Shown here: positions 1 to 64,000 of the stretch, in pieces
Layout: every line of letters starts with the position of its first letter
Numbering within the stretch: position 1 is the first letter of the stretch
From: Thermoanaerobaculia bacterium
GTDB lineage: Bacteria; Acidobacteriota; Thermoanaerobaculia; Multivoradales; JAIOJS01
Assembly: GCA_036005845.1 (NCBI GenBank)
Contig: DASYQD010000124.1
Span: 25,024-89,023, forward strand
Length of the DNA stretch: 64,000 nt
Direction of reading: 5' to 3'
Notes under the pieces: generated by a model
Told to the model about the DNA's origin: nothing
Database searches by the model: none
What the model saw: the letters and a program-made list of their open reading frames with translations, nothing else
Made by a program: the position numbers and the translations under genes

Positions 1-240
1 AAGATGCGCACCGGCCGGCTGATCGAGGTCGCCGAGGTGCTCAAGAACCTCCGCCTCGTCTCCGAGCGCAAGAGCCTGTCGTTCCGCGAGAAGAAGATGT
101 TCGAGCGCGCCAAGCACTTCATCGTCAGCGAGGTTGCCCACGTGCGCGGCATCGCCGAGCCCGACGCCCTGCGGGCGGTGGAGTCGGCGCTCGACTCGAG
201 CCTGGCCAAGCGGCACAAGAAGGAGCCGCGGGCCTGCTGA
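1..240 (+). CDS. C-terminal fragment of an unidentified protein; the reading frame is open to the window edge, so the gene probably begins upstream
   Basis: The ORF in frame 1 runs from the window edge to a TGA at 238-240. It has no recognisable catalytic motif. The true start cannot be determined. Confidence 0.3.
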   Translation, partial: KMRTGRLIEVAEVLKNLRLVSERKSLSFREKKMFERAKHFIVSEVAHVRGIAEPDALRAVESALDSSLAKRHKKEPRAC

Positions 241-330
241 GCTGATTCGGGACTCGCGATCGTCGAAGGCCCCACTCCGGTGGGGCCTTCGTGCATCTGG
301 AGGACCGGCGACAGCTAAGATCGCGATCTC

Positions 331-1002
331 ATGACACGCGACAATCTGCTCTTCATCACCATCGGCGTGCTCGCCGGCTTCATCTCCGGCTACTTCACCC
401 ACGAGGTGATGGCGGTGCGCCAGCCGCCGCCGCTGGCGGTGCTGCAGGCGGCACAGGCGCAGGCGGCGGCGATGGGCGACGCGCAGGCCGACGGCGCGGG
501 CGCCGGCCCCTTCGAAGGCGCCGCCGCTCCCGGCGACCCGCGGGGCACCGGTTCGGCCGGCGGCGCCGGCGCGCCCGCCGGGCCGGCGATGGCGGACATC
601 CTGCGCCTGCGCGAGCAGGTGGAGAAGAACCCCAACGACGCCGAGGCCGTGCTCACCCTCGCCAACCTCAACTACGACATCCGCAACTGGGACCGTGCGC
701 GGCAGCTCTACGAGCATTACCTCGAGCTGCGGCCGGCGCAGCCGGACATCCTCACCGACCTCGGCGTCTCCCTGCGCGGCCTCAAGCGCTTCCCCGAGGC
801 GATGGCGCGCTTCGAGCAGGCGCAGCAGCTCCAGGACGGCCACTGGCAGTCGCTCTACAACGAGGTAGTGGTGCTCGCCTTCGACTTGAAGGACACGGCG
901 AAGGCGCAGCAGGTGCTGGCGCGGCTGCGGCAGCTCCAGCCCGACAACCCCGAGGTGGCGAAGCTCGCCGACGAGGTCGCCAGGCGAAGCGGCGCGGCGT
1001 GA
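331..1002 (+). CDS. Membrane-anchored TPR repeat protein
   Basis: ATG at 331. The N-terminal hydrophobic helix (LLFITIGVLAGFISGYF) is followed by an Ala/Gly-rich linker and TPR-like repeats (AEAVLTLANLNYDIRNWDRARQLYEHYLELRPAQPDILTDLGVSLRGL...). The overlapping Arg-rich ORF at 291..1010 is judged a frame artifact. Confidence 0.6.
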   Translation: MTRDNLLFITIGVLAGFISGYFTHEVMAVRQPPPLAVLQAAQAQAAAMGDAQADGAGAGPFEGAAAPGDPRGTGSAGGAGAPAGPAMADILRLREQVEKNPNDAEAVLTLANLNYDIRNWDRARQLYEHYLELRPAQPDILTDLGVSLRGLKRFPEAMARFEQAQQLQDGHWQSLYNEVVVLAFDLKDTAKAQQVLARLRQLQPDNPEVAKLADEVARRSGAA

Positions 1003-1077
1003 CCGGCTAACGGCTCCGGCGCGATGGCCGCGCAGTTGGCCGGTCATCGCGAGGAGCGCAGCGACGAAGCGATCTCG

Positions 1078-3606
1078 ATGCCGAACGATGCAGCCGGCGC
1101 CCGCTGGTGCGAGGTGGCGGTGCCGGTGCCGCTGCCGGGCGCGCTGACGTACGAGGTGCCCCCCCCGTGGCAGGGCGCCGCGGTGCCGGGGACGCGGGTG
1201 CTAGTGCCGGTAGGGCGACGGCGGCTCGTCGGCGTCGTCGTCGGGTTGCTCGACGCGCCGCCCGAAGGCGTCGAGACGAGGCCGCTCGTCGAGGTGCTCG
1301 ATCCCGAGCCGGTGCTTACGGCGGAGCTGCTGGAGCTCGCGGCGTTCACCTCCGATTACTACCTGGCGCCGATCGGCGAGGTGGTGCGCACGATGCTGCC
1401 GCCCGACCTCGAGCCATGGGGCGCGCAGCGGGTGCGGCTCACCGACCGCGGCGCGCTGGCGGCGGCGACGGGCGACGAGGCGCTGGTGCTCGCCGCCCTG
1501 CGCGACCACGGCCGCCTGCGCGTCGCCGAGCTGCAGGAGCGCACTGGACTGGCCGCGCTGCCGGCGCTGCTTGAACGGTTGCGCGCGCAGGGCAAGGTGG
1601 TGGTGGAAGGCGGCGACCGTCACGCCGGCGCGCGCTACAAGCCGGCGGTGGAGCTCGCCGCGGGCTCCGTCGACGAGCTGACGGCGCGCGTCGGCCGCTC
1701 GCAGCAGGGCCGCGCCGTGGTGGCCCACCTCGCCGCCCTCGGCCGGCCGGCGACCGTGGAGGAGCTCCACGACGCGACCGGCAGCTCGCCGGCGGTGCTG
1801 CGGCGGCTGGTCAAGGTCGGCGTGCTGCGCAGCTTCCTCGAGGTGCAGCGGCTGTCGCTCGACGGACACCTGCTGAGCGGCACGAGCTCGCCGCCGGTGC
1901 GGCTGCGGGCCGACCAGGAGGAGGCCGTCGACCGGATCGTGGATGCGATGCGGCGGTCTTTCCCCCTGCCCCTTGAGGGGCAGGGGGCTGGGGGGATAGG
2001 GGTGAAACGGAACTTAGGGGAGGGGGTTGGGTGGGGGGCGGCAGCGGGCTTTGCCCGCGGGGGGGCCTTCCTACTCGCCGGCATGACGGGCTCCGGCAAG
2101 ACCGAGGTCTACCTGCGCGCCGCTCGCGCCGCGCTCGACGCCGGCCGCGGCGTGCTGCTGCTGCTGCCCGAGATCGCGCTCGTGCCGGCGCTGGCGCGCG
2201 CGGTGCGCGAGCGCTTCGGCGAGCAGGTGGCGGTGCTGCACTCCGGCCTCTCCGGCCCCGAGCGGCAGCAGGAATGGCAGCGCGTGCGCGGCGGCGCCGC
2301 CCGCGTGGTGCTCGGCGCCCGCTCCGCCCTCTTCGCACCGATCGCCGACCTCGGCCTCCTCGTCGTCGACGAGGAGCAGGATCCGTCGTATAAGCAGGAC
2401 TCGGTGCCGCGCTACCACGGCCGCGACCTCGCGCTCGTGCGCGCGCGCTCGGCGGGCGCGGTGGCGGTGCTCGTCTCGGCGACGCCGTCGCTGGAGAGCC
2501 GGCACAACGTCGAGACCGGCAAGCTCGTGCCGCTGGCGCTCACGCAGCGCGTCGGGCAGGGCGAGCTGCCGGAGGGGATCCTCGTCGACCTGCGGCAGGA
2601 GCCCGGCTCGAAGCGCCCCGGCGAGGTGCTGTTCTCGCTGCGACTACGCGAGGAGATCGCCCGCGCGCTCGACGCCGGCGAGCAGATCGTGCTGCTGCGC
2701 AATCGCCGCGGCTACGCACCGATCCTGCTCTGCCGCGCCTGCGGCGAAGACTTCCGCTGCGATGACTGCGGTCTCCCGCGCACCTACCACCGCCGCGCCA
2801 ACCGCCTGCTCTGCCACTACTGCGGGCAGTCGAGCTCGGCGCCCGCCTTCTGCCCGGTGTGCGACGCGGCGGCGCTCGAGCCCGTCGGCGCCGGCACCGA
2901 GCGGGTGGAGGAGCGCTTCTCCGAGCTGTTCCCGGAGGCGAAGGTGGCGGTGTTGGACCGCGACACCGCCCGCCGCCCCGGCGGCGCCGCCGCCATCCTC
3001 GATCGCCTGGCGCACGGCGACGCGCAGGTGCTCATCGGCACGCAGATGGTATCGAAGGGTCACCACTTCCCGCGCATCGCGCTCGCCGCCGTGCTCGCCG
3101 CCGACGCGTACCTCAGCTTTCCCGACTTCCGTGCCGTCGAGCGCACGTACACGCTGCTCACCCAGCTCGCCGGCCGCGCCGGCCGCGGCGAGCGCGCCGG
3201 TCGCGTCGTCATCCAGACCTTTCACCCCGATCATTACGCCATCCAGGCGGCGCTGCAGCACGACGACAAGCGCTTCGCTGCCGAGGAGATGCGCTTCCGC
3301 CGGGTCTTCCACTATCCGCCGTTCACGCGCATGGTGCACCTGCTAGTGCGCGACAAGAAGCGCGAGCGCGGCTGGGCACGCATCCAGGAGCTGGCGGAAC
3401 GCATCTCCGAGCACCCGCTGGCGGCCGGCGTGCGGATGTCAGGGCCGGCGCCGGCGCCGCTCGAGCGGCTGCGCAACCAGTGGCGGTTCCAGTTGCTGCT
3501 GCGCGAGACGTCGGGCGTCAAGCTGCGACGGCTCGTCGGCGCGGTGCTGCCCGAGGGCGCCGACCGCGACTTGATGGTGGACGTCGACCCATACGACCTC
3601 CTCTAG
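1078..3606 (+). CDS. priA: Primosomal protein N' (replication restart helicase PriA)
   Basis: Walker A (LLAGMTGSGKTEVYL), a DEEQD-like motif (VVDEEQDPSYKQ), helicase C-terminal motifs (GTQMVSKGHHFP, QLAGRAGR) and a Cys-rich zinc-binding region (CRACGEDFRCDDCG...CHYCG...CPVCD). Start taken at the ATG at 1078 (MPNDAAG...) by alignment logic to E. coli PriA. The ORF track gives 1024. Confidence 0.9.
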   Translation: MPNDAAGARWCEVAVPVPLPGALTYEVPPPWQGAAVPGTRVLVPVGRRRLVGVVVGLLDAPPEGVETRPLVEVLDPEPVLTAELLELAAFTSDYYLAPIGEVVRTMLPPDLEPWGAQRVRLTDRGALAAATGDEALVLAALRDHGRLRVAELQERTGLAALPALLERLRAQGKVVVEGGDRHAGARYKPAVELAAGSVDELTARVGRSQQGRAVVAHLAALGRPATVEELHDATGSSPAVLRRLVKVGVLRSFLEVQRLSLDGHLLSGTSSPPVRLRADQEEAVDRIVDAMRRSFPLPLEGQGAGGIGVKRNLGEGVGWGAAAGFARGGAFLLAGMTGSGKTEVYLRAARAALDAGRGVLLLLPEIALVPALARAVRERFGEQVAVLHSGLSGPERQQEWQRVRGGAARVVLGARSALFAPIADLGLLVVDEEQDPSYKQDSVPRYHGRDLALVRARSAGAVAVLVSATPSLESRHNVETGKLVPLALTQRVGQGELPEGILVDLRQEPGSKRPGEVLFSLRLREEIARALDAGEQIVLLRNRRGYAPILLCRACGEDFRCDDCGLPRTYHRRANRLLCHYCGQSSSAPAFCPVCDAAALEPVGAGTERVEERFSELFPEAKVAVLDRDTARRPGGAAAILDRLAHGDAQVLIGTQMVSKGHHFPRIALAAVLAADAYLSFPDFRAVERTYTLLTQLAGRAGRGERAGRVVIQTFHPDHYAIQAALQHDDKRFAAEEMRFRRVFHYPPFTRMVHLLVRDKKRERGWARIQELAERISEHPLAAGVRMSGPAPAPLERLRNQWRFQLLLRETSGVKLRRLVGAVLPEGADRDLMVDVDPYDLL

Positions 3607-3706
3607 AGCCGGCGAGGGTGCTGCCCGCGCAGGATTCCGGACCCGCCGGGCCTCTCACGTGCTGAGCCCAAGCCGTGAGATCGTGACCGACCGAGGAGCC
3701 CCTCGC

Positions 3707-5392
3707 ATGCCGTCAAGCATCGCCTCGCCCGACCGGCCTTCTCTCCGCCACCGCGGCCGAGCCGCGCTGGCGCTGCTCGCGTGTGCGGGACTCGTGACCA
3801 GCGCGGTCCCGGCGCAGCAACCGCCGGCGGAAGTGCCGCACTACGACGAGACGGTCGACGTCACCCTCGTCACCACCACCTTCTACGTCGTCGACGCCGG
3901 CGGCAAGCCGGTGCGCGACCTGCGGCAGGACGAGGTCGAGGTCACGGTCGCGGGCAAACCGGCCCAGATCGCCCACTTCGAGCCGGTGGGAGCGGAGCTC
4001 GCGGCCGATGCCGCGGCGCCGGCAGCGCCGAAGACCGCGCCGTCGCCCGCCGCGCCATCTCCCGCGCGAGGCGCCGCCGGCCCGCGCCACGTCTTCTTCT
4101 TCTTCGACCTCACCTTCTCGCTGCCGCGCGCTCTCCCCGCCGCCAAGAAGGTGGCCGACGGCCTGGTGGAGAAGCTGCCGCCGAGCGACTTCCTCTACCT
4201 CGTCACCTACCACAGCCAGCGCGGCATGAACCAGGAGCTCGGCCCGGTCACCGACGCCGCCGGCCGGCAGGCGCTGGTGCAGCGCATCGACGCCATGACG
4301 CCCAACGTCGAGCGCATCCACCGCCGCGTCGACCTGCCCAACTATCACGGCCTCGGCAAGCGCAGCGACGGCGGCCTGATGGCCGACACTTACACCCGGG
4401 CGCACGACAACGAGCTCGACGCCTACGCCGCCGAGGGCGCCGCGCTGGCCCAGTCGCTGCAGAGCTTCTCGGCCTTCCTGCGCCAGGTGCCGGGGCCGAA
4501 GGCGGTCCTCTACTTCACGCAGGGCATCGACAGCGACGTCTACGGCGGCCTCGCGGCGGGTGTCGACCTGGGCGGGCACGGCGCCATCCGCCACGGCTCG
4601 TTGCGTGCCGTCTTCGATCCGGCGCTGAAGGCGCTCGCGGAGACCGGCGCGGCGCTGTTCTTCGTCGACCCGGTGGTGGGATTCGAGCCGGGCGACCGCG
4701 TGGAAGGCGTCGAGCCCGACGCCGAGGCGCACTGGGTCGACGACGCCCCCACCGGCGGCGGCACGCTGCAGTTGATGAGCGAGACGAGCGGCGGGCTGGT
4801 GCTGACCGATCCCAACACCGCGACGCTGCAGGACAAGCTGGGCGGCTGGCTGGACTCGCGCTACGAGCTGGGCGTCTACGTGACCGCCGAGCAGCTCGGC
4901 AAGCCGCTCCAGGCCGAGATCCGCGTCAAGCGGCCGGGCGTGCACGCGTGGACCGCCCGCTGGCTGCAGCCGCCGCGCTCGCCGCGCGAGCTGCAGCCGC
5001 CCGAGCGCGCCTTCCTCGCCGTGCAGATGACGATGGCGAAAGACCCACGCTCGGCGCTGCGCAACCTGGTGACGCCGGCGCTCGAGGGCTTCGCCGGCAC
5101 GCCGCACTTCGACCGCCAGGGCGAGGCGATGCACCTGCGCTTCGTCCCGGGCGACTGGTCGACCGAGATGGCGCTGCGCGGCATGGAGCTGTTCAGCGTC
5201 GTCGTCGCGCCCGGCGAGCCGCCGCAGCTCGTCAGTCTGGAGAAGCGGATGTTCAGCCCGACGCCGATGCACGACCCGATCGAGGCGTCGGTGGCCGCGA
5301 AGCCGGCGCTGGTCTGGGGGCTCGTCGCCTTCGACCTGACGACCGGCCAGATCTACTACGGCCGCTACGCGATGCCGGCGTCCGGCGGCTAG
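3707..5392 (+). CDS. Secreted VWFA-related domain protein (Acidobacteria-type VWFA-related family)
   Basis: Signal peptide from the ATG at 3707 (MPSSIASPDRPSLRHRGRAALALLACAGLVTSAVPAQQ). It is followed by the characteristic beta-rich opening 'ETVDVTLVTTTFYVVDAGGKPVRDLRQDEVEVTVAGKPAQI' and a VWA-like region. This resembles the TIGR03436-type VWFA-related family, judged from memory. The ORF track start at 3659 (GTG) is an alternative. Confidence 0.55.
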   Translation: MPSSIASPDRPSLRHRGRAALALLACAGLVTSAVPAQQPPAEVPHYDETVDVTLVTTTFYVVDAGGKPVRDLRQDEVEVTVAGKPAQIAHFEPVGAELAADAAAPAAPKTAPSPAAPSPARGAAGPRHVFFFFDLTFSLPRALPAAKKVADGLVEKLPPSDFLYLVTYHSQRGMNQELGPVTDAAGRQALVQRIDAMTPNVERIHRRVDLPNYHGLGKRSDGGLMADTYTRAHDNELDAYAAEGAALAQSLQSFSAFLRQVPGPKAVLYFTQGIDSDVYGGLAAGVDLGGHGAIRHGSLRAVFDPALKALAETGAALFFVDPVVGFEPGDRVEGVEPDAEAHWVDDAPTGGGTLQLMSETSGGLVLTDPNTATLQDKLGGWLDSRYELGVYVTAEQLGKPLQAEIRVKRPGVHAWTARWLQPPRSPRELQPPERAFLAVQMTMAKDPRSALRNLVTPALEGFAGTPHFDRQGEAMHLRFVPGDWSTEMALRGMELFSVVVAPGEPPQLVSLEKRMFSPTPMHDPIEASVAAKPALVWGLVAFDLTTGQIYYGRYAMPASGG

Positions 5393-5521
5393 ACACCCGC
5401 GGCAGCCGGCACCTGCGAGCGCCTGCTCACCTGGCCGCCAGAAATGGGTGCCGCAGCGACGATCGCGCCGCCCGCGCCGCGCTCGACGCCGGCCGCGGCT
5501 GGGTACAATCACGACGCCCTC

Positions 5522-6736
5522 ATGCCAACGCTGAGCGAGCGCGCCCTTCCGCAGCTCTCCGTCCTCGTCGTCGTCTTCGACATGGAGCGCGAAGCGCACC
5601 GTACGCTGCGCTCGCTGGCCGACGACTATCAGCGCGGGGTGAGCGCCGAGCAGTACGAAGTGCTGGTGCTCGACAACGGCTCGCCGGAGCCGTTTCACGC
5701 CGGCTCCGTCGCCGAGTATGGTCCCAACTTCCATTACCACCGGATGCCGCAGCCGAGCCGCTCGCCCGCCGGGGCGATCAACTACGGAGCCCGCCTGGCC
5801 ACGGCGGACTACCTCGGCGTGATGATCGACGGCGCGCGCCTGCTCACGCCGGGGATCCTGCGCTACGCGCTGGCCGCCCGGCGGCTCGTGGCGGAGCCCT
5901 ACGTCGTCACCCATTGCTTCGACCTCGGCCCGGCGCTGCAGCCGATCGCCATCGAGCAGGGCTACGACCGTGAGCGCGAGGACGCGCTGCTGGCGAGCAT
6001 CGGCTGGCCGGCGGACGGCCAGCGCCTCTTCGACGTCGGCGTCACCGCCGCCGACGGCTGGTTCGCTCCACTGCTGGAGAGCACGTTGGTGTTCGTCACC
6101 CGCCGCACCTTCGAGGGCGTCGGCGGCTTCGACGAGCGCTTCACCAGCGCCGGCGGCGGCATGGTCAACATTCACATGCACGAGCGGTTCTGCGCTCAGC
6201 CGGAAGTGGAGCTCGTCACCCTGCTCGGCGAAGCCACCTTCCACCAGATGCACGGCGGCGCAGCGACGGGCGTGCCGCAGTCGGCGCAAGCGGAGCTCAC
6301 GGAGGCCTTGCGGGAGGATTACCGGAGCATCGTCGGCGCGCCCTGGTCGGGCCGCCCGCCGGCCCGGCCGTCGCGATTCCTCGGTCACCTGCCGCCGCCG
6401 GCGCGCCGTTGGCTCGCCCACCGGCGCGACGAGCTCGCCGCCGAGCTGACGCGGGTGCGGCGCACCGTACGCCTCCTCGAGAGCGCGACGAGCGACCGGC
6501 AACGGGAGATGCTGCACGTACACGGCATGATCGCCGACCGCGACGCCGAGCTGGCGCGGCTGCGCGAGGAGCTGGCGGCGCGCATCGCTACCGCGAATTG
6601 GTTGGCGGACGAGGTCGCGGCGCGCCGGGCGACGCTGTCGCGGCTCGAGCGCGAGGTCGCGGAGCCGCAGTCGGCTCTCGTCGAGGGCGAGCCGTGCGCG
6701 CCGGCGGTGAGCGCTCCACCGGCGGTGCCCAATTGA
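5522..6736 (+). CDS. GT-A fold (glycosyltransferase family 2-like) protein with a C-terminal coiled-coil extension
   Basis: The N-terminal 'LSVLVVVFDMEREAHRTLRSL...YEVLVLDNGS' resembles the GT2 nucleotide-binding start. There is no clean DxD motif. The C-terminal ~90 aa form a heptad-like coiled coil (RDAELARLREELAARIATANWLADEVAARRATLSRLEREVAE). Start taken at the internal ATG 5522. The ORF track begins at 5444. Confidence 0.45.
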   Translation: MPTLSERALPQLSVLVVVFDMEREAHRTLRSLADDYQRGVSAEQYEVLVLDNGSPEPFHAGSVAEYGPNFHYHRMPQPSRSPAGAINYGARLATADYLGVMIDGARLLTPGILRYALAARRLVAEPYVVTHCFDLGPALQPIAIEQGYDREREDALLASIGWPADGQRLFDVGVTAADGWFAPLLESTLVFVTRRTFEGVGGFDERFTSAGGGMVNIHMHERFCAQPEVELVTLLGEATFHQMHGGAATGVPQSAQAELTEALREDYRSIVGAPWSGRPPARPSRFLGHLPPPARRWLAHRRDELAAELTRVRRTVRLLESATSDRQREMLHVHGMIADRDAELARLREELAARIATANWLADEVAARRATLSRLEREVAEPQSALVEGEPCAPAVSAPPAVPN

Positions 6737-7926
6737 GCGGCAACGTGGAAGCGCGGCGCGACGCCTCGCCGGCGCTGTCGGTGGTCGTGGTCGTCTTCAA
6801 CATGGCGCGCGAGGCGCCGCGCATGCTGCACTCGCTGTCGGCGGCCTACCAGCAGGGCGTCGGCGCCGACGAGTACGAGGTCGTGGTGGTGGACAACGGC
6901 TCGCGGCCGCCGCTCGGCGAGGAGGCCGTACGCCGCTTCGGGCCCAACTTCCGCTACCGCTACGTCGAGGATGCCAGCCCGTCGCCGTCGCGCGCCATCA
7001 ACCTCGGCATCGCAATGGCGCGCAGCGACTACCTGGCGATCATGATCGACGGGGCGCGCATCCTGAGCCCCGGCGTGCTGCGTCACGGCCTCGAGCTGCC
7101 GCGGCTGTTCGCGCGACCATGCGGCCTGGTCCACGGCTGGCACATCGGGCCGGACTTCCAGAGCCGCTCGATCGAGCGCGGCTACGGCCGCGACGTCGAG
7201 GACGCGCTGTTGGCGAGCATCGGCTGGCCGGCGGACGGCTACCGGCTGTTCGAGATCAGCTCGCCGCACGACCCCATCGCCACCTGGTTCGAGCTCGTCG
7301 ACGAGAGCAACTGCACGTTCGCCCACCGCGACGTGTTGGCAGAGGTGGGCGGCTACGACGAGCGCTACCAGTGCGCCGCCGGAGGGTTGGTCAACCTCGA
7401 CGTGCAAGTCCAGCTGCTCGACCACCCGCGAGTGGACACCGTGATCGTGCTGGGCGAGGGGACCTTCCACCAATTCCATGGCGGGCACACCAGCAGCACG
7501 CCACAATCGAGGCTCGAGCCGCTGGTGGAGGGGTTCAAGCGCGAATACCTCGCCATTCGCGGCGAGGAGTGGGTGTGGCCGCGGCCCTTTCGCGCGCCCC
7601 ACTTCCTCGGTCACCTGCCGGCGGCGGCGGAGCGCTTCCTGTCGCCCTTCGCCGTCAACGTCTACCCCGAGCTGGTGGCGGCGCACGAGCGCATCCGGCG
7701 ACTGCACGCCGTCCACTCCTCGCTCGAGGTTGAGGTCCGGCGGTTGCACGGCGAGGCGCAGGCCCGCGACTCCGTGCTCGAGGAGATGTATCGCCGGGTG
7801 GCGGCGTGCGACCGGCAGATCGCCGACGGCCACCGGGAAGCGGCGTGCCTCGACGCCGCGATCGCCGCCGCTCAGGACGAGGTGGCGCGGCTCGACGCCC
7901 TGCTGGCGCCGGCGGAGAGACGATGA
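6733..7926 (+). CDS. Paralog of the preceding GT-A-like protein, also with a C-terminal coiled coil
   Basis: The residues run co-linear with gene 5522..6736 (SVVVVVFNMAREAPRMLHSL...YEVVVVDNGS...LLASIGWPADG...FHQFHGG). The TTG at 6733 overlaps the upstream stop by 4 nt. The N-terminal portion in the ORF track (6409..) overlaps the upstream gene in another frame and was trimmed. Confidence 0.45.
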   Translation: MSGNVEARRDASPALSVVVVVFNMAREAPRMLHSLSAAYQQGVGADEYEVVVVDNGSRPPLGEEAVRRFGPNFRYRYVEDASPSPSRAINLGIAMARSDYLAIMIDGARILSPGVLRHGLELPRLFARPCGLVHGWHIGPDFQSRSIERGYGRDVEDALLASIGWPADGYRLFEISSPHDPIATWFELVDESNCTFAHRDVLAEVGGYDERYQCAAGGLVNLDVQVQLLDHPRVDTVIVLGEGTFHQFHGGHTSSTPQSRLEPLVEGFKREYLAIRGEEWVWPRPFRAPHFLGHLPAAAERFLSPFAVNVYPELVAAHERIRRLHAVHSSLEVEVRRLHGEAQARDSVLEEMYRRVAACDRQIADGHREAACLDAAIAAAQDEVARLDALLAPAERR

Positions 7927-9029
7927 CCTGGAACGAGCTGCTGTATCCCGACCTTCAAGACGCCGACGCCCAGCGCGCCGCGATCGAGCGCTTCCACGCC
8001 CTCTACTACCACCGCGGCCAGCAGACCTGGATGAACACCTACTGGCTCGGGGTGCCCACGGCCAAGTGCCCGCTGGATCTCTGGATCTACCAGGAGATTC
8101 TCGCCGAGCGGCGGCCGGACGTGATCGTCGAGGCCGGCACCTACCACGGCGGCAGCGCTCTCTTCCTCGCCTGCATCTGCGAGCTGCTCGGCCAGGGCCG
8201 CGTCTACAGCATCGACATCGCGCCGCAGGAGCCGCTGCCGCAGCACCCGCGTCTCGAGTACCTCCGCGGCTCGTCGGTGAGCGACGAAGTGTGGCGCGAG
8301 CTGCGGGCGCGCATCGGCGAGAGCGAGCGGGTGCTGGTCATCCTCGACTCCGACCACTCGCGCCAGCACGTGCTCGCGGAGCTCGAGCGCTTCCACGAGC
8401 TGGTGAGCGTCGGCAGCTACCTCATCCTCGAGGACACCAACGTCAACGGCCACCCCGTGTACCCGCGCTTCGGCCCCGGACCGATGGAGGCGCTCGACGA
8501 GTTCCTGCAGAGCCACGCCGAGCTACGGGTGGACCGCGAGCGCGAGAAGCTGCTCCTCACCTTCAATCCGCGCGGTTACTTGGAGAAGGTGTTGCCCGGC
8601 GCGGACGATGCCGCGGTCGATCCCGACGCGGCCGAGGTCTTCCTACCCCAGCGGTCGGCGCCGCCGCCCGCCGAGGTCGGGTTCGCGGCGCTCCTACGCG
8701 AGCTCGCCGAGCGCGACGAGGTCATCGCCTGGCTGCACCAGGAAGTGGCGGTCCGTGACGACATGGTGGCGCTGCTGCACCGCGAAGTGGCGCGCCGCGA
8801 TGGCGGGATAAGCCGCCTCCACGGCGAAGTAGCGCTCCGCGACCGCCGCGCCGAGGAGCTCGCGGCGGCGGTGGCGGAGTCGGCGGCGCGCCAGCGGTGG
8901 GCCGAGGAACGCTGCCGAGCGGCGGAGGAGCGCTGGGCAGCGATCGAGAACAGCCGCCTTTGGCGGACGGTGACGCTCTACTGGCGCTGGCGAGCTCGCC
9001 TGCGCCGCCGGTTGCGGCGCGCAGACTGA
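7923..9029 (+). CDS. CmcI/cephalosporin-hydroxylase-family class I SAM-dependent O-methyltransferase with a C-terminal coiled-coil repeat
   Basis: The ATG at 7923 overlaps the upstream stop (ATGA). '[11 protein letters not shown]...[55 protein letters not shown]...[11 protein letters not shown]' matches the rhamnosyl/sugar O-methyltransferase (PF04989-like) family. The C-terminus has three imperfect repeats ([13 protein letters not shown] / [13 protein letters not shown] / [13 protein letters not shown]). Confidence 0.65.
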
Positions 9030-9164
9030 AGCCCGGGCGCTCGGCCAGAGCGCGCAGCCGGCGCCGCACGCGACCGCCGCGTGCGGAGAGGCCGCACTTG
9101 GTGCCGCCTCGCTTGCCGCCCCCGGACCTTTGCCGTACCATCCCGCGGACCCGCGGGAGGCACC

Positions 9165-9727
9165 TTGCCCGACACCGACGCCCAGCGCTCGCGCAGGCTC
9201 CTCGACGCGCGCCAGATGGACCGCGTGATGCGGCGCATGGCGGGCGAGATCCTGGAGCAAAACCATGGCGCCAGCGACCTCATCCTCGTCGGCATCCGCA
9301 CCCGCGGCGTGCCGCTGGCCGAGGCGCTGGCCGACGAGATCGGGCGCCTCGAGGGCGTCGAGGTACCGCGCGGCATCCTCGACATCACCCTGTACCGCGA
9401 CGACCTGTCGGTGATCGGGCCGCAGCCGATCGTGCGTCCGACGTCGCTGCAGGAGCCCATCGACGACAAGGTGGTGGTGCTCTGCGACGACGTGCTGTTC
9501 ACCGGCCGCACCGTGCGCGCCGCGCTCGATGCCCTCATCGACTACGGGCGGCCGAAGGCGGTGCGCCTCGCCGTGCTCGTCGACCGCGGCCACCGCGAGC
9601 TGCCCGTCCAGGCCGACTTCATCGGCAAGACGGTCGAGACGCTCGACGACGACGTGGTGAAGGTGGCCTTCGAGGCGACGGACGGGCGGCAGGAGGTCAT
9701 GCTCCTGCACGAGTATCGGGCCGCGAA

Positions 9728-9731
<4 letters not shown>
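9165..9731 (+). CDS. pyrR: Bifunctional pyrimidine operon regulator / uracil phosphoribosyltransferase PyrR
   Basis: Co-linear with B. subtilis PyrR ([21 protein letters not shown]...ITLYRDDL...[21 protein letters not shown]...[13 protein letters not shown]). TTG start at 9165 was chosen by alignment. The ORF track begins at 9081. Confidence 0.85.
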
Positions 9732-10662
<931 letters not shown>

Positions 10663-10666
<4 letters not shown>

Positions 10667-11973
10667 GGACGCTCATTCGTGGCGGCCGCGTCGTCGATCC
10701 GTCGCAGGGGCTCGACTCGTTCGTCGATCTGCTGATCGAGGACGGCGAAGTGGCGCGCCTCGGCGAGAAGCTGCAGGCGCCGGAGCACTGCGAGGTCGTC
10801 GACGTCGTGGGGCTGATCGTCGCGCCCGGCTTCATCGACATCCACGTCCACCTGCGCGAGCCGGGGCAGGAGTACAAGGAGACGGTGCGCACCGGCACGA
10901 TGGCGGCCGCCGCCGGCGGCTTCACCGCCGTCTGCTGCATGGCCAACACCGTGCCGGTCAACGACCACCGCTCGATCACCGAGCACATCCGCGGCGAGGC
11001 GGAGCGCCACGGCTTCGCGCGCGTGCACCCGATCGGCGCGGTGTCGAAGGGGCTCGAGGGCAAGCAGCTCGCCGAGATCGGCGAGATGGCGGCCGCCGGC
11101 GCGGTGGCGATCTCCGACGACGGCAAGCCGGTGATGGACGCCGAGCTGATGCGCCGCGCGCTGCTCTACGCGCAGCACTATGGCATCCAGAATGGCCTGC
11201 CGGTGGTGCAGCACGCCGAAGACCTCAGCCTCTCGGGCGGCGGTGTCATGCACGAGGGCGAGATCTCGGCGCGGCTCGGGCTGCCTGGCATCCCGGGCTC
11301 GGCCGAGGACGTGATGGTGGCGCGCGACCTCATCCTGCTCGAGGACTGCGGCGGCCGCTACCACGTGGCGCACATCTCGACCGCGCGCAGCCTCGAGCTG
11401 GTGCGTGCGGCGAAGCAGCGCGGGCTGCCAGCGACGTGCGAGGTGACGCCGCACCACCTGTTGTTGACCGACGACGAGGTGGCGAAGACGGGCTTCTCGA
11501 CGGCGTGCAAGATGAAGCCGCCGCTGCGCAGCGCCGCCGACAGGGAGGCGATGCTCGCCGGCCTCGCCGACGGCACTGTCGACGCCATCGCCTCCGACCA
11601 CGCGCCGCATCACACAGACGAGAAGGACGAGAGCTTCCACAACGCGCCGTTCGGCATAGTCGGGCTGGAGACGACGGTGCCGCTGTGCCTCGACCGGCTG
11701 GTGCGGCCCGGAGTGATCTCGCTGTCGCGGCTCGTCGAGCTGCTGGCCTGCGGTCCCGCGCGCGTGATGAACCTGCCTACCGGCACGCTGCGCGTCGGTT
11801 CGCCCGCGGACGTGACGCTGCTGTCGCTCGACGAGCGCTACACGGTGCAGCCGTCGGGGTTCCGCAGCAAGGGACGCAGCACGCCGTTCGCGGAGTGGAC
11901 GCTCCAGGGGCGCGCCGTGGGCACCTTCCTCGAAGGACGCCGCGTCGAGCTCGACGCGCGGCGGAGCACCTGA
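10663..11973 (+). CDS. pyrC: Dihydroorotase (multifunctional-complex type)
   Basis: Metal-binding HVHLREPG motif, amidohydrolase fold motifs (DDGKPV, ISTARS, ASDHAPH). GTG start overlaps the pyrB stop (GTGA). Confidence 0.85.
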
Positions 11974-11978
11974 GCGCC

Positions 11979-12617
11979 ATGCAGCCGCGCGAGCCTCAGT
12001 GGGATCGGCCGCTTGCTTCGCCGGCAGCCCTTCTCGGCTGTGCCTTCGTTGTCGCTTTGGCGGCGGCTGGAGGTGGTGTCTGGTGGATGATGCGGGGCGG
12101 CTGGCGACCTTATCCGCCCCTCACCTCGGCGGAGCCGACGCCTTCAGCGGAGCCGGCGGCCGCCGCCGTCGCCGAGGAGCCGGAACCGACTCCCACGGCC
12201 GCTCCGACCGCCGTTTCGAGTGAGGAGATCGAGCGCGAGGTGGAGCGCGAGTTTCGCCGGATGAAGGCGCGCCTCGATCGCGCGGCGGCGGCGCCCGAGG
12301 CCTCCCAAGACATCCACCGTGTCGGCGGCGAAGTGGCGGCGCCGCGCCTCGTCAGGCAAGTCCAGCCGGTGTATCCCTTGGCAGCCCGCCTCACCGGCAC
12401 GCAGGGCGTGGTCATCGTGGAAGCGGTGATCGACCAGCACGGCGAGGTGTCGAAGGTGCGCGTGCTCAAGGGCCTGCCGCACGGCCTCGACGACGCGGCC
12501 GTCGAAGCCGTGGAGCAGTGGAAGTTCGCGCCGGCGATGCTGTACGGCAAGCCGGTGGCGGTCTACTTCACGCTCACCGTCAACTTCAGGATCGACTCGC
12601 GGGCTGGCTCGGGCTAG
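11979..12617 (+). CDS. TonB-family C-terminal-domain protein (energy transducer TonB-like)
   Basis: N-terminal TM helix, then a Pro/Ala/Glu-rich linker (AEPTPSAEPAAAAVAEEPEPTPTAAPT), then a TonB_C-like domain (PVYPLAARLTGTQGVVIVEAVIDQHGEVSKVRVLKGLPHGLDDAAVEAVEQWKFAPA). Confidence 0.6.
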   Translation: MQPREPQWDRPLASPAALLGCAFVVALAAAGGGVWWMMRGGWRPYPPLTSAEPTPSAEPAAAAVAEEPEPTPTAAPTAVSSEEIEREVEREFRRMKARLDRAAAAPEASQDIHRVGGEVAAPRLVRQVQPVYPLAARLTGTQGVVIVEAVIDQHGEVSKVRVLKGLPHGLDDAAVEAVEQWKFAPAMLYGKPVAVYFTLTVNFRIDSRAGSG

Positions 12618-14734
12618 CGCCCGCCCGGCGGCGCGTTCGCTCGCCGCGGCAGGCGCACTTCGTAGACCAGGTTGGTGGCGTCCGCGAAGCGCAGCGCGAA
12701 CCACTGCGGCATGGCGTCGGCCCACTGACGCTCGAGCGGGAAGTCGAAGTTGGGATAGCGCGCGAGGTGCAGCCAGCGGATGTCGCGCCGCGCCAGGTTG
12801 CGCAGCCACGCCTCGGCCGACGGCGCGGCGCGCAGCTCGCAGCCGGGGTAGCGGATGGCGAGCGGCCGGTCGGCGGCGTCGACGTTGACGTAGCGCACGT
12901 CGCGCTCGAGGCGCGGGCCCATCGCCGGGTAGGTGAGGTAGTTGTTCGGCGCGTAGACGACGTCGACGGCGCCCTCGGCGGCATGCGCGTCGAGCCAGGC
13001 CCAGCCAGGGGCGAAGAGGCGCGACGACGTCTGGTGGAACGTCAGGTCGTTGGCGAGCGCACGCGGCCGGTCGGCGAGGCGGAAGCGGGCGAGGAGGGGA
13101 GCGCCGGCCAGCGCCAAGACGAGGGCGGCGAGCGCGAGCTCACGCCGGCGGCGGACGACGAAGGCGCGCGCGGCTGGGCTGAACAGCAGCACCGCGGCCG
13201 CACCGTCGGCGAGCGCGACGGTGACGCGCAGAAGCAGCGGCACGTCGGCGTGGAGCTGCAGCAGGTCCTGCACGAGCAGCGCGATGGCGATGCCTTCGAT
13301 CCACCGATCGGGGATCGCGCGCCGCTCGGCGCCCGCCGCGGCGGCGGCGAAGGTGACGCCGAAGGCGGAGACGAGGTAGCGGACGTTGTTGTAGACATGG
13401 CGCAGCCGGGCGAACGGAATCGTCAGCCAGAAGACGATCTCCGCCCACACCAGGAGCGCGGCCGTCCACCCTTCGCGCCGGCGCTCGCGCGGCACGAGCC
13501 AGGGCAGCGCGAGCGCGGCGAGCAGCAGGAGCGCCGCCTGCGGCCCGGCGCCCACTTCGAGCGAGGTGCGGTGGGTGGTGCCGAGGAAGGCCTCGACGAT
13601 GCGGCCCCCGCCCACCATCTCGCGCCACGACTCGACGGCGGAGTTGCGACGCGGGAAGGCGATCGGCGCGGCCGCCTCGCGGCCGGCGACGTTGCGCTCG
13701 CAGGCGACGGCGAGCGGATCGACGCCGAGCGCGGCGTTGCGCAGGTAGAAGTAGCCGCCGAGGAGCGCGGTGACGGCGACCGCCGCGGCGAGCTGCGAAA
13801 CGCGCCGCCGCCACTCCCCGCGCGCGAGGAGCGTCAGCGCGCCGCCCGCCGCCAGCCCGAAGACGACGCCGAGCACCTTGGCGCCGCAGGCGAGACCGAG
13901 GCCGGCGCCGAGCAGCAGCGCGTCGGCCCAGCTCGCCGAGCGCAGCCAGCGCAGGCCGAAGTAGAAGCCGGCGAGCAGCGCGCCGGCGAGAAAGAGGTCG
14001 ACGTACTCGGTGGCCGCCGAGCGCACGACGATCGGCGTCAGCGCGACGAGGAAGGCGGCGAGCGGCCACCAGCGCCGCGCGCCGAGCTGCCGCGCGATGG
14101 CGCCGGTCGCCAGCGTGACCAGCAGCCAGTGCGGCACGCTCGCCAGGTTGACGTAGAGCTCGCTGTGCGACGGCGCCATCCACCACCAGAACCAGAGCGA
14201 GCCGTTGGCGGGCACGTAGCCGTAGTAGTTGACCGGGTTGGCGCCGAAGACCGGCGCGAGATTCCGGTCGCGCAGCCAGGTGCCGGCGAGCAGCAGGTGG
14301 TACATCAGCGCGTCCCACGACAGCGGCGGAAGCAGCAGCCCGCGCAGCGCCTCGCTGCCGGCGCCGTGGAGAACGAGCAGCGAGGGCGCCCAGAACTGCC
14401 GCGCCACCTGCCAGGTACGGCGCGCGATGATAACCAGCGGCGCCGCGAGACCGCCGACGGGCGGCTGGCGCCGCGCGCGCAATAGCAGCGCCAGCACCAG
14501 CAGGATCTGCAGCCCGAGCGCGAGGTCGATGCGCAGCACGCCGAGCGCGCCCAGCACGAGCGCGATGGCGATCGCCTCCGCGGTGGCGACCAGCAGCGTG
14601 CCAACGGCGAGCGTGAGCGGATCGCGCGCCGCCTCCTCGCCGAGCAGCCGCAGCGCCGCGAGGTAGCCGCCGAGCGCGAGGAAGAAGAGCGCCAGCAGCG
14701 TCAGCAGCGCGCCGAGCAGGTCGACGAGCACCAT
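12614..14734 (-). CDS. Polytopic membrane protein, putative GT-C fold glycosyltransferase (ArnT/PMT-like), paralog 1
   Basis: About 707 aa from the internal ATG at 14734. The N-terminal ~300 aa of the 1008-aa ORF in the track is low-complexity and probably not translated. More than 10 predicted TM helices, a conserved LSWDALMYHL...GSLWFWWWMAPSHSELYVNLA block and a C-terminal soluble domain (YPGCELR...WLHLARYPNFDFPLE). Confidence 0.5.
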   Translation of the reverse strand: MVLVDLLGALLTLLALFFLALGGYLAALRLLGEEAARDPLTLAVGTLLVATAEAIAIALVLGALGVLRIDLALGLQILLVLALLLRARRQPPVGGLAAPLVIIARRTWQVARQFWAPSLLVLHGAGSEALRGLLLPPLSWDALMYHLLLAGTWLRDRNLAPVFGANPVNYYGYVPANGSLWFWWWMAPSHSELYVNLASVPHWLLVTLATGAIARQLGARRWWPLAAFLVALTPIVVRSAATEYVDLFLAGALLAGFYFGLRWLRSASWADALLLGAGLGLACGAKVLGVVFGLAAGGALTLLARGEWRRRVSQLAAAVAVTALLGGYFYLRNAALGVDPLAVACERNVAGREAAAPIAFPRRNSAVESWREMVGGGRIVEAFLGTTHRTSLEVGAGPQAALLLLAALALPWLVPRERRREGWTAALLVWAEIVFWLTIPFARLRHVYNNVRYLVSAFGVTFAAAAAGAERRAIPDRWIEGIAIALLVQDLLQLHADVPLLLRVTVALADGAAAVLLFSPAARAFVVRRRRELALAALVLALAGAPLLARFRLADRPRALANDLTFHQTSSRLFAPGWAWLDAHAAEGAVDVVYAPNNYLTYPAMGPRLERDVRYVNVDAADRPLAIRYPGCELRAAPSAEAWLRNLARRDIRWLHLARYPNFDFPLERQWADAMPQWFALRFADATNLVYEVRLPRRANAPPGGR

Positions 14735-14738
14735 GGCG

Positions 14739-16829
14739 CTAGCGCAGCAGCTCCAGCACCGCGTTGCCCGGGTCGCGGTAGCGCAGCGCGAAGAGGTCGG
14801 GCCGCGCCGCCGCCCAGTCGAGCTCGGGCGGGAAGGGGTAGCCGGGGAAGCGGCCGACGTGCACCCAGCGCACACGGGCGCGGCGCAGGTTCGCCAGCCA
14901 CGCCTGCGGATCGAGCTCCTGGCGCGGGTCGCAGCCGGGGTAGGCGGTGACGTCGCGCACGTTGTCGCGGTTGCTGTTGACGTAGACGACGCGCCGCTCG
15001 AGGTGCGGCCCCATCGCCGGGTACCAGAAGACGCTCGTCGGCGACTCGACCACCGCCACCGTGCCGTTGCCGCCGTGCGCATCGAGCCACTCCCAAGCAC
15101 CGGCGAAGGCGCGCATGGTGGTCTCGTGGAAGGTGCTCTCCTCGCCGAAGGCGCGGCCGCGGTCGGCGACGCGCCAGCGGCCGAGCAGCGGAGCGCCGAC
15201 GAGCAGGACCGCCGCCGAGGTGGCGACAGCGAGAGACACGGCGTGCCGCCGAGTGAGCTCACGCAACCGCGGCGACAGGGCGAGCGAAACGGCGCCGAGG
15301 TCGACGATCGCCAGCGCGATGCGGACGCCGAACGGCATCTCCTCGTGGAGCAGTACGAGGTCTTGGACCAACAGCGCGAAGGCGAGAACGCCGAGCCACG
15401 CATCGCGCACGCCGCGGCGCTCGGCCGCCGCGACGAGGCCGGCGAAGGCGAGCGCGAAGGCGCCGTCGAGATAGCGCGGGTTGGCGAGGAACTGCTGGCC
15501 GTTGGCGTAAGGCACGGTGACGAAGATGAAGGCCTGCGCCGCGATCTGACTCCACACCAGCGTCGCCGATCGGCGCTCGCCCCTGGGCAGCAGCAGCGGC
15601 AGGAGCAGCGCCGCCAGCAGCAGCAGCGCCGGCGGGCCAAGCCCGAGCTCCAGCGACTTCGGCTTGCTGCTGCCGAGGAAGGCGGTGAGCAGGTTGCCGT
15701 TGCGGATCAGCTCCGGCCAGATGGCGACGAGTGTGAAGGGCCGCGGGAAGCGGACACCGGCGCCGACGACGTTCAGCCCTTCGCAGGCGGCGGCGAACGG
15801 GCCGACGCCCGCTCGCCACGCCTGGAAGTAGAAGATGCTGGCCGGGACCACCGCGACCGCCGCCGCCGCGAGGAGTTGCCAGGCGCGCCGGCGCCACTCG
15901 CCGCGCGCCAGCAACACCGCGACGCCGGCGAGCGCCGCAGCGTACCCGAGACCGAGCACCTTGGCGCCAGCCGCCACTCCGCACGCCGCACCCAGCAGCA
16001 GCGCATCGCCGGCGCGCGTCGAGCGAATCCACCGCAGCGCAAAGAAACACCCCGCGACGATCGTGCCGCCGACGAGGAGATCGGCGTACTGCGTCGCCGC
16101 CGCGCGCAGCACCACGGGCGCCATCAGCGCCAGGAAACCGGCGAGCGGCCAGTGGCGTCGCGCGCCCAGCTCGCGCGCCACGCCGCCCGCCGCGAGCGCC
16201 AGCAGCACCGCGTGGGGGAACGCCGCCAGGTTGACGTAGAGCTCGCCGTGCGACGGCGCCAGCCACCACCAGAGCCACACCGGCCCCCCCGCCGGCTGCA
16301 GGCCGTAGAAGCTGATCGGCCGCATGCCGAAGATGGGCGCGATGCGCTGCTCCTGCAGCCACGTCCCGGCGATCGGCAGGTGGTACATGACGCTGTCCCA
16401 CGACAGCGGCGGCCGCAGCAGACCGCGCAGCGCCTCGGCCGCCAGCGCGTGCACGGCGATCAGGCTCATCGCCGGATGCTCGACCGTCCGCGCCCAGACG
16501 CGCCGCCACAGCAGCCGCGCCTCGGCCCCCGAGTCCGCACCACGCCGCTGCTCAATGCGCACCAGCAGCACGAACACCATGACCATGACCATCAGCGCGG
16601 CCTCGATGCGCAGCAGCCCCAGCTTGCCGAGCACGATGGCGATCAGCTCCGCTTCGAAGATCGCCGCGAGCAACGTCGCGATCGCCAGCGCCAGCGGGTC
16701 GGCGGCGCCGGCGCCAAGCGCTTTCCTCGCCAACAGATAGCCGTTTACGACGAGGAACAGGAGCGTGATCGCGGTGGCCACCGCTCCGAGCAGATCGAGC
16801 ACCGGCATGGATGGGCGCGATTCTGGCAC
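14739..16829 (-). CDS. Polytopic membrane protein, putative GT-C fold glycosyltransferase, paralog 2
   Basis: Co-linear paralog of 12614..14734 (LSWDSVMYHL...GPVWLWWWLAPSHGELYVNLA; C-terminal YPGCDPR...WVHVGRFPGYPFPPE). Its stop lies 4 nt upstream of the paralog-1 start. An alternative ATG start sits near 16808. Confidence 0.5.
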   Translation of the reverse strand: MPESRPSMPVLDLLGAVATAITLLFLVVNGYLLARKALGAGAADPLALAIATLLAAIFEAELIAIVLGKLGLLRIEAALMVMVMVFVLLVRIEQRRGADSGAEARLLWRRVWARTVEHPAMSLIAVHALAAEALRGLLRPPLSWDSVMYHLPIAGTWLQEQRIAPIFGMRPISFYGLQPAGGPVWLWWWLAPSHGELYVNLAAFPHAVLLALAAGGVARELGARRHWPLAGFLALMAPVVLRAAATQYADLLVGGTIVAGCFFALRWIRSTRAGDALLLGAACGVAAGAKVLGLGYAAALAGVAVLLARGEWRRRAWQLLAAAAVAVVPASIFYFQAWRAGVGPFAAACEGLNVVGAGVRFPRPFTLVAIWPELIRNGNLLTAFLGSSKPKSLELGLGPPALLLLAALLLPLLLPRGERRSATLVWSQIAAQAFIFVTVPYANGQQFLANPRYLDGAFALAFAGLVAAAERRGVRDAWLGVLAFALLVQDLVLLHEEMPFGVRIALAIVDLGAVSLALSPRLRELTRRHAVSLAVATSAAVLLVGAPLLGRWRVADRGRAFGEESTFHETTMRAFAGAWEWLDAHGGNGTVAVVESPTSVFWYPAMGPHLERRVVYVNSNRDNVRDVTAYPGCDPRQELDPQAWLANLRRARVRWVHVGRFPGYPFPPELDWAAARPDLFALRYRDPGNAVLELLR

Positions 16830-16894
16830 GGGCCTCTCGCGCCAGCGCGTCCGACGTGCTTGTGACCCCCACGCACAGGCGCTAGACTGCCTCG

Positions 16895-17390
<496 letters not shown>

Positions 17391-17413
<23 letters not shown>

Positions 17414-19076
17414 GCCGCTGCTCGAGAAGCACGCCGCGAAGATCACGCCGCAGGAAGGTCTCGACCAGCCCTGCTGGATCGTCGACCGCTCGGTGCTGCG
17501 CGAGGTCTGCGAGGACCTCAAGACCAACCCGGAGACGCGCTTCGACCTGCTGCTCGAGTGCTTTGGCATGGATTACCCCGAGCGCGAGCCGCGCTTCGAG
17601 GCGGTCTACCACCTCTACTCGATCCCGCACGGCAAGCGGCTGCGCCTGAAGGTGCCGCTGCCGGAGAACGACCCGACGGTGCCGTCGCTGTTGCCGGTGT
17701 GGAAGGCCGCCGACTGGTTCGAGCGCGAGATGTGGGACCACTTCGGCTTCCGCGCCGAGGGCCACCCCGACCTGCGCCGCATCCTCTGCCACGAGGCCTT
17801 CCAGGGCCACCCTCTGCGCAAGGACTACGACCCGGCGCGGCGCTGGATCTGCACCGAGAAGGACATCTACAAGCCCAAGCTCGAGCCGCCGCCGCAGCAG
17901 GACGACATGTTCGAGCGCATGACGATCAACATCGGCCCGTCGCACCCGGCGATGCACGGCACCTTCCGGCTCACCGCCGTGCTCGACGGCGAGGTGATCG
18001 TCGCTTCCGACATCGAGATCGGCTACCTCCACCGCTGCTTCGACAAGATGTCGGAGACCCACACCTGGAACCAGGTGATCCCGTACACCGACCGCCTCAA
18101 CTATTGCTCGGCGTTCATCAACAACGTCGGCTATTGCCGGGTGGTGGAGAAGATGCTCGGCGTCGAGGCGCCGCCAAAGGCGGTGTGGGCGCGCACGATC
18201 CTGAGCGAGTTCTCGCGCATCATGGACCACTGCGTCTGCAACGGCACGACGCTGGTGGACACCGGCGGCATCACCAACTTCTGGTACATGTTCCAGCCGC
18301 GCGAGGAGATCTACGGGCTGCTCGAGGCGTGCTTCGGCGGCCGCCTCACCGTGTCGGGCTGCCGCATCGGCGGCCTGCTCGCCGACCTGCCGCCTGATTT
18401 CATGGCCCGCAGCCGGCGGCTGCTCGAGATCATCCCCGCCTTCGTCGACGACATGGAGAAGCTCGTCGACCACAACCGCATCTGGCTCGACCGCTCGGTG
18501 GGCATCGCCGCCATCTCCGGCGACGACGCGGTGAACTGGGGCTGGACCGGGCCGTGCCTGCGCGCCTCCGGTGTCGCCTACGACGTGCGCAAGGCCTTCC
18601 CCTACGACCTCTACGACACCGTCGACTGGGAGGTGCCGGTCTTCTACGGCGGCGACGTGCACGACCGCTACCGCGTGCGCATGGCGGAGATTCGCCAATC
18701 GCTGCGCATCATCGAGCAGCTCCTCGACCGCGGCATCCCGGAAGGCCCGTTCATCGTCGACGACCCGCACGTGGCGCTGCCGCCAAAGGACAAGGCCTAC
18801 AACCAGATGGAGGCCATGATCTATCACTTCAAGCTGATCATGGACGGCGTGCAGGTGCCGGCGGGGGAGCGCTACGGGATGGTGGAAGGCGGCAACGGCG
18901 AGCTCGGCTTCTACTGCGTCAGCGACGGCTCGGCGAAGCCGTACCGCGTGCGCGTGCGGCCGCCCTGCTTCCCGATCTTCTCCACCTTCAACCAGCTCAT
19001 CCTGGGGCACACGGTGTCGGACGCGGTGATCTCGCTCGGCGGCTTGAATGTCATCGCCGGAGAGCTGGAGCGATGA
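17391..19076 (+). CDS. nuoCD: NADH-quinone oxidoreductase fused subunit C/D
   Basis: N-terminal NuoC region ([12 protein letters not shown]) fused to NuoD ([16 protein letters not shown]...[13 protein letters not shown]). Hydrogenase Ni-binding CxxC pairs are absent. 23-nt overlap with nuoB. Confidence 0.9.
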
Positions 19077-19732
19077 GCGAGCCCATCCCAGGCGAACCCA
19101 CGCTCAGCGCCGCCGCTCAGCCGCCGCAGGCGGGCGCGCAGCCGGTGCCCGAGCATCCGCGCGCGCCGAAGCCGTACAAGTACACCTGGGCGGACCGGCT
19201 CTACCTGCCGCTGCTGCAGGGGCTCGTCGTCACCGCGCGCCACTTCTTCAAGAACTTGGTGAAGAGCAAGTACACCATCAGCTACCCCGAGGAGCGGCGG
19301 CCGTACAGCGGCCGCTACCGCGGCCACCACATCCTCACCACCCGGCCCGACGGCTCCGTGCGCTGCGTCGCCTGCTTCCTCTGCGCCACCAACTGCCCGG
19401 CCGAGTGCATCCACATCGAGGCCGCCGAGCAGCCCGACGTCAACATCGAGAAGTACCCCGTCGTCTACGAGATCGACATGCTGCGCTGCGTCTTCTGCGG
19501 CTACTGCGTCGACGCCTGCCCCGAGGAGGCGATCATCATGAGCCGCAACACGGACATGGCCTACTTCACCCGCGAGCAGTCGATCGTCGGCAAGGCGCAG
19601 CTCATGAAGCCATTCACCGTCGACGTGGAACGGCTCGGCTACCGGCCCTACTACCCGGAAGAGGACCGCCAGCGGGCGCAGATGCGGCGCGAGGCCTTCG
19701 ATCTGGTGAGCGCGGCGCGCGGCGACGCCTGA
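19073..19732 (+). CDS. nuoI: NADH-quinone oxidoreductase subunit I (2x[4Fe-4S] ferredoxin)
   Basis: Two CxxCxxCxxxCP motifs (CVACFLCATNCP, CVFCGYCVDACP). The ATG overlaps the nuoCD stop (ATGA). Confidence 0.9.
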   Translation: MSEPIPGEPTLSAAAQPPQAGAQPVPEHPRAPKPYKYTWADRLYLPLLQGLVVTARHFFKNLVKSKYTISYPEERRPYSGRYRGHHILTTRPDGSVRCVACFLCATNCPAECIHIEAAEQPDVNIEKYPVVYEIDMLRCVFCGYCVDACPEEAIIMSRNTDMAYFTREQSIVGKAQLMKPFTVDVERLGYRPYYPEEDRQRAQMRREAFDLVSAARGDA

Positions 19733-19824
19733 GACGGCGATTACGCCGGCCCCGTCATGAAACCCGGCCGGTCGTAGGGGCGTAGTCTTCGCTGGAGCGG
19801 CGAGCTCGCCGCCGGGAGGGCGCC

Positions 19825-20796
19825 ATGAACGACGCGGTCGCGGTCGGCTCGGCGGTAGGAAACCAGAGGCGCGGCTGGCGGTGGATCTTCTGGGGTCCGC
19901 ACGGCCTGCGCGCGGGCTGGTCGCTGCTGATCTACGTGGCGCTGACGCAGACTCTCGGCGCGGCGCTGTTCTTCGCCATTCAACGCATCTGGAACCTCCC
20001 CGACCAGCCGCGGTTCACGCCGGGACTGTTGATCGCCGCCGAGCTCGTGCAGGGGGTCATCGTCGTCGGCGTGACCCTGCTGATGGGCCGCATCGAGAAG
20101 CGCAGCCTCGCCACCTACGGCCTGCCGCTACGGCGCGCCTTCGGCGGCCGTTTCTGGGAGGGCGCGCTGTGGGGCGTCGGCTCGTGCGGCTTGGTCTACG
20201 CACTGCTGGCGCTGTTCGGCGCCTACCGCGTGCACGGGCTGGCCGAGCAGGGCGCCACGGCGCTGCGTTGGGTGTTCCTGTGGGCGCTGGCCATGTTGTG
20301 CGTGGCGCTCTACGAGGAGCCGGCGTTTCGCGGCTTCCAGCTCTTCACCCTGTCGCGCGGCATCGGCTACTGGCCGGCGGCGCTGCTGCTCTCGCTCGGC
20401 TTCGGTGCCCTGCACTACTTCCAGAAGCCGAACGAGACCTGGCTCGACTTCCTCAACGTCGGGCTGATCGGGCTCTTCTTCTGCTTCACGGTGCGCCGCA
20501 CCGGCGACATCTGGTTCGCCGCCGGCTGGCACTTCACCTTCAACTTCATGTCGATGGGCGTCATGGGCTCGCCCAACACCGGCAACGAGGGCGGCAAGCC
20601 GCTCGAGGGGCACCTGCTCGCCAGCAGCTTCCAGGGGCCGGACTGGCTGACCGGCGGGCGCACCGGCGCGCAGGCGAGCGTCTTCACCCTGGCGATGGTG
20701 GTCGCGCTCTTCGCGCTCTTCCACTGGCGGTACCGCGAAGCGCGGTATCCGGTACTGACGGGCGCGCCTGAACCCGAGCGCGCGGTGCCGCGCTAG
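19825..20796 (+). CDS. CPBP-family intramembrane metalloprotease (CAAX protease/Abi domain)
   Basis: Multiple TM helices plus the EExxxR (EEPAFRGF), FxxxH (FGALHY) and HxxxN (WHFTFNF) motifs. Confidence 0.75.
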   Translation: MNDAVAVGSAVGNQRRGWRWIFWGPHGLRAGWSLLIYVALTQTLGAALFFAIQRIWNLPDQPRFTPGLLIAAELVQGVIVVGVTLLMGRIEKRSLATYGLPLRRAFGGRFWEGALWGVGSCGLVYALLALFGAYRVHGLAEQGATALRWVFLWALAMLCVALYEEPAFRGFQLFTLSRGIGYWPAALLLSLGFGALHYFQKPNETWLDFLNVGLIGLFFCFTVRRTGDIWFAAGWHFTFNFMSMGVMGSPNTGNEGGKPLEGHLLASSFQGPDWLTGGRTGAQASVFTLAMVVALFALFHWRYREARYPVLTGAPEPERAVPR

Positions 20797-21632
20797 GTCT
20801 GACCGCGCGAGAGCCGCACCATCTGCTCGGCGTCGCCGCCGAAGTAGCGGCGGATGAGCTGGAAGTAGTCGGTGGAGTGGGTGAAGCCTTCCAGGAACTG
20901 GTCGACCTCGGTCCGCAGCGGCGAGCCCTTGCGCAGCACGATCGCCATCGTCTGCGGCTGGCCGACGCTGTCGACGAGCACGAGGCCTTTCTGCTTGCCG
21001 TTGGTCCAGTACTGCGGCAGGTCGACGAGGGCGGCGTCGAGCTGCCGCGCGCCGCCGAGGGCGGCGAAGACCGCCTCGTTGCTGGCGAAGCTGGTGTTGG
21101 TGCGGACGCCAGCGAGCGAGGCCGCGACGCGATCGACCTCGGCGGCGTTGGTGCTGCCGACCGTAGCGCCGAGGCGCAGGCCGCCCTTGAGCTGCTCGCG
21201 CCAGCGCTTGGCGTCGAGGATGCCCGGGGGCGCCACCAGCACGCTGCGCACCGGCAGCGTGGCGGTGGAGAAGTCGACCAGCTTGGCGCGCTCGGCGGTG
21301 GCGGTGATGCCGCCAACGCCGAGGTCGGCGGTGCCCTTCTGCACCGCCTCGAGCACCGGCGCCACGGTGGAGGAGTAGCTGAACGCGAGGTGCGCCTCCT
21401 GGCCCGAGCGCACTTTGTGCCAAGCGGCGAAGCGGCGGAGGATGTCGACGTCGAAGCCTGGTGGCTCGGTGCCGGCGGGCGAGACGAACTTGCCGGAGAT
21501 GCGGGCGGTGACGCGGAGCTCGAGCGGACCGCCGGCGGCCCCGGCACCAGATTGAGCGCTGTGAGCGGCCGCGGTGGCAAGGCCGGCGAGGGCGAGACAG
21601 GCGACGGCGATCAGCTTGGCGAGCTTCTGCAT
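20793..21632 (-). CDS. Periplasmic substrate-binding protein (type 3 PBP, amino-acid ABC transporter/transporter substrate-binding domain family)
   Basis: Start taken at the internal ATG 21632, giving the signal peptide MQKLAKLIAVACLALAGLATAAAHS. The PBPb-like core (LRLGATVGSTNAAEV...DAALVDLPQY) follows. The ORF track start at 21839 adds an Arg-rich leader that is unlikely to be translated. Confidence 0.65.
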   Translation of the reverse strand: MQKLAKLIAVACLALAGLATAAAHSAQSGAGAAGGPLELRVTARISGKFVSPAGTEPPGFDVDILRRFAAWHKVRSGQEAHLAFSYSSTVAPVLEAVQKGTADLGVGGITATAERAKLVDFSTATLPVRSVLVAPPGILDAKRWREQLKGGLRLGATVGSTNAAEVDRVAASLAGVRTNTSFASNEAVFAALGGARQLDAALVDLPQYWTNGKQKGLVLVDSVGQPQTMAIVLRKGSPLRTEVDQFLEGFTHSTDYFQLIRRYFGGDAEQMVRLSRGQT

Positions 21633-21796
21633 GCGACTCTCCTGGAGGACGCGGGCCGGGTGGGACCGCTCGCCATGATAGCGCCTCGCCACGAACGGGC
21701 GGGCGCGACGCGCCATGGGGTGGTTCCTTCGACGGATCTCCGCCCGTGACCTACAATCGGAGGGATCCCGCCACGGTCCGACGGAAGGAACCGCCG

Positions 21797-23692
21797 ATGA
21801 CGCTGCCCGTGATCGCCGACGCCGAGAGCCAGGACGCACAGCAGCCCGCCGCCCTGCGGAGCAACCAGGAGCCGCTGCACGAAGTGGTCATCCGCTTCGC
21901 CGGCGACTCGGGCGACGGCATGCAGGTCACCGGCGGCCAGTTCACCTCGACGTCGGCCCTGGTCGGCAACGACCTCTCGACGCTGCCCGACTTCCCGGCC
22001 GAGATCCGCGCCCCCGCCGGCACCTTGCCCGGCGTCTCCGCCTTCCAGGTGCGTATCGCCGACTACGACATCCACACCCCGGGCGACCAACCGGACGTGC
22101 TGGTGGCGATGAACCCGGCGGCGCTCAAGGCCAACTTGCGGGACTTGAAGCCCAACGGCGTGGTGATCGTCAACACGGACGAGTTCGTGCCGCGCAATTT
22201 CAAAAAGGTGGGCATCGAGGTCAATCCGCTCGAGGACGGCACGCTCGACGGCTTCCGCGTCTTCAAGGTCGACATCGCAACGCTGACCAAGCGGGCGCTG
22301 GAGGACAGCGGGCTCGACGCGCGCTCGCAGGAGCGCTGCAAGAACTTCTTCGCCCTCGGCATGTGCTACTGGCTGTTCAGCCGGCCGCTGGAGTCGACGG
22401 TGGAGTGGCTGGAGAAACGCTTCGCCAGCAAGCCCGAGCTCGCCGCCGCCAACGTCAAGGTGATGAAGGCGGGCTACAACTACTGCGACATCACCGGCCT
22501 CTTCCAGGTGCGCTACGAGGTGGCGCCGGCGAAGCTCGAGCCCGGCACTTACCGCAACATGAACGGCAACCTGGCACTGGCGCTGGGCCTGGTGACGGCG
22601 AGCCGCAAGAGCGGGCTGCCGCTCTTTTTCGGCTCCTACCCGATCACGCCGGCGAGCGACATCCTCCACCACCTGGCGCCACTCAAGAGTTACGGGGTCA
22701 CCACCTTCCAGGCCGAGGACGAGATCGCCGCCGTCTGCTCGGCGATCGGCGCCTCGTTCGGCGGCGCGCTCGGCGTCACCTCGACGTCGGGGCCCGGGCT
22801 GGCGCTCAAGCAGGAGGCGATCAGTCTGGCAGTGATGGTGGAGTTGCCGCTGGTCATCTGCGACATCCAGCGCGCCGGCCCGTCGACGGGGATGCCGACG
22901 AAGACCGAGCAGGCCGACCTGCTGCAGGCGATGTTCGGCCGCCACGGCGAGTCGCCGTTGCCGATCGTGGCGCCCGCCTCGCCCGCCGACTGCTTCGACG
23001 CGGCGCTGGAGGCGTGCGCGGTGGCGACGCGCCACATGGTGCCGGTGATCCTGCTCTCCGACGGCTACCTCGCCAACGGCGCCGAGCCGTGGAAGCTGCC
23101 GGAGCTCGCCGAGCTGCCGGACCTCGCGGTCGAGTTCCGCACCGACCCGCAGGGCTTCACGCCCTACCTGCGTGACCCGCGCACGCTGGCGCGGCCATGG
23201 GCGATCCCCGGCACCCCAGGGCTAGAGCACCGCATCGGCGGCATCGAGAAGCAGGAAGGCACCGGCAACGTCAACTACGAGCCGCAGAACCACGAGCGCA
23301 TGGTGCACCTGCGGGCGGAGAAGGTGGCGCGCGTCGCGGACGAGCTGCCGCCGCTCGAGGTCGACGGCGATGCGGAGGGCGAGCTGCTGGTGGTGGGCTG
23401 GGGCAGCACCCGCGGCGCCATCATCGGCGGCGTCAACGCGGCGCGGAAGGCCGGGCTGCGCGTCTCGCGGGCGCACTTCCGCTGGCTCAACCCGCTGCCC
23501 AGCAACACCGGCGAGGTGCTGTCGCGCTTCGACAAGGTGCTGCTGCCGGAGATGAACCTCGGGCAGCTGGCGCTGCTGCTGCGCGCGCGTTTCCTCAAGG
23601 ACGTCATCAGCTACACCAAGGTGCAGGGGCGGCCGTTCTTCCGCCAGCAGGTGTTCGACAAGATCGTCGAGGTGCTTCGTGGCTCCAACTAG
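21797..23692 (+). CDS. korA: 2-oxoacid:ferredoxin oxidoreductase subunit alpha (KorA-type, fused gamma/alpha)
   Basis: OFOR alpha signatures (GDSGDGMQ, SYPITPASDILH, GWGSTRGAI). Start at ATG 21797 (MTLPVIAD...). Confidence 0.85.
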   Translation: MTLPVIADAESQDAQQPAALRSNQEPLHEVVIRFAGDSGDGMQVTGGQFTSTSALVGNDLSTLPDFPAEIRAPAGTLPGVSAFQVRIADYDIHTPGDQPDVLVAMNPAALKANLRDLKPNGVVIVNTDEFVPRNFKKVGIEVNPLEDGTLDGFRVFKVDIATLTKRALEDSGLDARSQERCKNFFALGMCYWLFSRPLESTVEWLEKRFASKPELAAANVKVMKAGYNYCDITGLFQVRYEVAPAKLEPGTYRNMNGNLALALGLVTASRKSGLPLFFGSYPITPASDILHHLAPLKSYGVTTFQAEDEIAAVCSAIGASFGGALGVTSTSGPGLALKQEAISLAVMVELPLVICDIQRAGPSTGMPTKTEQADLLQAMFGRHGESPLPIVAPASPADCFDAALEACAVATRHMVPVILLSDGYLANGAEPWKLPELAELPDLAVEFRTDPQGFTPYLRDPRTLARPWAIPGTPGLEHRIGGIEKQEGTGNVNYEPQNHERMVHLRAEKVARVADELPPLEVDGDAEGELLVVGWGSTRGAIIGGVNAARKAGLRVSRAHFRWLNPLPSNTGEVLSRFDKVLLPEMNLGQLALLLRARFLKDVISYTKVQGRPFFRQQVFDKIVEVLRGSN

Positions 23693-24743
23693 CGCGACGC
23701 TGACGAAGAAGGACTTCCAATCCGACCAGGAGGTCCGCTGGTGCCCTGGCTGCGGCGACTACGCCATCCTGTCGGCGGTGCAGGCCGTCTTCCCCGAGCT
23801 CGGCATCCCCAAGGAGCGCATGGTGATCGTCTCGGGGATCGGCTGCAGCAGCCGCTTCCCGTATTACATGAACGTCTACGGCTTCCACACCATCCACGGC
23901 CGCGCGCCGGCGATCGCCACCGGGCTCAAGACCTCGCGCCCCGACCTCGACGTCTGGGTGGTGACCGGCGACGGCGACGCGCTGTCGATCGGCGGCAACC
24001 ACCTGATCCACACCATCCGACGCAACGTCGGCTTGAAGATCCTGCTCTTCAACAACCGCATCTACGGCTTGACGAAGGGTCAGTACTCGCCGACCAGCGA
24101 GATGGGGAAGAAGACCAAGTCGACGCCCTACGGCTCGGTCGACTATCCCTTCAACCCGCTGTCGGTGGCGCTCGGCGCCGGCGCGACGTTCGTGGCGCGC
24201 AGCGTCGACGTCTTTCAGCAGCACCTCAAGCAGACGCTGAAGCGGGCCGCCGAGCACCAAGGCACCGCCTTCGTCGAGATCTACCAGAACTGCAACATCT
24301 TCAACGACGGCGCCTTCGAGAAGATGACCGAGAAGGAGACGCGCGAGGAGACGACGCTCTACCTCGAGCACGGCAAGCCGCTGGTCTACGGCGCCAAGAA
24401 GGACAAGGGCATCCGCCTCGACTCGCGCACGCTCAAGCTGGAGGTGGTGCCGATCGAGAACGGCGTGCTGCCCGACGATCTGGTGGTGTGGGACGAGACG
24501 CGCAGCGACCCGGCGATCGCCTTCATGCTGGCGCAGCTCGAGCCGCCGGCGTTCCCGACCCCGGTCGGCGTCTACCGCGCCGTCTCGCGGCCGACCTACG
24601 AGCAGCGCGTCATCGGCCAGATCCAGGCCCAGCTCGACACCAAGGGAACGGGCACGCTGGAGTCGCTGCTCTACTCGGGCGAGGTGTGGCGCGTCGAGAG
24701 CGACGGCAACATCGTTCGCCAGGGCACGGGGAGCCTGGAATGA
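23679..24743 (+). CDS. korB: 2-oxoacid:ferredoxin oxidoreductase subunit beta (TPP-binding, KorB-type)
   Basis: CPGCGDY Fe-S/TPP motif and GIGCSSRFPYY..GDGD TPP-binding fold. The GTG start overlaps the korA stop. Confidence 0.85.
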   Translation: MAPTSATLTKKDFQSDQEVRWCPGCGDYAILSAVQAVFPELGIPKERMVIVSGIGCSSRFPYYMNVYGFHTIHGRAPAIATGLKTSRPDLDVWVVTGDGDALSIGGNHLIHTIRRNVGLKILLFNNRIYGLTKGQYSPTSEMGKKTKSTPYGSVDYPFNPLSVALGAGATFVARSVDVFQQHLKQTLKRAAEHQGTAFVEIYQNCNIFNDGAFEKMTEKETREETTLYLEHGKPLVYGAKKDKGIRLDSRTLKLEVVPIENGVLPDDLVVWDETRSDPAIAFMLAQLEPPAFPTPVGVYRAVSRPTYEQRVIGQIQAQLDTKGTGTLESLLYSGEVWRVESDGNIVRQGTGSLE

Positions 24744-25048
24744 GCGCCGAAGCGAAGCCCGTCGAGGAGCTCGGCCCGGGCGACTTCCAAACGCTCGTCG
24801 GCCAGCGTTTCACCGTGGTGCTCAACGAGGGCGACTTCGGCCTCGAGCTCGTCAACGTGCGCGAGCTGCCGGCCCACTCGCGGCGCCAGGGGCAGCCCTT
24901 CGTGCTGCTGTTTCGCGGCCCGCAGCAACCGGTATTGCCGCAACGGACGTACACGCTGGCGCACGCCGAGCTCGGCCAGTTGGTGATCTTCCTCGTGCCG
25001 GTGCAGGGCGGTCCCGCCGGCATCGAGTACGAGGCCGTCTTCAACTGA
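24740..25048 (+). CDS. Small hypothetical protein (102 aa) translationally coupled to korB
   Basis: The ATG at 24740 overlaps the korB stop (ATGA). It lies in a different frame from korB, has no homolog that I recognise, and ends just before a strong hairpin terminator. Confidence 0.4.
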   Translation: MSAEAKPVEELGPGDFQTLVGQRFTVVLNEGDFGLELVNVRELPAHSRRQGQPFVLLFRGPQQPVLPQRTYTLAHAELGQLVIFLVPVQGGPAGIEYEAVFN

Positions 25049-25101
25049 GGGAACCCCACCCCAGAGAAGACTGTATTCGCCTGCCACCCCTCTCTCCCCA
25101 G

Positions 25102-25132
25102 CCCCTCTCTCCCCTCGCCGGGGAGAGAGGGG
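25102..25132. terminator. Perfect 13-bp stem / 5-nt loop hairpin between convergent genes (bidirectional terminator candidate)
   Basis: cccctctctcccc-tcgcc-ggggagagagggg as read in the sequence. It is preceded by a partial copy of the left arm (cccctctctcccca at ~25087-25100). Confidence 0.6.
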
Positions 25133-25152
25133 TCCAGAGAAAGAGAAGCGGA

Positions 25153-26628
25153 CTACGGCGGTGGGGCGGCAACGGCCATTGCGGGCCGCGGCGGCGGCAA
25201 GTCGATGCAGGGTGTGCTCGTCGGGTCGCCGAGCGGACGGTCGGCTTCGACGGCGGCGCGTGAGAGTCGATTGGTTGCCGCCAGCCGCTGCGTCAGATCG
25301 CCGGCGGACGCGGGCGTGTAGCCGCCGACCGCGAGAATGCCAGTGTCGCGCTGGCGTAGCGTCACCGCCGGCGCACCGCCGCCCGTCTCGGCGAAGCGGT
25401 TCTCGGCCAGCGTGACGCAGGCGCGCGCGGTGCCGTTGCTCTCGACGAGGAGCGCGGGGTAGGAGGCGCTGCCGGCGGCGGCGCCGGCCGCCAGGTCGTT
25501 GTCGCGCGCCGCGATGCCGAGGGCGGTCTGCGCGCCGGCGACGGCGTAGAGCGCTTCGGCGCGTTGGCCGGCGATGCGGTTGCCGGTCAGCGTCAGCGCC
25601 GCGTCGCCGGCGTCGCCGAGCAGCAGCACGACGCCGCGCGCGCTGCCGGCGCCGCCGACGACGTTGTCGTCGAGCTCGGCGCGCAGGTGGCCGCGGCCGT
25701 TGGCGGCGAGCAGGACCGCCGTCTCGCGCGCCGGCAGGTCGTTGCCGCGGGCGGCGATCTCCAGCGTTGCGTCGTCGCGCACGACGGCGGCGAGCGCGGC
25801 CGAGGTGCCGGCGGGAAGGTCGCCGACCAGACCGCTGCCCGCGAGCTCGAGGCGGAGCCGGCTCCGGCCTGCGGCGGCGAGCGCTACGCCGTTGCCGGCG
25901 ACGCCGTCGAGCACCGTCGACTCGGCGGCGACGGTCAGCGACGCGTCGCCGCCGGCGCGCACCGCGAGCCCGTCGTCGGTGGCGCCGCCGCCGAGCAGCG
26001 TCACGCCGTCGAGCTCGAGGCGTGCCTCGCCGCGCGCGCTCTCGACCGCGAGCGCGGGACCGCCGCCGGCGCGCAGGTCGGTCGACTCGACGTGCACGAG
26101 GCCGCGCGGGTCGCGCAGCCGCAACCCGCCGTCGACGTGGACGCCGGCGAGGTGCACATCGGCGAGGCCGTCGCCGGCGATGGCGTCACCGCCACCCGCG
26201 ATCGCCAGCCCCTCGACGCGCACGCCGTCGGCGAGCACCAGGACTGGTCCGCCGGCCGCGGCGAGCAGCGGACGGTCGCCGGCAGGCAGCGGTGTCTCGC
26301 CCTCGGCCTCGAAGCGCGCGCCGCTGCCGATCAGCCGCTGGAAAGGGCGTAGCCGGATGCCGGCGTCGAGCCCGCGCGAGGTGCCGTCGCCGCGGAAGAC
26401 GTAGAGGGTGTCGCCGGCGTCGGCGGCCCGCTCGGCACGGGCGAGGCGGTCGAAGGGCGCGACCATCGAGCCGTCGCCGTCGGGCGCCGCCGTGTTGTCG
26501 ACGTACCAGGTGCGCCCGGGGCGCGCGGGCTTGCCCTGGTCGATGGCGCGCGCCGGCGGGGCTGACGCCAGCGCGGCCGCGGCGAGCAGCGCGGCGGCGA
26601 CGGACCGGGGGAGAGGAGTGTTGCCCAT
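25153..26628 (-). CDS. Secreted right-handed parallel beta-helix repeat protein
   Basis: Signal peptide (MGNTPLPRSVAAALLAAAALASAPPARA), then many short Gly/Ala/Asp-rich beta-helix-like rungs (GDGLADVHLAGVHVDGG..., GNGVALAAAGRSRLRLELAGSG...). Confidence 0.55.
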   Translation of the reverse strand: MGNTPLPRSVAAALLAAAALASAPPARAIDQGKPARPGRTWYVDNTAAPDGDGSMVAPFDRLARAERAADAGDTLYVFRGDGTSRGLDAGIRLRPFQRLIGSGARFEAEGETPLPAGDRPLLAAAGGPVLVLADGVRVEGLAIAGGGDAIAGDGLADVHLAGVHVDGGLRLRDPRGLVHVESTDLRAGGGPALAVESARGEARLELDGVTLLGGGATDDGLAVRAGGDASLTVAAESTVLDGVAGNGVALAAAGRSRLRLELAGSGLVGDLPAGTSAALAAVVRDDATLEIAARGNDLPARETAVLLAANGRGHLRAELDDNVVGGAGSARGVVLLLGDAGDAALTLTGNRIAGQRAEALYAVAGAQTALGIAARDNDLAAGAAAGSASYPALLVESNGTARACVTLAENRFAETGGGAPAVTLRQRDTGILAVGGYTPASAGDLTQRLAATNRLSRAAVEADRPLGDPTSTPCIDLPPPRPAMAVAAPPP

Positions 26629-26794
26629 GCGTGCGAGGCAGGGCGACGTCCGTCGTCGCCGGCGAGAACGATCTGGTCGCGGTCGAGCGAGGCTATCAAA
26701 GCCTCGTGGCCGGCGAGGTGACGCCGGTCACGCCCTGGTGCGCCGCCGGCCCGCGGGTTCTCCACCGCGCGTCCGCTCGTCCAGGAGTGATCGC

Positions 26795-27079
26795 TCAGCG
26801 AGTCGCGAGCACCCGCTGCCAGCTCGGGTCGCGCTCGACGTACTCGGCGACGAACCAGCAGGAGGGCACCACTTTCAGCCCTTCCGACTCCGCCCACTCG
26901 AGCGCGCGCTTGACCACCCGCGCCGCGATGCCGCGCCCGCGCAGCGCCGGCGGGGTGTAGGTGCTGACGAAGTCGACCGTCCGCTCGTCGAGCCGGCGAT
27001 AGACGAGGTAGGAAGTCTGGCCATCGCGCTCGTGCGTGAAGCGCTGGCGGGCGGCGTCGTGGACGATCTCGGCTGCCAT
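26795..27079 (-). CDS. Small GNAT-like N-acetyltransferase (YjdJ-type, ~94 aa)
   Basis: Compact acetyl-CoA-binding core (RGRGIAARVVKRALEWAESEGLKVVPSCWFV) typical of the PF14542-like mini-GNATs. Confidence 0.65.
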   Translation of the reverse strand: MAAEIVHDAARQRFTHERDGQTSYLVYRRLDERTVDFVSTYTPPALRGRGIAARVVKRALEWAESEGLKVVPSCWFVAEYVERDPSWQRVLATR

Positions 27080-27115
27080 GCGGCACCTCCGAGAGGAGCT
27101 TAGCTCCCGCGCGCG

Positions 27116-27652
27116 TCAGCCGCTCGGCGCCGCGCCGCCGACCGGCCGCTCGAGCAGCAGGTAGACGCCCTTGTCCTCCCGGAGCGCAAAGCCGAGACGG
27201 GCGTAGAGCCGCAGCGCCGGGTTGAAGCGCTCGACGTGGATGCTCACCGGCTTGCCCGCCGCGTCGGCCTCCGCGAACACCGCCTGCAGCAGCGCGCCGC
27301 CGAGTCCCTTGCCGCGGTGCTCGGGCAGCAGGCTGATGTCGACGATGCGCACCTCGCGCGGCCAGCGGTCGACGTAGAGACGGCCGGCGGGCACGCCGGC
27401 GACTTCGACGACGTCGAAAGTGGCCGTCGTGTACTGCTCGCGGTACCACGCGTGCTGCGCCTCGAACTGCTGGCGCACGAAGGCCTCGCGCTGCTCGCGC
27501 GGCCACTCGACGCCGGCGAGCTCTTCCTCGCGCGAGCTGGCATACAGGCGCAGCAGGAAGGGCAGGTCGTCGTCGGTCACCGGCCGTAGGCTCAGCGGCG
27601 GCGGCACCATGCCGCCTCGAGGCTCCGCATGCTCGTCGGCCGGCGAGGTCAC
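27116..27652 (-). CDS. GNAT family N-acetyltransferase
   Basis: HRGKGLGGALL (Q/RxxGxG/A motif A) and the LYARLGF motif. Confidence 0.7.
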   Translation of the reverse strand: MTSPADEHAEPRGGMVPPPLSLRPVTDDDLPFLLRLYASSREEELAGVEWPREQREAFVRQQFEAQHAWYREQYTTATFDVVEVAGVPAGRLYVDRWPREVRIVDISLLPEHRGKGLGGALLQAVFAEADAAGKPVSIHVERFNPALRLYARLGFALREDKGVYLLLERPVGGAAPSG

Positions 27653-27662
27653 TACGCTGCGA

Positions 27663-28631
27663 TCACTCGCGCTCGACGGGCTCGAAGCTCACCATCAGCG
27701 ACAGCAGCTCGACCGGCCGCGTCTGCCCGGCCTTCGGCATCGGCAGCTCGCGCTCGCTCGACCAGGTGTCGGGCGCCAGGCCGAGCAGGTAGACGCCGCG
27801 CTGCAGCCGCGGACGGCCGGCGAACCAGTCGACGGTGAAGCTGGTACTGAAGCGGCCGCCGATCGGGCCGACCGACGGTGAGAGCAGCGACGACGGGCGC
27901 CGGGTGAACGGATTGTTCGGCGCCGGGGCCGCTTCGAGCAGGAAGTCGAGCGCTCCGTCGGCGCCCAGCGGCGCCACGAAGCGGATCGGCGCCGCCGGGT
28001 CGGGCGCCGGCCGGCTGTGGTAGCCCCAGGCGGTGAACGGCAGCGGCTGCCGCCGCCGCGCCGGCTCGTCCGATGGGAAGTAGACGGTGACGTAGGCGTT
28101 GCGCACCGAGGTCGGGTTCGGGATCGGGTAGAGGCCGTGGATGCGCACCTCCACCAGCTCGTTGGCGAGCTCCTGCTGGCCGGCGATGAGCGACGTCGCC
28201 GGCACCACCCGGGCCGGCTCCGGCGGCCGGCCCGCCTCGGAGCGGATGCCGCGGTTGAGCGCGGCCGCGGCGATACCGCGGTAGCGGCGCCAGGTCTCGC
28301 TGCCGTCGACGAAGCCGACGGACATCGGCCGCACCACGTCGGCCGCTCCGGTGAGCGCCTCCTGCGCCCGCGCCGGCCGCGCCAGTGCGGGAAGCAGCGC
28401 CGCGGCGCCGCCCCACGCCAGCAGATCGCGCCGGCGCAGACGAAGGAGCGCGCCGCCCGGCGAATCGCCGAGCGGCGCCCTCACGTCGATGCCGGTGAGC
28501 GCTCCGCTCGGGGTTGGCTCGCGCCGCGCGGGCTCTCCGCGCGGCGCCGGGCCCCCTCGCACATCACGGCTGCCGTCCCCCTCGCTGCCTTCGTCGTGCG
28601 CAGGCTGCCGCCGCTCGCTCCGTGCTGACAT
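27663..28631 (-). CDS. Tat-signal secreted protein of unknown function
   Basis: Twin-arginine motif LRRRDLLAWGGAAALLPALARPARAQE. The GTG at ~28484 gives a more typical signal length than the ORF-track start at 28631. No recognisable domain. Confidence 0.5.
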   Translation of the reverse strand: MSARSERRQPAHDEGSEGDGSRDVRGGPAPRGEPARREPTPSGALTGIDVRAPLGDSPGGALLRLRRRDLLAWGGAAALLPALARPARAQEALTGAADVVRPMSVGFVDGSETWRRYRGIAAAALNRGIRSEAGRPPEPARVVPATSLIAGQQELANELVEVRIHGLYPIPNPTSVRNAYVTVYFPSDEPARRRQPLPFTAWGYHSRPAPDPAAPIRFVAPLGADGALDFLLEAAPAPNNPFTRRPSSLLSPSVGPIGGRFSTSFTVDWFAGRPRLQRGVYLLGLAPDTWSSERELPMPKAGQTRPVELLSLMVSFEPVERE

Positions 28632-28670
28632 CAGATCCCATCTCCTCCCCCCGCTCGCCCCCAGGAAAAA

Positions 28671-29183
28671 TCAAGTCCGCGGCGGGTACACGCCTTGGAG
28701 TGCGATGCAGAAGTAGAAGGTGAGGTAAGGCTGCAGGTTGTTGTGCGGCTGGTCGCCCCCGGCGGGCGGCAGCGCATTGTCCGACATCGACACCAACCCG
28801 GTCAACGTGCTCTGGTAGGCGTTGACGTAACGCGCCAACGAGTTGCCCGCCGGGTTCGGATTGTCGCCCAAGGAAGTGGCGGCGCGCAGGGTGTGCGAAT
28901 GGGACGGGATCTCCGACTCCAACAGCGAGACGGTCTCCGAGCCGCCGGTCTCGCCGAGGTCGTGAAGCGACAGGCCGGGGCCCTGTCCGGGGTGCATCGG
29001 CGCGCGGCCCTGCAGGTCGGGCAGCGCGAAGTTCGACTTGCCGTTGCCTCCATAGGTGGTGCCCAGGAGCGAGAACAGCGCCGTGTTCTGCGACAGCGGC
29101 AGGAGCTGGCCGTCGCACCACGCCCACCCCTTGGGCGCGAAGTTGAACGGGAAGATGCGGATCTCGGCTACGAATGGATCCAT
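28671..29183 (-). CDS. Phage tail collar domain protein (MdpB/microcystin-dependent-protein-like), paralog 1
   Basis: FVAEIRIFPFNFAPKGWAWCDGQLLPLSQNTALFSLLGTTYGGNGKSNFALPDLQGRAPMH..GGSETVSLLESEIPSHSH matches the PF07484-type tail-collar consensus, judged from memory. Confidence 0.8.
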   Translation of the reverse strand: MDPFVAEIRIFPFNFAPKGWAWCDGQLLPLSQNTALFSLLGTTYGGNGKSNFALPDLQGRAPMHPGQGPGLSLHDLGETGGSETVSLLESEIPSHSHTLRAATSLGDNPNPAGNSLARYVNAYQSTLTGLVSMSDNALPPAGGDQPHNNLQPYLTFYFCIALQGVYPPRT

Positions 29184-29199
29184 GAGCTCTCCTCCGGAA

Positions 29200-29709
29200 T
29201 CATGTAGGCGACGGGAAGATCCCGAACAACGAGATGATGAAGTTCACGCACAGGTAGGGCTGGAAGTTGGTGTGCGGTTGGCTGCCACCCGTCGACGTGA
29301 TCGACTGCGCCGCCATGTTGGCGGTGGGCACGTCTTGCAGGTAGAAATCGACGTTGGCCGTGGTGCTCTTCGCCACCACGTTGCCGCCCGGATCCGGCAA
29401 CGTTCCGGCGTTGGCGCTTCCCAGCAGCGGGTGAGAGTGCGCCGCGATCTGGTTGACGGTGAGCGTGATCTCCTCCGCGCCGCCGGTCTCCGCCAGGATG
29501 AAGCCGTTGCCCTGGTGGATGGGGATCCTGCCGCGCAGGTCGGGTAGCGCGAAAGTGGATTGGCCGTCACCACCGTAGGTGGTGCCGATGAGGTTGAAGA
29601 GGGTCTCGTATTCCGAGATCGGCAGCAGCTGGCCTTCGCAGAACATCCACCCGGCGGGCGCGAAGTTGCCGGCGAACATGCGGATCTCGCCAACGTAGGG
29701 TTGTGCCAT
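29200..29709 (-). CDS. Phage tail collar domain protein, paralog 2
   Basis: YVGEIRMFAGNFAPAGWMFCEGQLLPISEYETLFNLIGTTYGGDGQSTFALPDLRGRIPIH. Only the C-terminal 169 codons of the 1387-aa ORF in the track are real. Upstream, the frame stays open across the giant gene. Confidence 0.8.
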   Translation of the reverse strand: MAQPYVGEIRMFAGNFAPAGWMFCEGQLLPISEYETLFNLIGTTYGGDGQSTFALPDLRGRIPIHQGNGFILAETGGAEEITLTVNQIAAHSHPLLGSANAGTLPDPGGNVVAKSTTANVDFYLQDVPTANMAAQSITSTGGSQPHTNFQPYLCVNFIISLFGIFPSPT

Positions 29710-29720
29710 TGGCGTCTCCT

Positions 29721-30224
29721 TTAAGTCGCGCTGGGGAAGATGCCCTGCAGGGCGATGCAGTAGCTGAGGGTCAGGAACGGCTGCATGTTCAGGTGGGCCT
29801 GGCTCCCGCCGGTGTTGGTCACCGACCCGGGGTTCAGCGCCACCAGACCGGTAGCGGTCTGGTAGACGTTGTTGACCGTGCGGGCGAGCACGCTCGGATT
29901 GTTCGGGATCGGCACGTTGCCGTCGGTGGGGGACGCCTGCAGCACGTGGGTGTGCTGTGGGAGCTCGGCGATCGACAGGGTGTGCGCCTGCTCGCCGCCG
30001 CGCTCGCCCAGGGTGTGGCCGCTGCCGACGTGGATCGGCACCCGGCCGCGGAGGTCCGGCAGGCCGAAGTTGACGCGGCCGTCGCCTCCGAAGGTGGTGC
30101 CCAGCAGCGAGAACAGGGCCTGGTTCTGGTTGATGGGCAGCAGCTGCCCGTTGCACAACGCCCACCCCTTGGGTGCGAACACAAAGGACATCAGACGGAC
30201 TTCCGAGAGAAACGGCTCTGCCAT
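29721..30224 (-). CDS. Phage tail collar domain protein, paralog 3
   Basis: FLSEVRLMSFVFAPKGWALCNGQLLPINQNQALFSLLGTTFGGDGRVNFGLPDLRGRVPIH..GGEQAHTLSIAELPQHTH. Confidence 0.8.
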   Translation of the reverse strand: MAEPFLSEVRLMSFVFAPKGWALCNGQLLPINQNQALFSLLGTTFGGDGRVNFGLPDLRGRVPIHVGSGHTLGERGGEQAHTLSIAELPQHTHVLQASPTDGNVPIPNNPSVLARTVNNVYQTATGLVALNPGSVTNTGGSQAHLNMQPFLTLSYCIALQGIFPSAT

Positions 30225-30278
30225 GTCCCCCCCTCTGGTTTAACCGGCGTCCACGGATATGAACATTGCCCGCCGCCG

Positions 30279-33200
30279 CTACGGCGCCAGCGGGTTCTGG
30301 CACGTACCGTCGGCCACGGCCGTGTAGGTCGTCGCGTGGGTCGAACGCGCCGTCTGGCCCGCCGGCGTCGGGTTCTGGCCGACGATGAAGTTCTGGATGT
30401 TGGTGTCGTCGGCGGCGTTGCCCGTCAGGCGCTCGAGGTTGTACGTCGAGGTGTCGCGCTGGCGGACCAGGTAGTCCTGGTTGCCGCCCTCGCCGTCGGC
30501 GCTGTTTCCGTTGATGTCGACGCAAAGGTTGCTGTCGTTGCGCGCCTCGATCCGGATGGCGTGCGTCTCCGCCTGGTTGGGGCCGGCGCCGAAGGGGAAG
30601 TCGTCGTCGTCGCTGATCGGGCCGACGGTGTTGCTCCTCACCGTCACGTCGGCGTCGATGTTGCCGGCGACCGCGCTGGGGTCGCGGGTCTGGATGAAGA
30701 TGCCGTTGAGGGCGGTGTTGCGGATGATGTTGCTGCTGACGTTGGCCTTCACCGTCGGCGAGTCCTGCAGGTCGCCGGCGATGCCGAAGAAATTCTCGTT
30801 GCCCGAGCGCGGCGCGCCGACCAGGCCGATGGTGTTGCCCGTTATGTTGATGTCGAAGGTGCCGGTGCCGGCCGGGACGAACGACAGCGCGCTCGCCGAG
30901 CCGCCGTCGTTGGGAGCGATGCCGGTGTAGGCGAGCTGCACGTTGGTGATGTCGTGCCGCTGGATGGAGTTGCCGGTCGAGCTGATGCTGATGCCGAAGT
31001 TGGTGCCCACGCCGTTGCCCCAGGTGGCGCCGGAGGGATCCACGGGCGGCGCGCTGCTCACCATGTCGACGGCGTCGATGTCGCTGAACACCGTGGTGCC
31101 GGCGCCGCCGGTGATGAGGATGCCCGCCGCGGCGTTGTTCTTGACCTGGCCGCCGTTGACCACCAGCTTGACGTTGGCGCTGCCGGTGGCGGTGAGGTTG
31201 ATGCCGGCGTTGCCTTGGCCGACGACACCTTCGCCGGCGTGGTTGAGGTTGGTACCGGTGACGGTGAGCACGCTCTGCCCCGAGCTGCTGTTGGGGTCCC
31301 AGTCGAGGTTGGTGTTGCGCGACTCCTGCACCGTCGAGTTGGTGATGGTGTTGGCGCTGCCGATGAGGTCCTCGATGTGGATGCCGGAGTCCTGGATCGC
31401 GCCGCCCTCGGCCTGGGCGCCGTTGCTGTCCATCCACAGGTTGGTGAGGCTCAGCCCGCTGACGGCATCGATGGAGATGCCGCTGTCGGCGGCGTCGACG
31501 ATCGCCATGTTGCTCAGCGAAGGGTTGGTGGTGGTGAGGAGGAGCACGCCGTCGGCGGTGGTGTTCTGGATGGCACCGCCGGTGCAGGTGCCGACGCTCG
31601 AGCAGCTGCCGCCGTTGGCCTTGACCTTGAGGCCGCCCGAGCCGCCGGTGTTGTTGAGCAGGATGCCGTTGACGGCGCCGTTGGCCGCGACGCTGCGCAG
31701 CTCGATGTTGTTGGCGCTGATGGTGGTGTTGGTGACGGTGAGCGCCGTCCCGGTGGTGGTGGTCAGGGTGTTCACCAGCGCACCGGTCGCACCGGCGTTG
31801 CACGGGTTCTCGTCGCAGACCTCGACGGTGCCGCCGCCGGTGGCCGCGAAGGCGGCATTGGCGCCGGTCGAAGCCGTCAAGCCGCCGCGGAAGCTGATGG
31901 TGGCGCCGGTGTTGGTGGTGAGTGAGATCCCTTGTCCGGTGTCGCTGACCTGACCGGTGAACGCCACCGACGAGCCGCTGTCGGCATTGTTGATGGACAC
32001 CGAGCGGCCGGCGCTGCTGGTGATGGTGCCGCCGTAGGTCGCGGTGAGCACCGTCGTGCCGGCGGCCGAGTTGTCGACCGAGAACGCCGTGCCGCCGCCG
32101 CTCGACTTGGTGATCGAGCTTCCCGACGGCGCCGAGAAGGTGCCGCTCACCGTGGTGAGCGACACGCCGTTGGTGGAGGTGGTGCTCGTCAGCGAGTTGA
32201 GCTGCAGCGTGATGTCGGCGGCGCTGATCGCCGCAGCCGGGCCGGCGGTGGCCACCAGAGTGCCGGCGTTGGCGAGGACGTCGAAATCGAAGCCGCCGGT
32301 GCCGCCGGTCACGCTCAGCGCCGCCCCGCTGTCGGTGAAGATGTCGAGGTCGGTAGCGAAGTTCAACGCACCGGTCACGTTGCTCAGCACGAGGCCGTTG
32401 CCGGCGATGTGATCGCCGGAGGCGCCGATCTGCGTGTTGCCGCCAGGGACCGGCTGGATGGCGCCGCCGGGGGTGACGTCGAAGACCACGGGGTTGGCGC
32501 TGCCGGCCACCGTGATGCCGCCCACCGAGGTGCCCGTCACCACGTTGTCGTTGAAGGCGGTGATAGTGAGCGTCCCCGCCGTGTTCTGAACGTCGGCGGC
32601 GGCGCCGCTGCTGGTGAGCGTGTTGCTGGCCAGCGCCAGCGTCGCGGTGATGCTGGTGCTGCCCTGATTGACGTCGATCCCCTCGGAGGTGGCACCGCGG
32701 ATGGTGTCGTTGCTGATGGTGACGCCGATCGTGTTGGCGCCCGTGGCGGTGACGTCGATGGCGTTGGAGGTGGCGCCGGTGGCCTCGAGGTCGAGGCCGC
32801 GGATCTCGACGTTCTGCCGGTTGCCGGCGGTGGCCGGCACGTTGACGGTATTGGTGCTCGCCACCGTGCTGCGGATCCGCGCCTGGGTCGAGGCGGCCAC
32901 CAGCGAGGTGCCGAAGCCGGGGACGTCGAGGGCGATGCCCTGCCCCCACAGCTTCTGGCCGTTGCGCAGGGTGATGCTGCCGCTGTGCGGCGTGGTGGCC
33001 GTGTTGCCGGCGAAGACGTAGATGATGTCGCCATCGTTGGTCGTGGCGGCGTTGAAGGCCGCGACGCTGTCGAAGGCGTTGGTGGAGCGCCCGTCGCCGC
33101 CGGCGGCGTTGTTGGCATCGATAACGTCGCGGATGTACCAGACCCGCTGGCCGACGGCGACGTTGGCGGTCTGGTTGTTCGTCCCCGCGCCGTCGCTGAG

Positions 33201-36200
33201 CTGGAAGGTGAAGGTGTCGGCGCCGGTGAAACCGACCGCGGGCACGAAGAAGAAGTCGCCGGCGGCCGCGTTGCTGATGGTGAAGGTGCCGCCGTTGGCC
33301 GAGGAGCCCGAGCCGGTGACGACCGTCGTGGCGGCCGGACCGTCGGGGTCGGTCGGGCTGCACTTGGCCAGCAGGCTGGTGGAGTCGGTCCAGGCGGCGA
33401 CGCCCGGGGTCGTCGCGTTGACGTGGAGCTGGGTGTTGCCCGGCGTCGTGTAGTTGACGGTGTTGGCGCAGACCGGCAGGTCGTTGACCGGCGTCACGGT
33501 CACCTGCTTGTCGCCGTTGTTGCTGTTCAGCGCGCCGTCGTTGACGACGAAGCGGACGACGCGGGTGGTGGCGTTGGGGTCCTGGTCGAGGTTGTTGTAG
33601 GTCACCGAGCGCAGGCAGGTCTGGTAGGTGGCCTTGGGCTGGCTGCCGCTGATGCTGAGAGCGGTGGTACCGCCGCCGGTCACCGTGAGGCCGGCGCAGG
33701 AGGTGGCGGCGAGGCTCTCGAAGCTCACGTCGAGGACGTTGGTGATGGTCACCGTCGCCGACGTGAGGTTGGCGTTGTCGACGTCGGTCACGGTGAGGGC
33801 GTTGTCGACGACCACCGCGCCGCCGTCCTCGGTGAAGCTGGTGGCGCCGCCGGAGGTGGTCACCACCGGAGCGTCGTTGACCGGCGTCACCGTCACCGTC
33901 TTGTCGCCGTTGTTGCTGTTGCTGGTGCCGTCGTTGACGACGAAGCGGACGACGCGGTTGGGCGCGCCGGCCGGGTCCTGGTCGGTGTTGTTGTAGGTCA
34001 CCGACTGCAGGCAGGTCTGATAGGTGGCGAGCGGCTGGCTGCCGGTGATGGTCAACGTTGCCGTGCCGCTGCCGCCGACGGTGAACGCGCCGCAGGCGGT
34101 GGCCGCCAGGCTCTCGAAGCCGGCGTCCTGAACGTTGGTGATGGTCACCGTCGCCGAGGCGAGGTTGGCGTTGTCCACGTCGCTGACGGTGACGCCGGAG
34201 TCGACGACGACGGCGCCGGCGTCCTCGGTGAAGCTGGTGTTGCCGCCGGTGGTGGTGACGACCGGCGCGTCATTGACCGCGGTCACCGACACGTTCTTGG
34301 TCGCCGGCGCGCTGGAGAGGGCGCCGTCGTTGGCGACGAAGGAGATCACTCGCGTCGTCGTGCTGGGGTTGTTCGAGGTGTTGTTGTAGCGCGCCGACTG
34401 CAGGCAGGCCTGGTAGGTGGCCAGCGGCTGGCTGCCGCTGATGTTGAGCGTCGACGTGCCGCTGCCGCTCACCGTCAGCGCGCCGCAGGCGGTGGCGGTG
34501 AGCTGCTCGGAGGCGCCATCGAGCACGTTGGTGATGGTCACCGTGGCCGAGGCGAGGTTGGCGGAGTCGACGTCGGTGACGGTGACGCCGGAGTCGATCA
34601 CCACGGCGCCGGCGTCCTCGGTGAAGGCGGTGGTGCCGCCGGTGGTGGTGACCACCGGCGCGTCGTTGACCGCCGTCACGGTGACGTTCTTGGTGGCGGG
34701 CGCGCTGGAGAGAGCGCCGTCGTTGGCCACGAACGAGATGACCCGCGTCGTGGTGTTGGGGGTCTGCGAGGTGTTGTTGTAGGTCACCGACTGCAGGCAG
34801 CTCTGGTAGGCGGCCGGCGTCTGGCTGCCGGTGATGGTCAGGGTGGGAGTGCCGCTGCCGCCGACGGTGAACGCGCCGCAGGCGGTGGCCGCCAGCGCCT
34901 CGGAGCCGACGTTCAGCACGTTGGTGATGGTCACCGTGGCCGAGGCGAGGTTGCCGCTGTCGGGGTCGACGACGGTGACGCCCGAGTCGACGACCACCGC
35001 GCCGCCGTCCTCGGTGAAGGCGGTGTTGCCGGCAGTGGTGACGACGATCGGCGCGTCGTTGGACGGCGTGACGCTGACGTTCTTGGTGGCCGGCGCGCTA
35101 CTGGCGGCTCCGTCGCTGGCGACGAACGAGATCACCCGCGTCGTGGTGTTGGGGGTGTCCGAGGTGTCGTTGTAGGTCACCGACCGCAGGCAGGTCTGGT
35201 AGGTCGCAGGCGGCTGGCTGCCGCTGATGGCGAGGATCGAGGTGCCGGCACCGCCGACCGTCAGGCCCGCGCAGGAGGTGGCGTTGAGCTGCTCGAAGGC
35301 GCCGTCCTGCAGGTTGGTGATGGTCACCGTCGCCGAGGCGAGGTTGGCGGAGTCGACGTCGGTGACGGTGACGCCGTTGTCGACGACGACCGCGCCGGCG
35401 TCCTCGATGAAGGCGGTGGTGCCGCCGGTGGTGGTGACCACCGGCGCGCTGTTTACCGCCGTCACCGTCACCGTCTTGTTGGCCGTGTTGCTGGGCAGCG
35501 CGCCGTCGTTGGCGACAAAGGAGATGACGCGCGCCGTCGTGCCCGGGTCGAGGTCGGTGTTGTTGTACGTCACCGACTGCAGGCAGGCCTGGTAGGTGGC
35601 CGGCGGCTGGCTGCCGGTGATGGTGAGCGTCGGGGTGCCGCTGCCGCCGACCGTGAGCGCGCCGCAGGCGGTGGCGGCGAGCGCCTCGAAGCCGACGTCC
35701 TGCACGTTGGTGATGGTCACGGTGGCCGAAGCGAGGTTGGGGCTGTCGACGTCGGTCACGGTGACGCCGGAGTCGACGACCACCGCGCCGCCGCCCTCGG
35801 TGAAGGAGGTGCTGCCGCCGGTGGTGGTGACGACCGGGGCGTCGTTGACCGCCGCCACCGACACGCTCTTGTTGGCGGGAGCGCTGCTCGCGGCGCCGTC
35901 GTTGGCGAGGAAGGAGATCACCCGCGTCGTGGTGTTGGGATCCTGGTCGGTGTCGTTGTAGGTCACCGAGCGCAGGCAGGTCTGGTACGTCGCCAGCGTC
36001 TGGCTGCCGCTGATGGTGAGGGTGGCCGTGCCGCTGCCGCCCACCGTCAAGCCGCCGCAGGCGGTGGCGGCGAGCGCCTCGGAGCCGACGTCCTGCACGT
36101 TGGTGATGCTGACCGTCGCCGAGGCGAGGTTGGCGGAATCGACGTCGGTGACGGTGAGGCCGCTGTCGATCGTCACCGGCCCGCCGTCCTCGGTGAAGGC

Positions 36201-39020
36201 GGTAGTCCCGCCGGTGGTGGTGACCACCGGAGCGTCGTTGACCGGAGCCACCGTCACCGTCTTATTGGCGGTATTGCTGTTGTTGGTGCCGTCGTTGGCG
36301 ACGAACGAGATCACGCGCGCCGTGTTGTTGGGGTCCTGGTCGGTGTTGTTGTAGGTCACCGAGCGCAAGCAGGTCTGGTAGGTGGCCAGCGGCTGGCTGC
36401 CGCTGATGCTGAGGGTTGCGGTGCCGCTGCCACCGACGGTCAAGCCGGCGCAGGAGGTGGCGGCGAGCGCCTCGAACCCGACGTCCTGCACGTTGGTGAT
36501 GGTCACCGTCGCCGAGGCGAGATTGGCGGAGTCGGCGTCGGTCACCGTCAGGCCGCTGTCGATGGTCACCGCGCCGCCGTCCTCGGTGAAGGCGGTCGAG
36601 CCGCCGGTCGTCGTCACCACCGGCGCGTTGTTGACCGCGGCCACGCTCACCGTCTTGTTGGCGGGCGCGCTGTTGGCCGTGCCGTCGTTGGCGACGAACG
36701 AGATCACGCGGTTGGTGGTGTCGGGGTCCTGGTCGGTGTTGTCGTAGGTCACCGAGCGCAGGCAGGTCTGATAGGTGGTGAGCGGCTGGCTGCCGCTGAT
36801 GGTGAGCGTGGCCGTGCCGCTGCCGCCGACCGTCAGGGCGCCGCACGCCGTGGCGGCGAGCTGCTCGGAGCCGGCGTCGAGCACGTTGGTGATGGTCACC
36901 GTCGCCGAGGCGAGGTTGGCGTTGTCGACGTCGGTCACCGTCACGCCGGCGTCAACGACGATCGCGCCGCCGCCCTCGGTGAAGGCGGTGGTGCCGCCGG
37001 TGGTGGTCACCACCGGGGCGTCGTTGACCGGCGTCACCGTCACCGTCTTGTTGGCCGGCGCGCTGCTGTTGGTGCCGTCGTTGGCGACGAACGAGATGAC
37101 GCGCGCGGTGGCGTCGGGATCCTGGTCGGTGTTGTTGTAGGTCACCGACTGCAGGCAGGTCTGGTAGACGGCGAGCGGCTGCGTGCCGCTGATGGTGAGG
37201 GTGGGCGTGCCGCTGCCGCCCACCGCGAGCGCGCCGCAGGCGGTGGCGGCGAGCTGCTCAGAGCCGGCGTCGAGCACGTTGGTGATGCTCACCGTCGCCG
37301 AGACGAGGTTGGTGTCGTCGGGATCGGTCACCGTCACGCCGGCGTCGACGACGACGGCGCCGCCGTCCTCGGTGAAGGAGGTGGAGCCGGCCGTGGTGGT
37401 CACCACCGGGGCGTCCGGGCTGGCCGCCACGGTCACCGTCTTGTTCGCCGGCGCGGAGCTCGCGACGCCGTCGTTGACGAGGAAGGAGACCACGCGCGCC
37501 GTGGTGCTCGGGTTGTTCGAGGTGTCGTCGAAGGTCACCGACTGCAGGCAGGTCTGGTAAGTGGCGAGCGGCTGGCTGCCGGTGATCGACAGCGTGTTGA
37601 GGCCCGGCGTCACCGTCAGCCCGGCGCAAGCGGTTCCCGCGAGCACCTCGGAGGCGCCGTCCTGCGGGTTGGTGATCGTCACCGTCGCCGAGGCGAGGTT
37701 CGGCGAGTCGACGTCGGTCACCGTCACGCCGTTGTCGATCACCACCGGCCCGCCGTCCTCGGTGAAGGCGGTGCTGCCGGCGGTCGTGGTCACCACCGGC
37801 GCGTCGTTGTTCGGCGTCACGTTGACCGTCTTGTTGCCCGGTGCGCTGTTGACAATGCCGTCGTTGGCGACGAAGGCGACCGTGCGCGGCGTGGTGCCCG
37901 GCGTGTTCGAGGTGTCGTTGTAGGTGACCGAGCGGAAGCAGGTCTGGTAGGTGGCGGGCGGCTGGCTGCCGGTGATGCTCAGGCTGTTGAGGCCGGGCGT
38001 CACGGTGAGGCCGGCGCAGGCGGAGGCGGCGAGGGTCTCGAGCGCGCCGTCCTGTGGATTCGTGATCGTCACCGTGGCGGAGGCGAGGTTCGCGCTGTCG
38101 GCGTCGGTGACGGTGATGCCGGAGTCGACGACGACCGCCGGGCCGTCCTCGGTGAACGTCGTCGCGCCGGGCGTCGGCGTCACCACCGGCGGCGTGTTGA
38201 AGACCAGCGAGGCGTCGATGCGGAAGTAGACGCGGGCGCTGGGGACGTCGCTGCGCGCGTACAGCGACGCGATGTCGTCGCCGTCGTTCTGCGCCGTGGG
38301 GTCGAAGGCGACGCGGAAGCCGACGTTCCACTCCTGGAGCGTGTTGCCGTCGAGGTCGAAGACGACGGCGTAGGCGACGCCGCCCGCGGCGAGCACCAGC
38401 AGCACGAGGAGCAGCGCGCGCAGCGGCCGCCGGCGCAGCTTGAACGCCGCCATCCCGGCGAGCAGCAGGATGAGGGCGAGCAGGCCCCACTGCGACAACG
38501 TCGGAATGTCGGGAGTGCCGCCGAGGATGAAGAGGATCGGCGGCCCGGTGGGCGTGCCGTCGGTGGTGAAGAGCGTGTCGGTGCCGCCGTTGGCGTTCTG
38601 GGCGAAGACGCCGAGGCGGAGGCAGTTGGCCTGCGAGGCGCCGTGGCAGGGGAAAAGCGGCGGCGGCGATATCGCAACCATCGGCCAGAAGGTCTCGATG
38701 ACGTTGAGGCCGAGGTCGCCGTTGCCGATGCCGACCGGATGCGGGGTGGTGTCGGAGAAGATCGACGCGTTGGCGCAGTCGCGGCCCTGGATCTGCGTCA
38801 CCGTCGCCGCGTTGGGCGAGGTGGTGGTGTTCACCGTGGTGACGACCTTCTGGTCGTAGCCCAGGAAGCCCGACGGGCCGTCGTTGCAACCCGTCGCCGG
38901 GTTGTTGTCGAAGTCGATGAAGATCGTCAGGTCGGACTGCACCGCCGCCGCCGGAGCGGCGAGGCCGATCGTGATCAGCGTTGCGGCGAGCAGGGCGGGA
39001 ACGAAGTGGATGCGTCGCAT
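30279..39020 (-). CDS. Giant (2913 aa) secreted surface protein. It carries an N-terminal signal peptide, a ~170-aa domain ending in an IPTL-CTERM-like segment, about 12 tandem ~130-aa repeats, and a C-terminal parallel beta-helix region.
   Basis: The single ORF has a signal peptide (MRRIHFVPALLAATLITIGLAAPAAA), the IPTLSQWGLLALILLLAGMAAFKLRRRP motif at aa 172-199, and repeats of the type NDAPVVTTTGGTTAFTEDGGAVVVDSGVTVTDVDSANLASATVTITNV.DAGSE.LAATACG.LTVGGSGT.TL.ISGSQPLATYQTCL.SVTYNNTDQDP...RVISFVANDG...SAPANKTVTVTPV. The C-terminal ~900 aa are rich in short G/N/T/S beta-helix rungs. Confidence 0.8.
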   Translation of the reverse strand: MRRIHFVPALLAATLITIGLAAPAAAVQSDLTIFIDFDNNPATGCNDGPSGFLGYDQKVVTTVNTTTSPNAATVTQIQGRDCANASIFSDTTPHPVGIGNGDLGLNVIETFWPMVAISPPPLFPCHGASQANCLRLGVFAQNANGGTDTLFTTDGTPTGPPILFILGGTPDIPTLSQWGLLALILLLAGMAAFKLRRRPLRALLLVLLVLAAGGVAYAVVFDLDGNTLQEWNVGFRVAFDPTAQNDGDDIASLYARSDVPSARVYFRIDASLVFNTPPVVTPTPGATTFTEDGPAVVVDSGITVTDADSANLASATVTITNPQDGALETLAASACAGLTVTPGLNSLSITGSQPPATYQTCFRSVTYNDTSNTPGTTPRTVAFVANDGIVNSAPGNKTVNVTPNNDAPVVTTTAGSTAFTEDGGPVVIDNGVTVTDVDSPNLASATVTITNPQDGASEVLAGTACAGLTVTPGLNTLSITGSQPLATYQTCLQSVTFDDTSNNPSTTARVVSFLVNDGVASSAPANKTVTVAASPDAPVVTTTAGSTSFTEDGGAVVVDAGVTVTDPDDTNLVSATVSITNVLDAGSEQLAATACGALAVGGSGTPTLTISGTQPLAVYQTCLQSVTYNNTDQDPDATARVISFVANDGTNSSAPANKTVTVTPVNDAPVVTTTGGTTAFTEGGGAIVVDAGVTVTDVDNANLASATVTITNVLDAGSEQLAATACGALTVGGSGTATLTISGSQPLTTYQTCLRSVTYDNTDQDPDTTNRVISFVANDGTANSAPANKTVSVAAVNNAPVVTTTGGSTAFTEDGGAVTIDSGLTVTDADSANLASATVTITNVQDVGFEALAATSCAGLTVGGSGTATLSISGSQPLATYQTCLRSVTYNNTDQDPNNTARVISFVANDGTNNSNTANKTVTVAPVNDAPVVTTTGGTTAFTEDGGPVTIDSGLTVTDVDSANLASATVSITNVQDVGSEALAATACGGLTVGGSGTATLTISGSQTLATYQTCLRSVTYNDTDQDPNTTTRVISFLANDGAASSAPANKSVSVAAVNDAPVVTTTGGSTSFTEGGGAVVVDSGVTVTDVDSPNLASATVTITNVQDVGFEALAATACGALTVGGSGTPTLTITGSQPPATYQACLQSVTYNNTDLDPGTTARVISFVANDGALPSNTANKTVTVTAVNSAPVVTTTGGTTAFIEDAGAVVVDNGVTVTDVDSANLASATVTITNLQDGAFEQLNATSCAGLTVGGAGTSILAISGSQPPATYQTCLRSVTYNDTSDTPNTTTRVISFVASDGAASSAPATKNVSVTPSNDAPIVVTTAGNTAFTEDGGAVVVDSGVTVVDPDSGNLASATVTITNVLNVGSEALAATACGAFTVGGSGTPTLTITGSQTPAAYQSCLQSVTYNNTSQTPNTTTRVISFVANDGALSSAPATKNVTVTAVNDAPVVTTTGGTTAFTEDAGAVVIDSGVTVTDVDSANLASATVTITNVLDGASEQLTATACGALTVSGSGTSTLNISGSQPLATYQACLQSARYNNTSNNPSTTTRVISFVANDGALSSAPATKNVSVTAVNDAPVVTTTGGNTSFTEDAGAVVVDSGVTVSDVDNANLASATVTITNVQDAGFESLAATACGAFTVGGSGTATLTITGSQPLATYQTCLQSVTYNNTDQDPAGAPNRVVRFVVNDGTSNSNNGDKTVTVTPVNDAPVVTTSGGATSFTEDGGAVVVDNALTVTDVDNANLTSATVTITNVLDVSFESLAATSCAGLTVTGGGTTALSISGSQPKATYQTCLRSVTYNNLDQDPNATTRVVRFVVNDGALNSNNGDKQVTVTPVNDLPVCANTVNYTTPGNTQLHVNATTPGVAAWTDSTSLLAKCSPTDPDGPAATTVVTGSGSSANGGTFTISNAAAGDFFFVPAVGFTGADTFTFQLSDGAGTNNQTANVAVGQRVWYIRDVIDANNAAGGDGRSTNAFDSVAAFNAATTNDGDIIYVFAGNTATTPHSGSITLRNGQKLWGQGIALDVPGFGTSLVAASTQARIRSTVASTNTVNVPATAGNRQNVEIRGLDLEATGATSNAIDVTATGANTIGVTISNDTIRGATSEGIDVNQGSTSITATLALASNTLTSSGAAADVQNTAGTLTITAFNDNVVTGTSVGGITVAGSANPVVFDVTPGGAIQPVPGGNTQIGASGDHIAGNGLVLSNVTGALNFATDLDIFTDSGAALSVTGGTGGFDFDVLANAGTLVATAGPAAAISAADITLQLNSLTSTTSTNGVSLTTVSGTFSAPSGSSITKSSGGGTAFSVDNSAAGTTVLTATYGGTITSSAGRSVSINNADSGSSVAFTGQVSDTGQGISLTTNTGATISFRGGLTASTGANAAFAATGGGTVEVCDENPCNAGATGALVNTLTTTTGTALTVTNTTISANNIELRSVAANGAVNGILLNNTGGSGGLKVKANGGSCSSVGTCTGGAIQNTTADGVLLLTTTNPSLSNMAIVDAADSGISIDAVSGLSLTNLWMDSNGAQAEGGAIQDSGIHIEDLIGSANTITNSTVQESRNTNLDWDPNSSSGQSVLTVTGTNLNHAGEGVVGQGNAGINLTATGSANVKLVVNGGQVKNNAAAGILITGGAGTTVFSDIDAVDMVSSAPPVDPSGATWGNGVGTNFGISISSTGNSIQRHDITNVQLAYTGIAPNDGGSASALSFVPAGTGTFDINITGNTIGLVGAPRSGNENFFGIAGDLQDSPTVKANVSSNIIRNTALNGIFIQTRDPSAVAGNIDADVTVRSNTVGPISDDDDFPFGAGPNQAETHAIRIEARNDSNLCVDINGNSADGEGGNQDYLVRQRDTSTYNLERLTGNAADDTNIQNFIVGQNPTPAGQTARSTHATTYTAVADGTCQNPLAP
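33500..38210 (-). repeat. About 12 tandem coding repeats of ~390 bp (~130 aa) within the giant gene
   Basis: Periodic recurrence of the NDAPVV...FTEDGG...VTDVDS...TYQTCL...VANDG block. The ~280-420 bp periodicity is also visible in the spurious plus-strand ORFs at 33628, 34135, 34417, 34831 ... 37951. Boundaries are approximate. Confidence 0.7.
38424..38507 (-). other. Internal IPTL-CTERM-like sorting motif (IPTL + TM helix + RRR), followed by a second signal-peptide-like segment
   Basis: aa 172-199 of the giant ORF read IPTLSQWGLLALILLLAGMAAFKLRRRP. This is followed by LRALLLVLLVLAAGGVAYA|VVFD, with a possible ATG at ~38453. Confidence 0.5.
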
Positions 39021-39303
39021 CGATCACCCTCCAGGTCTGCGGCCGAGACCTGTATCTATCCGAGGTTGGTGGCGCCCATCTCGCCGCCCGGAGGGAGCGC
39101 TACTCGGACCTCGACCGCCCGACGTGGCTGCCCGAAGGGATGCGAGCTCTGTTGTGATCCGGGGACATACCCTAGCAGATCGGGGCGCGCATGGGTAACC
39201 ACCCCCTTGGTGGCGCCCCGCAGGCGGCCGTCCGACGGGATTTCAAGCGGGTCCAGTCAGGGAGTTGCCATCCGCGGCCGCGATCTCGACTACCATCTAG
39301 CCC

Positions 39304-40464
39304 GTGAGGTGGCGCGGTCGGGCCGCAATCGCCGGCTGGCTCATGGTGGCGTCGTTGGCCGCGGGCTGCGCGGCGCGGCGACAGCCGGTGGTCGTCGACG
39401 CCGGGATCACGGCGATCCCGCCGGAAGCGAGCGTGCAGGCGGCGCCGCCGCCATCCGACTCGGCGCCGGCCTCCGCCGCTACCGACGAATCGGCGACGTC
39501 GGTGACGCCCGTCGCGGTTCCCACCCCCGCGCCGCCGCCGGCCGAGGCGTCTCTCCATGACCTCTGCCGCCAAGAGAGCGACAGCCCGAGCTTCGTCGAC
39601 GAGAGCCGGCGCGTTCTCGCCGAGACCTTCTGCGGCGCCACGCTCTGGTTCGACGGTCTCTTCGGCGGCACGCCCGACGTGCGCAATGCGCGCGCCGTAT
39701 CGGGCCGCGTCGAGCTGTCGGGGCTGCGCACCGACTTCGAGGGCTTCGACGGCAAGGCGCGCCTGCGCCTCAACTACGAGCTGCCGAACCTGCAGCGCCG
39801 CGTGCGCTTCTTCCTCGGCCGCGACGAGCGCAGCTTCACCTCCGATCGCCAGGAGGGTTTCGCCATCCGCTCGGCGGTGTTCGGCCTCGACGACCGCGAC
39901 GAGTGGCTGGCGGGCCTCGGCTACCGGCCGCCCGGCCGCTTCCTGCAGCGCGTCGACTTCGGCGTCGGCGCGCGGCTCAAGAGCTCGCCCGAGGTGTTCG
40001 CGCAGACGCGCTATCGCCGCAACGTCTTTCTCGGCCGCAACGACGTCTGGCGCTTCCGCGAGACGGTGTTCTGGGAGAACCGCGACGGCTTCGGCTCGAC
40101 GACCAGCCTCGACTGGGACCGCGTGCTGCGCCGCGACCTGCTGCTGCGCTGGGGCAACGTCGGCACCATCTCCGAGGCCTCGGACGGATTCGAGTGGCGC
40201 TCGGCGATGGTGCTCTACAAGAACCTGCGCGGTCTGCGCGCCATCGCGGAGGAGCTCTTCGCGCGCGGCGCCACCGACGCCGAGGTGAGCTTCCGCGAGA
40301 TCGGGGCGCGGACGATCTATCGCCAGCCGCTGCGCGCACCTTATCTATTCGGTGACCTCATCGTCGGCTACTCGTGGCCGCGCGAGCGGCGCTACCAGGC
40401 ACGCGAGGGCTCGGCGATGATCGGTCTCGGCGTCGAGCTGCTCTTTGGCCACGAGCCGTATTGA
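39304..40464 (+). CDS. Predicted lipoprotein of unknown function
   Basis: Lipobox LAAGC near the N-terminus (MRWRGRAAIAGWLMVASLAAGCAA). A Pro/Ala-rich linker is followed by a beta-rich domain with alternating aromatic and charged residues. Divergent from the giant gene. Confidence 0.5.
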   Translation: MRWRGRAAIAGWLMVASLAAGCAARRQPVVVDAGITAIPPEASVQAAPPPSDSAPASAATDESATSVTPVAVPTPAPPPAEASLHDLCRQESDSPSFVDESRRVLAETFCGATLWFDGLFGGTPDVRNARAVSGRVELSGLRTDFEGFDGKARLRLNYELPNLQRRVRFFLGRDERSFTSDRQEGFAIRSAVFGLDDRDEWLAGLGYRPPGRFLQRVDFGVGARLKSSPEVFAQTRYRRNVFLGRNDVWRFRETVFWENRDGFGSTTSLDWDRVLRRDLLLRWGNVGTISEASDGFEWRSAMVLYKNLRGLRAIAEELFARGATDAEVSFREIGARTIYRQPLRAPYLFGDLIVGYSWPRERRYQAREGSAMIGLGVELLFGHEPY

Positions 40465-40550
40465 GCCCGCGGTGACGCGGTGAGCTCGCTGATAGGGTAG
40501 GCCGCCCCGCGGCGCCCTTCAGGCCCGCCACCTTCCTGGAGACAAGTCGC

Positions 40551-42104
40551 ATGGCCGAGCTGGCGAGGATCGAGAGCTACGTCGAGGACCGCTGGGTGCC
40601 CGGCGAGGGCGAGGGGAGCACGCTGGTCAATCCGGCGACGGGCGAGCCGCTGGCCACCGCCTCCACCACCGGCATCGACCTCGGCGCGGCGCTTCGCCAT
40701 GCACGCGACGTGGGCGGGCCCGCGCTGCGTTCGTTCACCTTCGCACAGCGCGCCGCCATCCTGAAGTCGCTCTCCGCCATCATTCGCGAGCATCGCGACG
40801 AGCTGCTCGAGCTGGCGATGCGAAACGGCGGCAACACGAAGGGCGACGCCAAGTTCGACGTCGACGGCGCGGGCGGCACGCTCGCCTTCTACGCCAACCT
40901 CGGGCGCGGGCTGGGCGAGGGGCGCTACCTGCTCGACGGCGATGCGGTGCCGCTCGGCCGCGCCACGCCGTTCGCCGGCCGCCACTTCTGGGTGCCGCGG
41001 CGCGGCGCCGCGGTGCTCGTCAATGCCTACAATTTCCCGGCCTGGGGCTTCGCCGAGAAGGCCGCCTGCGCGCTGCTTGCCGCGATGCCGGTGGTGGTGA
41101 AGCCGGCGACGCAGACGGCGCTGGTAGCGTGGCGCATCGCGCAGCTCTTCGTGGACAGCGGCGCGCTGCCGCCGGGGAGCTGGACGTTCCTCGCCGGGCC
41201 GGCTGGCGACCTCCTCGACCATCTCGAGGCGCAGGACGTGCTGGCGTTCACCGGCTCGGCGGCGACGGGCGCGAAGATGCGTTCGCATCCGCGCGTGCTG
41301 GAGAAGGGGGTGCGCGTCAACGTCGAGGCCGACTCGTTGAACGCCGCCGTGCTCGGTCCCGACGTCGAGCCCGGCTCGCCGACGTGGGAGCTGTTCGTCA
41401 AGGAAGTCGTGCACGAGGTGACGCAGAAGGCGGGGCAGAAGTGCACGGCGACGCGGCGCGTCTTCGTGCCGCGCGAACGGCTCGATGCGGCACGCGAGGC
41501 GTTGGTGGAGCGGCTGTCGCAGGTGCGCGTGGGCGATCCGTCGACCGAAGGCGTCGGTATGGGCCCGGTGGTGAGCGCCGGCCAGGCGCGCGACGTCGAG
41601 GAAGGCGTCGCCACCATCGCGCGCGGTGCGACGGTGGCGTGGAAGGGCGAGTCGCCGAGCGAGCACGGCTTCGTGGCGCCGCGCTTATTGGTGGCGGACG
41701 ATCCGCGCGCCGCGGCGGACGTGCACCGCCGCGAGGTGTTCGGTCCCGTCGCCACGCTGATGCCGTACGACGGCACGGCGGAGGAGGCGGGCGAGCTCGT
41801 CGGCCTCGGCGAAGGCTCGCTGGTGTCGAGCGTCTACTCCGACGACACCGGCTTCGTCGCCGCGGCGGTGCTGGCGATGGCGCCGTACAACGGCCGCGTG
41901 CACGTGGGCACCGGCGAGGTGGCGGCCGAATCGTTGGGGCCGGGCACGGTGCTGCCGGGTCTGGTGCACGGCGGCCCCGGCCGCGCCGGCAGCGGCGAAG
42001 AGCTCGGCGGTATCCGCGGCCTCCACCACTTCATGCAGCGCACGGCGGTGCAGGGACCGCAGACCGCGCTCGAGCGGATCGCCGCGGAAGCCGTCGCCGG
42101 CTGA
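40551..42104 (+). CDS. NAD(P)-dependent aldehyde dehydrogenase (PaaZ-N/PaaN-like, ring-opened semialdehyde dehydrogenase family)
   Basis: ALDH fold with catalytic Cys (QKAGQKCTATRRVFV), a Glu region (VNVEADSLN) and an NAD-binding FTGS motif. Confidence 0.75.
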   Translation: MAELARIESYVEDRWVPGEGEGSTLVNPATGEPLATASTTGIDLGAALRHARDVGGPALRSFTFAQRAAILKSLSAIIREHRDELLELAMRNGGNTKGDAKFDVDGAGGTLAFYANLGRGLGEGRYLLDGDAVPLGRATPFAGRHFWVPRRGAAVLVNAYNFPAWGFAEKAACALLAAMPVVVKPATQTALVAWRIAQLFVDSGALPPGSWTFLAGPAGDLLDHLEAQDVLAFTGSAATGAKMRSHPRVLEKGVRVNVEADSLNAAVLGPDVEPGSPTWELFVKEVVHEVTQKAGQKCTATRRVFVPRERLDAAREALVERLSQVRVGDPSTEGVGMGPVVSAGQARDVEEGVATIARGATVAWKGESPSEHGFVAPRLLVADDPRAAADVHRREVFGPVATLMPYDGTAEEAGELVGLGEGSLVSSVYSDDTGFVAAAVLAMAPYNGRVHVGTGEVAAESLGPGTVLPGLVHGGPGRAGSGEELGGIRGLHHFMQRTAVQGPQTALERIAAEAVAG

Positions 42105-42111
42105 GTCGCAT

Positions 42112-42936
42112 TCAGCCCGCGATGCGCTCGATGCCGCAATAGACGTTGCAGCGGCCCGGCCGCACGAAGCCGACGACCGTCATCCCGGCGCGCGCCGCGA
42201 GCCGCAACGCGAGCGTCGACGGCGCGCCCACCGCGGCGAGTACCGGCACTCCCGCGCGCAATGCCTTTTGCACGATCTCGAACCCGATGCGGCCCGACAC
42301 GGCGAGGATCGTCTCGCCGGCGGGGATGCGGCCCGCAAGCAGCAGCGAACCGACGACCTTGTCGACCGCGTTGTGCCGCCCGACGTCCTCGCGCGAGACC
42401 ACCAGCTCGCCGTCGGCCGCGAAGAGCGCGGCGGCGTGAATGCCGCCCGTCTGCGCGAAGAGCTCCTGCGCCGGCGCCATGCGGCCGGGCAGCTCGAGCA
42501 GCAGCGGCAACGTGAGGCGCGGTCCGACGGGAAGCGCCGGAAAGCCACTCGCGAAGACGGCATCGACCGAGGCCTTGCCACAAAGACCGCAGGCGGCGGT
42601 GGACAGGAACGGCCGTGCGGCGATCGTGCTCGCGCCGTCGCGGCGAGAGCCGAGCCGCGCCACGATGCGGCTGCCGGGAACCTCGCCGAGCTCAGCCTCG
42701 TCGAGCGCCACGAGATCGGCGGCGCTCTCGACGATCCCCTCCGCGTGGAGCAGCCCTGCCGCAAGCTCGCGATCGTGCCCCGGTGTGCGCAGCGTCACCG
42801 CGAGCTGTGCAGGCGACGCATCGCCGAACGCGAGTTGGATCTCGAGCGGATCCTCGATCGCCACCGGATCGGCGAGCTCGCCGCGCGTGCCGTCGAGAAA
42901 GAACGTCGTGGGCCACGGCTGCGCCCCGGTCGGCAT
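42112..42936 (-). CDS. fdhD: Formate dehydrogenase accessory sulfurtransferase FdhD
   Basis: Conserved FdhD core (AACGLCGK...GRHNAVDKVVG...AVSGRIGFEIVQKA). Start at the internal ATG 42936. Confidence 0.8.
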   Translation of the reverse strand: MPTGAQPWPTTFFLDGTRGELADPVAIEDPLEIQLAFGDASPAQLAVTLRTPGHDRELAAGLLHAEGIVESAADLVALDEAELGEVPGSRIVARLGSRRDGASTIAARPFLSTAACGLCGKASVDAVFASGFPALPVGPRLTLPLLLELPGRMAPAQELFAQTGGIHAAALFAADGELVVSREDVGRHNAVDKVVGSLLLAGRIPAGETILAVSGRIGFEIVQKALRAGVPVLAAVGAPSTLALRLAARAGMTVVGFVRPGRCNVYCGIERIAG

Positions 42937-43060
42937 GACGCGCGACCGTAGCACGGGCTCGGCAATCACTCGACGACGAAATGCACGGCCGGGCGAGTGG
43001 CCCCTCGCCCGGCCCAGGCATCGGCGCACCGCGAAGGCGGCGCGCCGCAGTGAACCAAGG

Positions 43061-43771
43061 TCACCCGGCGACGGCGATCGGCGCGGCGGCCTCCTCGAGC
43101 TCGCGCTCGTAGAGCTGCGAGGCGCGCTCGCAGATGATGGACATGTAGTTCATTGTGGTGAGCAGCTGAGTGAATCCCTGAACCAGGGCGAAGACCTCGA
43201 TCGACGTGTCGTGCAGTCTGGCGGCGCGGGCGGACAGCGTCACTGCTCGCGCCCGCGTTGCTTCGTCGATGAACGTGCGCAATCGACTCTGCAGTTGCCG
43301 TAGCTGACGATCGAGCAGGCGCAGGCCGGCGCGGGCTCCACCCTCCCGAATGCGGGTCGCGATCTCGGTCCAATACACGCGTTGCGGCAGCGCCGCTCCG
43401 CGGCTGACGAGGTCTTGATAGAGACCGTCGTAGTCGAGGGCGGCGAAGCACGGTTCGCGTGCGATCAGCGGATCGACAGGGTCGATCTTGCCGCGCTCGA
43501 AAAGGTCGGCGCGCGATTGGACGAGCTCCTGTCCGAGGACGGTGAGCTGTTCGTGCGTCACGGCCAGCTGTGCGAGGCCGCGCTCGAGAGCTGCCGCCGA
43601 CGAGGCCGCATCGCCGGCGAGGGCTTCGTCCACGGCCTCGTGCAGATCGCGAAGGCCAAGGCTCAGAGCCAGGTTCGACTCGCGAAAGCTGCGGTCGAGC
43701 ATCCTGCAACGGCGCTCGAGCGTCTCTGAAAAGGCGTTGCTGCAACTGACCGAGAATCCAAACATGCACAT
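43061..43771 (-). CDS. Hypothetical cytoplasmic protein
   Basis: ORF without recognisable motifs. An internal ATG start was chosen to drop an Arg-rich leader. Lies between fdhD and the CHAT gene. Confidence 0.35.
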   Translation of the reverse strand: MCMFGFSVSCSNAFSETLERRCRMLDRSFRESNLALSLGLRDLHEAVDEALAGDAASSAAALERGLAQLAVTHEQLTVLGQELVQSRADLFERGKIDPVDPLIAREPCFAALDYDGLYQDLVSRGAALPQRVYWTEIATRIREGGARAGLRLLDRQLRQLQSRLRTFIDEATRARAVTLSARAARLHDTSIEVFALVQGFTQLLTTMNYMSIICERASQLYERELEEAAAPIAVAG

Positions 43772-43956
43772 CGGACCTCCGCCACCCATGGTTCTTCTCC
43801 TCTCTGTGCGACGTTTTTGACCACCGGGGAAGGACGAGGCGAGGCGGGCCGCCCGTGGCGGCCCCCGAGCGTCGGCGACAGGGGATCTCGCGAACATGAG
43901 AACCGCCGCTGACGCCGAGTCGATCCTCGACTCGGTGGTGGCGAGGCGCTTGGTGT

Positions 43957-46900
43957 TCAGCCGCCGAGGGCTTGGAACAAAGCCCAATTCGCAGGCGAGC
44001 GGAGAGCAGGGTCGGGGCTGGCGAGGAGCTGTAGCTGCGCCGAGCGCAGCGCGCTGGCGGCATCTTCGCCGGAGCTCAACCGAGTGTGGAGGGCGGTGAG
44101 GAGCGGCACGCTACGCTGGTCGCCTACGGGCCACAGCGCCGCTACGACCGTCGGCACGTTCGCGGCCAGGAATGAACGGGCCAGGCTGACCCTCCCGGCG
44201 GTGCCGGACAGAGGATCGCCGGTTCCGCCGCAGACCGCCAATACGACGGTCCGCGTGCGCGCGAATGACAGCGAGGGGATCTCATCCGCGTAGAGCGCCC
44301 CGCTGCCGTCGCCGGGCTGCAGCGGTGCCAAGGCGAGCGCGGAGCGCGATGGGAGGGCGTCGTCGACCAGCGCATGGGTGGCGACGTGGACGACCGAGTG
44401 ATCGCCCATCGCGGCCACGAGGGTGCTGCGCGTCGCTCGCTCCCCGGTGACCACGACGGCGCCCCGGTACAGCGCCGCGACGGCGCGCACCTCGTCTGCG
44501 GCTCCGGAGAGGCGCTGAAGGCCGGGGAAGAGATGGTCGTCGAGCGCCGGATCGCCGAGCAGGAACGGTGGTGTGCGCTGCCCTTGCGATAGTGCGATTT
44601 CGCGTGCACGAGCGTGAACGAAGTAACTGGCGCTCGGCGCCAGCTCGAGAACGTGCTCCTGCATGAGGAACTTGTGGCGCGCGCCGCCGAGCGCCGAGAA
44701 GGGCAACGACTCGAGGCTCTTGTCGGCAACGATCACCAGCCTACGGGCGGTGTCGGCGAGCTCGGCAGGAGCCACCAGCGTACGGTACAGCTCCGCCGCC
44801 GCCTCGTCGCTCGCCGGAGTCCAGGTGCCCGCGGTGAGATCGGCGTCGATGATCGCGCTCCATGCGGCGACCTGCGCCGGCCGCACGGGCAGCGTGATCG
44901 TCCGCACGCCGCGGTGATCGGCCCGCCAGAGCACCGCGCGCTCACCGAGCAAGGCGTACGACAACACGGCCGTCTCCGTGTCCAGAGCAGCCGGGAGCTC
45001 GGCGAGGCCGATGTTCTGGATGCTCGCGGTCGAGCCTAGGGAGTGGGCGCGCGCTCGCTCGATCCAGTCGAATGCTTCCGCGGTGCGGCCGCGATCGAGG
45101 GCCGCGGCAGCCATCTCGTCGTAAAGCCTGCCGGCGCCGTCCAGGCGGTCGAGCCAGAGCAAGTCGTGGGGAGCGGCCGGCGTCGACTCCAGTAGCGAGA
45201 TGCCCTCCGCGAGGTCTCGCGCCGCGGCGTCGAAGTCGCCGTCGGCGCGGTGGGCGTTCGCACGCTGCAGGAACAGGCCTGGAAGGCGAACGCTCTGCTG
45301 AAGCTGCTCGAAACCGGCAAGGGCGCGGGACGAGGCGGCGATGGCGATGGCGGGCGAGCCTGCCGTCGCAGCTCTGACCGCTGCCAGTTCCGGAAGGAGT
45401 CGCGTACGCATTGCGGAGTTGTCTACCGACGAGAGCGCCACGGCTGCACGGCCAACCTCGACGGCTGCGGAACCGTGGTCGTCGAGCTGCAACGCTATTT
45501 GCGCACGGCGTAGATGGAGGGTTACCAGTTGATACGGCCGAAGAGTCGCACTCTGCGTCGAGGCTTCGTCGAGCAAGGCGCTGGCGAGGTTGACGTGGCC
45601 GAGCAGAAGGCACGAGGTTGCCGTCTGCAGGAGAATGTTCTGCGCTCGTTGCGGGTCGTCGCCCAGACTGGGCACGCCGGCAATCCCCGCAATCCGGTGC
45701 TGCCAAGCGTTGCGCTGATCGCCGGCGAGCGTGTACGCCTCGCCGAGGAGGTAGTCGAGCCAGATCACGGGCTCGTCCTCGCCGACGAGCCGATAGGCGG
45801 CCATCGCCGACTGGTAGTGGCCGATGGCTTCGCTCGGCCGGCCCCGTAGCGTCGCCGCGAGGCCACGCGCCTGGGCAAGCCTGCCGCGACTGACCGGATC
45901 AGTTTCCTGCGCTCCGGCGCTGCGGTCGATCTCGGCGATGAGCCCGTCGCTGGGGCCCGCGCTGACCAGGCGAATGGCGAGCAGCTCGACTTGCGCTCGC
46001 CGAAGGCCGATGCCGTCGTGGGGGAACGAGGAAACGGCAAGTCGGAGGTGATCCTCGGCGCCGCGCCAAGACCCTTCCTCTAGAAGCAGCTCCCCTTGGG
46101 CCAGCGAGCGTTGTGCCTCGGCAAGCAAGCGTAGCGACACCCGATCGGAGGTTGTCGCCTCGTCGATCTGATCCTCGAGACGGGAGTCGCCTGTCTGTTG
46201 GCGATAGAGATTGGCGATCCTCGAGGCCGTGGCCAACAGTTGGGTGGCGGCTGACTCATCGCCCTGGACTATCGCGTCGCCCCAGTCGCGCAGCAGGTCG
46301 TGCTCGACTAGTCGTCGTGCCGCGAAGCGGTGGGCAGCGACCAGTGCGGGCAACTCCCGGTCGCCACGCTCGGCCGCGCGGCGCAATGTAGGCGTGCTGG
46401 CGCCGCTGGGCGTGCGACCAAATCTCGCCAGGTGCGTCCTCGCCTCGCCTCGCCAATGCGCGTCGGTCTCCAGCTCTCCGTAGTCGGTCCACGCGCGAAT
46501 TGCTTCGGCCCGAAGTCCGAGCAGCTCGAGCGCGATGGCCTGGTTGAACTTTGCCTCCAGTAGGGCGGGCGCGGAACGAAGGGCAGCCGACGCGAGCTCC
46601 AGTGCGGCGGCGGCATCCGCAGAACCGCCGTCCTGCATGCCGCGAGCGAGATAAACGGCGGCGAGGTCGCTCCGCAGGCCGGGGTCGGAGGGGCGCGCGG
46701 CGAGGGCGCGACCGAGAGTGGCAAGCGCAGAATCGAGATTGCCGACGAGATAGTGCGCGTCGGCGAGCGCGCCAAGCGTCTCCGGTTGACTGGAAGTGAC
46801 CGCGGCTTGGCGCACGGCTTCGGCGGCTGCGTAATAGCGCCAGGCGTCAGCGCCGCCGTTGCTTGCAGAAATGCCCCTCTTCACCTCCGTTACCGGCGCC

Positions 46901-47250
46901 CAGTGGAACCCTCCCGTGAGCCGCGGCAACAGCGGCCGCGCTTCCGCCGTCGCGGCGATCAGCGGCGCGCGCGGGTTGGTTCGCCAGGGCGCCTCCTCGC
47001 CGCGGGTCGCCATCCACAGCGCCGCCGGCACCGCCACCATGACCACTGCCGCCGCGGCCACCCACCGTCCGGGCGCACCCTCCCGCTGCGGCGGCGGCAG
47101 GGCGCACGCCTGGAAGCGCATGGCGTCCGCCATGGCGTTGCCGCAGCGGTCGCAGCCCGCGAGGTGTTCCTCGAGGCGCTCGCGCTGTTCGGGGAAGAGC
47201 TGGCCGTCGAGGTAGGCGGCCAGGCGCTCGGGCTCAGGACAGCGGGGCAA
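43957..47250 (-). CDS. Anti-sigma factor (zinc-finger) / transmembrane / TPR-like / CHAT-domain (caspase-like protease) fusion protein
   Basis: The N-terminus has the zinc-binding anti-sigma motif (EEHLAGCDRCGNAM). A single TM helix follows (WVAAAAVVMVAVPAALWMA). A ~700-aa helical-repeat region follows. The C-terminal CHAT-like domain carries candidate catalytic His (VVHVATHALVDD) and Cys (TVVLAVCGGTGD). The start lies 17 nt downstream of the ECF sigma gene stop. Confidence 0.7.
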   Translation of the reverse strand: MPRCPEPERLAAYLDGQLFPEQRERLEEHLAGCDRCGNAMADAMRFQACALPPPQREGAPGRWVAAAAVVMVAVPAALWMATRGEEAPWRTNPRAPLIAATAEARPLLPRLTGGFHWAPVTEVKRGISASNGGADAWRYYAAAEAVRQAAVTSSQPETLGALADAHYLVGNLDSALATLGRALAARPSDPGLRSDLAAVYLARGMQDGGSADAAAALELASAALRSAPALLEAKFNQAIALELLGLRAEAIRAWTDYGELETDAHWRGEARTHLARFGRTPSGASTPTLRRAAERGDRELPALVAAHRFAARRLVEHDLLRDWGDAIVQGDESAATQLLATASRIANLYRQQTGDSRLEDQIDEATTSDRVSLRLLAEAQRSLAQGELLLEEGSWRGAEDHLRLAVSSFPHDGIGLRRAQVELLAIRLVSAGPSDGLIAEIDRSAGAQETDPVSRGRLAQARGLAATLRGRPSEAIGHYQSAMAAYRLVGEDEPVIWLDYLLGEAYTLAGDQRNAWQHRIAGIAGVPSLGDDPQRAQNILLQTATSCLLLGHVNLASALLDEASTQSATLRPYQLVTLHLRRAQIALQLDDHGSAAVEVGRAAVALSSVDNSAMRTRLLPELAAVRAATAGSPAIAIAASSRALAGFEQLQQSVRLPGLFLQRANAHRADGDFDAAARDLAEGISLLESTPAAPHDLLWLDRLDGAGRLYDEMAAAALDRGRTAEAFDWIERARAHSLGSTASIQNIGLAELPAALDTETAVLSYALLGERAVLWRADHRGVRTITLPVRPAQVAAWSAIIDADLTAGTWTPASDEAAAELYRTLVAPAELADTARRLVIVADKSLESLPFSALGGARHKFLMQEHVLELAPSASYFVHARAREIALSQGQRTPPFLLGDPALDDHLFPGLQRLSGAADEVRAVAALYRGAVVVTGERATRSTLVAAMGDHSVVHVATHALVDDALPSRSALALAPLQPGDGSGALYADEIPSLSFARTRTVVLAVCGGTGDPLSGTAGRVSLARSFLAANVPTVVAALWPVGDQRSVPLLTALHTRLSSGEDAASALRSAQLQLLASPDPALRSPANWALFQALGG

Positions 47251-47267
47251 CGGCCCCCTCGCCCGGC

Positions 47268-48131
47268 CTAGCTTTGGTGGCGATCGTCGTCGGCATCGTC
47301 CTGCTTAGACGGACGCGCCGCCTCGGATTCCCCCTCGTTGGCGAGACCGAAGTCCAAAGTCGGTCCCCGCTGGAGCAGCCGGGAGACGTCGTGGCGCTCG
47401 ACGCCCGCCTCGCGCAGGTCGCGCTTGATGCTCTTGAGGATGCTGGTGAGGCGCTTGTAAAGCGCCTTTTGCGGCACTCTCATGCCGCGCGCCGCCTCGG
47501 CCACTGACAGGCCGTCGCTGAAGTGGAGGCGGAGGAGCAGGCGGTCCTGGGCGCGCAGCCGGCGCAGGCTCGCCGCCACGGCGCGGGTGACCTCGTCCTC
47601 TTCGGCGCGCTGAACCAGGGTGTCTTCGTGGTTCGGCGAGGGCTCCGGCTCGGCCACCTCGTCGGCGCCGAGCGGCTGGGTGCGCGGGCGGCCGGGGCGC
47701 GGCGGCAGCTGGGCGTAGAGGCGCGTCAGCTCTCCGGGGCCGACGTTGAAACGAACGCCGAGCACCTGGCAGGCCTCGGCGAAGGTGAGCCCTTCGCGGT
47801 AGAGCAGCTCCTCGAGCGCCTCCGCCACCGGCCCCAGGCGGAGCGCGGCGGCCGAGGCGCGCCACTTGCCCCAGAGCTGATTGCAGTAGTCGTGGAAGAG
47901 ACGCTGCACGACGACGGTGAGGTACGTGCGCAGCGTGCTGTGCTGCCGCCAGCTGCGCAGGGTCTCGTAGTCGTCCTCCACCAGGCGCAGACGGACGAAC
48001 GACTCGAGCTCTTCGGTCTGCTCGGCGTTGAGCCGGTAGCGGCGCGCGAGGAAGCCCACCAGGTCGCGCAGCAGCGACAGGTTGGCGAGCAACAGCTCGC
48101 GCGGGCTCAAGTCCGACGACGCGGCACCCAT
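47268..48131 (-). CDS. ECF-type RNA polymerase sigma factor (sigma-70 family)
   Basis: Region 2 (LVEDDYETLRSWRQHSTLRTYLTVVVQRLFHDY) and region 4 (LRAQDRLLLRLHFSDGLSVAEAARGMRVPQKALYKRLTSILKSIKRDL). Start at internal ATG 48131. Confidence 0.75.
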   Translation of the reverse strand: MGAASSDLSPRELLLANLSLLRDLVGFLARRYRLNAEQTEELESFVRLRLVEDDYETLRSWRQHSTLRTYLTVVVQRLFHDYCNQLWGKWRASAAALRLGPVAEALEELLYREGLTFAEACQVLGVRFNVGPGELTRLYAQLPPRPGRPRTQPLGADEVAEPEPSPNHEDTLVQRAEEDEVTRAVAASLRRLRAQDRLLLRLHFSDGLSVAEAARGMRVPQKALYKRLTSILKSIKRDLREAGVERHDVSRLLQRGPTLDFGLANEGESEAARPSKQDDADDDRHQS

Positions 48132-48286
48132 CCCGGGGCCCCTTGGAGTCCGCCCGGCCATCCGGTTTGTCGATGGAACCGGGCGCCGGACGGACGATTC
48201 GAAGCGTGAAACGAGATTGTACGCGAGAAACGTCGCGCCGGGACGGGTGGAATTTCGATCTTCGCGGCCGTCTAAGCGGGGGAGCG

Positions 48287-49882
48287 ATGCACACCGAGAC
48301 GACGCCACCACCGTCTTGTCCGTCCCGCGACGTCGAAGGCGCGCCCGTCGACGCGCTCCAGGGACGGCCCGAGATGGCCGAGGCGCTGGTCCGCAGCAGC
48401 CTCGACGGCATCATCAGCATCGACCGTTCGGGCCGGGTGCGGGTGTGGAACCCGGCGATGGAGCAGCTCAGCGGTCTCGTCGGCGCGACCTGTGTCGGTG
48501 CTCCGCTCGAGAGCGTGCTCGAACGGCTCGGCGCGCCCGACCTGCTGCCCTACTTCCGCCGCGCGCTGGCGGGAGAGAAGGTGGCGGCGCCGCGGCGCCA
48601 TCTGGCGCGCCCCGACGGCGGCGAGCTGACGCTCGAAGGGCACTATGCGCCGGTGCTCGACGCCGGCGGCACGATCGGCGGCGCGCTCTGCGTGGTGCGC
48701 GACGTCAGCGCGCAGGAGCAGCTCGAGGAGCAGCTCTTGCAGGCGCAGAAGATCGAGGCGGTCGGCCAGCTCGCCGGCGGCGTCGCCCACGACTTCAACA
48801 ATCTGCTGACCGTCATCCTCGGCTACTGCGAGCTGGCCGAGCTGCGGGTGGAGGAGAGCTCCGGCGTGCGCGGCGACCTGGGCGAGATCCGCCGCGCCGC
48901 CGCGCGCGCCGCGGCGCTGACGCGCCAGCTCCTCGCCTTCTCGCGCAAGCAGGTGCTGCAGCCGGAGGTGGTCTCTCCCAACGACGAGGTGCGCGAGCTC
49001 GAGCAGATGCTGCGCCGACTGATCGCCGAGAACGTCGAGCTCAGCACCAGTCTGGCGCCCGATGCCGGCCGCGTGCTGGTGGACCGCAACCAGCTCCACC
49101 AGGTGCTGGTCAACCTGCTGGTCAACGCGCGCGACGCCATGCCCGGCGGTGGGCGGCTGCTCATCGAGACGCGCAACCGCGAGCTCGACGACGCCTACGC
49201 GCAGGTGCACCCCGGCGCGCGGCCGGGCTCGTACGTGATGATCGCGGTGAGCGACACCGGCACCGGCATGGACGAATCGGTGCGCAGCCGGATCTTCGAG
49301 CCGTTCTTCACCACCAAGGAGCGCGGCAAGGGCACCGGGCTCGGGTTGTCGATGGTCTACGGCGTCGTCAAGCAGAGCGGCGGCTACATCTGGGTCTACA
49401 GCGAGCCGGGCCACGGCACCACCTTCAAGCTCTTCCTGCCGCGCGTCGACACGGCGGCGGAGGCGCGCCAGGCGCCGGCGCCCAGCCGCGACGCGCTCGA
49501 GGGCGGCGAGGCGGTGCTGGTGGCGGAGGACGAAGAGGTGGTGCGCGGCCTCGTCGTGCGTCTCCTCGAGCTGCGCGGCTACCGTGTCGTGGAAGCCGAC
49601 CGCGGCGAAACGGCGCTGGCGGCGGCCGCGGCCACGTCCGACCTGGAGCTCCTGATCACCGATGTGGTGATGCCCGACATGAGCGGCCGTGAGCTTGCCG
49701 ACCGGCTGCGGCGCCTGCGGCCCGGCCTCAAGGTGCTGTTCGTCTCCGGCTACACCGACGAGTCGATCGCCAACCACGGCGTGCTCGATCCCGGCGTCGA
49801 GCTGCTCGAGAAGCCGTTCACCGCCGACGTGCTGGCGCGCCGGGTGCGGGCAATCCTCGACGGGGCCGACGAGCCGCGTTAG
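48287..49882 (+). CDS. PAS-domain hybrid sensor histidine kinase / response regulator
   Basis: A PAS domain is followed by HisKA (H-box [14 protein letters not shown]), HATPase_c (N-box [10 protein letters not shown]; G-boxes DTGTGMD, GTGLGLS) and a REC domain ([13 protein letters not shown]...KPF). Confidence 0.85.
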
Positions 49883-49891
49883 CATCGGCGC

Positions 49892-52285
49892 GTGCTGCTC
49901 CACGAGAGCCCTTCCAGCCGCGCCGGCGGCGCCGGCGTGGAGCTGGCGCGCGACGGCATCCTGCGCGATTACCGCATCGCCGTGCGCAGCCGCCAAGTGA
50001 GCTTGCTCGGTCGCCGCGAGGTGCTCACCGGCAAGGCCAAGTTCGGCATCTTCGGCGACGGCAAGGAGGTCGCCCAGCTGGCGATGGCACGCGCCTGGCG
50101 GCCGGGTGACTTCCGCTCGGGCTATTACCGCGACCAGACGCTGATGTTTGCGCTCGAGCTGCTCACCGTCGAGCAGTACTTCGCGCAGCTCTACGCCGAT
50201 CCCGACCCCGAGCACGACCCGCATTCGGCGGGGCGGCAGATGAACGCGCACTTCGCGACACCGCTGCTGTCGGAGGACGGCGAGTGGCTGGCGGCGACAG
50301 AGCGCTTCAACACCTCCGCCGACCTCTCGCCCACCGGCTCGCAAATGCCGCGCCTCGTCGGACTGGCGCAGGCGTCGAAGGTCTACCGCGAGCTGCCGGG
50401 CGCCGCCGACCCGCGCTTCACGCGCAACGGCAACGAGGTCGCCTGGGGCACCATCGGCAACGCCAGTTGCGCCGAGGGGATGTTCTGGGAGTCGGTCAAC
50501 GCCATCGGCGTGATCCAGGGGCCGGCGGTGATCGCGATCTGGGACGACGGCTACGGCATCTCGGTGCCCAACGAGTTCCAGGTCTCGAAGGGCGACCTCT
50601 CGGCGCTGCTCTCCGGCTTCCAGCGCCAGCCCGGACAGCCGGGCGGCTACGACGTCTACACGGTCCGCGGCTGGGACTATCCCGCCCTCGTCGAGACCTT
50701 CCGCGTCGCCGCCGAGACGGCGCGCCGCGAGCACGTGCCGGCCATCGTCCACGTCGTCGAGATGACGCAGCCGCAGGGGCACTCCACCTCCGGCAGCCAC
50801 GAGCGCTACAAGTCGCCCGAGCGGCTGCGCTGGGAGGAGGAGAACGACCCGGTGCAGCGTTTGCGGGGCTGGATGCTGGCCGAGGGGCTGGCCGGCCGCG
50901 AGGAGCTGGACGCGATCGACAGCGAAGAGCTGCGGCTCGTGCGCGAGGCGCAGCGGCGTGCGTGGGAGGAGTTCCAGGCGCCCATCCGCGCCGAGGGTCG
51001 CGAGATGATCGCGCTGCTCGACGAGCTCGCCGCGACGTCGCCGAAGGGCGACGCGTGCAAGGACATCGCGCGTGGGATCGAGCGGCAGGGCACGCTGCTG
51101 CGCCGGCACCTGATGGTCGCGGCCCACGACGCGCTGCTGTTGGTGCGCGATGAGGAGTTGCCCGCGGCCGAGCGGCTGGCGGCATGGCGCGACGAGCAAG
51201 AGCGCGTCAACCTGCGGCGCTACGGCGCGCACCTCTACGCCGAGGGCCAGCGCTCGGCGCTGCACGTCGCCGCGGTGGCGCCGGCGTACGCCGACGATGC
51301 GCCGGTGCTCAACGGCTTCGAGGTGTTGAACGCCTGCTTCGACGCACACTTGCAGCGCGAGCCGCGGCTGCTTGCCTTCGGCGAAGACGTGGGCCGCCTC
51401 GGCGACGTCAACCAGGGGTTCATGGGCCTGCAGGAGAAGTACGGCGCGGTGCGCGTCGGCGACACCGGCATCCGCGAGACCACCATCATGGGCCAGGCGA
51501 TCGGCCTGGCGATGCGCGGGCTGCGGCCGATCGCCGAGATCCAGTACCTCGATTATCTGCTCTATGCGCTGCAGATCCTCTCCGACGACCTGGCGACGCT
51601 GTCGTTCCGCAGCGCCGGCCGGCAGCGCGCGCCGGTCATCGTGCGCACGCGCGGGCACCGGCTCGAAGGGGTGTGGCACTCGGGCTCGCCGATGGGCGGC
51701 ATCCTGCACCTCGTGCGCGGGCTCTGGCTGTGCGTGCCGCGCGACATGACGCGAGCGGCCGGCATGTACAACACGCTGCTGCAGAGCGAGGACCCGGCGA
51801 TCGTCGTCGAGGTGCTCAACGGCTACCGCGTCAAGGAGCGGCTGCCGAGCAACGTCGCCGACTTCACGGTGCCGCTCGGCGTGCCCGAGGTGCTGCGCGC
51901 GGGTAGCGACGTGACGGTGGTGAGCTACGGCGCCACGCTGCGCATCGTGCTCGAGGCGGCGGAGCAGCTCGCGCAGGTGGGCGTCGACGCCGAGGTGATC
52001 GACGTGCAAACGCTGCTGCCGTTCGATCGGCCCGGCGTGATCCGCGAGTCGCTGAAGAAAACGCACCGGCTGCTGGTCGTCGACGAGGACGTGCCGGGTG
52101 GCGCCTCTGCGTACATCGTGCAGAAGGTGCTCGAGGGCGGCGAAGCGTTTTGGTGGCTCGACGCTCCGGCGCGGACGTTGACCGCAAAGGACCACCGGCC
52201 GCCTTATGGTTCGGATGGCGATTACTTTGCGAAGCCGAGCCGCGAAGAAGTGTTCGCGGCGGTGCGTGCGCTGGTCGCGGAGTAA
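49892..52285 (+). CDS. Fused alpha/beta E1 component of a 2-oxo acid dehydrogenase (TPP-dependent)
   Basis: The N-terminal half is E1-alpha-like (TPP-binding GDG...N region). The C-terminal half is E1-beta transketolase-like ([10 protein letters not shown]...; C-terminal domain [18 protein letters not shown]...[11 protein letters not shown]). GTG start. Confidence 0.8.
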
Positions 52286-52468
52286 GAAGAAGAGCGCCTC
52301 GAGCCGCGGCGACCCGCCACGCACGTGGGCCCCGCCTGCCGGTCGGTATCCCATCCGTGCTCGCTTCGCTGCGCGCGGCTGGGAGCCCTCCGCCCGGCGC
52401 GCCCCATGCGTGGCGGCTCGCCGCGGGATCACGGTCATCGGGCCGCTGCTGCGCCCTATGATCGGAAG

Positions 52469-54055
52469 ATGCTTCTTGCCGATCTGGTGAGTGCCGCCGA
52501 TCGCGTCGCCGCGACCTCGAAGCGGCTGGAGAAGATCGTCATCCTCGGCGAGTTATTGGCGCGGTCGTCGCCGCAAGAGATCGTGATCGCCGCCGCGTTC
52601 GTCACCGGTGCCCCGCGGCAGCGGAGGATCGGTATCGGTCCGGCGTTGCTGCATCAGGTGCGGCCCCCGGCGGCGGCTGCGGCGTCGCTCACGCTGGAAG
52701 AAGTCGACGCTTCGCTGGGCGCCATCGCAGAAGTGAGCGGCAGCGGCTCCGGCGCGGCGCGGGCCGAGATGTTGACGGCGCTGCTCGCGCGCGCGACGGC
52801 GGCGGAGCAGGACTTCCTGCGGCGGCTGTTGTTCGGCGAGCTGCGGCAGGGCGCCCTGGAAGGAGTCGTTGCGGAAGCGGTGGCCAAGGCCGCCGGGATC
52901 TCGAGCGCGGTCGTGCGGCGGGCACTGATGGTCTCGGGCAGCCTCGGCGAGGTCGCCGCGGCGGCGCTGCACGGCGGCGAGGCGGCGTTGAGCGCGCTCG
53001 GCGTCGAGCTCTTCCGGCCGCTGCAGCCGATGCTGGCGCAGACGGCGTCGACGGTGACGGAGGCTCTCGAGCTGCTCGGCGAGGCGAGCCTCGAGGCGAA
53101 GCTCGACGGCGCGCGCGTGCAGGTCCACAAGAGCGGCGGCGACGTGCGCGTCTTCTCGCGGCGGCTCAACGACGTCACCGTCGCCGTGCCCGAGGTGGTC
53201 GAGGCGGTGTCGGCGCTGCCCGCGCGCGAGCTGATCCTCGACGGCGAGGTGATCGCGCTGCGGCCCGACGGCAAGCCGCACCCGTTCCAGGTCACCATGC
53301 GGCGCTTCGGGCGCAAGCTCGACGTCGACGGGCTGCGCGGCGAGCTGCCGCTGTCGCCGTTCTTCTTCGACCTGCTCTGGCTCGACGGCAACAGCCTGCT
53401 CGGCGCGCCGCAGCGCGAGCGCGCGGCGGCGCTCGCGGCGCTGCTGCCGCCGGAGCAACGCGTCGAGCGGCTGGTCACCGCCGACGCGGACGCCGCCGGG
53501 GAGTTCCTGCGCGCGACGCTGGCGCGCGGCCACGAGGGCGTGATGGCGAAGGGGCTCGACTCGCCCTACGAAGCGGGGAGCCGGGGCGCCAGCTGGCTGA
53601 AGATCAAGCAGGCGAAGACGCTCGACCTCGTCATCCTCGGCGTCGAGTGGGGGAGCGGGCGGCGCCAGGGGTGGCTGTCCAACCTCCACCTCGGCGCTCG
53701 CGACGCGGAAGGGGTCTACGCGTCGTCGCCGGCCAACGATCGGCGCCACGCTGCGGGCTGGGTCATGCTCGGCAAGACCTTCAAGGGCCTCACCGACGAG
53801 ATGCTCGCCTGGCAGACCGAGCGCCTGCTCGCCCTCACCACCGAGCGCCACCGGCACGTCGTCTACGTCCGCCCCGAGGTCGTGGTGGAGATCGCCTACA
53901 ACGACCTGCAGGAGAGCCCGCAGTACCCGGCCGGCCTCGCCCTCCGCTTCGCGCGCGTCAAGGGCTACCGCCACGACAAGCGGCCGCAGGACGCCGACAC
54001 CATCGCCACCGTGCGCGATGCGTACACGCGCGCCACAGGCCTGCCGGCGCCGTAG
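52469..54055 (+). CDS. lig: ATP-dependent DNA ligase
   Basis: Adenylation motif I KLDG (EAKLDGARVQVH), motifs III-V (DGEVIA, EGVMAK, WLKIKQ) and an OB-fold C-terminus. Confidence 0.85.
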   Translation: MLLADLVSAADRVAATSKRLEKIVILGELLARSSPQEIVIAAAFVTGAPRQRRIGIGPALLHQVRPPAAAAASLTLEEVDASLGAIAEVSGSGSGAARAEMLTALLARATAAEQDFLRRLLFGELRQGALEGVVAEAVAKAAGISSAVVRRALMVSGSLGEVAAAALHGGEAALSALGVELFRPLQPMLAQTASTVTEALELLGEASLEAKLDGARVQVHKSGGDVRVFSRRLNDVTVAVPEVVEAVSALPARELILDGEVIALRPDGKPHPFQVTMRRFGRKLDVDGLRGELPLSPFFFDLLWLDGNSLLGAPQRERAAALAALLPPEQRVERLVTADADAAGEFLRATLARGHEGVMAKGLDSPYEAGSRGASWLKIKQAKTLDLVILGVEWGSGRRQGWLSNLHLGARDAEGVYASSPANDRRHAAGWVMLGKTFKGLTDEMLAWQTERLLALTTERHRHVVYVRPEVVVEIAYNDLQESPQYPAGLALRFARVKGYRHDKRPQDADTIATVRDAYTRATGLPAP

Positions 54056-54056
54056 G

Positions 54057-54611
54057 TCAGCCAAGCGAGCGCAGCAGCGCGGCGGCGCGCAGGATCGCCA
54101 CCGTCGACTTGGCGTCGACGAGCTCGCCATCGAGGGCGCGGCGCTCGGCCTCCGCGAGCGGCACGCGCTCTACGGCGAGCACCTCGTCGGCTTCGAGCCG
54201 CTGCTCCGTCGGCACGAGATCGGTCGCCAGGAAGAGCCAGATGCGCTCGTCGCAGAAGCCGGGCGAGACGAAGATGGAGCCGAGCTCGCGCAGCGTCGCG
54301 GCGCGCACGCCGGCCTCCTCCTCGAGCTCGCGGCGCGCGCACGAGGCGGGGTCTTCGCCCGCCGACAGCTTGCCGGCGGGGACCTCGAGCAGCCAGCCGC
54401 CGACGGTGTGGCGGTACTGCCGCACCATGAGCAGCGAGCCATCGCCGTCGAGCGCCACCACCGCCGCGGCGCCGGGATGATGCACGACGTCGAGCTCGAC
54501 CTGATGACCGTTGGGCAGCTCGACGCGCTCGCTGCGCACTTCGACGGTGCGGCCTTCATAGCGCACGCGGCTCTCGAGCGTGCGGCCGCGAGCTCCGGGG
54601 CCGGCCGCCAC
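54057..54611 (-). CDS. NUDIX hydrolase (ADP-ribose pyrophosphatase-like)
   Basis: Nudix box GKLSAGEDPASCARRELEEEAGV. GTG start at 54611, chosen to drop the Arg-rich leader. It shares 1 nt with the sspB stop. Confidence 0.7.
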   Translation of the reverse strand: MAAGPGARGRTLESRVRYEGRTVEVRSERVELPNGHQVELDVVHHPGAAAVVALDGDGSLLMVRQYRHTVGGWLLEVPAGKLSAGEDPASCARRELEEEAGVRAATLRELGSIFVSPGFCDERIWLFLATDLVPTEQRLEADEVLAVERVPLAEAERRALDGELVDAKSTVAILRAAALLRSLG

Positions 54612-55135
54612 TAGTCGCTGCGCCGGTCGCGGGGCCGGCCGAAGGAGAGAACCTTCGCGCCGTCCGTATCCTCGCCGCTCTCTGCCGAGTCGGCGGCAAC
54701 GTCGCGCTCCGGCGGCACGTCGGGCACCGGCCGCGGCACCGCGGCGAGCCCGCTCCGCTGCGCTGCGGCGCCAGAAAGCGCCGGCATGTCGAAGCGCAGC
54801 CCGAATTCGGCGGTGGGGTCGAAGAAGGCGACGACCGCGTCCCACGGCACGACGAGGCGGGCGGGCATGCCGTCGAAGCGCAGCGTCACCGCGAAGCCGT
54901 CGTCGTCGACGGTGAGATCGCGGAACTGGTGCTGGAGGACGACGGTGATCTCTTCCGGGAAGCGCTGGCGCAGGAAGGGCGGCACCTGGGTGCCGGGGTG
55001 GTCGGTGCGCAGGCTGAGGTAGAAGTGATGCTCGCCCGGCAGCCCCTCGCACACGGTGCGCTCGAGCACGACCCGCACCACCGAGCGTAGCGCGCGCTGC
55101 AGCAGCGCGCCGTAGTCGATCTCGCTCTCCGCCAT
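54611..55135 (-). CDS. sspB: ClpXP adaptor / stringent starvation protein B
   Basis: The N-terminal SspB fold sequence (DYGALLQRALRSVVRVVLERT...GEHHFYLSLRTDHPG...) and the acidic, disordered C-terminal tail are both typical of SspB. Confidence 0.7.
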   Translation of the reverse strand: MAESEIDYGALLQRALRSVVRVVLERTVCEGLPGEHHFYLSLRTDHPGTQVPPFLRQRFPEEITVVLQHQFRDLTVDDDGFAVTLRFDGMPARLVVPWDAVVAFFDPTAEFGLRFDMPALSGAAAQRSGLAAVPRPVPDVPPERDVAADSAESGEDTDGAKVLSFGRPRDRRSD

Positions 55136-55221
55136 CCCTACCGCGATGCTACCGCACGCGTGCTACCCTAATTGCCCGCACATCACGCATCGTTCCCAGC
55201 AACAGACTCAGCAAGGAGATC

Positions 55222-55968
55222 GTGTCCATGGTGCAGCCCCAGTCCGTGCCGCCGCAGAAGAAGGGAATGAGCGTCTGGGCGTGGGTGGCAATCGGATGCG
55301 TCGGCATCCTCGTCGTCTGCGGCGTCGGCTTCGGTGCCCTCACCTGGTGGGGCTACCACAAGGCCAAGTCGGTGGTTGCCGAGTACAAGGACCACCCAGG
55401 CTTGGCGGCGGTGAAGATGATCACCGCTGCGAACCCCGATCTCGAGCTGGTGAGCAGCGACGAGGCGAACGGCAAGGTGACCATCAAGAACAAGAAGACG
55501 GGCGAGGTGGTCACCCTCAACATGGCCGACATCCAGAACGGCAAGATCAGCTTCGACAGCGCGCAGGGCCACTCGAGCATGAGCTTCGACCAGAACGCCG
55601 GCAAGCTGGAGGTGCAGGGCGCTAACGGCCAGACCGCTTCCTTCGGCGCTTCCGCGCAGCTCCCGAGCTGGGTGCCGGCTTACCCCGGGGCGGCGCCCGA
55701 GGGCGTCTACGCGGCCGAGGACGGGACGCAGCGGGGCGGCACCTTCGGCCTCACCACCGGCGACGGCGTGACGCAGGTGTTCGACTTCTACAAGTCGCAG
55801 CTCGAAGGCGCCGGCTTCAAGGTCAACGTGACGAAGTATTCCGGCACCGGCGGCGACGGCGGCATGGTGGTGGGTGAGAGCAACGACGGCAAGCGCACCG
55901 TCACCTTCACCATCGGCGCCGAGTCGGGCAAGACGCGCGTCGCCGGCGTGTACAGCGAGAAGAAGTAA
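55222..55968 (+). CDS. Hypothetical membrane-anchored protein
   Basis: N-terminal TM helix (VWAWVAIGCVGILVVCGVGFGALTWWGY) followed by a Gly/Ser-rich beta domain. Confidence 0.5.
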   Translation: MSMVQPQSVPPQKKGMSVWAWVAIGCVGILVVCGVGFGALTWWGYHKAKSVVAEYKDHPGLAAVKMITAANPDLELVSSDEANGKVTIKNKKTGEVVTLNMADIQNGKISFDSAQGHSSMSFDQNAGKLEVQGANGQTASFGASAQLPSWVPAYPGAAPEGVYAAEDGTQRGGTFGLTTGDGVTQVFDFYKSQLEGAGFKVNVTKYSGTGGDGGMVVGESNDGKRTVTFTIGAESGKTRVAGVYSEKK

Positions 55969-55995
55969 CCTCGGCCCAGATCGCGGCACGGAACG

Positions 55996-56022
55996 GCGGC
56001 GGGCATAGGCCCGCCGCTTTCG
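55996..56022 (+). terminator. Rho-independent terminator candidate
   Basis: 9-bp GC stem (gcggcgggc/gcccgccgc) with a 4-nt loop, followed by tttcgtct. Confidence 0.5.
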
Positions 56023-56086
56023 TCTGCGGGCATCGAGATCGCTTCGTCGCTCCGCTCCTCGCGATACGCCCGCGCCTTCGCGCGGG

Positions 56087-57028
56087 CTACGGCAGCGCAG
56101 TGAGCAGCACCACCAGGGCGCGGTCGTTGCCGTTGAGCTTCGAGGTGCCCACCACCACCGTCTCGCCTTTGCGGATGGAGAAGGAGGTGGAGAGGAGGTT
56201 CTCGGCGACGGTCGGCGGCGGCGTGATCGCGGCCGGCGGGGCCGGATTCGCGGGCGCGACGGCGTTCTCGGCGCGCATCGGCGCAGCGGTCGTCGCCGCG
56301 GAAGTCGGCGCGCCGCCTGGCGCCGGCGTCCGTCGCGGCAGCGCGGCGCCGGCGGAGAAGCCGGGCTGCGCGGCGAGCGCGACGAGGATCGGCTCGGCGG
56401 GCACCAGCCGCAACCGGAAGCCTTCGACGAGCAGCTCGGCGCCCGGCTTGCGCGCGTCGCCGCGGAAGGCGAGCTCGAGCTCGTAGGAGAAGTCCTCGTC
56501 GCTCGCCACCGTCACCCGTGCGTCGTGGGTGGTGCGCACGAATGCCACCGGCGCCAGCAGGTCGAAGCGGCCGTAAGGAAGGAAGTCGGCGACGTCGGCG
56601 AGCGCCTTGCGCGCCGAGGCGGGCAGCCCTTCCGGCAGTCCAGGCGTGCCGCCGGCGCCGCGGTGCGCCTCGAGCAGGACGAGCTGGAAGGCCTGCGCGG
56701 CGGGCGGCAGGTCGGCGGCCTGCAGCGCCTTGGCGATCGCGGTCTGCGTCGCCGCGTCGGCGATCACGTGCAGCTCGTAAGGTCCGAGCGGGATCATGTC
56801 GCAGCGGCCCTCGGCCGGGCAGAGCTCCTGGCCGACGGTGACCGCATCGGAGGCGGCGAGGAAGCGCAGCTTGTAGCGGCGGTCGACCGCGTGGTCGGCG
56901 GCTTGTGCCGATGCGGACGATGCGATGGCGAGCGCCGGAGCGACGACGAAGGCGGCGACGGCGAGCGCGCGGCGCAGGCGCGCGCGGCGCGCGGAGCGGG
57001 TGGCGGAGAGGACGGCAGCGGTGGTCAT
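56087..57028 (-). CDS. Secreted hypothetical protein (third gene of an ECF sigma / anti-sigma unit)
   Basis: The internal ATG at 57028 gives a signal peptide (MTTAAVLSATRSARRARLRRALAVAAFVVAPALAIASSASAQA). The ORF-track N-terminal 223 aa are Arg/Pro-rich and implausible. Confidence 0.5.
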   Translation of the reverse strand: MTTAAVLSATRSARRARLRRALAVAAFVVAPALAIASSASAQAADHAVDRRYKLRFLAASDAVTVGQELCPAEGRCDMIPLGPYELHVIADAATQTAIAKALQAADLPPAAQAFQLVLLEAHRGAGGTPGLPEGLPASARKALADVADFLPYGRFDLLAPVAFVRTTHDARVTVASDEDFSYELELAFRGDARKPGAELLVEGFRLRLVPAEPILVALAAQPGFSAGAALPRRTPAPGGAPTSAATTAAPMRAENAVAPANPAPPAAITPPPTVAENLLSTSFSIRKGETVVVGTSKLNGNDRALVVLLTALP

Positions 57029-57056
57029 CGTTGGTCTCCTTGGGACGTGTCGGCGG

Positions 57057-57734
57057 TCAGCGGCCGCTCGGATCGGTGAGGAGCCAGACGATCCTCGTCC
57101 CGCCGGGTGCCGTGAGCTGGAGTTGGTAGGGCTGTTGCGGTTCGCTCGCCGGCCGAACGGCGGCAACACTTTCGACGGGAGCGACGTCACTGGGCGCGAC
57201 GGCCGTGGACGGCGGATGGATCGCGGCGAGCGTCGTCGAGTCGATCGCGCGCGGAGCGTGTTGTCCGCTGCCGGAGGTGCCGCTGGGCGTGTGCAGACCG
57301 GCTCTGTGGTCTGCGCCCATAGGCGCTGGCGAGGATGCCGCGGGCGAGGACGGCGAGCCCGCGGTTCCATGCAGCGCCGCGAGCGCCTGGCTCGCGTCCG
57401 GCGACGACGTCGTCTCGCCGAGCCGTGGTGGCTGAACACCGGCGCGCGCGACGTCGGCGTGCCGCGAGGACGAGGCCGTGCGCACGTCGTGCGGCGACGA
57501 CCGACGTCGAGCATCAAAACGCGACAGCGCGACCCCGGCGACGACGGCCGCCACCGCGGCGGCGAATGCCAGCGCGTACGCGGGACGCGCGAGCCGCGGC
57601 CGCGCGTCGCTCTTCGCCGCGGCGAGCATCGCACGCCGCAGCCGCTGCACCTCGCCGGCGCCGAGCTCGCCGGCATCGGGCGCCGGATCGGCCTCACGCA
57701 GCAGCTGCCGCAGCCGTTCGTTTCGTGACTTCAT
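57057..57734 (-). CDS. Putative membrane anti-sigma factor
   Basis: The ATG overlaps the upstream sigma stop (ATGA). A short cytoplasmic N-terminus is followed by one TM helix (AYALAFAAAVAAVVAGVAL) and a Ser/Pro-rich extracytoplasmic region. Confidence 0.5.
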   Translation of the reverse strand: MKSRNERLRQLLREADPAPDAGELGAGEVQRLRRAMLAAAKSDARPRLARPAYALAFAAAVAAVVAGVALSRFDARRRSSPHDVRTASSSRHADVARAGVQPPRLGETTSSPDASQALAALHGTAGSPSSPAASSPAPMGADHRAGLHTPSGTSGSGQHAPRAIDSTTLAAIHPPSTAVAPSDVAPVESVAAVRPASEPQQPYQLQLTAPGGTRIVWLLTDPSGR

Positions 57735-58315
57735 CGCATCTCCTTGCCGCCGGCGTCGGCGGCCATCAGCACCTTCGCCAGCTCGCGGCGCGCACGCGAC
57801 AGGTGCCAGCGCACCGTCACCGCGCGCGTGCCGAGCAGCGCCGCGATCTCCGCCGCCGTGCGCCCCTCGATCTCGTGCAGCACGACGACGGCGCGCCGGC
57901 GTGGCGACAGCGCCAACAGAGCCGTCCGCACCGACCAGCGCGCCAGCCGCGCCGCCTCGCCGTCGCCCGCGGCCACCTCGCGCGGCATCGGCGCCGCGTG
58001 GGCCCGGCGCACCGCACGGCGCCGGTGGCGGTCGCGGCAGAGGTTGATCGCGACCCGCACCAGCCATGCCTCCGCCGCGGGCTCCTCGTCGGGCACGCGT
58101 GCCGCGGCGCTGGCCGCGCGCAGGAAGGTCTCCTGCACGAGGTCGCGCGCCTCTTCGGCATCGCACAGCAGCCGCAGGCCGAGCCGGTACAGCCGGCGGT
58201 GGTGCGCGTCGAAGAGGCCGCCGAGCCGCGCCGTGGCGTCATTCCGCGCCGCCGCCGCGACATCGGCACCGGCGGCGGTCAGCGGCAGCTCCTGCACGAG
58301 GGTCGTCGCATGCAC
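57731..58315 (-). CDS. ECF-type RNA polymerase sigma factor
   Basis: Region 2 (LVQETFLRAASAAARVPDEEPAAEAWLVRVAINLCRDRHRRR) and region 4 (LSPRRRAVVVLHEIEGRTAAEIAALLGTRAVTVRWHLSRARREL). Confidence 0.8.
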   Translation of the reverse strand: MHATTLVQELPLTAAGADVAAAARNDATARLGGLFDAHHRRLYRLGLRLLCDAEEARDLVQETFLRAASAAARVPDEEPAAEAWLVRVAINLCRDRHRRRAVRRAHAAPMPREVAAGDGEAARLARWSVRTALLALSPRRRAVVVLHEIEGRTAAEIAALLGTRAVTVRWHLSRARRELAKVLMAADAGGKEMR

Positions 58316-58381
58316 ACCGATGAAGACGCACGAGCGGGCGTTTGCGTTGGGGCCCGCGTAGACACTGTTATGGTCCGCCGC

Positions 58382-58897
58382 ATGTCACCACGATCGATCC
58401 GCCTCGCCGCGCTCGCCGCGGCGGCGGTGGCCGTCTGGCTGGGCTGGAGCTGGTGGCACTCGACCGAGCGCCGCATCTACCGGCGGCTCGATGCGCTCGT
58501 CAGCCGGCTCGAGAAGGACGGCGACGAGTCGGCGCTCGCCGGCGCCGCGACGGCTCACGGCGTGCTCGACTTCTTCGCGCCGGGCTTCATCGTCCGCGCC
58601 CGCCCCTACGAGGCCGAACTGCGCGACCCGCAGGAGCTGATGGGCGCCGTGATGCGCTTCCGCGGCGCCGCGCGGCACGTCGACGTCGAGATCTCCGACC
58701 GCCATCTCACCCTCGGGCCCGGCGAGCGCAGCGGCGAGCTGGTCTTTCTCGCCGCCGTGACGCTCGACCGCGGCGGCGGCCCGGCGCGCGAGAGCTGGCG
58801 CGTGCGCTCGCTGTGGATCGAGGATGGCGGCGAGTGGCGGATCGCCGAGCTCGAGCTGTTGCAACGGGTCGAGGGCGGCGCCGGTCTCGGCTTCTGA
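58382..58897 (+). CDS. Hypothetical membrane-anchored protein
   Basis: N-terminal TM helix (IRLAALAAAAVAVWLGWSWW). The remainder is a small alpha+beta domain. An alternative ATG lies at 58370. Confidence 0.45.
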   Translation: MSPRSIRLAALAAAAVAVWLGWSWWHSTERRIYRRLDALVSRLEKDGDESALAGAATAHGVLDFFAPGFIVRARPYEAELRDPQELMGAVMRFRGAARHVDVEISDRHLTLGPGERSGELVFLAAVTLDRGGGPARESWRVRSLWIEDGGEWRIAELELLQRVEGGAGLGF

Positions 58898-58923
58898 CGC
58901 CGTCGGCTTCTAATGCGGAGGCG

Positions 58924-59637
58924 TTACGACCTGCCCATCGGCAGCCGCCGCCGCACCGGACCGGCGACGGTCGGCGGCAGCGACGGCGCGCCCGGCTCGA
59001 GCAGGAACTCCTGCAGCCCGTTCTGCAGCAGGTAGCTGCGGTCGACGCGGAAGCTGCCCAGCGCGCGCTGCAGGCTCGCGTCCGTGAGCCGCACCGCGTC
59101 GAGCAGCGGCCCGCCGTACGGCCACTGGCGGATGGTGTGTTCGTCGACGATCTCCCAGCGCGCCGGCTGCGCCGGGAGCTTGCCCTCGCGCGCCACCATC
59201 GCGTGCAGCAGCGTTCGCCCGTGGCAGTGGGGCGCGAGCCGTTCGCCGAGCACGGCGAGGCCGGCGGCGCCCAGGTAGTCGAGCAGGTCCCAGGCGAGGA
59301 CGGCGTCGAACCGCATTTCGGCGGGGAAGCGCAGCAGATCGGGCAGCGCGCGCATGCAGGCGGTGTCGAAGCGGCCGCCGGTGCGGCATGGCGCGGTGGT
59401 GGAGTAGAGCGCCTCGACGACGTAGCTCGCGCCGCGGCCGACGAAGAAGGTCATGTTGTTGTGGTTGGCGCTGCCGAGGTCGAGCACGCGCCAGCGGCGG
59501 TCCGCCTCGCGGCGGCGCAGCAGGTCGGCGAGCGCCCACGAGCGGAAGGCGGGCGTCGGCGCCGCCGGCGGCGCGGGCAGCGAACGCGGCGCGTCGGCGC
59601 GGACCGGCGTTCTCGCGACGGCGCGCCAGAGGCGCAC
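58924..59637 (-). CDS. Putative class I SAM-dependent methyltransferase
   Basis: Motif I-like VLDLGSANHNN and a DAVLAWDLLDYL post-I region. Weak assignment. Stop/start abut the bactofilin gene. Confidence 0.4.
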   Translation of the reverse strand: MRLWRAVARTPVRADAPRSLPAPPAAPTPAFRSWALADLLRRREADRRWRVLDLGSANHNNMTFFVGRGASYVVEALYSTTAPCRTGGRFDTACMRALPDLLRFPAEMRFDAVLAWDLLDYLGAAGLAVLGERLAPHCHGRTLLHAMVAREGKLPAQPARWEIVDEHTIRQWPYGGPLLDAVRLTDASLQRALGSFRVDRSYLLQNGLQEFLLEPGAPSLPPTVAGPVRRRLPMGRS

Positions 59638-60060
59638 TCAGCCGCTCCCTTCGGCGGCCATCGCCGGCGAGGCGGCGTCGGCGGCGGCGGCAGGCTCGGG
59701 AGCGGCCGCTCCGGCAGCGATGGCCTGGCTACCGTCCATGTCGACGTCGCCCTGGAACTGGCAGCCTTCCTCGAGAGCGACGCGCGGCGCCCGGATGTCG
59801 CCCTGCATGCGGCCGCCGGCGCGCACGGTGACCATCTGGCTCGCCACCACGTTGCCGAAGAGCTCGCCTTCGACGACGACGCTCTTCGCCTTGACCTCGC
59901 CGCGCACGCGGCCGCCGGCGCTCACCGTCACCTGGTGCGCCGGCGCCTGCACCTCGCCCTCGAGCTGCCCTTCGATCCAGACGTCTTCGCGCGCGGAGAG
60001 CTGGCCGCGCAGCGCCGAGGCGGGTCCGACGACGGCGCGCCGGCCGGAGCTGTTCACCAT
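59638..60060 (-). CDS. Bactofilin family cytoskeletal protein
   Basis: Repetitive beta-helical bactofilin core (VWIEGQLEGEV..VTVSAGGRVRGEVKAKSVVVEGELFGNVVASQMVTVRAGGRMQGDIRAPRVALEEGCQFQGDV) with an Ala/Pro-rich tail. Confidence 0.75.
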   Translation of the reverse strand: MVNSSGRRAVVGPASALRGQLSAREDVWIEGQLEGEVQAPAHQVTVSAGGRVRGEVKAKSVVVEGELFGNVVASQMVTVRAGGRMQGDIRAPRVALEEGCQFQGDVDMDGSQAIAAGAAAPEPAAAADAASPAMAAEGSG

Positions 60061-60158
60061 GATGCGGACGCCTCCTCTCGGTTCCGTTCGAGGGTACGGA
60101 ACCGAAGGGGAGGCGTCAAGCCAAGCGCTTCACTCGCCAGGCGATGGCCGCGCCACCG

Positions 60159-60842
60159 TCAGTCGACGGCGGCGTCGATCAGCTCCACCGGCGTGGTGGC
60201 GAAGAGGTTGAGCGTCCAGCCGTCGAGCGAGCCGGTGTCGGCGCCGGCGGAGTCGCCGATGCAGAGCTGCCAGTTGCCGACCTTGCTGGTGCCGTCGTAC
60301 GCGGTGGAGAGGTCTTCCTGCGTGGCGACTGCCGCGCCGCGGTTGGGGTTGTAGCTGCACGGCGTGCCGCCGTCGAGGCAGATGGTCTGCCCGGTCGCGA
60401 GGTCGACGGGGGTGCGGCCCATCACCTCCGACTCGTCGGTCGCCGTCTGGATATAGGTGAGCGGGTTGTTGTTGGCGAGGTTGGAGTTCTCGCCGAAGCC
60501 GGCGGTGTCGTTGCCGTCGTCGGCGGTCTCGATGACGCCCGGCCGCGAGACCAGGGTGGTGATGATCCCCGTCGGGCCCACCAGCTTGATGGTGAGGTCG
60601 CCCACGAAGGTGTGGTTCATGCGGATCTGCACGCTGAGGTTGTCCACCGTGTCGCCGCCGCCGCCGCCCGAGGGCACGTTGATGGTGTTGCAGAGCATCG
60701 TGCCGGTGGTGCCGTTGTAGGTGTTGTCCGGGATCGCCAGGCCCAGGCCCGGGCCGACCGTGAACACCTGGGCGCTCGCCGCTGCCGGCACCAACGCCGC
60801 CGTCGCCAACAGAATCGCCAAGACCCAGAGCTTCCCTCGCAT
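60159..60842 (-). CDS. Secreted proprotein-convertase P-domain protein (stand-alone)
   Basis: Signal peptide (MRGKLWVLAILLATAALVPAAASA) and P-domain signatures (VGDLTIKLVGPTGIITTLVSRPG...GNWQLCIGDSAGADTGSLDGWTLNL). No subtilase domain in this ORF. Confidence 0.6.
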   Translation of the reverse strand: MRGKLWVLAILLATAALVPAAASAQVFTVGPGLGLAIPDNTYNGTTGTMLCNTINVPSGGGGGDTVDNLSVQIRMNHTFVGDLTIKLVGPTGIITTLVSRPGVIETADDGNDTAGFGENSNLANNNPLTYIQTATDESEVMGRTPVDLATGQTICLDGGTPCSYNPNRGAAVATQEDLSTAYDGTSKVGNWQLCIGDSAGADTGSLDGWTLNLFATTPVELIDAAVD

Positions 60843-60907
60843 GAACGCCTCCTGGGAGTACACGGCCCTCGTCGCGGAACGCGGCGGCATTCTAACGCGG
60901 AATGGTT

Positions 60908-61654
60908 TCAAAGAGCGGCGACGATCGCCGGCAACAGCTCTTCAGCGGCTGCCCGCAGGTGGCGCACGCCCGGCGTCGCCCGCGGCGGGGGCGCCGGGTC
61001 GACGGCGAACGCCGCGGCACCGTTGCGCCAGGCCGAATCGAGCAGCAGGTCGGTGATCCCCACCGAAAACGAGGTGCCGGCGAACAGCACCAGCGCGGCC
61101 TCCTCGGCGGCCGCGATCACGCGGTGGATCTGGTAGTCGGCGTGCTCGTCGTAGGTCTCGTCGAACCAGAGCAGGTGCTGGCGCAGCAGCGCGCCGCACC
61201 CCGGGCAGCGCGGCAGGTGGGCGAGCGCCGGCTCCCGCCGGAAGGCGGCGAGGTCGATCGCCGACCGCGGCAGCGAGCCGTGCGGCGCGCCGAGAGCGCA
61301 GCCGTCGCGCGAGCAGCGCACGCGGTCGGCGCTGCCGTGCACCTTGACCATCGCCCTGCTGCCGGCCTGTTCGTGCAGCGTGTCGACGTTCTGAGTGACC
61401 AGCAGGAAGGGCGCGCCGCGGCCCGTCTGCCAGCGCTCGAGCGCGACGATGGCCGCGTGCGCCGCGTTGGGGCGAGCATGGGCGACGCGGTCGAAACGCT
61501 CCAGGTACCAGCGCCAGGAGCCGACGGGGTCTTCCTCGAAGTAGCGGCGCGTACCGAGCTCGGTGACGTCGCGCTTCCAGATGGCGCCGGCGTCGTTGCC
61601 GCGGAAGGTGGGGATGCCGGACGCGACGCTGACGCCGGCGCCGGTGACGACCAA
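60908..61654 (-). CDS. cobB: NAD-dependent protein deacylase (Sir2/CobB family)
   Basis: GAGVSVASGIPTFRG, QNVDTLHEQAG and a Zn ribbon CxxC...CxxC (CSRDGC...CPGCG). TTG start. The frame is open a few codons further upstream. Confidence 0.8.
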   Translation of the reverse strand: MVVTGAGVSVASGIPTFRGNDAGAIWKRDVTELGTRRYFEEDPVGSWRWYLERFDRVAHARPNAAHAAIVALERWQTGRGAPFLLVTQNVDTLHEQAGSRAMVKVHGSADRVRCSRDGCALGAPHGSLPRSAIDLAAFRREPALAHLPRCPGCGALLRQHLLWFDETYDEHADYQIHRVIAAAEEAALVLFAGTSFSVGITDLLLDSAWRNGAAAFAVDPAPPPRATPGVRHLRAAAEELLPAIVAAL

Positions 61655-61747
61655 CAGGCCGCCCCTGCCGAGGCCGCACAGGGCGGCCCGGAGCGGCTCG
61701 CTGATCTCTTCAGCGGATCGAGGCGTAGTGTCGCTTCCCTGCCGACG

Positions 61748-62332
61748 CTACTCGACGGTGAACGTCTCCAGCTCGACAGGTGACGTACCGGCAGTGATCC
61801 CCGTTCCGTCGTCCTGGTAGCACCAGCTCTGGATGGTCGCCGGCAGGCCCGTCGTCGGCGAGACCGTGTCGATCTGGATCCAGCCGTAGTTGGTGGACGC
61901 CGTGGTCTCGTTGTAGAAGCGGACGCCGAGGTACTTTCCAGTTTGGGTCGTTCGCCAGGGAGCCATGGCCGTCGCGTTGGGTGTTTCGGTGGAGTAGAAG
62001 CTCGTGGCATCGATCGTCGCCCCTGACGACAGGACGAGCAGGGTGCCCCCGGCCGACGCCGCCACGTTCCCGTCGGGGTTCCCTGCCGGGTCGGCGCTGT
62101 TGTTGAGCCAGAAGTTGATCGACGAGGAGCCCCAAGGGTTGAAGTCCCAGTTGGGGGCGCCGGCCGGAGTGGTCGCGTTCACCCCGGTCACCAGGTTCAC
62201 GTACACCCCGGCCGTCGTCGCCGGAACGGGAATGGCTGGGCTCGGGTGGCACTGCACGGTGCCCTTGGCAGCGGAGGCAAGCGCGAACAGGGAGACGGCA
62301 ACGGCGGCGGCGCGGGTCTTGGAGCTAGGCAT
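61748..62332 (-). CDS. Secreted hypothetical protein
   Basis: Signal peptide (MPSSKTRAAAVAVSLFALASAAKG). The mature region is Thr/Asn/Gly-rich and beta-rich, with no recognisable domain. Confidence 0.45.
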   Translation of the reverse strand: MPSSKTRAAAVAVSLFALASAAKGTVQCHPSPAIPVPATTAGVYVNLVTGVNATTPAGAPNWDFNPWGSSSINFWLNNSADPAGNPDGNVAASAGGTLLVLSSGATIDATSFYSTETPNATAMAPWRTTQTGKYLGVRFYNETTASTNYGWIQIDTVSPTTGLPATIQSWCYQDDGTGITAGTSPVELETFTVE

Positions 62333-62344
62333 CGTGTCCTCCAG

Positions 62345-63652
62345 TCAATCGATGGTTACGGCGCGCGCGAGAGCGCGTGCCAAGGGATCGAGGGCCGGCC
62401 CGTAGAGGTTTCTGCGAGCCGTCGAGGTGTTGAGGGGCTTGCGGACCTGGGCGGCGCTCGCCGTGCGCGTCTCTTGCGGCGCCGAGGAGAACTCGAGGCA
62501 AGCCGGCTCGTACGGCAGGCCGACGAAGGCCAGCAGCTCGCGCACCTGGCCGGCGAAGTCGGCGAGCAGAGCTTCGTGCGCCTGCGTGCGGCAGCGCTGC
62601 GGGTGTTGCCGCGCGAAGTGCTGCCACTGCCGCTCCTCGTCGACGGTGTAGGCCGCCAGGGAGTCGAAGTCGTAGCTCCAGCCGAACATGCCGGGCGCGA
62701 AGAGCTGCTTGTAGCAAGACCACGCGGTCTCGAGCGGCGCGCGCGAACAGCGGATGACGCGGGCGCCCGGCAGCATGCGCAGGATGGCGCCGAGATACAG
62801 CCAGTTCTCCGGCATCTTGTCGGTGAACAGCACCCGGCCCTGCCAGCGCGCGGTACGCGCCAGGTACTCCTCGCCGAGCCGCTGCCAGTCGCCGGCGTCG
62901 GCGTCGCCTACCCAGGTCGGAAATGGTTTCCCGCGGCGGATCGACTCGTCGGCAAGGATGAGGCCGATATCGGGCAGCTCGCTCGCGCCGGTCACCTGCG
63001 AGTGGGCGGCCAGGATGTGCTCGACGAGCGTCGTGCCCGACCGCGGCATGCCGAGGACGAACGTCACCGCGGCGCCGCGACGGCTGCCGGTGTCCGGCGC
63101 CGGCTCGGGAAACTCCTCCAGGGTGACGTCGACGGCGTGGGAGAAGGCCTCGGCGCTCCACGGGGTTCGCCGTCGCTGCAATCGATTGGCGATGTCGAAG
63201 GCGCGCACCGCGTCGACGGGCCGGCCCGCCATCTCGTAAGCCTGGCCCAGTGCGAAGTGAACGAGCACCTTGGTCTCTTGGCTGTTGCTGGGGCGCCGCG
63301 CCAGCCGCTCGAGAGCGCGGAGCTCGTCCGCCTCGAGCGGCACGGTCTTGAGGTCGAGCAGTCCGAACCACGCCCGGGCCTCGGCGCCGGAGCGCCGGGT
63401 CAGGCGGCGGTAGGTCTCGGCGGCCTCGTCAATACGGCCCACGGCGGTGAGCGCTCGGGCGATGAGGAACTCGGCCCCCAGGTGGCGAGGGGCCAGGAGC
63501 AACGTCCGCCGCGCCGCTTCCAGTGCCGCCGGCGCGTCGGCATTGCGGTCGTGCTCGACCGCAGCCTCGAACCACGCTTGAACGTCATGCGGCTGGACGT
63601 CATGCGGCTGGACGTCATGCGGCGAAGGCGAGGCGGCGGTGCCATCGTCCAT
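62345..63652 (-). CDS. TPR-repeat / sulfotransferase family protein
   Basis: N-terminal TPR-like helices. The sulfotransferase 5'-PSB motif is GMPRSGTTLVEHIL and the 3'-PB motif is RVIRCSRAPLETAWSCY. Start chosen at ATG 63652. The ORF track extends to 63874. Confidence 0.65.
   Translation of the reverse strand: MDDGTAASPSPHDVQPHDVQPHDVQAWFEAAVEHDRNADAPAALEAARRTLLLAPRHLGAEFLIARALTAVGRIDEAAETYRRLTRRSGAEARAWFGLLDLKTVPLEADELRALERLARRPSNSQETKVLVHFALGQAYEMAGRPVDAVRAFDIANRLQRRRTPWSAEAFSHAVDVTLEEFPEPAPDTGSRRGAAVTFVLGMPRSGTTLVEHILAAHSQVTGASELPDIGLILADESIRRGKPFPTWVGDADAGDWQRLGEEYLARTARWQGRVLFTDKMPENWLYLGAILRMLPGARVIRCSRAPLETAWSCYKQLFAPGMFGWSYDFDSLAAYTVDEERQWQHFARQHPQRCRTQAHEALLADFAGQVRELLAFVGLPYEPACLEFSSAPQETRTASAAQVRKPLNTSTARRNLYGPALDPLARALARAVTID
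63581..63625. repeat. 15-bp x3 perfect tandem repeat (gacgtcatgcggctg) inside the sulfotransferase gene 5' region
   Basis: Read directly as aacgtcatgcggctg gacgtcatgcggctg gacgtcatgcggcg. It encodes PHDVQ x3 on the minus strand, and each unit contains a GACGTC palindrome. Confidence 0.7.
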
Positions 63653-64000
63653 GCGGCCCTCTTCCGGCGGGCAGGCGACGAGCGTTCGGCCGCGGCGCGC
63701 CTCCGCGAGCTCGGCGTGCCGTGCGACACCCCGGCTGAGAGAGCCGGAAGTGGCCTCGACTGCGGTGTGCGATCGCCTCGCCATCAATGATGTGCTTCGA
63801 GAGTATCGCCGTCCGTCTGTAAGCGCAATCGTCGAAGCGGCATCGGCTATCCTTCGACCGCCCATGGCGCCCAACGCTTCGCTCGAGCTCGGCCGCCAGG
63901 ACCGGCAGTCCGGTTGGCAGCCCGACTCTTGGCAGCGACGGCCGGCCTTGCAGCAGCCGCTCTACCCGGACCCGGCCGCCGTGGACCGTGTGGTGGAGGA

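What the first reader, a model, noticed from the sequence alone, without database searches (positions are those of the whole stretch)
28671..30224. Three tandem phage-tail-collar (MdpB-like) paralogs sit directly downstream of the giant surface protein, in a non-phage context
Three ~170-aa paralogs share the tail-collar signature (EIR.F..NFAP.GW..C.GQLLPI.QN.ALFSLLGTT.GGDG...F.LPDLRGR.P.H). They follow the 8.7-kb repeat protein on the same strand, at 11-55 nt spacing. No other phage structural genes, integrase or tRNA are nearby, and none has a signal peptide. The C-terminal halves diverge, which is the position where tail-fibre-like proteins carry specificity. The arrangement suggests a co-functioning set with the giant protein, for example receptor-binding or lectin modules, chaperone-like tail-fibre assembly partners, or diversified binding specificities. 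This looks like a dedicated module, not prophage debris.
Basis: partly seen in the sequence, partly recalled or inferred. Interest (0 to 1): 0.6.

Follow-up and report, generated by a model that had tools for sequence, protein, structure and literature searches.

The report
Cellular three-subunit tail-fibre-tip gene cassette
Three adjacent genes for phage-tail-fibre-tip-like proteins are not phage debris but the fixed A-B-C core of an undescribed gene cassette (giant beta-helix surface protein, acetyltransferase, small DUF6916 protein) that is shared almost unchanged by bacteria of at least ten phyla.

Summary
Three minus-strand genes (A 30224-29721, B 29709-29200, C 29183-28671) each match Pfam PF07484 (E 1e-27 to 1e-30). 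They are 45-54% identical and follow the 2,913-aa protein at gaps of 54, 11 and 16 nt. The 64-kb window holds no phage genes and no tRNA.

Comparison with 80 genomes from about ten phyla shows this is a conserved cassette. Nearly every locus has a triplet. A, B and C are separate ancient orthologue classes in a fixed order (mean best match 76% to another locus, 50% to a same-locus paralogue). Extra copies come as whole triplets. The scaffold is about 82% conserved, whereas a 45-residue tip insert is about 33% conserved. An HxH metal motif is present in 243 of 244 sequences.

Three further partners recur:
- a GNAT acetyltransferase (74/80 loci);
- DUF6916 (70/80);
- a giant secreted Ig/cadherin plus beta-helix protein (36/42 fully flanked loci).

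Tip divergence co-varies with the giant's beta-helix (r about 0.4, Mantel p ≤ 0.001).

Best reading: one A:B:C heterotrimeric knob working with the giant protein. A virophage triplet gives an experimental precedent. The function is unknown, and the lack of any export signal on A, B and C is unexplained.

The parts
29721..30224 (-). Collar subunit A (167 aa), first gene of the triplet
   Evidence: PF07484 at 94.1 bits, E 4.8e-27. Identical to P0001, 'tail fiber protein / microcystin-dependent protein' from a Thermoanaerobaculia MAG. Class-A orthologues occupy first position in 67 of 80 loci with order ABC.
29200..29709 (-). Collar subunit B (169 aa), second gene
   Evidence: PF07484 at 103.5 bits, E 5.6e-30. 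ATG at 29709 with an AGGAG 8 nt upstream. Similar to solved tail-fibre tips 8kec (3e-7) and T4 gp12 (3e-5), with the HSH motif aligned to HQH of 8kec.
28671..29183 (-). Collar subunit C (170 aa), third gene
   Evidence: PF07484 at 94.5 bits, E 3.5e-27, plus Gp10_C at E 5e-4. Carries a class-specific GPGLSL insert.
30279..39020 (-). Giant secreted protein (2,913 aa). It has a signal peptide, an N-domain, an internal IPTL-type motif with a second hydrophobic segment, about 12-16 Ig/cadherin-like 131-aa repeats, and a roughly 950-aa right-handed beta-helix ending in a conserved 110-aa two-cysteine cap.
   Evidence: Translation. Pfam and NCBIfam hits. Tandem repeat of 393 nt, 11.9 copies. AF2 model of aa 1957-2913 with pLDDT 85 and pTM 0.81, all-beta. 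Best folds are GH87, PL6, pertactin and tailspikes. Homologues carry PF13229. Cap motif. A profile hit occurs beside the triplet in 36 of 42 fully flanked loci.
27116..27610 (-). GNAT acetyltransferase (core cassette component)
   Evidence: Acetyltransf_1 at E 8e-12, plus FR47. A BLAST homologue lies beside the triplet in 74 of 80 loci, often abutting the stop of C. The public gene call is 164 aa. There is only generic GNAT similarity to solved structures; the best is an N-terminal acetyltransferase at 1.2e-7.
24740..25048 (+). DUF6916 protein (102 aa, core cassette component, opposite strand)
   Evidence: PF21880 at E 8e-29. Present in 70 of 80 loci, often in two copies. About 8,000 50%-identity clusters in public data, nearly all stand-alone proteins of about 100 aa. 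The AF2 model is a six-stranded beta-barrel, pLDDT 85. No significant PDB, viral-fold or PHROG match.
27663..28631 (-). Lineage-specific accessory protein with a twin-arginine (Tat) type signal (LRRRDLLAWGGAAALLPALARPARA)
   Evidence: Sequence. No Pfam hit. Homologues in the same position in L012, L022, L036, L098 and L100 have clear RRxF Tat signals. An unrelated Tat-signal family sits there in Xanthomonadales-type loci. Found in only 6 of the 80 base loci.
26795..27079 (-). Second small GNAT (Acetyltransf_CG, 94 aa), accessory
   Evidence: PF14542 at E 8e-24. It recurs next to DUF6916 in L100 but is not found in the 80 base loci.
25153..26628 (-). Secreted 491-aa protein whose N-terminal part is paralogous to the start of the giant's beta-helix, accessory
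   Evidence: Signal peptide plus the 'WYVDN..GDGS...PF' beta-helix cap motif. BLAST matches to the giants of 10 loci over aa 39-250.

Best explanation
A, B and C are the three different subunits of one pseudo-threefold heterotrimeric knob of the phage tail-fibre-tip type (T4 gp12/gp37-like collar plus head). Six histidines, one HxH from each chain, would clamp a metal ion in the knob. A conserved scaffold presents three hypervariable tip loops of about 45 residues.

The knob is not viral. It is the invariant core of an ancient, horizontally mobile cellular cassette. The other core members are a GNAT acetyltransferase, one or two DUF6916 beta-barrel proteins, and a giant secreted protein made of Ig/cadherin repeats plus a single-chain right-handed beta-helix of about 950 aa.

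The knob most likely acts as the recognition or partner-binding element of that giant surface protein. It would do so either by docking on the beta-helix or by sharing its ligand. GNAT and DUF6916 appear to form a second sub-pair that matures or regulates the system, possibly by N-terminal acetylation of the conserved Met-Ala/Ser-x-Pro termini of A, B and C.

Shown here: fold family, motif conservation, orthology and gene order, cassette composition, non-phage context, and co-variation.

Inferred: the heterotrimer, metal binding, physical contact with the giant protein, extracellular action, and the role of the GNAT.
For: **Family and motif.** PF07484 matches at E 1e-27 to 1e-30. Sequence matches to solved tail-fibre tips 8kec and T4 gp12. 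HxH is present in 243 of 244 family members.

**One unit of three.** Of 80 loci from many phyla, 67 have order ABC, 2 have ABCABC, and the rest are rotations or contig-truncated. In a test independent of the window, the nearest relative in another locus sits at the same ordinal position in 203 of 216 cases. No same-locus paralogue is ever the closest relative; mean best identity is 49.8% within a locus against 75.7% between loci. Eleven class-specific residues are conserved across phyla.

**Receptor-binding-protein-like pattern.** Scaffold identity is 81-84%, against 32-35% for the tip.

**Cassette.** GNAT in 74/80 loci. DUF6916 in 70/80. Giant beta-helix protein in 36/42 fully flanked loci. 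The same layout appears in independently annotated records of Aminobacter, Ruegeria TM1040 and Paenibacillus, and in metagenome contigs with differing flanks.

**Coupling.** Tip and giant beta-helix identities correlate at r = 0.39-0.42, partial r = 0.40 given the collar, Mantel p ≤ 0.001. GNAT and DUF6916 correlate at r = 0.48. The other cross-component pairs give r ≤ 0.17; collar versus tip (two regions of the same proteins) is 0.38.

**Precedent.** Three consecutive PF07484 proteins of virophage DSLV2 co-purify as a 1:1:1 heterotrimer (PMC12724248).

**Not phage.** No phage genes or tRNA in the window. The best phage identity is 41%. Only 12 loci were found in 2.9 million viral contigs, against more than 595 in genomes.
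Against: Orthology, order and triplet-wise duplication would also fit three obligatorily co-required homotrimers.

A, B, C, GNAT and DUF6916 have no export signal in any phylum, whereas the giant protein is Sec- or T9SS-targeted. How they would meet is therefore unexplained. A related single-gene collar protein that is found outside cells (R. pomeroyi YP_165745.1) does carry a Sec signal, which makes the absence here more pointed. Tat-signal neighbours that could carry a folded knob occur in only 6 of 80 loci.

The co-variation is correlational. Pairwise identities on a shared tree can correlate without any physical contact.

The one apparent giant-collar fusion protein (P0238) is a frameshift artefact.

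The GNAT shows only generic similarity to known enzymes.
Confidence: 0.6

Rival explanations
1. There are three separate homotrimeric knobs (AAA, BBB, CCC), each with its own ligand. Together they give the cell or the giant protein three binding specificities.
For: Known phage tips with this fold (T4 gp12, gp37) are homotrimers, from established structural knowledge and the PDB matches. The paralogues differ most in the tip: 19-36% tip identity between A, B and C. All three keep the HxH motif that a homotrimer would also need.
Against: Independent binders would be expected to vary in copy number and to show lineage-specific duplication or loss. Instead the number is three or six, duplication is by whole triplets, the order is fixed, and three orthologue classes predate the spread across phyla. 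Class-specific scaffold residues are conserved across phyla. The only tested three-gene collar set is a heterotrimer (PMC12724248).
Confidence: 0.2
2. The cassette's small proteins act inside the cell. The knob with its variable tips would be a cytoplasmic binder or sensor, for example of the giant protein's precursor or of an invading element. GNAT would be the effector or modifier and DUF6916 its partner. It would not be a surface adhesin tip.
For: A, B, C, GNAT and DUF6916 lack any signal peptide in diderm and monoderm phyla alike. A genuinely extracellular collar protein carries one. GNAT and DUF6916 co-vary strongly, like an enzyme-partner pair (r = 0.48). Cassettes often sit among toxin-antitoxin and Abi genes.
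Against: No component matches any PADLOC defence model. The giant exported protein is a core, co-varying member, which ties the system to the cell surface. The fold is otherwise known only from extracellular binding tips. The GNAT has no similarity to tRNA-acetylating toxin families beyond the general fold.
Confidence: 0.15
3. The three genes are the remains of a prophage or tailocin tail-fibre region, or are tail-fibre assembly chaperones retained by chance next to an adhesin.
For: The Pfam family name and NCBI's automatic 'tail fiber protein' label. There is distant (at most 41%) similarity to minor tail proteins of Microbacterium and Arthrobacter phages.
Against: The 64 kb holds no phage structural, lysis or integration genes and no tRNA. 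The genes are intact with ribosome-binding sites. The same cassette sits in unrelated chromosomal contexts across about ten phyla under strong purifying selection. It is very rare in viral contigs. The proteins are the tip domain itself, not a chaperone family.
Confidence: 0.03

Closest known systems
Receptor-binding tips of T4 short and long tail fibres (gp12, gp37; also the gp10 C-terminal domain) and the solved 'long tail fiber' 8kec
   Same: Same Pfam collar domain, and the same order of conserved elements: collar helix and strands, HxH, variable head insert, then a returning C-terminal strand (GGSQxHxNxQP). Direct sequence matches at E 5.5e-9 to 3e-3. The HxH corresponds to the histidines that bind the axial metal in gp12 and gp37 (established structural knowledge).
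   Different: Here there is no fibre shaft at all, since the collar starts at residue 7. Three different genes replace one. The context is cellular, with GNAT, DUF6916 and a giant single-chain beta-helix protein. Identity to any phage protein is at most 41%.
Tripartite tail proteins of virophage DSLV2 (Aquatic Virophage 1 lineage), PMC12724248
   Same: Three consecutive, same-strand, shaft-less PF07484 proteins of similar size. They were shown by co-purification, native PAGE and EM to form a 1:1:1 heterotrimer with a variable head patch.
   Different: The virophage proteins are viral, lie next to capsid genes, and are proposed to sit on capsomers and bind Synechococcus LPS. Their triplet shows no GNAT, DUF6916 or giant protein. 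Low-GC triplets in IMG/VR (L083, L084) are equidistant from A, B and C. If these are of the virophage type, which was not checked, they suggest an independent triplication.
Single-gene bacterial COG4675 / 'MdpB' collar proteins: RhiB of the Rhizobium rhiABC operon and R. pomeroyi YP_165745.1
   Same: They are stand-alone bacterial collar-domain proteins of about 170-220 aa with the same motifs. JGI labels A 'microcystin-dependent protein'.
   Different: These are single genes in other operons. The R. pomeroyi protein has a Sec signal peptide and is found in exoproteomes. A, B and C have no signal and always come as a triplet within the cassette.
Phage tailspikes and bacterial beta-helix adhesins or depolymerases (pertactin, Ag43, PfbA, GH87, PL6, AlgE4), as comparators for the giant partner
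   Same: A long right-handed parallel beta-helix. These are the top structural matches of the modelled C-terminal 957 aa. Homologues carry PF13229.
   Different: The matches are weak (E 2e-3 to 0.3, TM below 0.3). No catalytic family can be assigned. This helix is about 950 aa in a single chain, follows Ig/cadherin repeats, and ends in a family-specific two-cysteine cap.

Membership tests
Pfam PF07484 phage tail collar domain (COG4675 'MdpB') | Profile match above the curated gathering score | tested here: met
   94.1, 103.5 and 94.5 bits against a cut-off of 24. JGI names the identical protein 'microcystin-dependent protein'.
gp12/gp37-type knitted trimeric metal-binding tip | Sequence relationship to solved tips | tested here: met
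   8kec at E 5.5e-9; T4 gp12 (1ocy, 1pdi, 5iv5) at E 9e-4 to 3e-3.
gp12/gp37-type knitted trimeric metal-binding tip | HxH motif supplying the axial metal ligands | tested here: met
   Invariant H91 and H93 in A, B and C. Present in 243 of 244 homologues. Aligned to HQH of 8kec. Actual metal binding was not testable.
gp12/gp37-type knitted trimeric metal-binding tip | Homotrimer formed at the C-terminal end of a long fibre shaft | tested here: not met
   There is no shaft, since the collar match starts at residue 7-8 of proteins of 167-170 aa. Three distinct orthologue classes replace one gene.
gp12/gp37-type knitted trimeric metal-binding tip | Trimeric quaternary structure | not testable with these tools
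Phage or prophage tail-fibre gene | Embedded among phage structural, lysis or integration genes, often at a tRNA | tested here: not met
   No tRNA. Only cellular Pfam families were found across the 64 kb. Unknown ORFs have no PHROG hits. Related loci have housekeeping flanks.
Phage or prophage tail-fibre gene | Closest relatives are viral | tested here: not met
   The best of 334 phage records is 41% identical. Only 12 loci were found in IMG/VR. Cellular homologues reach 57-92%.
Virophage DSLV2-type tripartite collar heterotrimer | Three consecutive same-strand collar genes of similar length | tested here: met
Virophage DSLV2-type tripartite collar heterotrimer | Demonstrated 1:1:1 heterotrimer | not testable with these tools
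   Support is indirect only: fixed order, orthology, and duplication by triplets.
Virophage DSLV2-type tripartite collar heterotrimer | Viral genome context next to capsid genes, with shared descent of the three positions | tested here: not met
   The context is cellular. The low-GC IMG/VR triplets L083 and L084 do not sort into classes A, B and C. DSLV2 sequences themselves were not available for comparison.
Secreted single-gene bacterial collar proteins (e.g. R. pomeroyi YP_165745.1) | N-terminal Sec signal peptide | tested here: not met
   YP_165745.1 begins MSKNAFTTFATAAALSLSLIAPASQARA. A, B and C begin MAEPFLSE, MAQPYVGE and MDPFVAE, directly at the collar.

The most novel reading that the evidence does not exclude
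The cassette builds a cell-encoded, tail-fibre-like recognition device. A single-chain right-handed beta-helix has three non-equivalent faces. An A:B:C heterotrimer would cap or grip it, with three different subunits resolving the symmetry mismatch that a homotrimer could not. This would give a domesticated phage receptor-binding tip on a giant bacterial surface fibre. Its specificity would evolve jointly in the tips and the helix. The GNAT-DUF6916 pair would mature or gate it, and the knob would leave the cell by a route that is not yet recognised, since it has no signal peptide.
Probability: 0.2. Interest if true: 0.8.

Novelty: new variant of a known kind. Interest (0 to 1): 0.62.

Why it matters
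The collar tip is one of the best-understood phage receptor-binding folds. Here it is a fixed three-gene unit in a purely cellular cassette. That cassette is very common in soil, sediment and water bacteria: more than 8,000 90%-identity clusters for subunit A alone, and about 8,000 50%-identity clusters for DUF6916. It has crossed at least ten phyla with about 82% scaffold conservation. I found no description of it in the searchable literature.

If the heterotrimer and its link to the giant beta-helix protein hold, three things follow.
- It would be a widespread, unstudied cell-surface recognition system, with programmable tips like those of phage receptor-binding proteins.
- It would assign partners to a DUF family and to a large class of 'Ig-like domain-containing' giant proteins.
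- It would show that heterotrimeric collar knobs, so far demonstrated only in a virophage, are mainly a bacterial invention.

The lack of any export signal also poses a clear, testable question about how such a knob would reach the surface. Cultured carriers exist for genetic work, including Aminobacter, Ruegeria sp. TM1040, Deinococcus, Paenibacillus and Comamonas.

Tried and rejected
- **Tat hitch-hiking.** The idea was that the folded, metal-bearing knob is exported with the Tat-signal protein encoded just after C. This is attractive for the window and its close relatives. However, the two Tat-signal families occur in only 6 of 80 loci, so it cannot be the general mechanism.
- **Rosetta-stone fusion.** P0238 (beta-helix plus Collar) is a frameshifted read-through gene call and is not evidence.
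- **Anti-phage defence system.** No PADLOC hits for any component.
- **DUF6916 as a known phage or chaperone fold.** Foldseek found no significant match against PDB or BFVD, and there was no PDB sequence match or PHROG match.
- **A specific enzyme family for the beta-helix.** Only generic beta-helix matches were found.
- **GNAT subfamily.** Only weak generic hits to RimI, streptothricin/nourseothricin acetyltransferases, AAC(3) and an N-terminal acetyltransferase.
- **Literature.** 'MdpB' is swamped by dental chemistry. Searches for COG4675, PF07484, 'tail collar domain' and DUF6916 found the virophage paper, RhiB, soil metaproteome and exoproteome mentions, but nothing on this cassette. Two multi-term searches were unproductive.
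- **R. pomeroyi exoproteome protein.** It turned out to be a different, signal-bearing single-gene subtype, so it is not evidence that A, B and C are secreted.
Full report
**What is there.** The window is 71% G+C and comes from a Thermoanaerobaculia (Acidobacteriota) metagenome-assembled genome. Subunit A is 100% identical to P0001, which carries that label.

On the minus strand, a 2,913-aa ORF (39020..30279) is followed by three short genes:
- A, 30224..29721, 167 aa;
- B, 29709..29200, 169 aa;
- C, 29183..28671, 170 aa.

The gaps are 54, 11 and 16 nt. Each short gene has a purine-rich ribosome-binding site, and no terminator-like site lies between the genes on that strand.

B is hidden in the mechanical ORF list, because its frame stays open far upstream. 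The ATG at 29709 gives the N-terminus MAQPYVGE, shared by most orthologues.

All three proteins match PF07484 at 94-104 bits against a cut-off of 24. They are 45-54% identical to each other, with 60 invariant positions. They also match solved tail-fibre tips by sequence: 8kec at E 5.5e-9, and T4 gp12. An invariant HxH aligns with the HQH of 8kec. From established structural work on T4 gp12 and gp37, these histidines bind a metal ion on the trimer axis. The collar match starts at residue 7-8, so there is no shaft and no room for a signal peptide.

**Context in the window.** No tRNA or tmRNA was found. Pfam scans of the large ORFs across the 64 kb found only cellular functions:
- PriA, glycosyltransferases and a methyltransferase;
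- complex I subunits and pyruvate:ferredoxin oxidoreductase;
- aldehyde dehydrogenase, FdhD, a CHAT protein and a hybrid histidine kinase;
- a 2-oxoacid dehydrogenase E1, an ATP-dependent DNA ligase and SspB;
- an ECF sigma factor, Sir2 and a sulfotransferase.

Ten ORFs with no Pfam match also have no PHROG match.

**The triplet is a conserved unit.** The best 80 come from the following groups, and A is 57-83% identical across them:
- Alpha-, Beta- and Gammaproteobacteria;
- Acidobacteriota, Chloroflexota, Verrucomicrobiota and Bacteroidota;
- Actinomycetota, Planctomycetota and Eremiobacterota.

Megaplasmids of cultured Aminobacter, Ruegeria, Tritonibacter, Deinococcus, Comamonas, Paenibacillus, Spirosoma, Pseudoalteromonas and Azospirillum also carry triplets.

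Wherever the contig allows, nearly every locus has three collar genes, or six. When sorted by similarity to the window's A, B and C, the pattern is as follows:
- 67 loci read A-B-C;
- two read ABCABC;
- three read BCA, and single loci read CBA and BAC;
- the remainder are cut by contig ends or disrupted.

A test that does not use the window gives the same result. In 72 loci with exactly three genes, the nearest relative in another locus occupies the same ordinal position in 203 of 216 cases. No protein is ever closer to a paralogue in its own locus than to a protein elsewhere; mean best identity is 49.8% within a locus against 75.7% between loci.

The triplication is therefore old. There is no concerted evolution, and copy number changes only by whole triplets. 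Eleven scaffold positions carry class-specific residues that are conserved across phyla.

**Conserved scaffold, variable tip.** For each class, the scaffold comprises everything up to HxH plus everything from GGSQxH onwards. It is 81-84% identical to the window protein on average. The roughly 45-residue insert between those motifs is only 32-35% identical and varies in length. This is the pattern of phage receptor-binding proteins.

Clustering of neighbouring ORFs, profile searches and gene-called contigs identify three further recurrent partners.

1. *GNAT acetyltransferase.* The window gene is 27610..27116. A homologue lies in 74 of 80 loci, often abutting the end of C.
2. *DUF6916 (PF21880).* The window gene is 24740..25048 on the opposite strand. 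It occurs in 70 of 80 loci, often in two copies.
3. *A giant protein.* Of 42 loci with at least 8 kb on both sides, all have an ORF of at least 1000 aa. In 36 of them an ORF matches a profile of the window giant's last 957 residues.

The flanks of these cassettes differ from locus to locus and are housekeeping genes. Toxin-antitoxin genes are often nearby. The cassette therefore moves as an island.

There are two layouts:
- giant-A-B-C-(X)-GNAT followed by a reversed DUF6916, as in the window, Aminobacter and Ruegeria;
- DUF6916/GNAT-A-B-C-giant, as in many Acidobacteriota, Chloroflexota, Verrucomicrobiota and Bacteroidota.

The slot 'X' holds lineage-specific proteins. In the window it is a 322-aa protein with a twin-arginine signal. 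Relatives carry the same family or an unrelated Tat-signal family, and alphaproteobacteria carry a different 400-490-aa protein.

**The partners.**

*The giant protein.* It has a signal peptide, Ig/cadherin-like repeats (a 393-nt unit, 11.9 copies) and a C-terminal region with no Pfam hit. With a 30-sequence alignment, that region folds as a long all-beta solenoid (pLDDT 85, pTM 0.81). Its best structural matches are all right-handed beta-helices: GH87 glucanase, PL6 lyases, pertactin, phage tailspikes, AlgE4 and PfbA. The scores are weak, so no enzyme family can be assigned. Several homologues carry PF13229.

The helix ends in a roughly 110-aa cap with two conserved cysteines and a D[FI]R[LF]RQR...L[PE]G...C-P-x-P motif. 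This cap is found across phyla, either at the protein's terminus or internally.

Export signals follow the phylum: Sec signal peptides, T9SS C-terminal domains in Bacteroidota, and IPTL-type motifs in proteobacteria-like versions. The giant protein is therefore exported.

*DUF6916.* It models confidently as a small six-stranded barrel. It has no significant match in PDB or viral structure libraries, by PDB sequence, or in PHROGs. It forms about 8,000 50%-identity clusters, nearly all stand-alone.

*The GNAT.* It shows only generic similarity to known enzymes.

None of the components matches a PADLOC defence model.

**Evidence for functional coupling.** I computed pairwise identities between 41-43 loci for five elements: the ABC scaffold, the ABC tips, the giant beta-helix, GNAT and DUF6916.

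| Pair | r | Mantel p |
|---|---|---|
| Tip vs giant beta-helix | 0.39-0.42 (partial 0.40 given scaffold) | ≤ 0.001 |
| GNAT vs DUF6916 | 0.48 | 0.001 |
| Scaffold vs giant | 0.14-0.17 | 0.06-0.08 |
| Tip vs GNAT, tip vs DUF6916, giant vs GNAT | 0.16-0.17 | 0.005-0.03 |
| Giant vs DUF6916 | 0.08 | not significant |

They suggest two sub-pairs: tips with the giant helix, and GNAT with DUF6916. The result is correlational and uses few loci, so I treat it as suggestive.

**Mechanism.** The most economical reading is that A, B and C assemble into one pseudo-threefold A:B:C knob. The arguments are:
- the fold is an intertwined trimer;
- exactly three non-interchangeable classes are always co-inherited in order;
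- duplication is by triplets;
- each class keeps its own scaffold signature.

There is also a direct experimental precedent. Three consecutive PF07484 proteins of virophage DSLV2 co-purify as a 1:1:1 heterotrimer, form fibres of about 16 nm, and bind cyanobacterial cells (PMC12724248).

I could not model the complex. The alternative of three co-required homotrimers therefore remains open, at about 0.2.

Variable tips point to ligand or partner recognition, and the co-variation points to the giant beta-helix as partner or co-specificity determinant. The conserved N-termini are Met-Ala/Ser-(Glu/Gln/Asp)-Pro-Phe/Tyr. After methionine removal these would be typical substrates of Rim-type N-terminal acetyltransferases. 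The GNAT's best solved relative is annotated as an N-terminal acetyltransferase. That is a lead, not a result.

**The main unexplained point.** A, B, C, GNAT and DUF6916 lack export signals in every phylum, yet the giant protein is exported. A different, single-gene collar protein that is found in Ruegeria pomeroyi exoproteomes does have a Sec signal, so the absence here is meaningful.

Tat hitch-hiking on the downstream Tat-signal protein would suit a folded, metal-bearing knob in this window. It cannot be general, because such proteins occur in only 6 of 80 loci. A cytoplasmic role for the small proteins is therefore a serious rival, at about 0.15.

**Comparison with what is known.** The proteins are members of PF07484/COG4675, and by sequence they are relatives of gp12/gp37-type tips. 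They are not phage tail-fibre genes:
- the context test fails;
- the best phage identity is 41%;
- IMG/VR yields only 12 loci. One of these (L081) is a cellular-type ABC+GNAT cassette, and two are low-GC triplets that do not sort into A, B and C.

They resemble the DSLV2 triplet in design but not in context or descent. They differ from single-gene RhiB-type and R. pomeroyi-type collar proteins.

COG4675 proteins appear among those reported in soil metaproteomes (PMC5579227), which shows the family is expressed. Whether those particular proteins are of the triplet type is unknown.

In the searchable literature I found no description of the cassette or of DUF6916.

**Verdict.** I rate the finding as a new variant of a known kind: a cellular, probably heterotrimeric, collar-tip knob embedded in a widespread four-family cassette of unknown function. 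Interest is 0.62.

Noticed in passing
window 38420-38510 (aa 173-199 of the giant protein, minus strand); also L008, L010, L023, L057, L061, L063: An IPTL-CTERM-type sorting signal (IPTLSQWGLLALILLLAGMAAFKLRRR) lies inside the giant protein instead of at its C-terminus. It follows a signal peptide and an N-domain of about 140 aa. After it come a second hydrophobic segment and a conserved 'LDGQ..DW.G' start of the ectodomain. Six other giants share this layout, so it is a conserved architecture and not a gene fusion. It could be a membrane hairpin or an internal processing site.
   Followed up: partly
window 33472-38156: There is a tandem array of a 393-nt (131-aa) Ig/cadherin-like unit, 11.9 copies at 81% matches. 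It generates long spurious antisense and alternative-frame ORFs (e.g. 31932..39560 +, 29200..33363 -) and a strong GC/AT skew.
   Followed up: partly
window 25153-26628 (-): A 491-aa protein has a signal peptide and the same beta-helix N-cap motif as the giant protein (TWYVDN..GDGS..PF). It is a short secreted paralogue inside the cassette, and it matches the giants of 10 other loci over aa 39-250.
   Followed up: partly
window 27663-28631 (-); L096:11580-12200, L098:11622-12410, L100:11821-12537: Proteins encoded directly after subunit C carry twin-arginine (Tat) signals. They belong to two unrelated lineage-specific families of unknown function. This may be a route for exporting a folded knob in those lineages only.
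   Followed up: partly
41 related loci (window plus L001-L100 subset): GNAT and DUF6916 identities co-vary more strongly (r = 0.48, Mantel p = 0.001) than either does with the collar proteins or the giant protein. This hints that they form an enzyme-partner or enzyme-substrate pair.
   Followed up: partly
L087-L090 (IMG/VR contigs): These contigs encode 92-99-aa 'collar-only' proteins. They keep the N-terminal collar and the C-terminal strand but lack the whole tip insert.
   Followed up: no
L083, L084 (IMG/VR, 34-36% GC, 4.5-5 kb): These contigs carry triplets of collar proteins of about 205 aa that are equally distant from A, B and C. They may be virophage-type triplets that arose by an independent triplication.
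   Followed up: no
P0238 (homologue of the giant protein's C-terminal region): In this relative, the region after the beta-helix carries an HEIEHLRGQNH zinc-metalloprotease-type motif. Its apparent fusion to a collar protein is a frameshifted gene call.
   Followed up: partly
window 43957-47250 (-): A 1,097-aa protein has an N-terminal anti-sigma zinc finger (zf-HC2), TPR repeats and a C-terminal CHAT protease domain. It lies about 5 kb from the cassette and has no evident link to it.
   Followed up: no

Follow-up and report, generated by a model that had tools for sequence, protein, structure and literature searches.

The protein encoded at this locus raises the question of why a sorting signal of the IPTL-CTERM type, a kind of signal that normally ends a protein, lies close to the beginning of a giant polypeptide. 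The window, that is, the whole 64-kb stretch of DNA analysed, contains a gene (30279..39020; this and all other features lie on the minus strand) for a secreted giant repeat protein of 2913 residues, as indicated by the ORF call, a GC3 of 0.97 and syntenic single-ORF orthologues in the related loci L001 and L002. A Shine-Dalgarno-type sequence, GGAGGG, is located about 7 nt 5' of the ATG at 39020. The protein begins with a signal peptide (aa 1-26, 38943..39020; MRRIHFVPALLAATLITIGLAAPAAA then VQS), assigned by sequence reading and an AlphaFold2 helix at residues 7-19. This is followed by a beta domain of about 145 residues, a helix introduced by [IV]PTL[SG]xWG, an Arg-rich loop, a second helix and the passenger. 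The passenger stalk is a tandem repeat array (33472..38156; 11.9 copies of a unit of 393 nt, or 131 aa) of the cadherin-like/tandem-95/Big_9 type according to Pfam and NCBIfam matches, and the region beyond the array (30279..33471) ends in ...DGTCQNPLAP. Sequence reading revealed no transmembrane or sorting signal at the C-terminus of the 2913-aa protein. Most of the 42 giant family members listed end in a conserved '...C-P-x-P' and have a C-terminus of low hydrophobicity; since a C-terminal hydrophobic segment with a 17-residue mean hydropathy above 1.53 is present in 0 of these 42, none of them shows a C-terminal transmembrane or sorting signal.

A six-frame scan of the 64-kb window identified a single IPTL-like motif, at aa 172-199 of the giant protein (IPTLSQWGLLALILLLAGMAAFKLRRRP; 38424..38507). 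The segment is tripartite, with the motif IPTLSQWG, a hydrophobic helix 1 (LLALILLLAGMAAF) and the basic cluster KLRRR, and matches two curated models over their entire length. In particular, TIGR04174 (IPTL_CTERM) scores 24.7 bits on the whole protein, 28.4 on the first 280 residues and 34.7 on the 33-aa segment alone (cut-off 20.5 bits; the match spans profile positions 1-27 of 27), and PF18203 scores 26.4, 30.1 and 36.4 bits, respectively (cut-off 20.8). As the E-values range from 2e-5 to 5e-9, the match is not a chance one. An initial sequence-only reading had placed an IPTL-CTERM-like signal inside the N-terminal region of the giant ORF and had suggested TIGR04174 as a check; the segment passed this check and both models confirm its identity. 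Motif, helix and Arg cluster thus match the full model of the IPTL-CTERM signals associated with exosortase H, whereas the signal of the window protein ends at residue 199 of 2913, mid-protein and not at the C-terminus, as is also the case in all homologues.

Directly after this signal comes a second hydrophobic helix, aa 200-218 (LRALLLVLLVLAAGGVAYA; 38367..38423), which ends in AYA and continues into VVFDLDG, and the interval 38367..38507 corresponds exactly to the two helical segments (aa 172-218). AlphaFold2 predicts helices at 177-194 and 199-220. Judged from its sequence, the segment at aa 200-218 may act as an internal signal peptide, with the RRR tail of the IPTL signal supplying the positive n-region. 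The Sec/signal peptidase I system calls for a positive n-region, an h-region of 10-15 residues and small residues at positions -3 and -1, and the second helix, as read from the sequence, presents all of these, with KLRRRP as n-region, LRALLLVLLVLAAGG as h-region and VAYA before the V at the candidate cleavage site.

The same reading had interpreted this arrangement as an in-frame fusion, explained by the loss of a stop codon, by an error in sequencing or assembly, or by read-through, and had kept an internal signal-anchor or an N-terminally placed sorting tag as fallbacks. It is the fallbacks that the evidence favours, while the fusion is unsupported as a recent or artefactual event. Uninterrupted single ORFs with the same layout are found in all seven independent related loci, two of them syntenic orthologues and five further relatives, which derive from MAGs of Thermoanaerobaculia and other Acidobacteriota. 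The orthologous loci L001 and L002, in which two genes might have been seen, each hold one ORF, of 2999 and 2656 residues respectively when counted between stops, and its junction is the same as in the window protein. Pairwise comparisons of the junction show 10-16 synonymous codon changes each and no stop or frameshift, and GC3 is uniform, at 0.96-1.00, inside the helix junction and to both sides. Separate translation could be envisaged from the ATG that had been noticed at about 38453, since this codon does exist (codon 190, 38451..38453) within helix 1 and the sequence from Met190 onwards resembles a classical signal peptide; however, homologues have Ala, Leu or Val in place of Met190, and the codon lacks a Shine-Dalgarno sequence ahead of it. 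A lost stop or an assembly error is refuted by the uninterrupted ORFs, the unconserved Met190 and the 694 clusters that carry the module, and with this shared layout any version of an artefact, a recent fusion or two genes appears highly improbable. An ancient fusion is a possible evolutionary origin of the family.

The sorting signal is genuine, and hundreds of related proteins conserve it; the segment therefore probably serves as an intrinsic N-terminal module for processing and anchoring, rather than being the product of a fusion or a sequencing error. A profile of the first 280 residues retrieved 694 clusters (50% identity) at E<=1e-3, of which 416 reach E<=1e-10. In nearly every one of the 150 clusters listed, the whole profile matches residues 1 to ~270 of the protein, and protein lengths of 2000-3000 aa occur in many module-bearing clusters. 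Members are present in Pseudomonadota as well, and some homologues carry the NCBI name 'IPTL-CTERM sorting domain-containing protein'. The consensus I/V-P-T/A-L-S/G-x-W-G is found in 112 of 155 proteins, namely those passing a motif filter whose regex required the Pro and limited the choice at the remaining positions, and the 112-member statistics rest on these proteins; most of those outside the filter have recognisable xPxL variants. A hydrophobic N-terminus is present in 84 of the 112, many of the remainder being truncated proteins, and in 105 the motif and 'DG' lie 50-56 residues apart. The stretch between the motif and 'DG', which includes the two helices and the loop, contains on average 3.5 Arg/Lys and 0.1 Asp/Glu. 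At the end of the second helix the family consensus reads G-V-A-W-A before the putative cut and A-I-V-L-D-G after it, with a signal-peptidase-like A-W-A located 4-5 residues ahead of LDG. Moreover, A[WYF]A is found at the second helix in 51 of the 112 members versus 4 of 112 in a helix-1 control, and A218, at position -1, is invariant in alignment A4 and nearly so in A2. Beyond this site follow a conserved beta segment of ~55 aa, which includes LDGxxxDW, and a long variable passenger.

We moderately favour the view that the core of this conserved module is a membrane hairpin that would be cleaved at two points, at IPTL by an exosortase and after AxA by signal peptidase. According to this model, the N-terminal signal peptide would begin Sec export and deliver the N-domain to the periplasmic side, and the IPTL helix would then stop transfer, with the Arg cluster remaining cytoplasmic. 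The second helix would use the same cluster as its positive n-region and restart export, so that the two helices would form a hairpin and the giant passenger would be exported too. An IPTL-specific exosortase (XrtH) might treat the IPTL motif like that of a genuinely C-terminal signal and cleave there, with the N-domain being processed or anchored, and signal peptidase I might cleave after AYA218, making V219 the new N-terminus of the passenger. The mechanism is supported by matches to NCBIfam NF033207, by the A[WYF]A site and by the constrained motif-to-'DG' spacing. In Methylomirabilis, experiments have established one IPTL-CTERM protein as a surface (S-layer) protein (PMC8671808).

NF033207, 'midcut-by-XrtH protein', is the closest curated concept; no publication describing the family was found, and its meaning is taken from the name at face value. 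As in the window protein, the IPTL-type signal that it describes is internal, with a second hydrophobic helix and further sequence behind it, and alignments to the model cover the hairpin, a few preceding residues and as many as ~25 residues of the post-hairpin segment. On the window protein it scores 37.1 bits, below its cut-off of 45, over profile positions 34-82 (49 of 175). Among 42 family members it matches 37, versus 25 for IPTL_CTERM; the best score, 54.1 bits for P0013, is above the cut-off, and the widest coverage in any relative examined is positions 17-108 of 175. The differences lie in size, 175 profile positions versus 2913 aa, in what precedes the signal, about 34 profile positions versus a signal peptide and a folded domain of 145 aa, and in the lack of an exosortase gene near the window protein within the 64-kb window. 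From its name and coverage, NF033207 implies a single mid-protein exosortase cut, and such a cut at IPTL could release or anchor the N-domain while the uncleaved second helix, which together with AxA is ~19 residues long and thus sufficient to span the membrane, would hold the passenger on the inner membrane. However, the A-W-A site, small-x-small with a conserved aromatic residue, keeps a constant spacing to the point where passenger conservation begins, the hallmark of a signal peptide that is cleaved off. At ~15 residues, the h-region is short for a helix that stays in the membrane for good, and a 2700-aa adhesin fixed to the inner membrane of a diderm would not be able to reach the cell surface. 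We consider a single cut unlikely.

A further reading does without an exosortase altogether, both helices acting as a permanent hairpin anchor and the IPTL-like motif as a relic or helix cap. Neither the 64-kb window, which reaches ~25-30 kb either side of the giant gene, nor ~220 kb of related loci (14 loci) yielded an exosortase gene, an absence that fits such an anchor and counts against the double cut. A search of the window and of loci L001-L011 for true C-terminal IPTL-CTERM proteins was likewise negative. The motif is also decayed in some subfamilies, for instance to APVPAASQ or TPVPLVDG, which would be surprising if every member depended on exosortase recognition, and IPTL_CTERM is detected at E<=0.01 in just 25 of 42 members. 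On the other hand, IPTL[SG]xWG is kept among proteins otherwise only 25-40% identical, P173 is invariant across alignments A1, A2 and A4 and is one of very few invariant columns of the whole module, and the match spans all three parts of a curated sorting-signal model. We consider a plain anchor improbable. The conserved downstream partners of the gene are three tandem phage-tail-collar-domain genes (28671..30224; individually 29721-30224, 29200-29709 and 28671-29183). PF07484 matches the first and third, the middle copy is visibly paralogous by translation, and the same trio comes after family members in L012, L013 and L014.

Two conserved pieces flank the hairpin. The N-domain (aa 27-171, 38508..38942), defined by alignments A1, A2 and A4 and by AlphaFold2, is all-beta, with 10 strands modelled at pLDDT ~96 and invariant residues D36, D38, G44, C45, C82 and E109. 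It has no match in Pfam or NCBIfam, and a Foldseek search of the PDB returned nothing. The post-hairpin segment (aa 219-275, 38196..38366; LDGxxxEW ... DxxxDDGDDI ... YFRIDASLVF) consists of three beta strands, with G225, W231, R267 and D269 invariant. Tentatively, and with a probability that we regard as rather low, the two pieces might form one beta-sandwich split by the membrane hairpin and stay docked after both cuts, thereby tethering the adhesin non-covalently. A 300-residue AlphaFold2 model has a pTM of 0.79 and pLDDT ~95 in both pieces. In a small direct-coupling analysis, the five strongest pairs between them (138-253, 162-238, 33-266, 77-236 and 108-250) all connect predicted strands, while the overall coupling enrichment is marginal. 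Counting against a split sandwich, the post-hairpin segment is predicted with the same pLDDT of ~95 when modelled alone, and searches for an unsplit homologue or a PDB relative found none.

In its tripartite signal design, and in the proposed outcome that the helix is removed and the upstream domain becomes attached to the cell surface, the window protein resembles the LPXTG/sortase, PEP-CTERM/exosortase, PGF-CTERM/archaeosortase and MYXO-CTERM/myxosortase systems. In those systems the entire mature protein is upstream of the signal, whereas here only a 145-aa domain is upstream and the bulk lies downstream behind a second export signal. Giant repeat adhesins of the LapA or ice-binding type are kept on the cell by a small N-terminal module and not by the C-terminus; they are exported C-terminus first via a type I system, plugging the outer-membrane channel, and proteolysis near the retention module provides a possible release switch. 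The window protein is similar in being a giant repeat adhesin with a small N-terminal module that would hold it to the cell and with possible proteolytic release, but differs in having Sec-type signals, and no RTX or type-I-secretion families are among its Pfam and NCBIfam matches. The net effect of the double cut would be that a sorting system of the C-terminus type operates at the N-terminus of a protein without a C-terminal sorting signal. If the split sandwich were also true, the giant adhesin would be held N-terminally by a small exosortase-anchored surface domain, and a C-terminal sorting machine could thus anchor a protein via its N-terminus.

The feature is an N-terminal module, conserved and widespread, built around an exosortase-type signal in mid-protein position to which a putative internal signal peptide is fused. 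In the giant protein, encoded by a minus-strand ORF of 2913 aa (30279..39020), the IPTL-type signal occupies residues 172-199 (IPTLSQWGLLALILLLAGMAAFKLRRRP; 38424..38507, minus strand) and is followed by a second helix, read from the sequence, at residues 200-218 (LRALLLVLLVLAAGGVAYA; 38367..38423, minus strand), after which the chain continues with VVFDLDGNT. The signal segment matches both curated IPTL-CTERM models over their full length and exceeds the cut-off at every query length: TIGR04174 gives 24.7 bits for the whole protein, 28.4 for the first 280 residues and 34.7 for a 33-aa segment (cut-off 20.5), and PF18203 gives 26.4, 30.1 and 36.4 bits, respectively (cut-off 20.8). A six-frame translation of the window contains no other IPTL motif. 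The observation is real and not a chance match. The sequence-only reading, which had proposed an IPTL-CTERM-like signal within this ORF, is thus borne out, and the coordinates that it gave (38367-38507) are exact, covering residues 172-218.

The same reading preferred to explain the arrangement as an in-frame fusion through a lost stop codon, an assembly error or read-through, and this proved wrong. Indeed, with the first 280 residues as a query, relatives are found at 32-76% identity, and in all those long enough to span the region the elements follow one another in the same order. When species-representative genomes were scanned, seven loci were recovered in MAGs of Thermoanaerobaculia and other Acidobacteriota; wherever the contig permits, the match opens one long ORF, which measures 2110-2999 residues from stop to stop. 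In two of these loci (L001 and L002), synteny with the window extends over both flanks, at 74-84% nucleotide identity, so that they are orthologous; instead of the two genes that a fusion would predict, a single ORF was found. Across 70 codons around the hairpin formed by the two helices, each pairwise comparison contains 10-16 synonymous and 15-36 non-synonymous codon differences, with no stop or frameshift. The ATG within the segment (codon 190; 38451..38453, minus strand) might have served as an internal start; it is not preceded by a Shine-Dalgarno sequence, Met190 is replaced by Ala, Leu or Val in homologues, and the annotated start at 39020 is preceded by GGAGGG. Moreover, GC3 is 0.96-1.00 in all segments but the 26-codon signal peptide (0.85). 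The single ORFs, the intact codons, the variable Met190 and the uniform GC3 lead us to reject the two-gene, lost-stop, assembly-error and internal-start explanations. The fallback of an internal signal-anchor or a sorting tag in N-terminal position was broadly right, as the element belongs to a conserved N-terminal module.

Among 1.84 billion representative proteins, a profile built from the first 280 residues matched 694 with E<=1e-3, of which 416 reach E<=1e-10 and 69 reach E<=1e-30; counted in clusters at 50% identity, the family has at least 694 members. Of the 150 matches listed, nearly all cover the whole profile with their residues 1 to ~270. Many members are 1700-3000 aa long, the shorter ones being mostly contig-end fragments, and a subgroup consists of complete proteins of ~411-417 aa with the same N-terminal module. 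The genes of this subgroup (L008 10001-13985; L010 8652-12588) are followed by three conserved genes without family assignment, of about 220, 371 and 270 aa. A search of a plasmid collection gave no homologue. The family extends beyond Acidobacteriota: database entries from Candidatus Contendobacter, other Gammaproteobacteria and other Pseudomonadota belong to it and are called, for instance, "tandem-95 repeat protein" or "Ig-like domain repeat protein". The N-terminal module is unannotated save for such generic repeat names or the misleading "IPTL-CTERM sorting domain-containing protein".

The motif itself was evaluated with a regular expression in which Pro was fixed and the other positions were restricted, and which selected 112 of 155 proteins. 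Among these, the successive positions are I/V (106), P (all 112, as fixed by the expression), T/A (104), L (97), S/G (93), any residue, W (63) and G (77); xPxL variants are still seen, together with the hairpin and the LDG motif, in most of the proteins that fail the expression. In 105 of the 112, a DG follows 50-56 residues after the motif, and the stretch from the motif end to just before DG, which includes both helices and the loop, contains on average 3.5 Arg/Lys and 0.1 Asp/Glu. Directly ahead of a conserved LDGxxxDW these members share the consensus G-V-A-W-A|A-I-V. In particular, A[WYF]A is present in 51 of 112 members, as compared with 4 of 112 in a helix-1 control, and an aromatic-centred small-x-small site is found in 71 members, 4-5 residues ahead of DG in 60 of them. 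Few columns of the alignments are invariant; P173, A218, G225 and W231 are among them.

A related arrangement is already known to annotation. The NCBIfam model NF033207, "midcut-by-XrtH protein", scores 37.1 bits with the giant protein (cut-off 45), aligning residues 169-216 with profile positions 34-82 of 175. It matches 37 of 42 family members, as opposed to only 25 of 42 for IPTL_CTERM, and P0013, a fragmentary member, exceeds its cut-off at 54.1 bits. These matches extend at most over profile positions 17 to 108, that is, the end of the N-domain (residues 27-171), both helices and the start of the post-hairpin segment (residues 219-275). As they lie over the hairpin, a mid-protein IPTL signal with a second helix, tied by name to exosortase H (XrtH), has already been modelled by NCBI curators, and since a model name already carries a mid-protein XrtH site the concept is not new. 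However, the overlap is limited to the hairpin, whereas in the present family the signal is preceded by a folded domain of 145 aa and followed by a giant passenger; from IPTL-CTERM proper the family differs in that the signal is not C-terminal. In the literature searched, XrtH, "midcut" and IPTLxxWG are not mentioned in this sense, and the sole experimental datum found was the IPTL-CTERM at the C-terminus of a Methylomirabilis S-layer protein (PMC8671808). The module in its entirety appears to be new to description, as do its occurrence on giant adhesins, the conserved putative signal-peptidase site and the conserved gene neighbourhood.

From the helical-hairpin sequence logic we infer a topology, and with it two cleavages and an involvement of XrtH, that would fit the observed architecture, its conservation and the model matches. 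The N-terminal signal peptide would export the N-domain, and the IPTL helix would then halt transfer, leaving the Arg cluster inside the cell. This cluster would double as the n-region of the second helix, which has an h-region of ~15 residues and an AxA c-region, and which would re-initiate export of the passenger before its cleavage by signal peptidase I. Cleavage at the motif would fall to an IPTL-specific exosortase, as it does at true C-termini. No C-terminal hydrophobic segment rises above a 17-residue mean hydropathy of 1.53 in any of the 42 giant members listed, which thus have no C-terminal transmembrane segment or sorting signal; the N-terminal module is therefore their sole membrane-related element. 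Most of them end in a conserved "...C-P-x-P" tail. This tail has a single Cys followed by Pro-rich residues, without a transmembrane segment, and is preceded by a conserved N-x-x-x-F-x-x-G-x-N stretch; it reads ...GTCQNPLAP in the giant protein (30279-30400) and ...GACPQP or ...GTCPTP elsewhere.

The main weakness of the mechanism is that no exosortase gene was found, either in the 64-kb window or in the related loci, which amount to about 220 kb. NCBIfam and Pfam were scanned with the neighbours in the window and with each multi-helix ORF of the window and of L001-L011, and the Pfam lists for L008-L014 contained no exosortase either. True C-terminal IPTL-CTERM proteins were likewise absent from the window and L001-L011. 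The only membrane protease-like ORF found (19786-20793, plus strand, 336 aa, multi-helix) is not an exosortase; it has weak similarity to CPBP intramembrane proteases, the MrtJ model included, and lies 10 kb from the giant gene. The MrtJ class processes Cys-containing C-terminal sorting signals.

AlphaFold2, applied to residues 1-300 with 42 aligned sequences (mean pLDDT 85.4, pTM 0.79), predicted that a signal-peptide helix is followed by ten strands within residues 27-166 (pLDDT about 96), by two helices, 177-194 and 199-220, and by three strands within 236-270 (pLDDT about 95). In our judgement, such a pTM would be hard for the model to reach unless the pieces and the hairpin were confidently placed relative to each other. 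The N-domain and post-hairpin segment might form one fold, docked after both cuts, an unlikely arrangement in which the passenger would be tethered to an exosortase-anchored domain. In mean-field direct-coupling analysis (106 effective sequences) the five strongest couplings between the two pieces all join predicted strands, but overall enrichment is marginal; the post-hairpin segment alone, modelled as a probe of its dependence on the N-domain, is still predicted with confidence. The two pieces match no Pfam or NCBIfam family and Foldseek found no structure in the PDB. A profile permuted to place the post-hairpin segment before the N-domain had no match among PDB sequences and, in a set of 5.8 billion proteins, matched only the same split family; a circular permutation or an unsplit ancestor was therefore discarded, no unsplit homologue being found in that set.

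The giant gene is directly followed by three paralogous genes in tandem, of ~170 aa and with phage-tail-collar domains (PF07484; 28671-30224, minus strand). The middle one (29200-29709) is masked by a spurious ORF of 1387 aa and was recognised from its translation only. In Gammaproteobacteria, too, family members are followed by this trio (L012 18048-19596; L013 9080-10633; L014 17361-18970). The giant protein and the collar proteins look like a cassette conserved across phyla, in which the trio could act as a trimeric tip or binding partner. A few genes downstream, one or two GNAT acetyltransferase genes are found in the window (26798-27652, minus strand) and in the gammaproteobacterial loci (L012 22784-23287; L013 10646-11182; L014 22651-23136), often accompanied in the latter by DUF6916 genes. 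Antisense to the giant gene, plus-strand ORFs span 31932-39560, including one of 2542 aa and many of 120-130 aa (32000-38000), with a GC3 matching that of the real frame; these are apparently by-products of the very high GC and a 393-nt repeat and not genes. Elsewhere in the window, a 1115-aa protein (43960-47304, minus strand) carries a zf-HC2 zinc finger of anti-sigma type at its N-terminus, TPR repeats, and a CHAT protease domain at its C-terminus. Overlapping ORFs of 724 aa (10-13 predicted helices) and 1030 aa at 12617-16913 (minus strand), with a faint PMT_2 glycosyltransferase match and no NCBIfam match, probably represent a single large, uncharacterised membrane protein in two candidate reading frames.

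By definition, exosortase, sortase and archaeosortase signals lie at the C-terminus, and annotation pipelines and search strategies take this for granted. In the present family, a bona fide signal of the IPTL type is conserved ~170 residues into proteins that reach ~3000 aa, joined to a second export signal. If the model with two cuts holds, two exported products would arise from one translation product, one Arg cluster would serve both as sorting-signal tail and as signal-peptide n-region, and a C-terminal sorting enzyme would be employed at the N-terminal end of giant adhesins. The family also offers a clean test substrate for exosortase H, whose biochemistry is, to our knowledge, still unproven.

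Follow-up and report, generated by a model that had tools for sequence, protein, structure and literature searches.

What a caspase-like domain might do as part of an anti-sigma factor is the question raised by two genes in the 64,000-nucleotide stretch of Thermoanaerobaculia DNA that was analysed here (the window). A sigma-70-family gene of 287 aa (47268..48131, minus strand; alternative ATG at 48161), recognized through TIGR02937, Pfam and its AF2 model, is followed on the same strand by an open reading frame of 1097 aa with a TTG start (43957..47250, minus strand), which Pfam and homologs identify as an anti-sigma gene. The sigma reading frame ends at 47268 and the gap between the two genes is exactly 17 nt (GCCGGGCGAGGGGGCCG), contains a GAGG-type Shine-Dalgarno sequence and agrees in coordinates and sequence with the original prediction for this locus. 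In NCBI the sigma gene has the identical start and the product name 'hypothetical protein'. Full-length homologs with 45-55% identity to the 1097-aa protein retain every domain, which indicates that the gene is real.

A membrane anti-sigma factor with a DdvA-like outer region

The first 50 residues of the protein form a cytoplasmic zinc-binding anti-sigma domain (ZAS; 47101..47250, minus strand), as had been anticipated. Pfam zf-HC2 matches aa 8-36 with 30.5 bits against a cut-off of 22.2, the HLAGCDRCGNAM motif is located at aa 29, and the zinc ligands C4, H29, C33 and C36 are each conserved in at least 90% of 33 homologs. In the AF2 model this domain is a bundle of three helices (7-14, 20-32 and 34-49). 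RsrA, ChrR and RslA likewise have HxxxCxxC plus an upstream fourth ligand, in a helical domain that binds sigma2 and sigma4, and weak matches of the protein to RsrA (TIGR03988) and 3HUG_B were found; these factors differ in being small or in having other C-terminal domains. Several ZAS factors sense the cytoplasmic redox state, and to our knowledge a protease-like outer domain is found among them only in DdvA.

The expected one transmembrane helix corresponds to aa 63-83 (47002..47064, minus strand), with a Kyte-Doolittle value of 2.09 in the protein's sole 19-residue window above 1.6; AF2 places a helix at 68-83. The helical repeats that follow beyond a linker had been estimated at about 1000 aa. 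They are present, but as a TPR-like scaffold and superhelix of about 620 aa (aa 134-755; 44986..46851, minus strand), in which TPR_14 passes the Pfam cut-off, further TPR families match and AF2 models about 36 helices, mostly with a pLDDT of at least 85. The C-terminus is a CHAT (caspase-like) domain (aa 757-1097; 43960..44982, minus strand), the Pfam match covering aa 816-1096 and profile positions 2-288 of 289 (E 6.1e-46). Its dyad, correctly recognized beforehand, consists of His959 in VHVATHA, which begins at aa 954 (codon 44374-44376), and Cys1007 in LAVCGG at aa 1004 (codon 44230-44232). The AF2 model of the whole protein has a pLDDT of 85.2 and a pTM of 0.83.

A protease-coupled anti-sigma factor had been thought to be undescribed. 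However, DdvA/DdvS of Myxococcus xanthus (MXAN_7288/7289), published in 2018 (NAR; PMC6061681) and 2024 (Sci Adv; PMC11506125) and available as structures 8ROT, 8RW5 and 8RLZ in the PDB (PMC11506125), is exactly such a protease-domain anti-sigma pair. DdvA has its parts in identical order, from an N-terminal CHCC zinc anti-sigma domain through a TM helix, a flexible linker and a TPR scaffold to a C-terminal CHAT domain with a His-Cys dyad, and its sigma gene likewise precedes it immediately in the same orientation. DdvA is the best PDB match of the profile in sequence (8ROT_B, E 1.9e-37) and the best match in fold (8RW5/8ROT, E 2.4e-19, target-normalised TM 0.56 over about 1000 aligned columns in Foldseek, including aa 134-755 against the DdvA scaffold/TPR), whereas the Foldseek identity is only about 18%. 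H29/C33/C36 align with DdvA H28/C32/C35, and His959/Cys1007 with H862/C907. The outer TPR-CHAT region is homologous to that of DdvA in both sequence and fold.

Csx29 (craspase, type III-E CRISPR) and eukaryotic separase were the next-best Foldseek matches after DdvA (E about 1e-10 to 1e-12). They also combine a TPR superhelix with a CHAT His-Cys dyad, without the anti-sigma domain and the TM helix; they are cytoplasmic or nuclear, monomeric, and triggered by RNA-guided complexes or cell-cycle control.

The 1097-aa product is an anti-sigma factor that crosses the membrane once, and its zinc-bound three-helix domain has the features for sequestering the sigma factor encoded 17 nt upstream. The predicted topology, with the ZAS inside, one TM helix and TPR-CHAT on the extracytoplasmic side as proposed earlier, is supported because the ZAS must meet sigma in the cytoplasm, because paralogs without a ZAS begin with lipobox or signal-anchor sequences, and because the homolog DdvA was solved with an equal topology (PMC11506125).

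A sigma factor with a folded insert

The sigma gene had been described as encoding an ECF factor. This holds for sigma2, which is ECF-like, and less well for the whole protein, in which an extra folded domain lies between sigma2 and sigma4. The TIGR02937 score of 42.8 is just under the cut-off of 42.9 and the Pfam region-4 match of the window's copy is below the gathering score; among 43 members of the sigma family, Sigma70_r4_2 matches 38, Sigma70_r2 13 and Sigma70_ECF 7. In the AF2 model (pLDDT 86) sigma2 occupies about aa 18-87, a helical domain aa 88-141 and sigma4 aa 168-241, with disorder in the linker aa 142-167 and the tail aa 256-287. The insert (GKWRASAAALRLGP...EELLYREGLTF.EA; 47709..47870, minus strand), delimited by alignment and AF2, has invariant G88, W90, S93, R98, G100 and A120 in 43 sequences and four helices (94-99, 101-112, 117-128 and 132-141) modelled at a pLDDT of about 90 or higher. 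The top Foldseek matches are the three-domain sigmas SigD, sigma32, SigB, sigmaS and FliA, and no Pfam region-3 match was obtained among the 43 family members. The protein is therefore, as modelled, no minimal ECF factor and has a conserved folded insert of about 55 aa. In contrast to this 287-aa factor with its insert and C-terminal tail, DdvS is a minimal ECF factor of 182 aa that has only a 29-aa disordered linker where the insert lies (PMC11506125).

Promoter-like sites and predicted targets

Two exact matches to an ECF-type promoter-like motif, GGAAT-N15-CGTCTAA, occur in the window, where 0.05 would be expected. One (GGAATCCGAGGCGGCGCGTCCGTCTAA; 47305..47331, minus strand) lies inside the 3' end of the sigma gene, ends 54 nt upstream of the anti-sigma TTG and scores 27.6 bits with a PWM trained on other sites only. 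It overlaps the codons for G-E-S...R-P-S-K, with the rare codons GAA, CGT and TCT at the motif positions. Of 45 distinct ZAS-type genes, 14 have a site placed likewise at a fixed distance, against an expectation of 0.16, and the PWM was trained without any of these 14 internal sites. The other match (GGAATTTCGATCTTCGCGGCCGTCTAA; 48249..48275, plus strand) faces a divergent gene (48287..49882, plus strand; start codon taken from orthologs) that, in line with the original prediction, encodes a PAS-HisKA-HATPase-REC hybrid histidine kinase (Pfam, NCBIfam), which is cytoplasmic. In 11-12 loci of distant clades this divergently oriented site is conserved ahead of PAS kinases or REC proteins, suggesting from sequence that the hybrid kinase is a target of sigma. 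The kinase ATG sits only 11 nt past the -10 element, so that the mRNA would have to be nearly leaderless or translation would have to start further downstream. Predicted targets at related loci are kinases, receiver proteins, a sigma54 activator, anti-sigma factors and proteins of no assigned function. A site of at least 17 bits is present in only about a third of the loci, and several paralogous sigmas of one genome have the motif in common, which raises the question of cross-talk.

No ECF-type site was found on the same strand upstream of the sigma gene and a consensus sigma-70 scan gave no full promoter for it, so that sigma expression rests on a weak match, TACAAT (48216..48221, minus strand), a candidate housekeeping-type -10 that is conserved in five near orthologs (the window, L001, L005, L006 and L009). 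The spacing AA-N16-CGT is common to the window sites and the DdvS promoters, which read GTAA-N16-CGT (PMC6061681). The wiring apparently differs: DdvS autoregulates the whole ddvS-ddvA operon, whereas the predicted sigma-dependent promoter within the sigma gene would drive the anti-sigma gene only, and the second predicted promoter, towards the hybrid kinase, is a further difference.

Downstream of the anti-sigma gene lies a gene for a conserved, all-helical protein of 242 aa (43061..43789, minus strand), probably co-transcribed with it across a 169-nt gap. The protein is 60% identical to the neighbour at L001, has no signal peptide and gave no family match in Pfam, NCBIfam, PADLOC or the PDB; its gene stands behind the CHAT gene in eight loci, including paralogous modules inside single genomes.

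Proposed release of the sigma factor

We consider it moderately probable that the locus works as a sigma/anti-sigma switch of the DdvS/DdvA type, with the cleavage route and promoters set out below and no tie to phage defence. The bulky outer region would be lost in response to a cue from outside the cytoplasm, probably a peptide or protein that binds TPR-CHAT. The favoured means, by analogy with what was proposed for DdvA, is that His959/Cys1007 would self-cleave the flexible juxtamembrane linker, after which a site-2 protease may cut the membrane stub and free sigma. In RseA (DegS/RseP), RsiW (PrsW/RasP), RsgI and FoxR, also single-pass proteins, the outer part is likewise removed before a site-2 protease frees sigma. 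RseA and RsiW are first cut by a separate protease and RsgI and FoxR by non-enzymatic self-cleavage, whereas the present anti-sigma factor carries a caspase-like domain of its own, in keeping with the proposal for DdvA. The logic of regulated intramembrane proteolysis (RIP) follows published work in which DdvA without its TPR-CHAT region undergoes RseP-dependent degradation and CHAT self-cleavage is proposed, though unproven (PMC11506125). Free sigma would then transcribe from the conserved promoter-like sites. The promoter in its own 3' coding tail may drive the anti-sigma gene, and probably the 242-aa gene, giving negative feedback; the second may drive the hybrid kinase, so that the signal would pass into a phosphorelay.

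The linker contains the most conserved linear motif of the family, LIAAT..R..PRLTGGFxWA (aa 97-118; 46897..46962, minus strand), defined by homolog alignment, with L97, R110 and G114 invariant and R105, L111, T112 and F115 at least 90% conserved. Residues 105-133 have a pLDDT below 50, resembling the flexible linker of DdvA, and the rest of the linker around the motif is also of low confidence. His959 and Cys1007 are kept in all near relatives and in about 89 of 92 surveyed ORFs, which implies selection for catalysis. Both residues are lost, unlike in DdvA, in a subclade (P0022, P0026, L003, L004, L063 and others) that is still paired with sigma and still has the promoter sites and the linker motif, which is retained in ZAS-type, non-ZAS and dyad-less relatives alike. 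This indicates that catalysis is dispensable for anti-sigma function in the family and that the motif is not merely a self-cleavage site.

The dyad-less subclade also speaks for a rather unlikely alternative, in which CHAT is not the acting protease: TPR-CHAT would be a ligand sensor and a steric plug against the site-2 protease, and a separate site-1 protease (DegS-, Prc- or PrsW-like) would clip on signal. A PrsW-family protease and an S9 peptidase are encoded just downstream in that subclade, the DdvA variants H862A and C907A still repress DdvS, and the authors call the active site of DdvA incomplete and resting (PMC11506125). However, the dyad is kept in the present protein and in nearly all surveyed ORFs, and no candidate site-1 protease gene was found near the locus within the window.

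Many paralogs are stand-alone TPR-CHAT proteins, exported as lipoproteins or with a signal anchor, with the dyad intact and no sigma nearby; the module is therefore independent in the envelope, and several of these paralogs (L011, L012) stand behind the same promoter motif. They would fit a quite improbable reading in which CHAT serves as an effector or a processing protease for other proteins, secreted or in the envelope, and the fused anti-sigma domain informs the cytoplasm of the state or occupancy of CHAT. No substrate candidate was identifiable for such an enzyme, the lack of a signal peptide sets the conserved 242-aa neighbour against it, and DdvA, the closest characterised relative, was interpreted as a sensor (PMC11506125).

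A phage-defence regulator or an abortive-infection effector gated by sigma release, as originally entertained, is very improbable. In its favour are the homology to DdvA, which together with DdvS controls a CBASS/CRISPR-Cas island (PMC11506125), and a sole PADLOC match, weak at E 1.2e-7, between the CHAT region and BovA. Against it, no defence genes, and unlike at DdvA/DdvS no CBASS or CRISPR-Cas, were found by neighbour annotation or PADLOC within about 10 kb on either side, the neighbours in the window being FdhD, aldehyde dehydrogenase, E1 dehydrogenase, DNA ligase and SspB; orthologous loci are syntenic with housekeeping genes, the predicted targets listed above are of other kinds, and the DdvA authors place only a subset of DdvA-like pairs near defence systems.

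A TPR-CHAT anti-sigma family in Acidobacteriota

The sigma/anti-sigma synteny expected for such a module is conserved: 44 of the 47 ZAS-type relatives are immediately preceded by a co-oriented gene for a sigma homolog, compared with only 3 of 45 non-ZAS paralogs. DdvA-like proteins had been reported from Myxococcota and one Comamonas species, whereas the present host belongs to Acidobacteriota (Thermoanaerobaculia), and sequence comparison newly shows TPR-CHAT anti-sigma factors to be abundant in this phylum. The insert-bearing sigma type and its scale, with 1,865 homologous representatives (50%-identity clusters) at E<=1e-30, are also new with respect to DdvA/DdvS. The locus is a distant acidobacterial version of DdvA/DdvS with a different sigma partner.

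Domain organization of the anti-sigma protein

The gene for the 1097-residue anti-sigma protein (43957..47250, minus strand; window G+C ~71%) begins with a TTG codon. This start is supported by homologs, in which the first residues M..CP(E/D).E.LAAYLDG are conserved. A spacer of 17 nt, GCCGGGCGAGGGGGCCG, which includes a GAGG-type ribosome-binding site, separates the gene from the end of the sigma ORF at 47268. Pfam searches identified zf-HC2 at residues 8-36 (30.5 bits against a cut-off of 22.2), TPR families at residues ~157-200, and CHAT at residues 816-1096 (E = 6.1e-46, 157.6 bits, profile positions 2-288 of 289). The motifs HLAGCDRCGNAM, VHVATHA and LAVCGG were located at residues 29, 954 and 1004, respectively, and residues 63-83 form the sole strongly hydrophobic 19-residue window. 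Hence the zinc finger, the single transmembrane helix, the CHAT motifs and the 17-nt gap that had been read from the DNA were all found as described by Pfam, hydropathy and ORF analysis. The CHCC ligands C4/H29/C33/C36 are conserved to at least 90% in the homolog alignment.

An AlphaFold2 model of the monomer (pLDDT 85.2, pTM 0.83) showed a three-helix N-terminal bundle, a transmembrane helix, ~36 helices and an alpha/beta CHAT domain, with low confidence at residues 50-88 and in the linker 105-133. In this model His959 and Cys1007 each come after a predicted strand. Judged from its sequence, the C-terminus is a full-length CHAT domain of the clan CD caspase-like type, with the dyad in place, and is a predicted peptidase.

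The identical public protein (P0001, from a Thermoanaerobaculia MAG) is annotated from Met40 with a length of 1058 aa, by which the zinc-finger motif (47134-47250) is lost, and the protein identical to the sigma factor (47268-48131) is named 'hypothetical protein'. As a result, the sigma/anti-sigma pairing is invisible in the database record.

Relationship to DdvA and DdvS

DdvA of Myxococcus xanthus is a single-pass anti-sigma factor with a cytoplasmic zinc-binding domain of ~70 residues (CHCC ligands) and a periplasmic region of ~900 residues that adopts a separase/craspase-like TPR-CHAT fold with a His862-Cys907 dyad; the gene of its cognate ECF sigma factor, ddvS, lies directly upstream (PMC6061681; PMC11506125). 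In a single-sequence search of the PDB, DdvA was the best match of the anti-sigma protein (8ROT_B, E = 1.9e-7); the N-terminal and CHAT stretches aligned collinearly. A profile of 33 homologs retrieved the same entry at E = 1.9e-37. The aligned pairs included H29/C33/C36 with H28/C32/C35 of DdvA and H959/C1007 with H862/C907. The best Foldseek matches of the model in the PDB were again DdvA (8RW5 and 8ROT, E = 2.4e-19, TM 0.56 when target-normalised, ~1000 aligned columns), followed by separase and Csx29. A search with the N-terminal fragment of DdvA, as taken from the PDB alignment, returned only one fragment of unrelated length. DdvA assembles as a dimeric 'arrow', in which the CHAT active site has no three-helix motif and is turned towards the linker of the partner subunit.

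The two proteins thus have in common the CHCC zinc domain, a single transmembrane helix followed by a flexible linker, a TPR-CHAT region with a His-Cys dyad, and a co-oriented sigma gene upstream. This indicates that the pair in the window follows the DdvA/DdvS design, of which it is a distant variant from Acidobacteriota, and is not categorically new; the original prediction, which knew of no described anti-sigma factor of this kind, was out of date in this respect (PMC6061681; PMC11506125). The pair is unlike DdvA/DdvS in its sigma family, its predicted feedback wiring, its link to a hybrid kinase and the lack of a defence context.

Distribution and variants of the family

The authors of the DdvA work reported DdvA-like anti-sigma factors only from Myxococcota and one Comamonas species. 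A protein search returned ~50 full-length metagenomic homologs with both zf-HC2 and CHAT, and one scan of the GTDB species representatives gave 283 relatives. The best 80 of these 283 were almost all from Acidobacteriota (Thermoanaerobaculia and Vicinamibacteria), with multiple copies in several genomes.

Genomic context was surveyed for 92 CHAT ORFs in fetched loci, which were classified with HMMs. A zinc-binding anti-sigma (ZAS) motif followed by a transmembrane helix was present in 47 of the 92, and in 44 of these 47 a homolog of the window sigma was found directly upstream on the same strand. The other 45 ORFs have no ZAS motif and begin at a membrane or signal segment, many with lipobox-like sequences; such a sigma gene was near only three of them. 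The pairing of the ZAS type, together with the exported and mostly unpaired non-ZAS type, supports both the partnership with sigma and the extracytoplasmic position of the TPR-CHAT region, and the synteny seen in the window is therefore conserved among its ZAS-type relatives. It also suggests that the anti-sigma factor originated when an exported TPR-CHAT protein acquired a ZAS domain by fusion.

The window protein and its near clade retain the catalytic His and Cys, as do nearly all of the surveyed ORFs. Both residues were lost in a Vicinamibacterales-like clade (including proteins P0022, P0025, P0026 and P0028 and loci L003, L004 and L063), which kept the sigma pairing. The most conserved linear element of the family is the juxtamembrane LIAA..R..PRLTGGFxWAP, in which L97, R110 and G114 are invariant. 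It was present in ZAS-type, non-ZAS and dyad-less members.

Several variants were observed besides. Downstream of the dyad-less genes at L003 (13292-18253), L004 (13297-19316) and L063 lie three genes, whose products are a 316-aa protein carrying a Tat-type signal, an S9/DPP-IV peptidase and a member of the PrsW protease family; in Bacillus, PrsW acts on RsiW as site-1 protease. The divergent gene at these three loci, which are closely related and count as a single observation, encodes a receiver-domain protein; a PhyR-like identity of the protein at L003 was unsupported, the receiver domain alone being detected. Split versions, with a short ORF for the ZAS motif, transmembrane helix and first scaffold and a separate ORF for TPR-CHAT, occurred at L059 (5715-6665 and 2491-5664, minus strand), L083 (6792-7634 and 9647-12748), L061 and L074. 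At L061 and L074 the two ORFs touch or overlap, and a frameshift may be the cause. A few relatives of the anti-sigma or sigma protein were also found in bins labelled Chloroflexi (L029), Acidimicrobiia (L074), Bacterium HR33 (L047) and Gemmatimonadota (P0163, P0169), which reflects either spread or binning error.

The sigma partner

The sigma homologs are 250-340 aa long and carry an invariant WGKWRxSAxAxRLG...LE.L..RDG between ECF-like sigma2 and sigma4. In a profile search sigma2 of the window protein aligned with region 2.2-2.3 of AlgU. AlphaFold2 (pLDDT 86) predicted four confident helices at residues 94-141, followed by a disordered linker, sigma4 and a disordered tail. The best Foldseek matches were three-domain factors (SigD, sigma32, SigB, sigmaS and FliA), slightly above the ECFs and modest in all cases (E = 1e-4 to 2e-3). 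Among 43 members of the family Pfam detected region 4 in 38, region 2 in 13 and Sigma70_ECF in seven; region 3 was found in none. The window protein itself scored marginally (TIGR02937, 42.8 against a cut-off of 42.9; Sigma70_r4_2, 23.4 against a gathering score of 25.7). A single-sequence search of the PDB gave no match, and the profile matched sigma4, sigma2 weakly, and nothing else there.

ECF factors consist of sigma2 and sigma4 alone, with a short unstructured linker between the two and no sigma3, whereas this family has a conserved insert of ~55 aa that is modelled with high confidence as four helices. The predicted ECF-type promoter and the adjacent anti-sigma gene agree with the original designation as an ECF sigma factor, the family models give marginal scores, and the extra domain between sigma2 and sigma4 does not fit it. 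The protein is accordingly a member of the sigma-70 family whose ends are ECF-like and which carries an additional domain. Its family is large and essentially unnamed: 1,865 proteins matched the profile at E<=1e-30 among 1.84 billion cluster representatives (~1,900 clusters at 50% identity, the pairing with CHAT having been checked in the surveyed loci only). DdvS, compared by its published description, is a minimal ECF factor of 182 residues with a disordered 29-residue linker (PMC11506125), whereas the window sigma has 287 residues.

The 370-aa homolog P0111 has an N-terminal extension with ETHLDVCEPC, an HxxxCxxC motif, before its sigma domains. Judging by this motif, the extension may resemble an anti-sigma factor, either fused to the sigma protein or mis-called.

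Predicted promoters

Plain k-mer and two-block enumeration upstream of the sigma genes was swamped by GC-rich words, and the promoter motif was reached through an AT-containing 7-mer, TAGACGG, which recurs 5' of sigma genes in distant clades. Read on the sigma strand, as TTAGAC-N17-TTCCAC, it has no acceptable -10 element and this reading was rejected. On the opposite strand it becomes GGAAT(T)/GAGAAC-N15-16-CGTCTA(A/T), a predicted classical ECF promoter that points at the divergent gene. ECF promoters are characterised by an AAC-like -35 element and a -10 element with CGT, the spacer being ~16 nt. The AA-N16-CGT spacing is shared with the DdvS promoters (PMC6061681).

The exact pattern GGAAT-N15-CGTCTAA occurs twice in the window against 0.05 expected. 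One site (48249-48275, plus strand) lies 11 nt before the ATG at 48287 of the divergent kinase gene (48287..49882, plus strand), so that a transcript from it would be nearly leaderless. The kinase had been described as a PAS hybrid histidine kinase, and its PAS-HisKA-HATPase-REC organization was confirmed with Pfam and NCBIfam. The second site (47331-47305, minus strand) is situated within the last 64 nt of the sigma gene, 54 nt before the start codon of the anti-sigma gene. A weight matrix trained only on divergent sites and one L074 site found such an internal site in 14 of 45 distinct ZAS-type genes, against 0.16 expected from the overall hit density, at a fixed placement of 105-156 nt before the ZAS His codon. 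An above-threshold site was present in only about one third of the loci.

In the disordered tail of sigma, the codons of G-E-S and R-P-S-K coincide with the predicted -35 and -10 elements of the internal site, which accounts for the conserved 'GE[SN]...RPS(K)' at the sigma C-terminus (47268-47340). The codons used there, GAA, CGT and TCT, make up 12%, 6% and 3% of their synonymous sets in the window. This argues for selection on the tail at the DNA level, and the conservation of the peptide looks driven by the DNA signal.

Elsewhere, the genes behind motif sites encode anti-sigma factors, PAS kinases, receiver proteins (L003, L004, L063), a sigma54 activator, other ZAS proteins and unknown proteins. 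Further strong copies of GGAA-N16-CGTCTA were noted at L010 (2321-2351, 15418-15507), L047 (7702-8822, 15205), L026 (9572-10578), L011 (9153) and L012 (193, 6023), where the genes include an endonuclease/exonuclease/phosphatase-family protein, a sigma54 activator, other ZAS proteins and non-ZAS CHAT paralogs. Several paralogous sigma factors of one genome seem to share the motif.

No same-strand ECF-type site was found 5' of the sigma gene, where TACAAT is the only element common to the near orthologs. A generic sigma-70 scan gave no full promoter, and a terminator search gave one weak hairpin. In the wiring that we infer from these predicted sites, basal transcription would supply both sigma and anti-sigma, and released sigma would raise the level of anti-sigma (negative feedback) and of the divergent signalling protein. 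Because the internal promoter lies in the sigma coding tail, only the anti-sigma gene would be fed back, whereas in M. xanthus DdvS drives the entire ddvS-ddvA operon.

Neighbourhood of the module

The neighbouring genes encode a 242-aa helical protein, FdhD, an aldehyde dehydrogenase, an E1 dehydrogenase/transketolase-like protein, an ATP-dependent DNA ligase and SspB; these housekeeping neighbours are shared by an ortholog locus (L001). Neither neighbour annotation nor PADLOC revealed CBASS, CRISPR-Cas or other defence genes near the locus, and PADLOC returned just a weak match of CHAT to BovA. The defence or abortive-infection role entertained in the original prediction is therefore not borne out here, and a defence context was rejected. 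DdvA itself, though not every DdvA-like pair, controls an adjacent CBASS/CRISPR-Cas island, whereas no such island is near the window locus.

In eight loci, among them three paralogous modules in each of two genomes, the gene of the 242-aa protein (43061-43789 in the window) comes after the CHAT gene, and so the protein probably belongs to the module. It had no match in Pfam, NCBIfam, PADLOC or the PDB. The possibility that it and the 316-aa Tat-signal protein represent one downstream gene shared across clades was rejected, as the two are unrelated.

Farther away, an ORF of 2913 aa (30279-39020, minus strand) contains 11.9 copies of a 393-bp unit at 81% identity (repeats 33472-38156), with matches to bacterial cadherin-like domains and a weak IPTL-CTERM match; GC and AT skew are strong in this region. 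The product is probably a giant surface protein of repetitive structure. The gene next to it (29721-30224, minus strand) encodes 167 aa with a phage tail collar domain (E = 4.8e-27).

Mechanism and significance

The best-supported reading, by analogy, is a switch of the DdvA type. The cytoplasmic ZAS domain would hold sigma, and the outer TPR-CHAT region would sense an envelope cue and block a site-2 protease. Loss of the outer region, either by self-cleavage of CHAT in the flexible linker or through another protease, would permit intramembrane cleavage and release of sigma. In M. xanthus, RseP-dependent degradation of truncated DdvA was shown, whereas self-cleavage by CHAT was not (PMC11506125). 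No site-2 protease gene was present in the 64-kb window.

Substantial weight has to be given to the alternative that the CHAT region is a non-catalytic sensor or plug and that catalysis is not the acting step, because the dyad-less clade retains both the linker motif and the sigma pairing. Judged by this clade, some members of the family at least would not need catalysis to act as anti-sigma factors. However, the retention of the dyad in the window protein and the position of a conserved motif in a disordered linker both favour catalysis.

A broader reading, that the acidobacterial modules constitute a distinct signalling system rather than simple orthologs of DdvA/DdvS, would rest on three points jointly and is considered rather unlikely. 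The sigma factor may come from a very large sigma-70 family, as yet unnamed, in which an extra folded domain separates sigma2 from sigma4; its promoter elements may be written in its own C-terminal coding tail as the 'GE[SN]...RPS' peptide; and an envelope caspase-like sensor may be coupled to a cytoplasmic phosphorelay, in which case the invariant juxtamembrane PRLTGGF would be the built-in site at which CHAT cleaves or docks.

To our knowledge, DdvA is so far the only anti-sigma factor with an outer caspase-like domain to have been characterised, and its trigger and proposed self-cleavage are still unproven. The stand-alone exported paralogs, the split versions and the dyad-less clade are natural variants that, together with the invariant linker motif, provide handles for testing CHAT as a built-in site-1 protease. 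The locus also reveals a large unannotated sigma family and a compact layout in which a predicted promoter is embedded in the sigma coding tail. The DdvA-like design is frequent among Acidobacteriota, whose genomes often carry several copies of it; this widens a family that was thought to be narrow.
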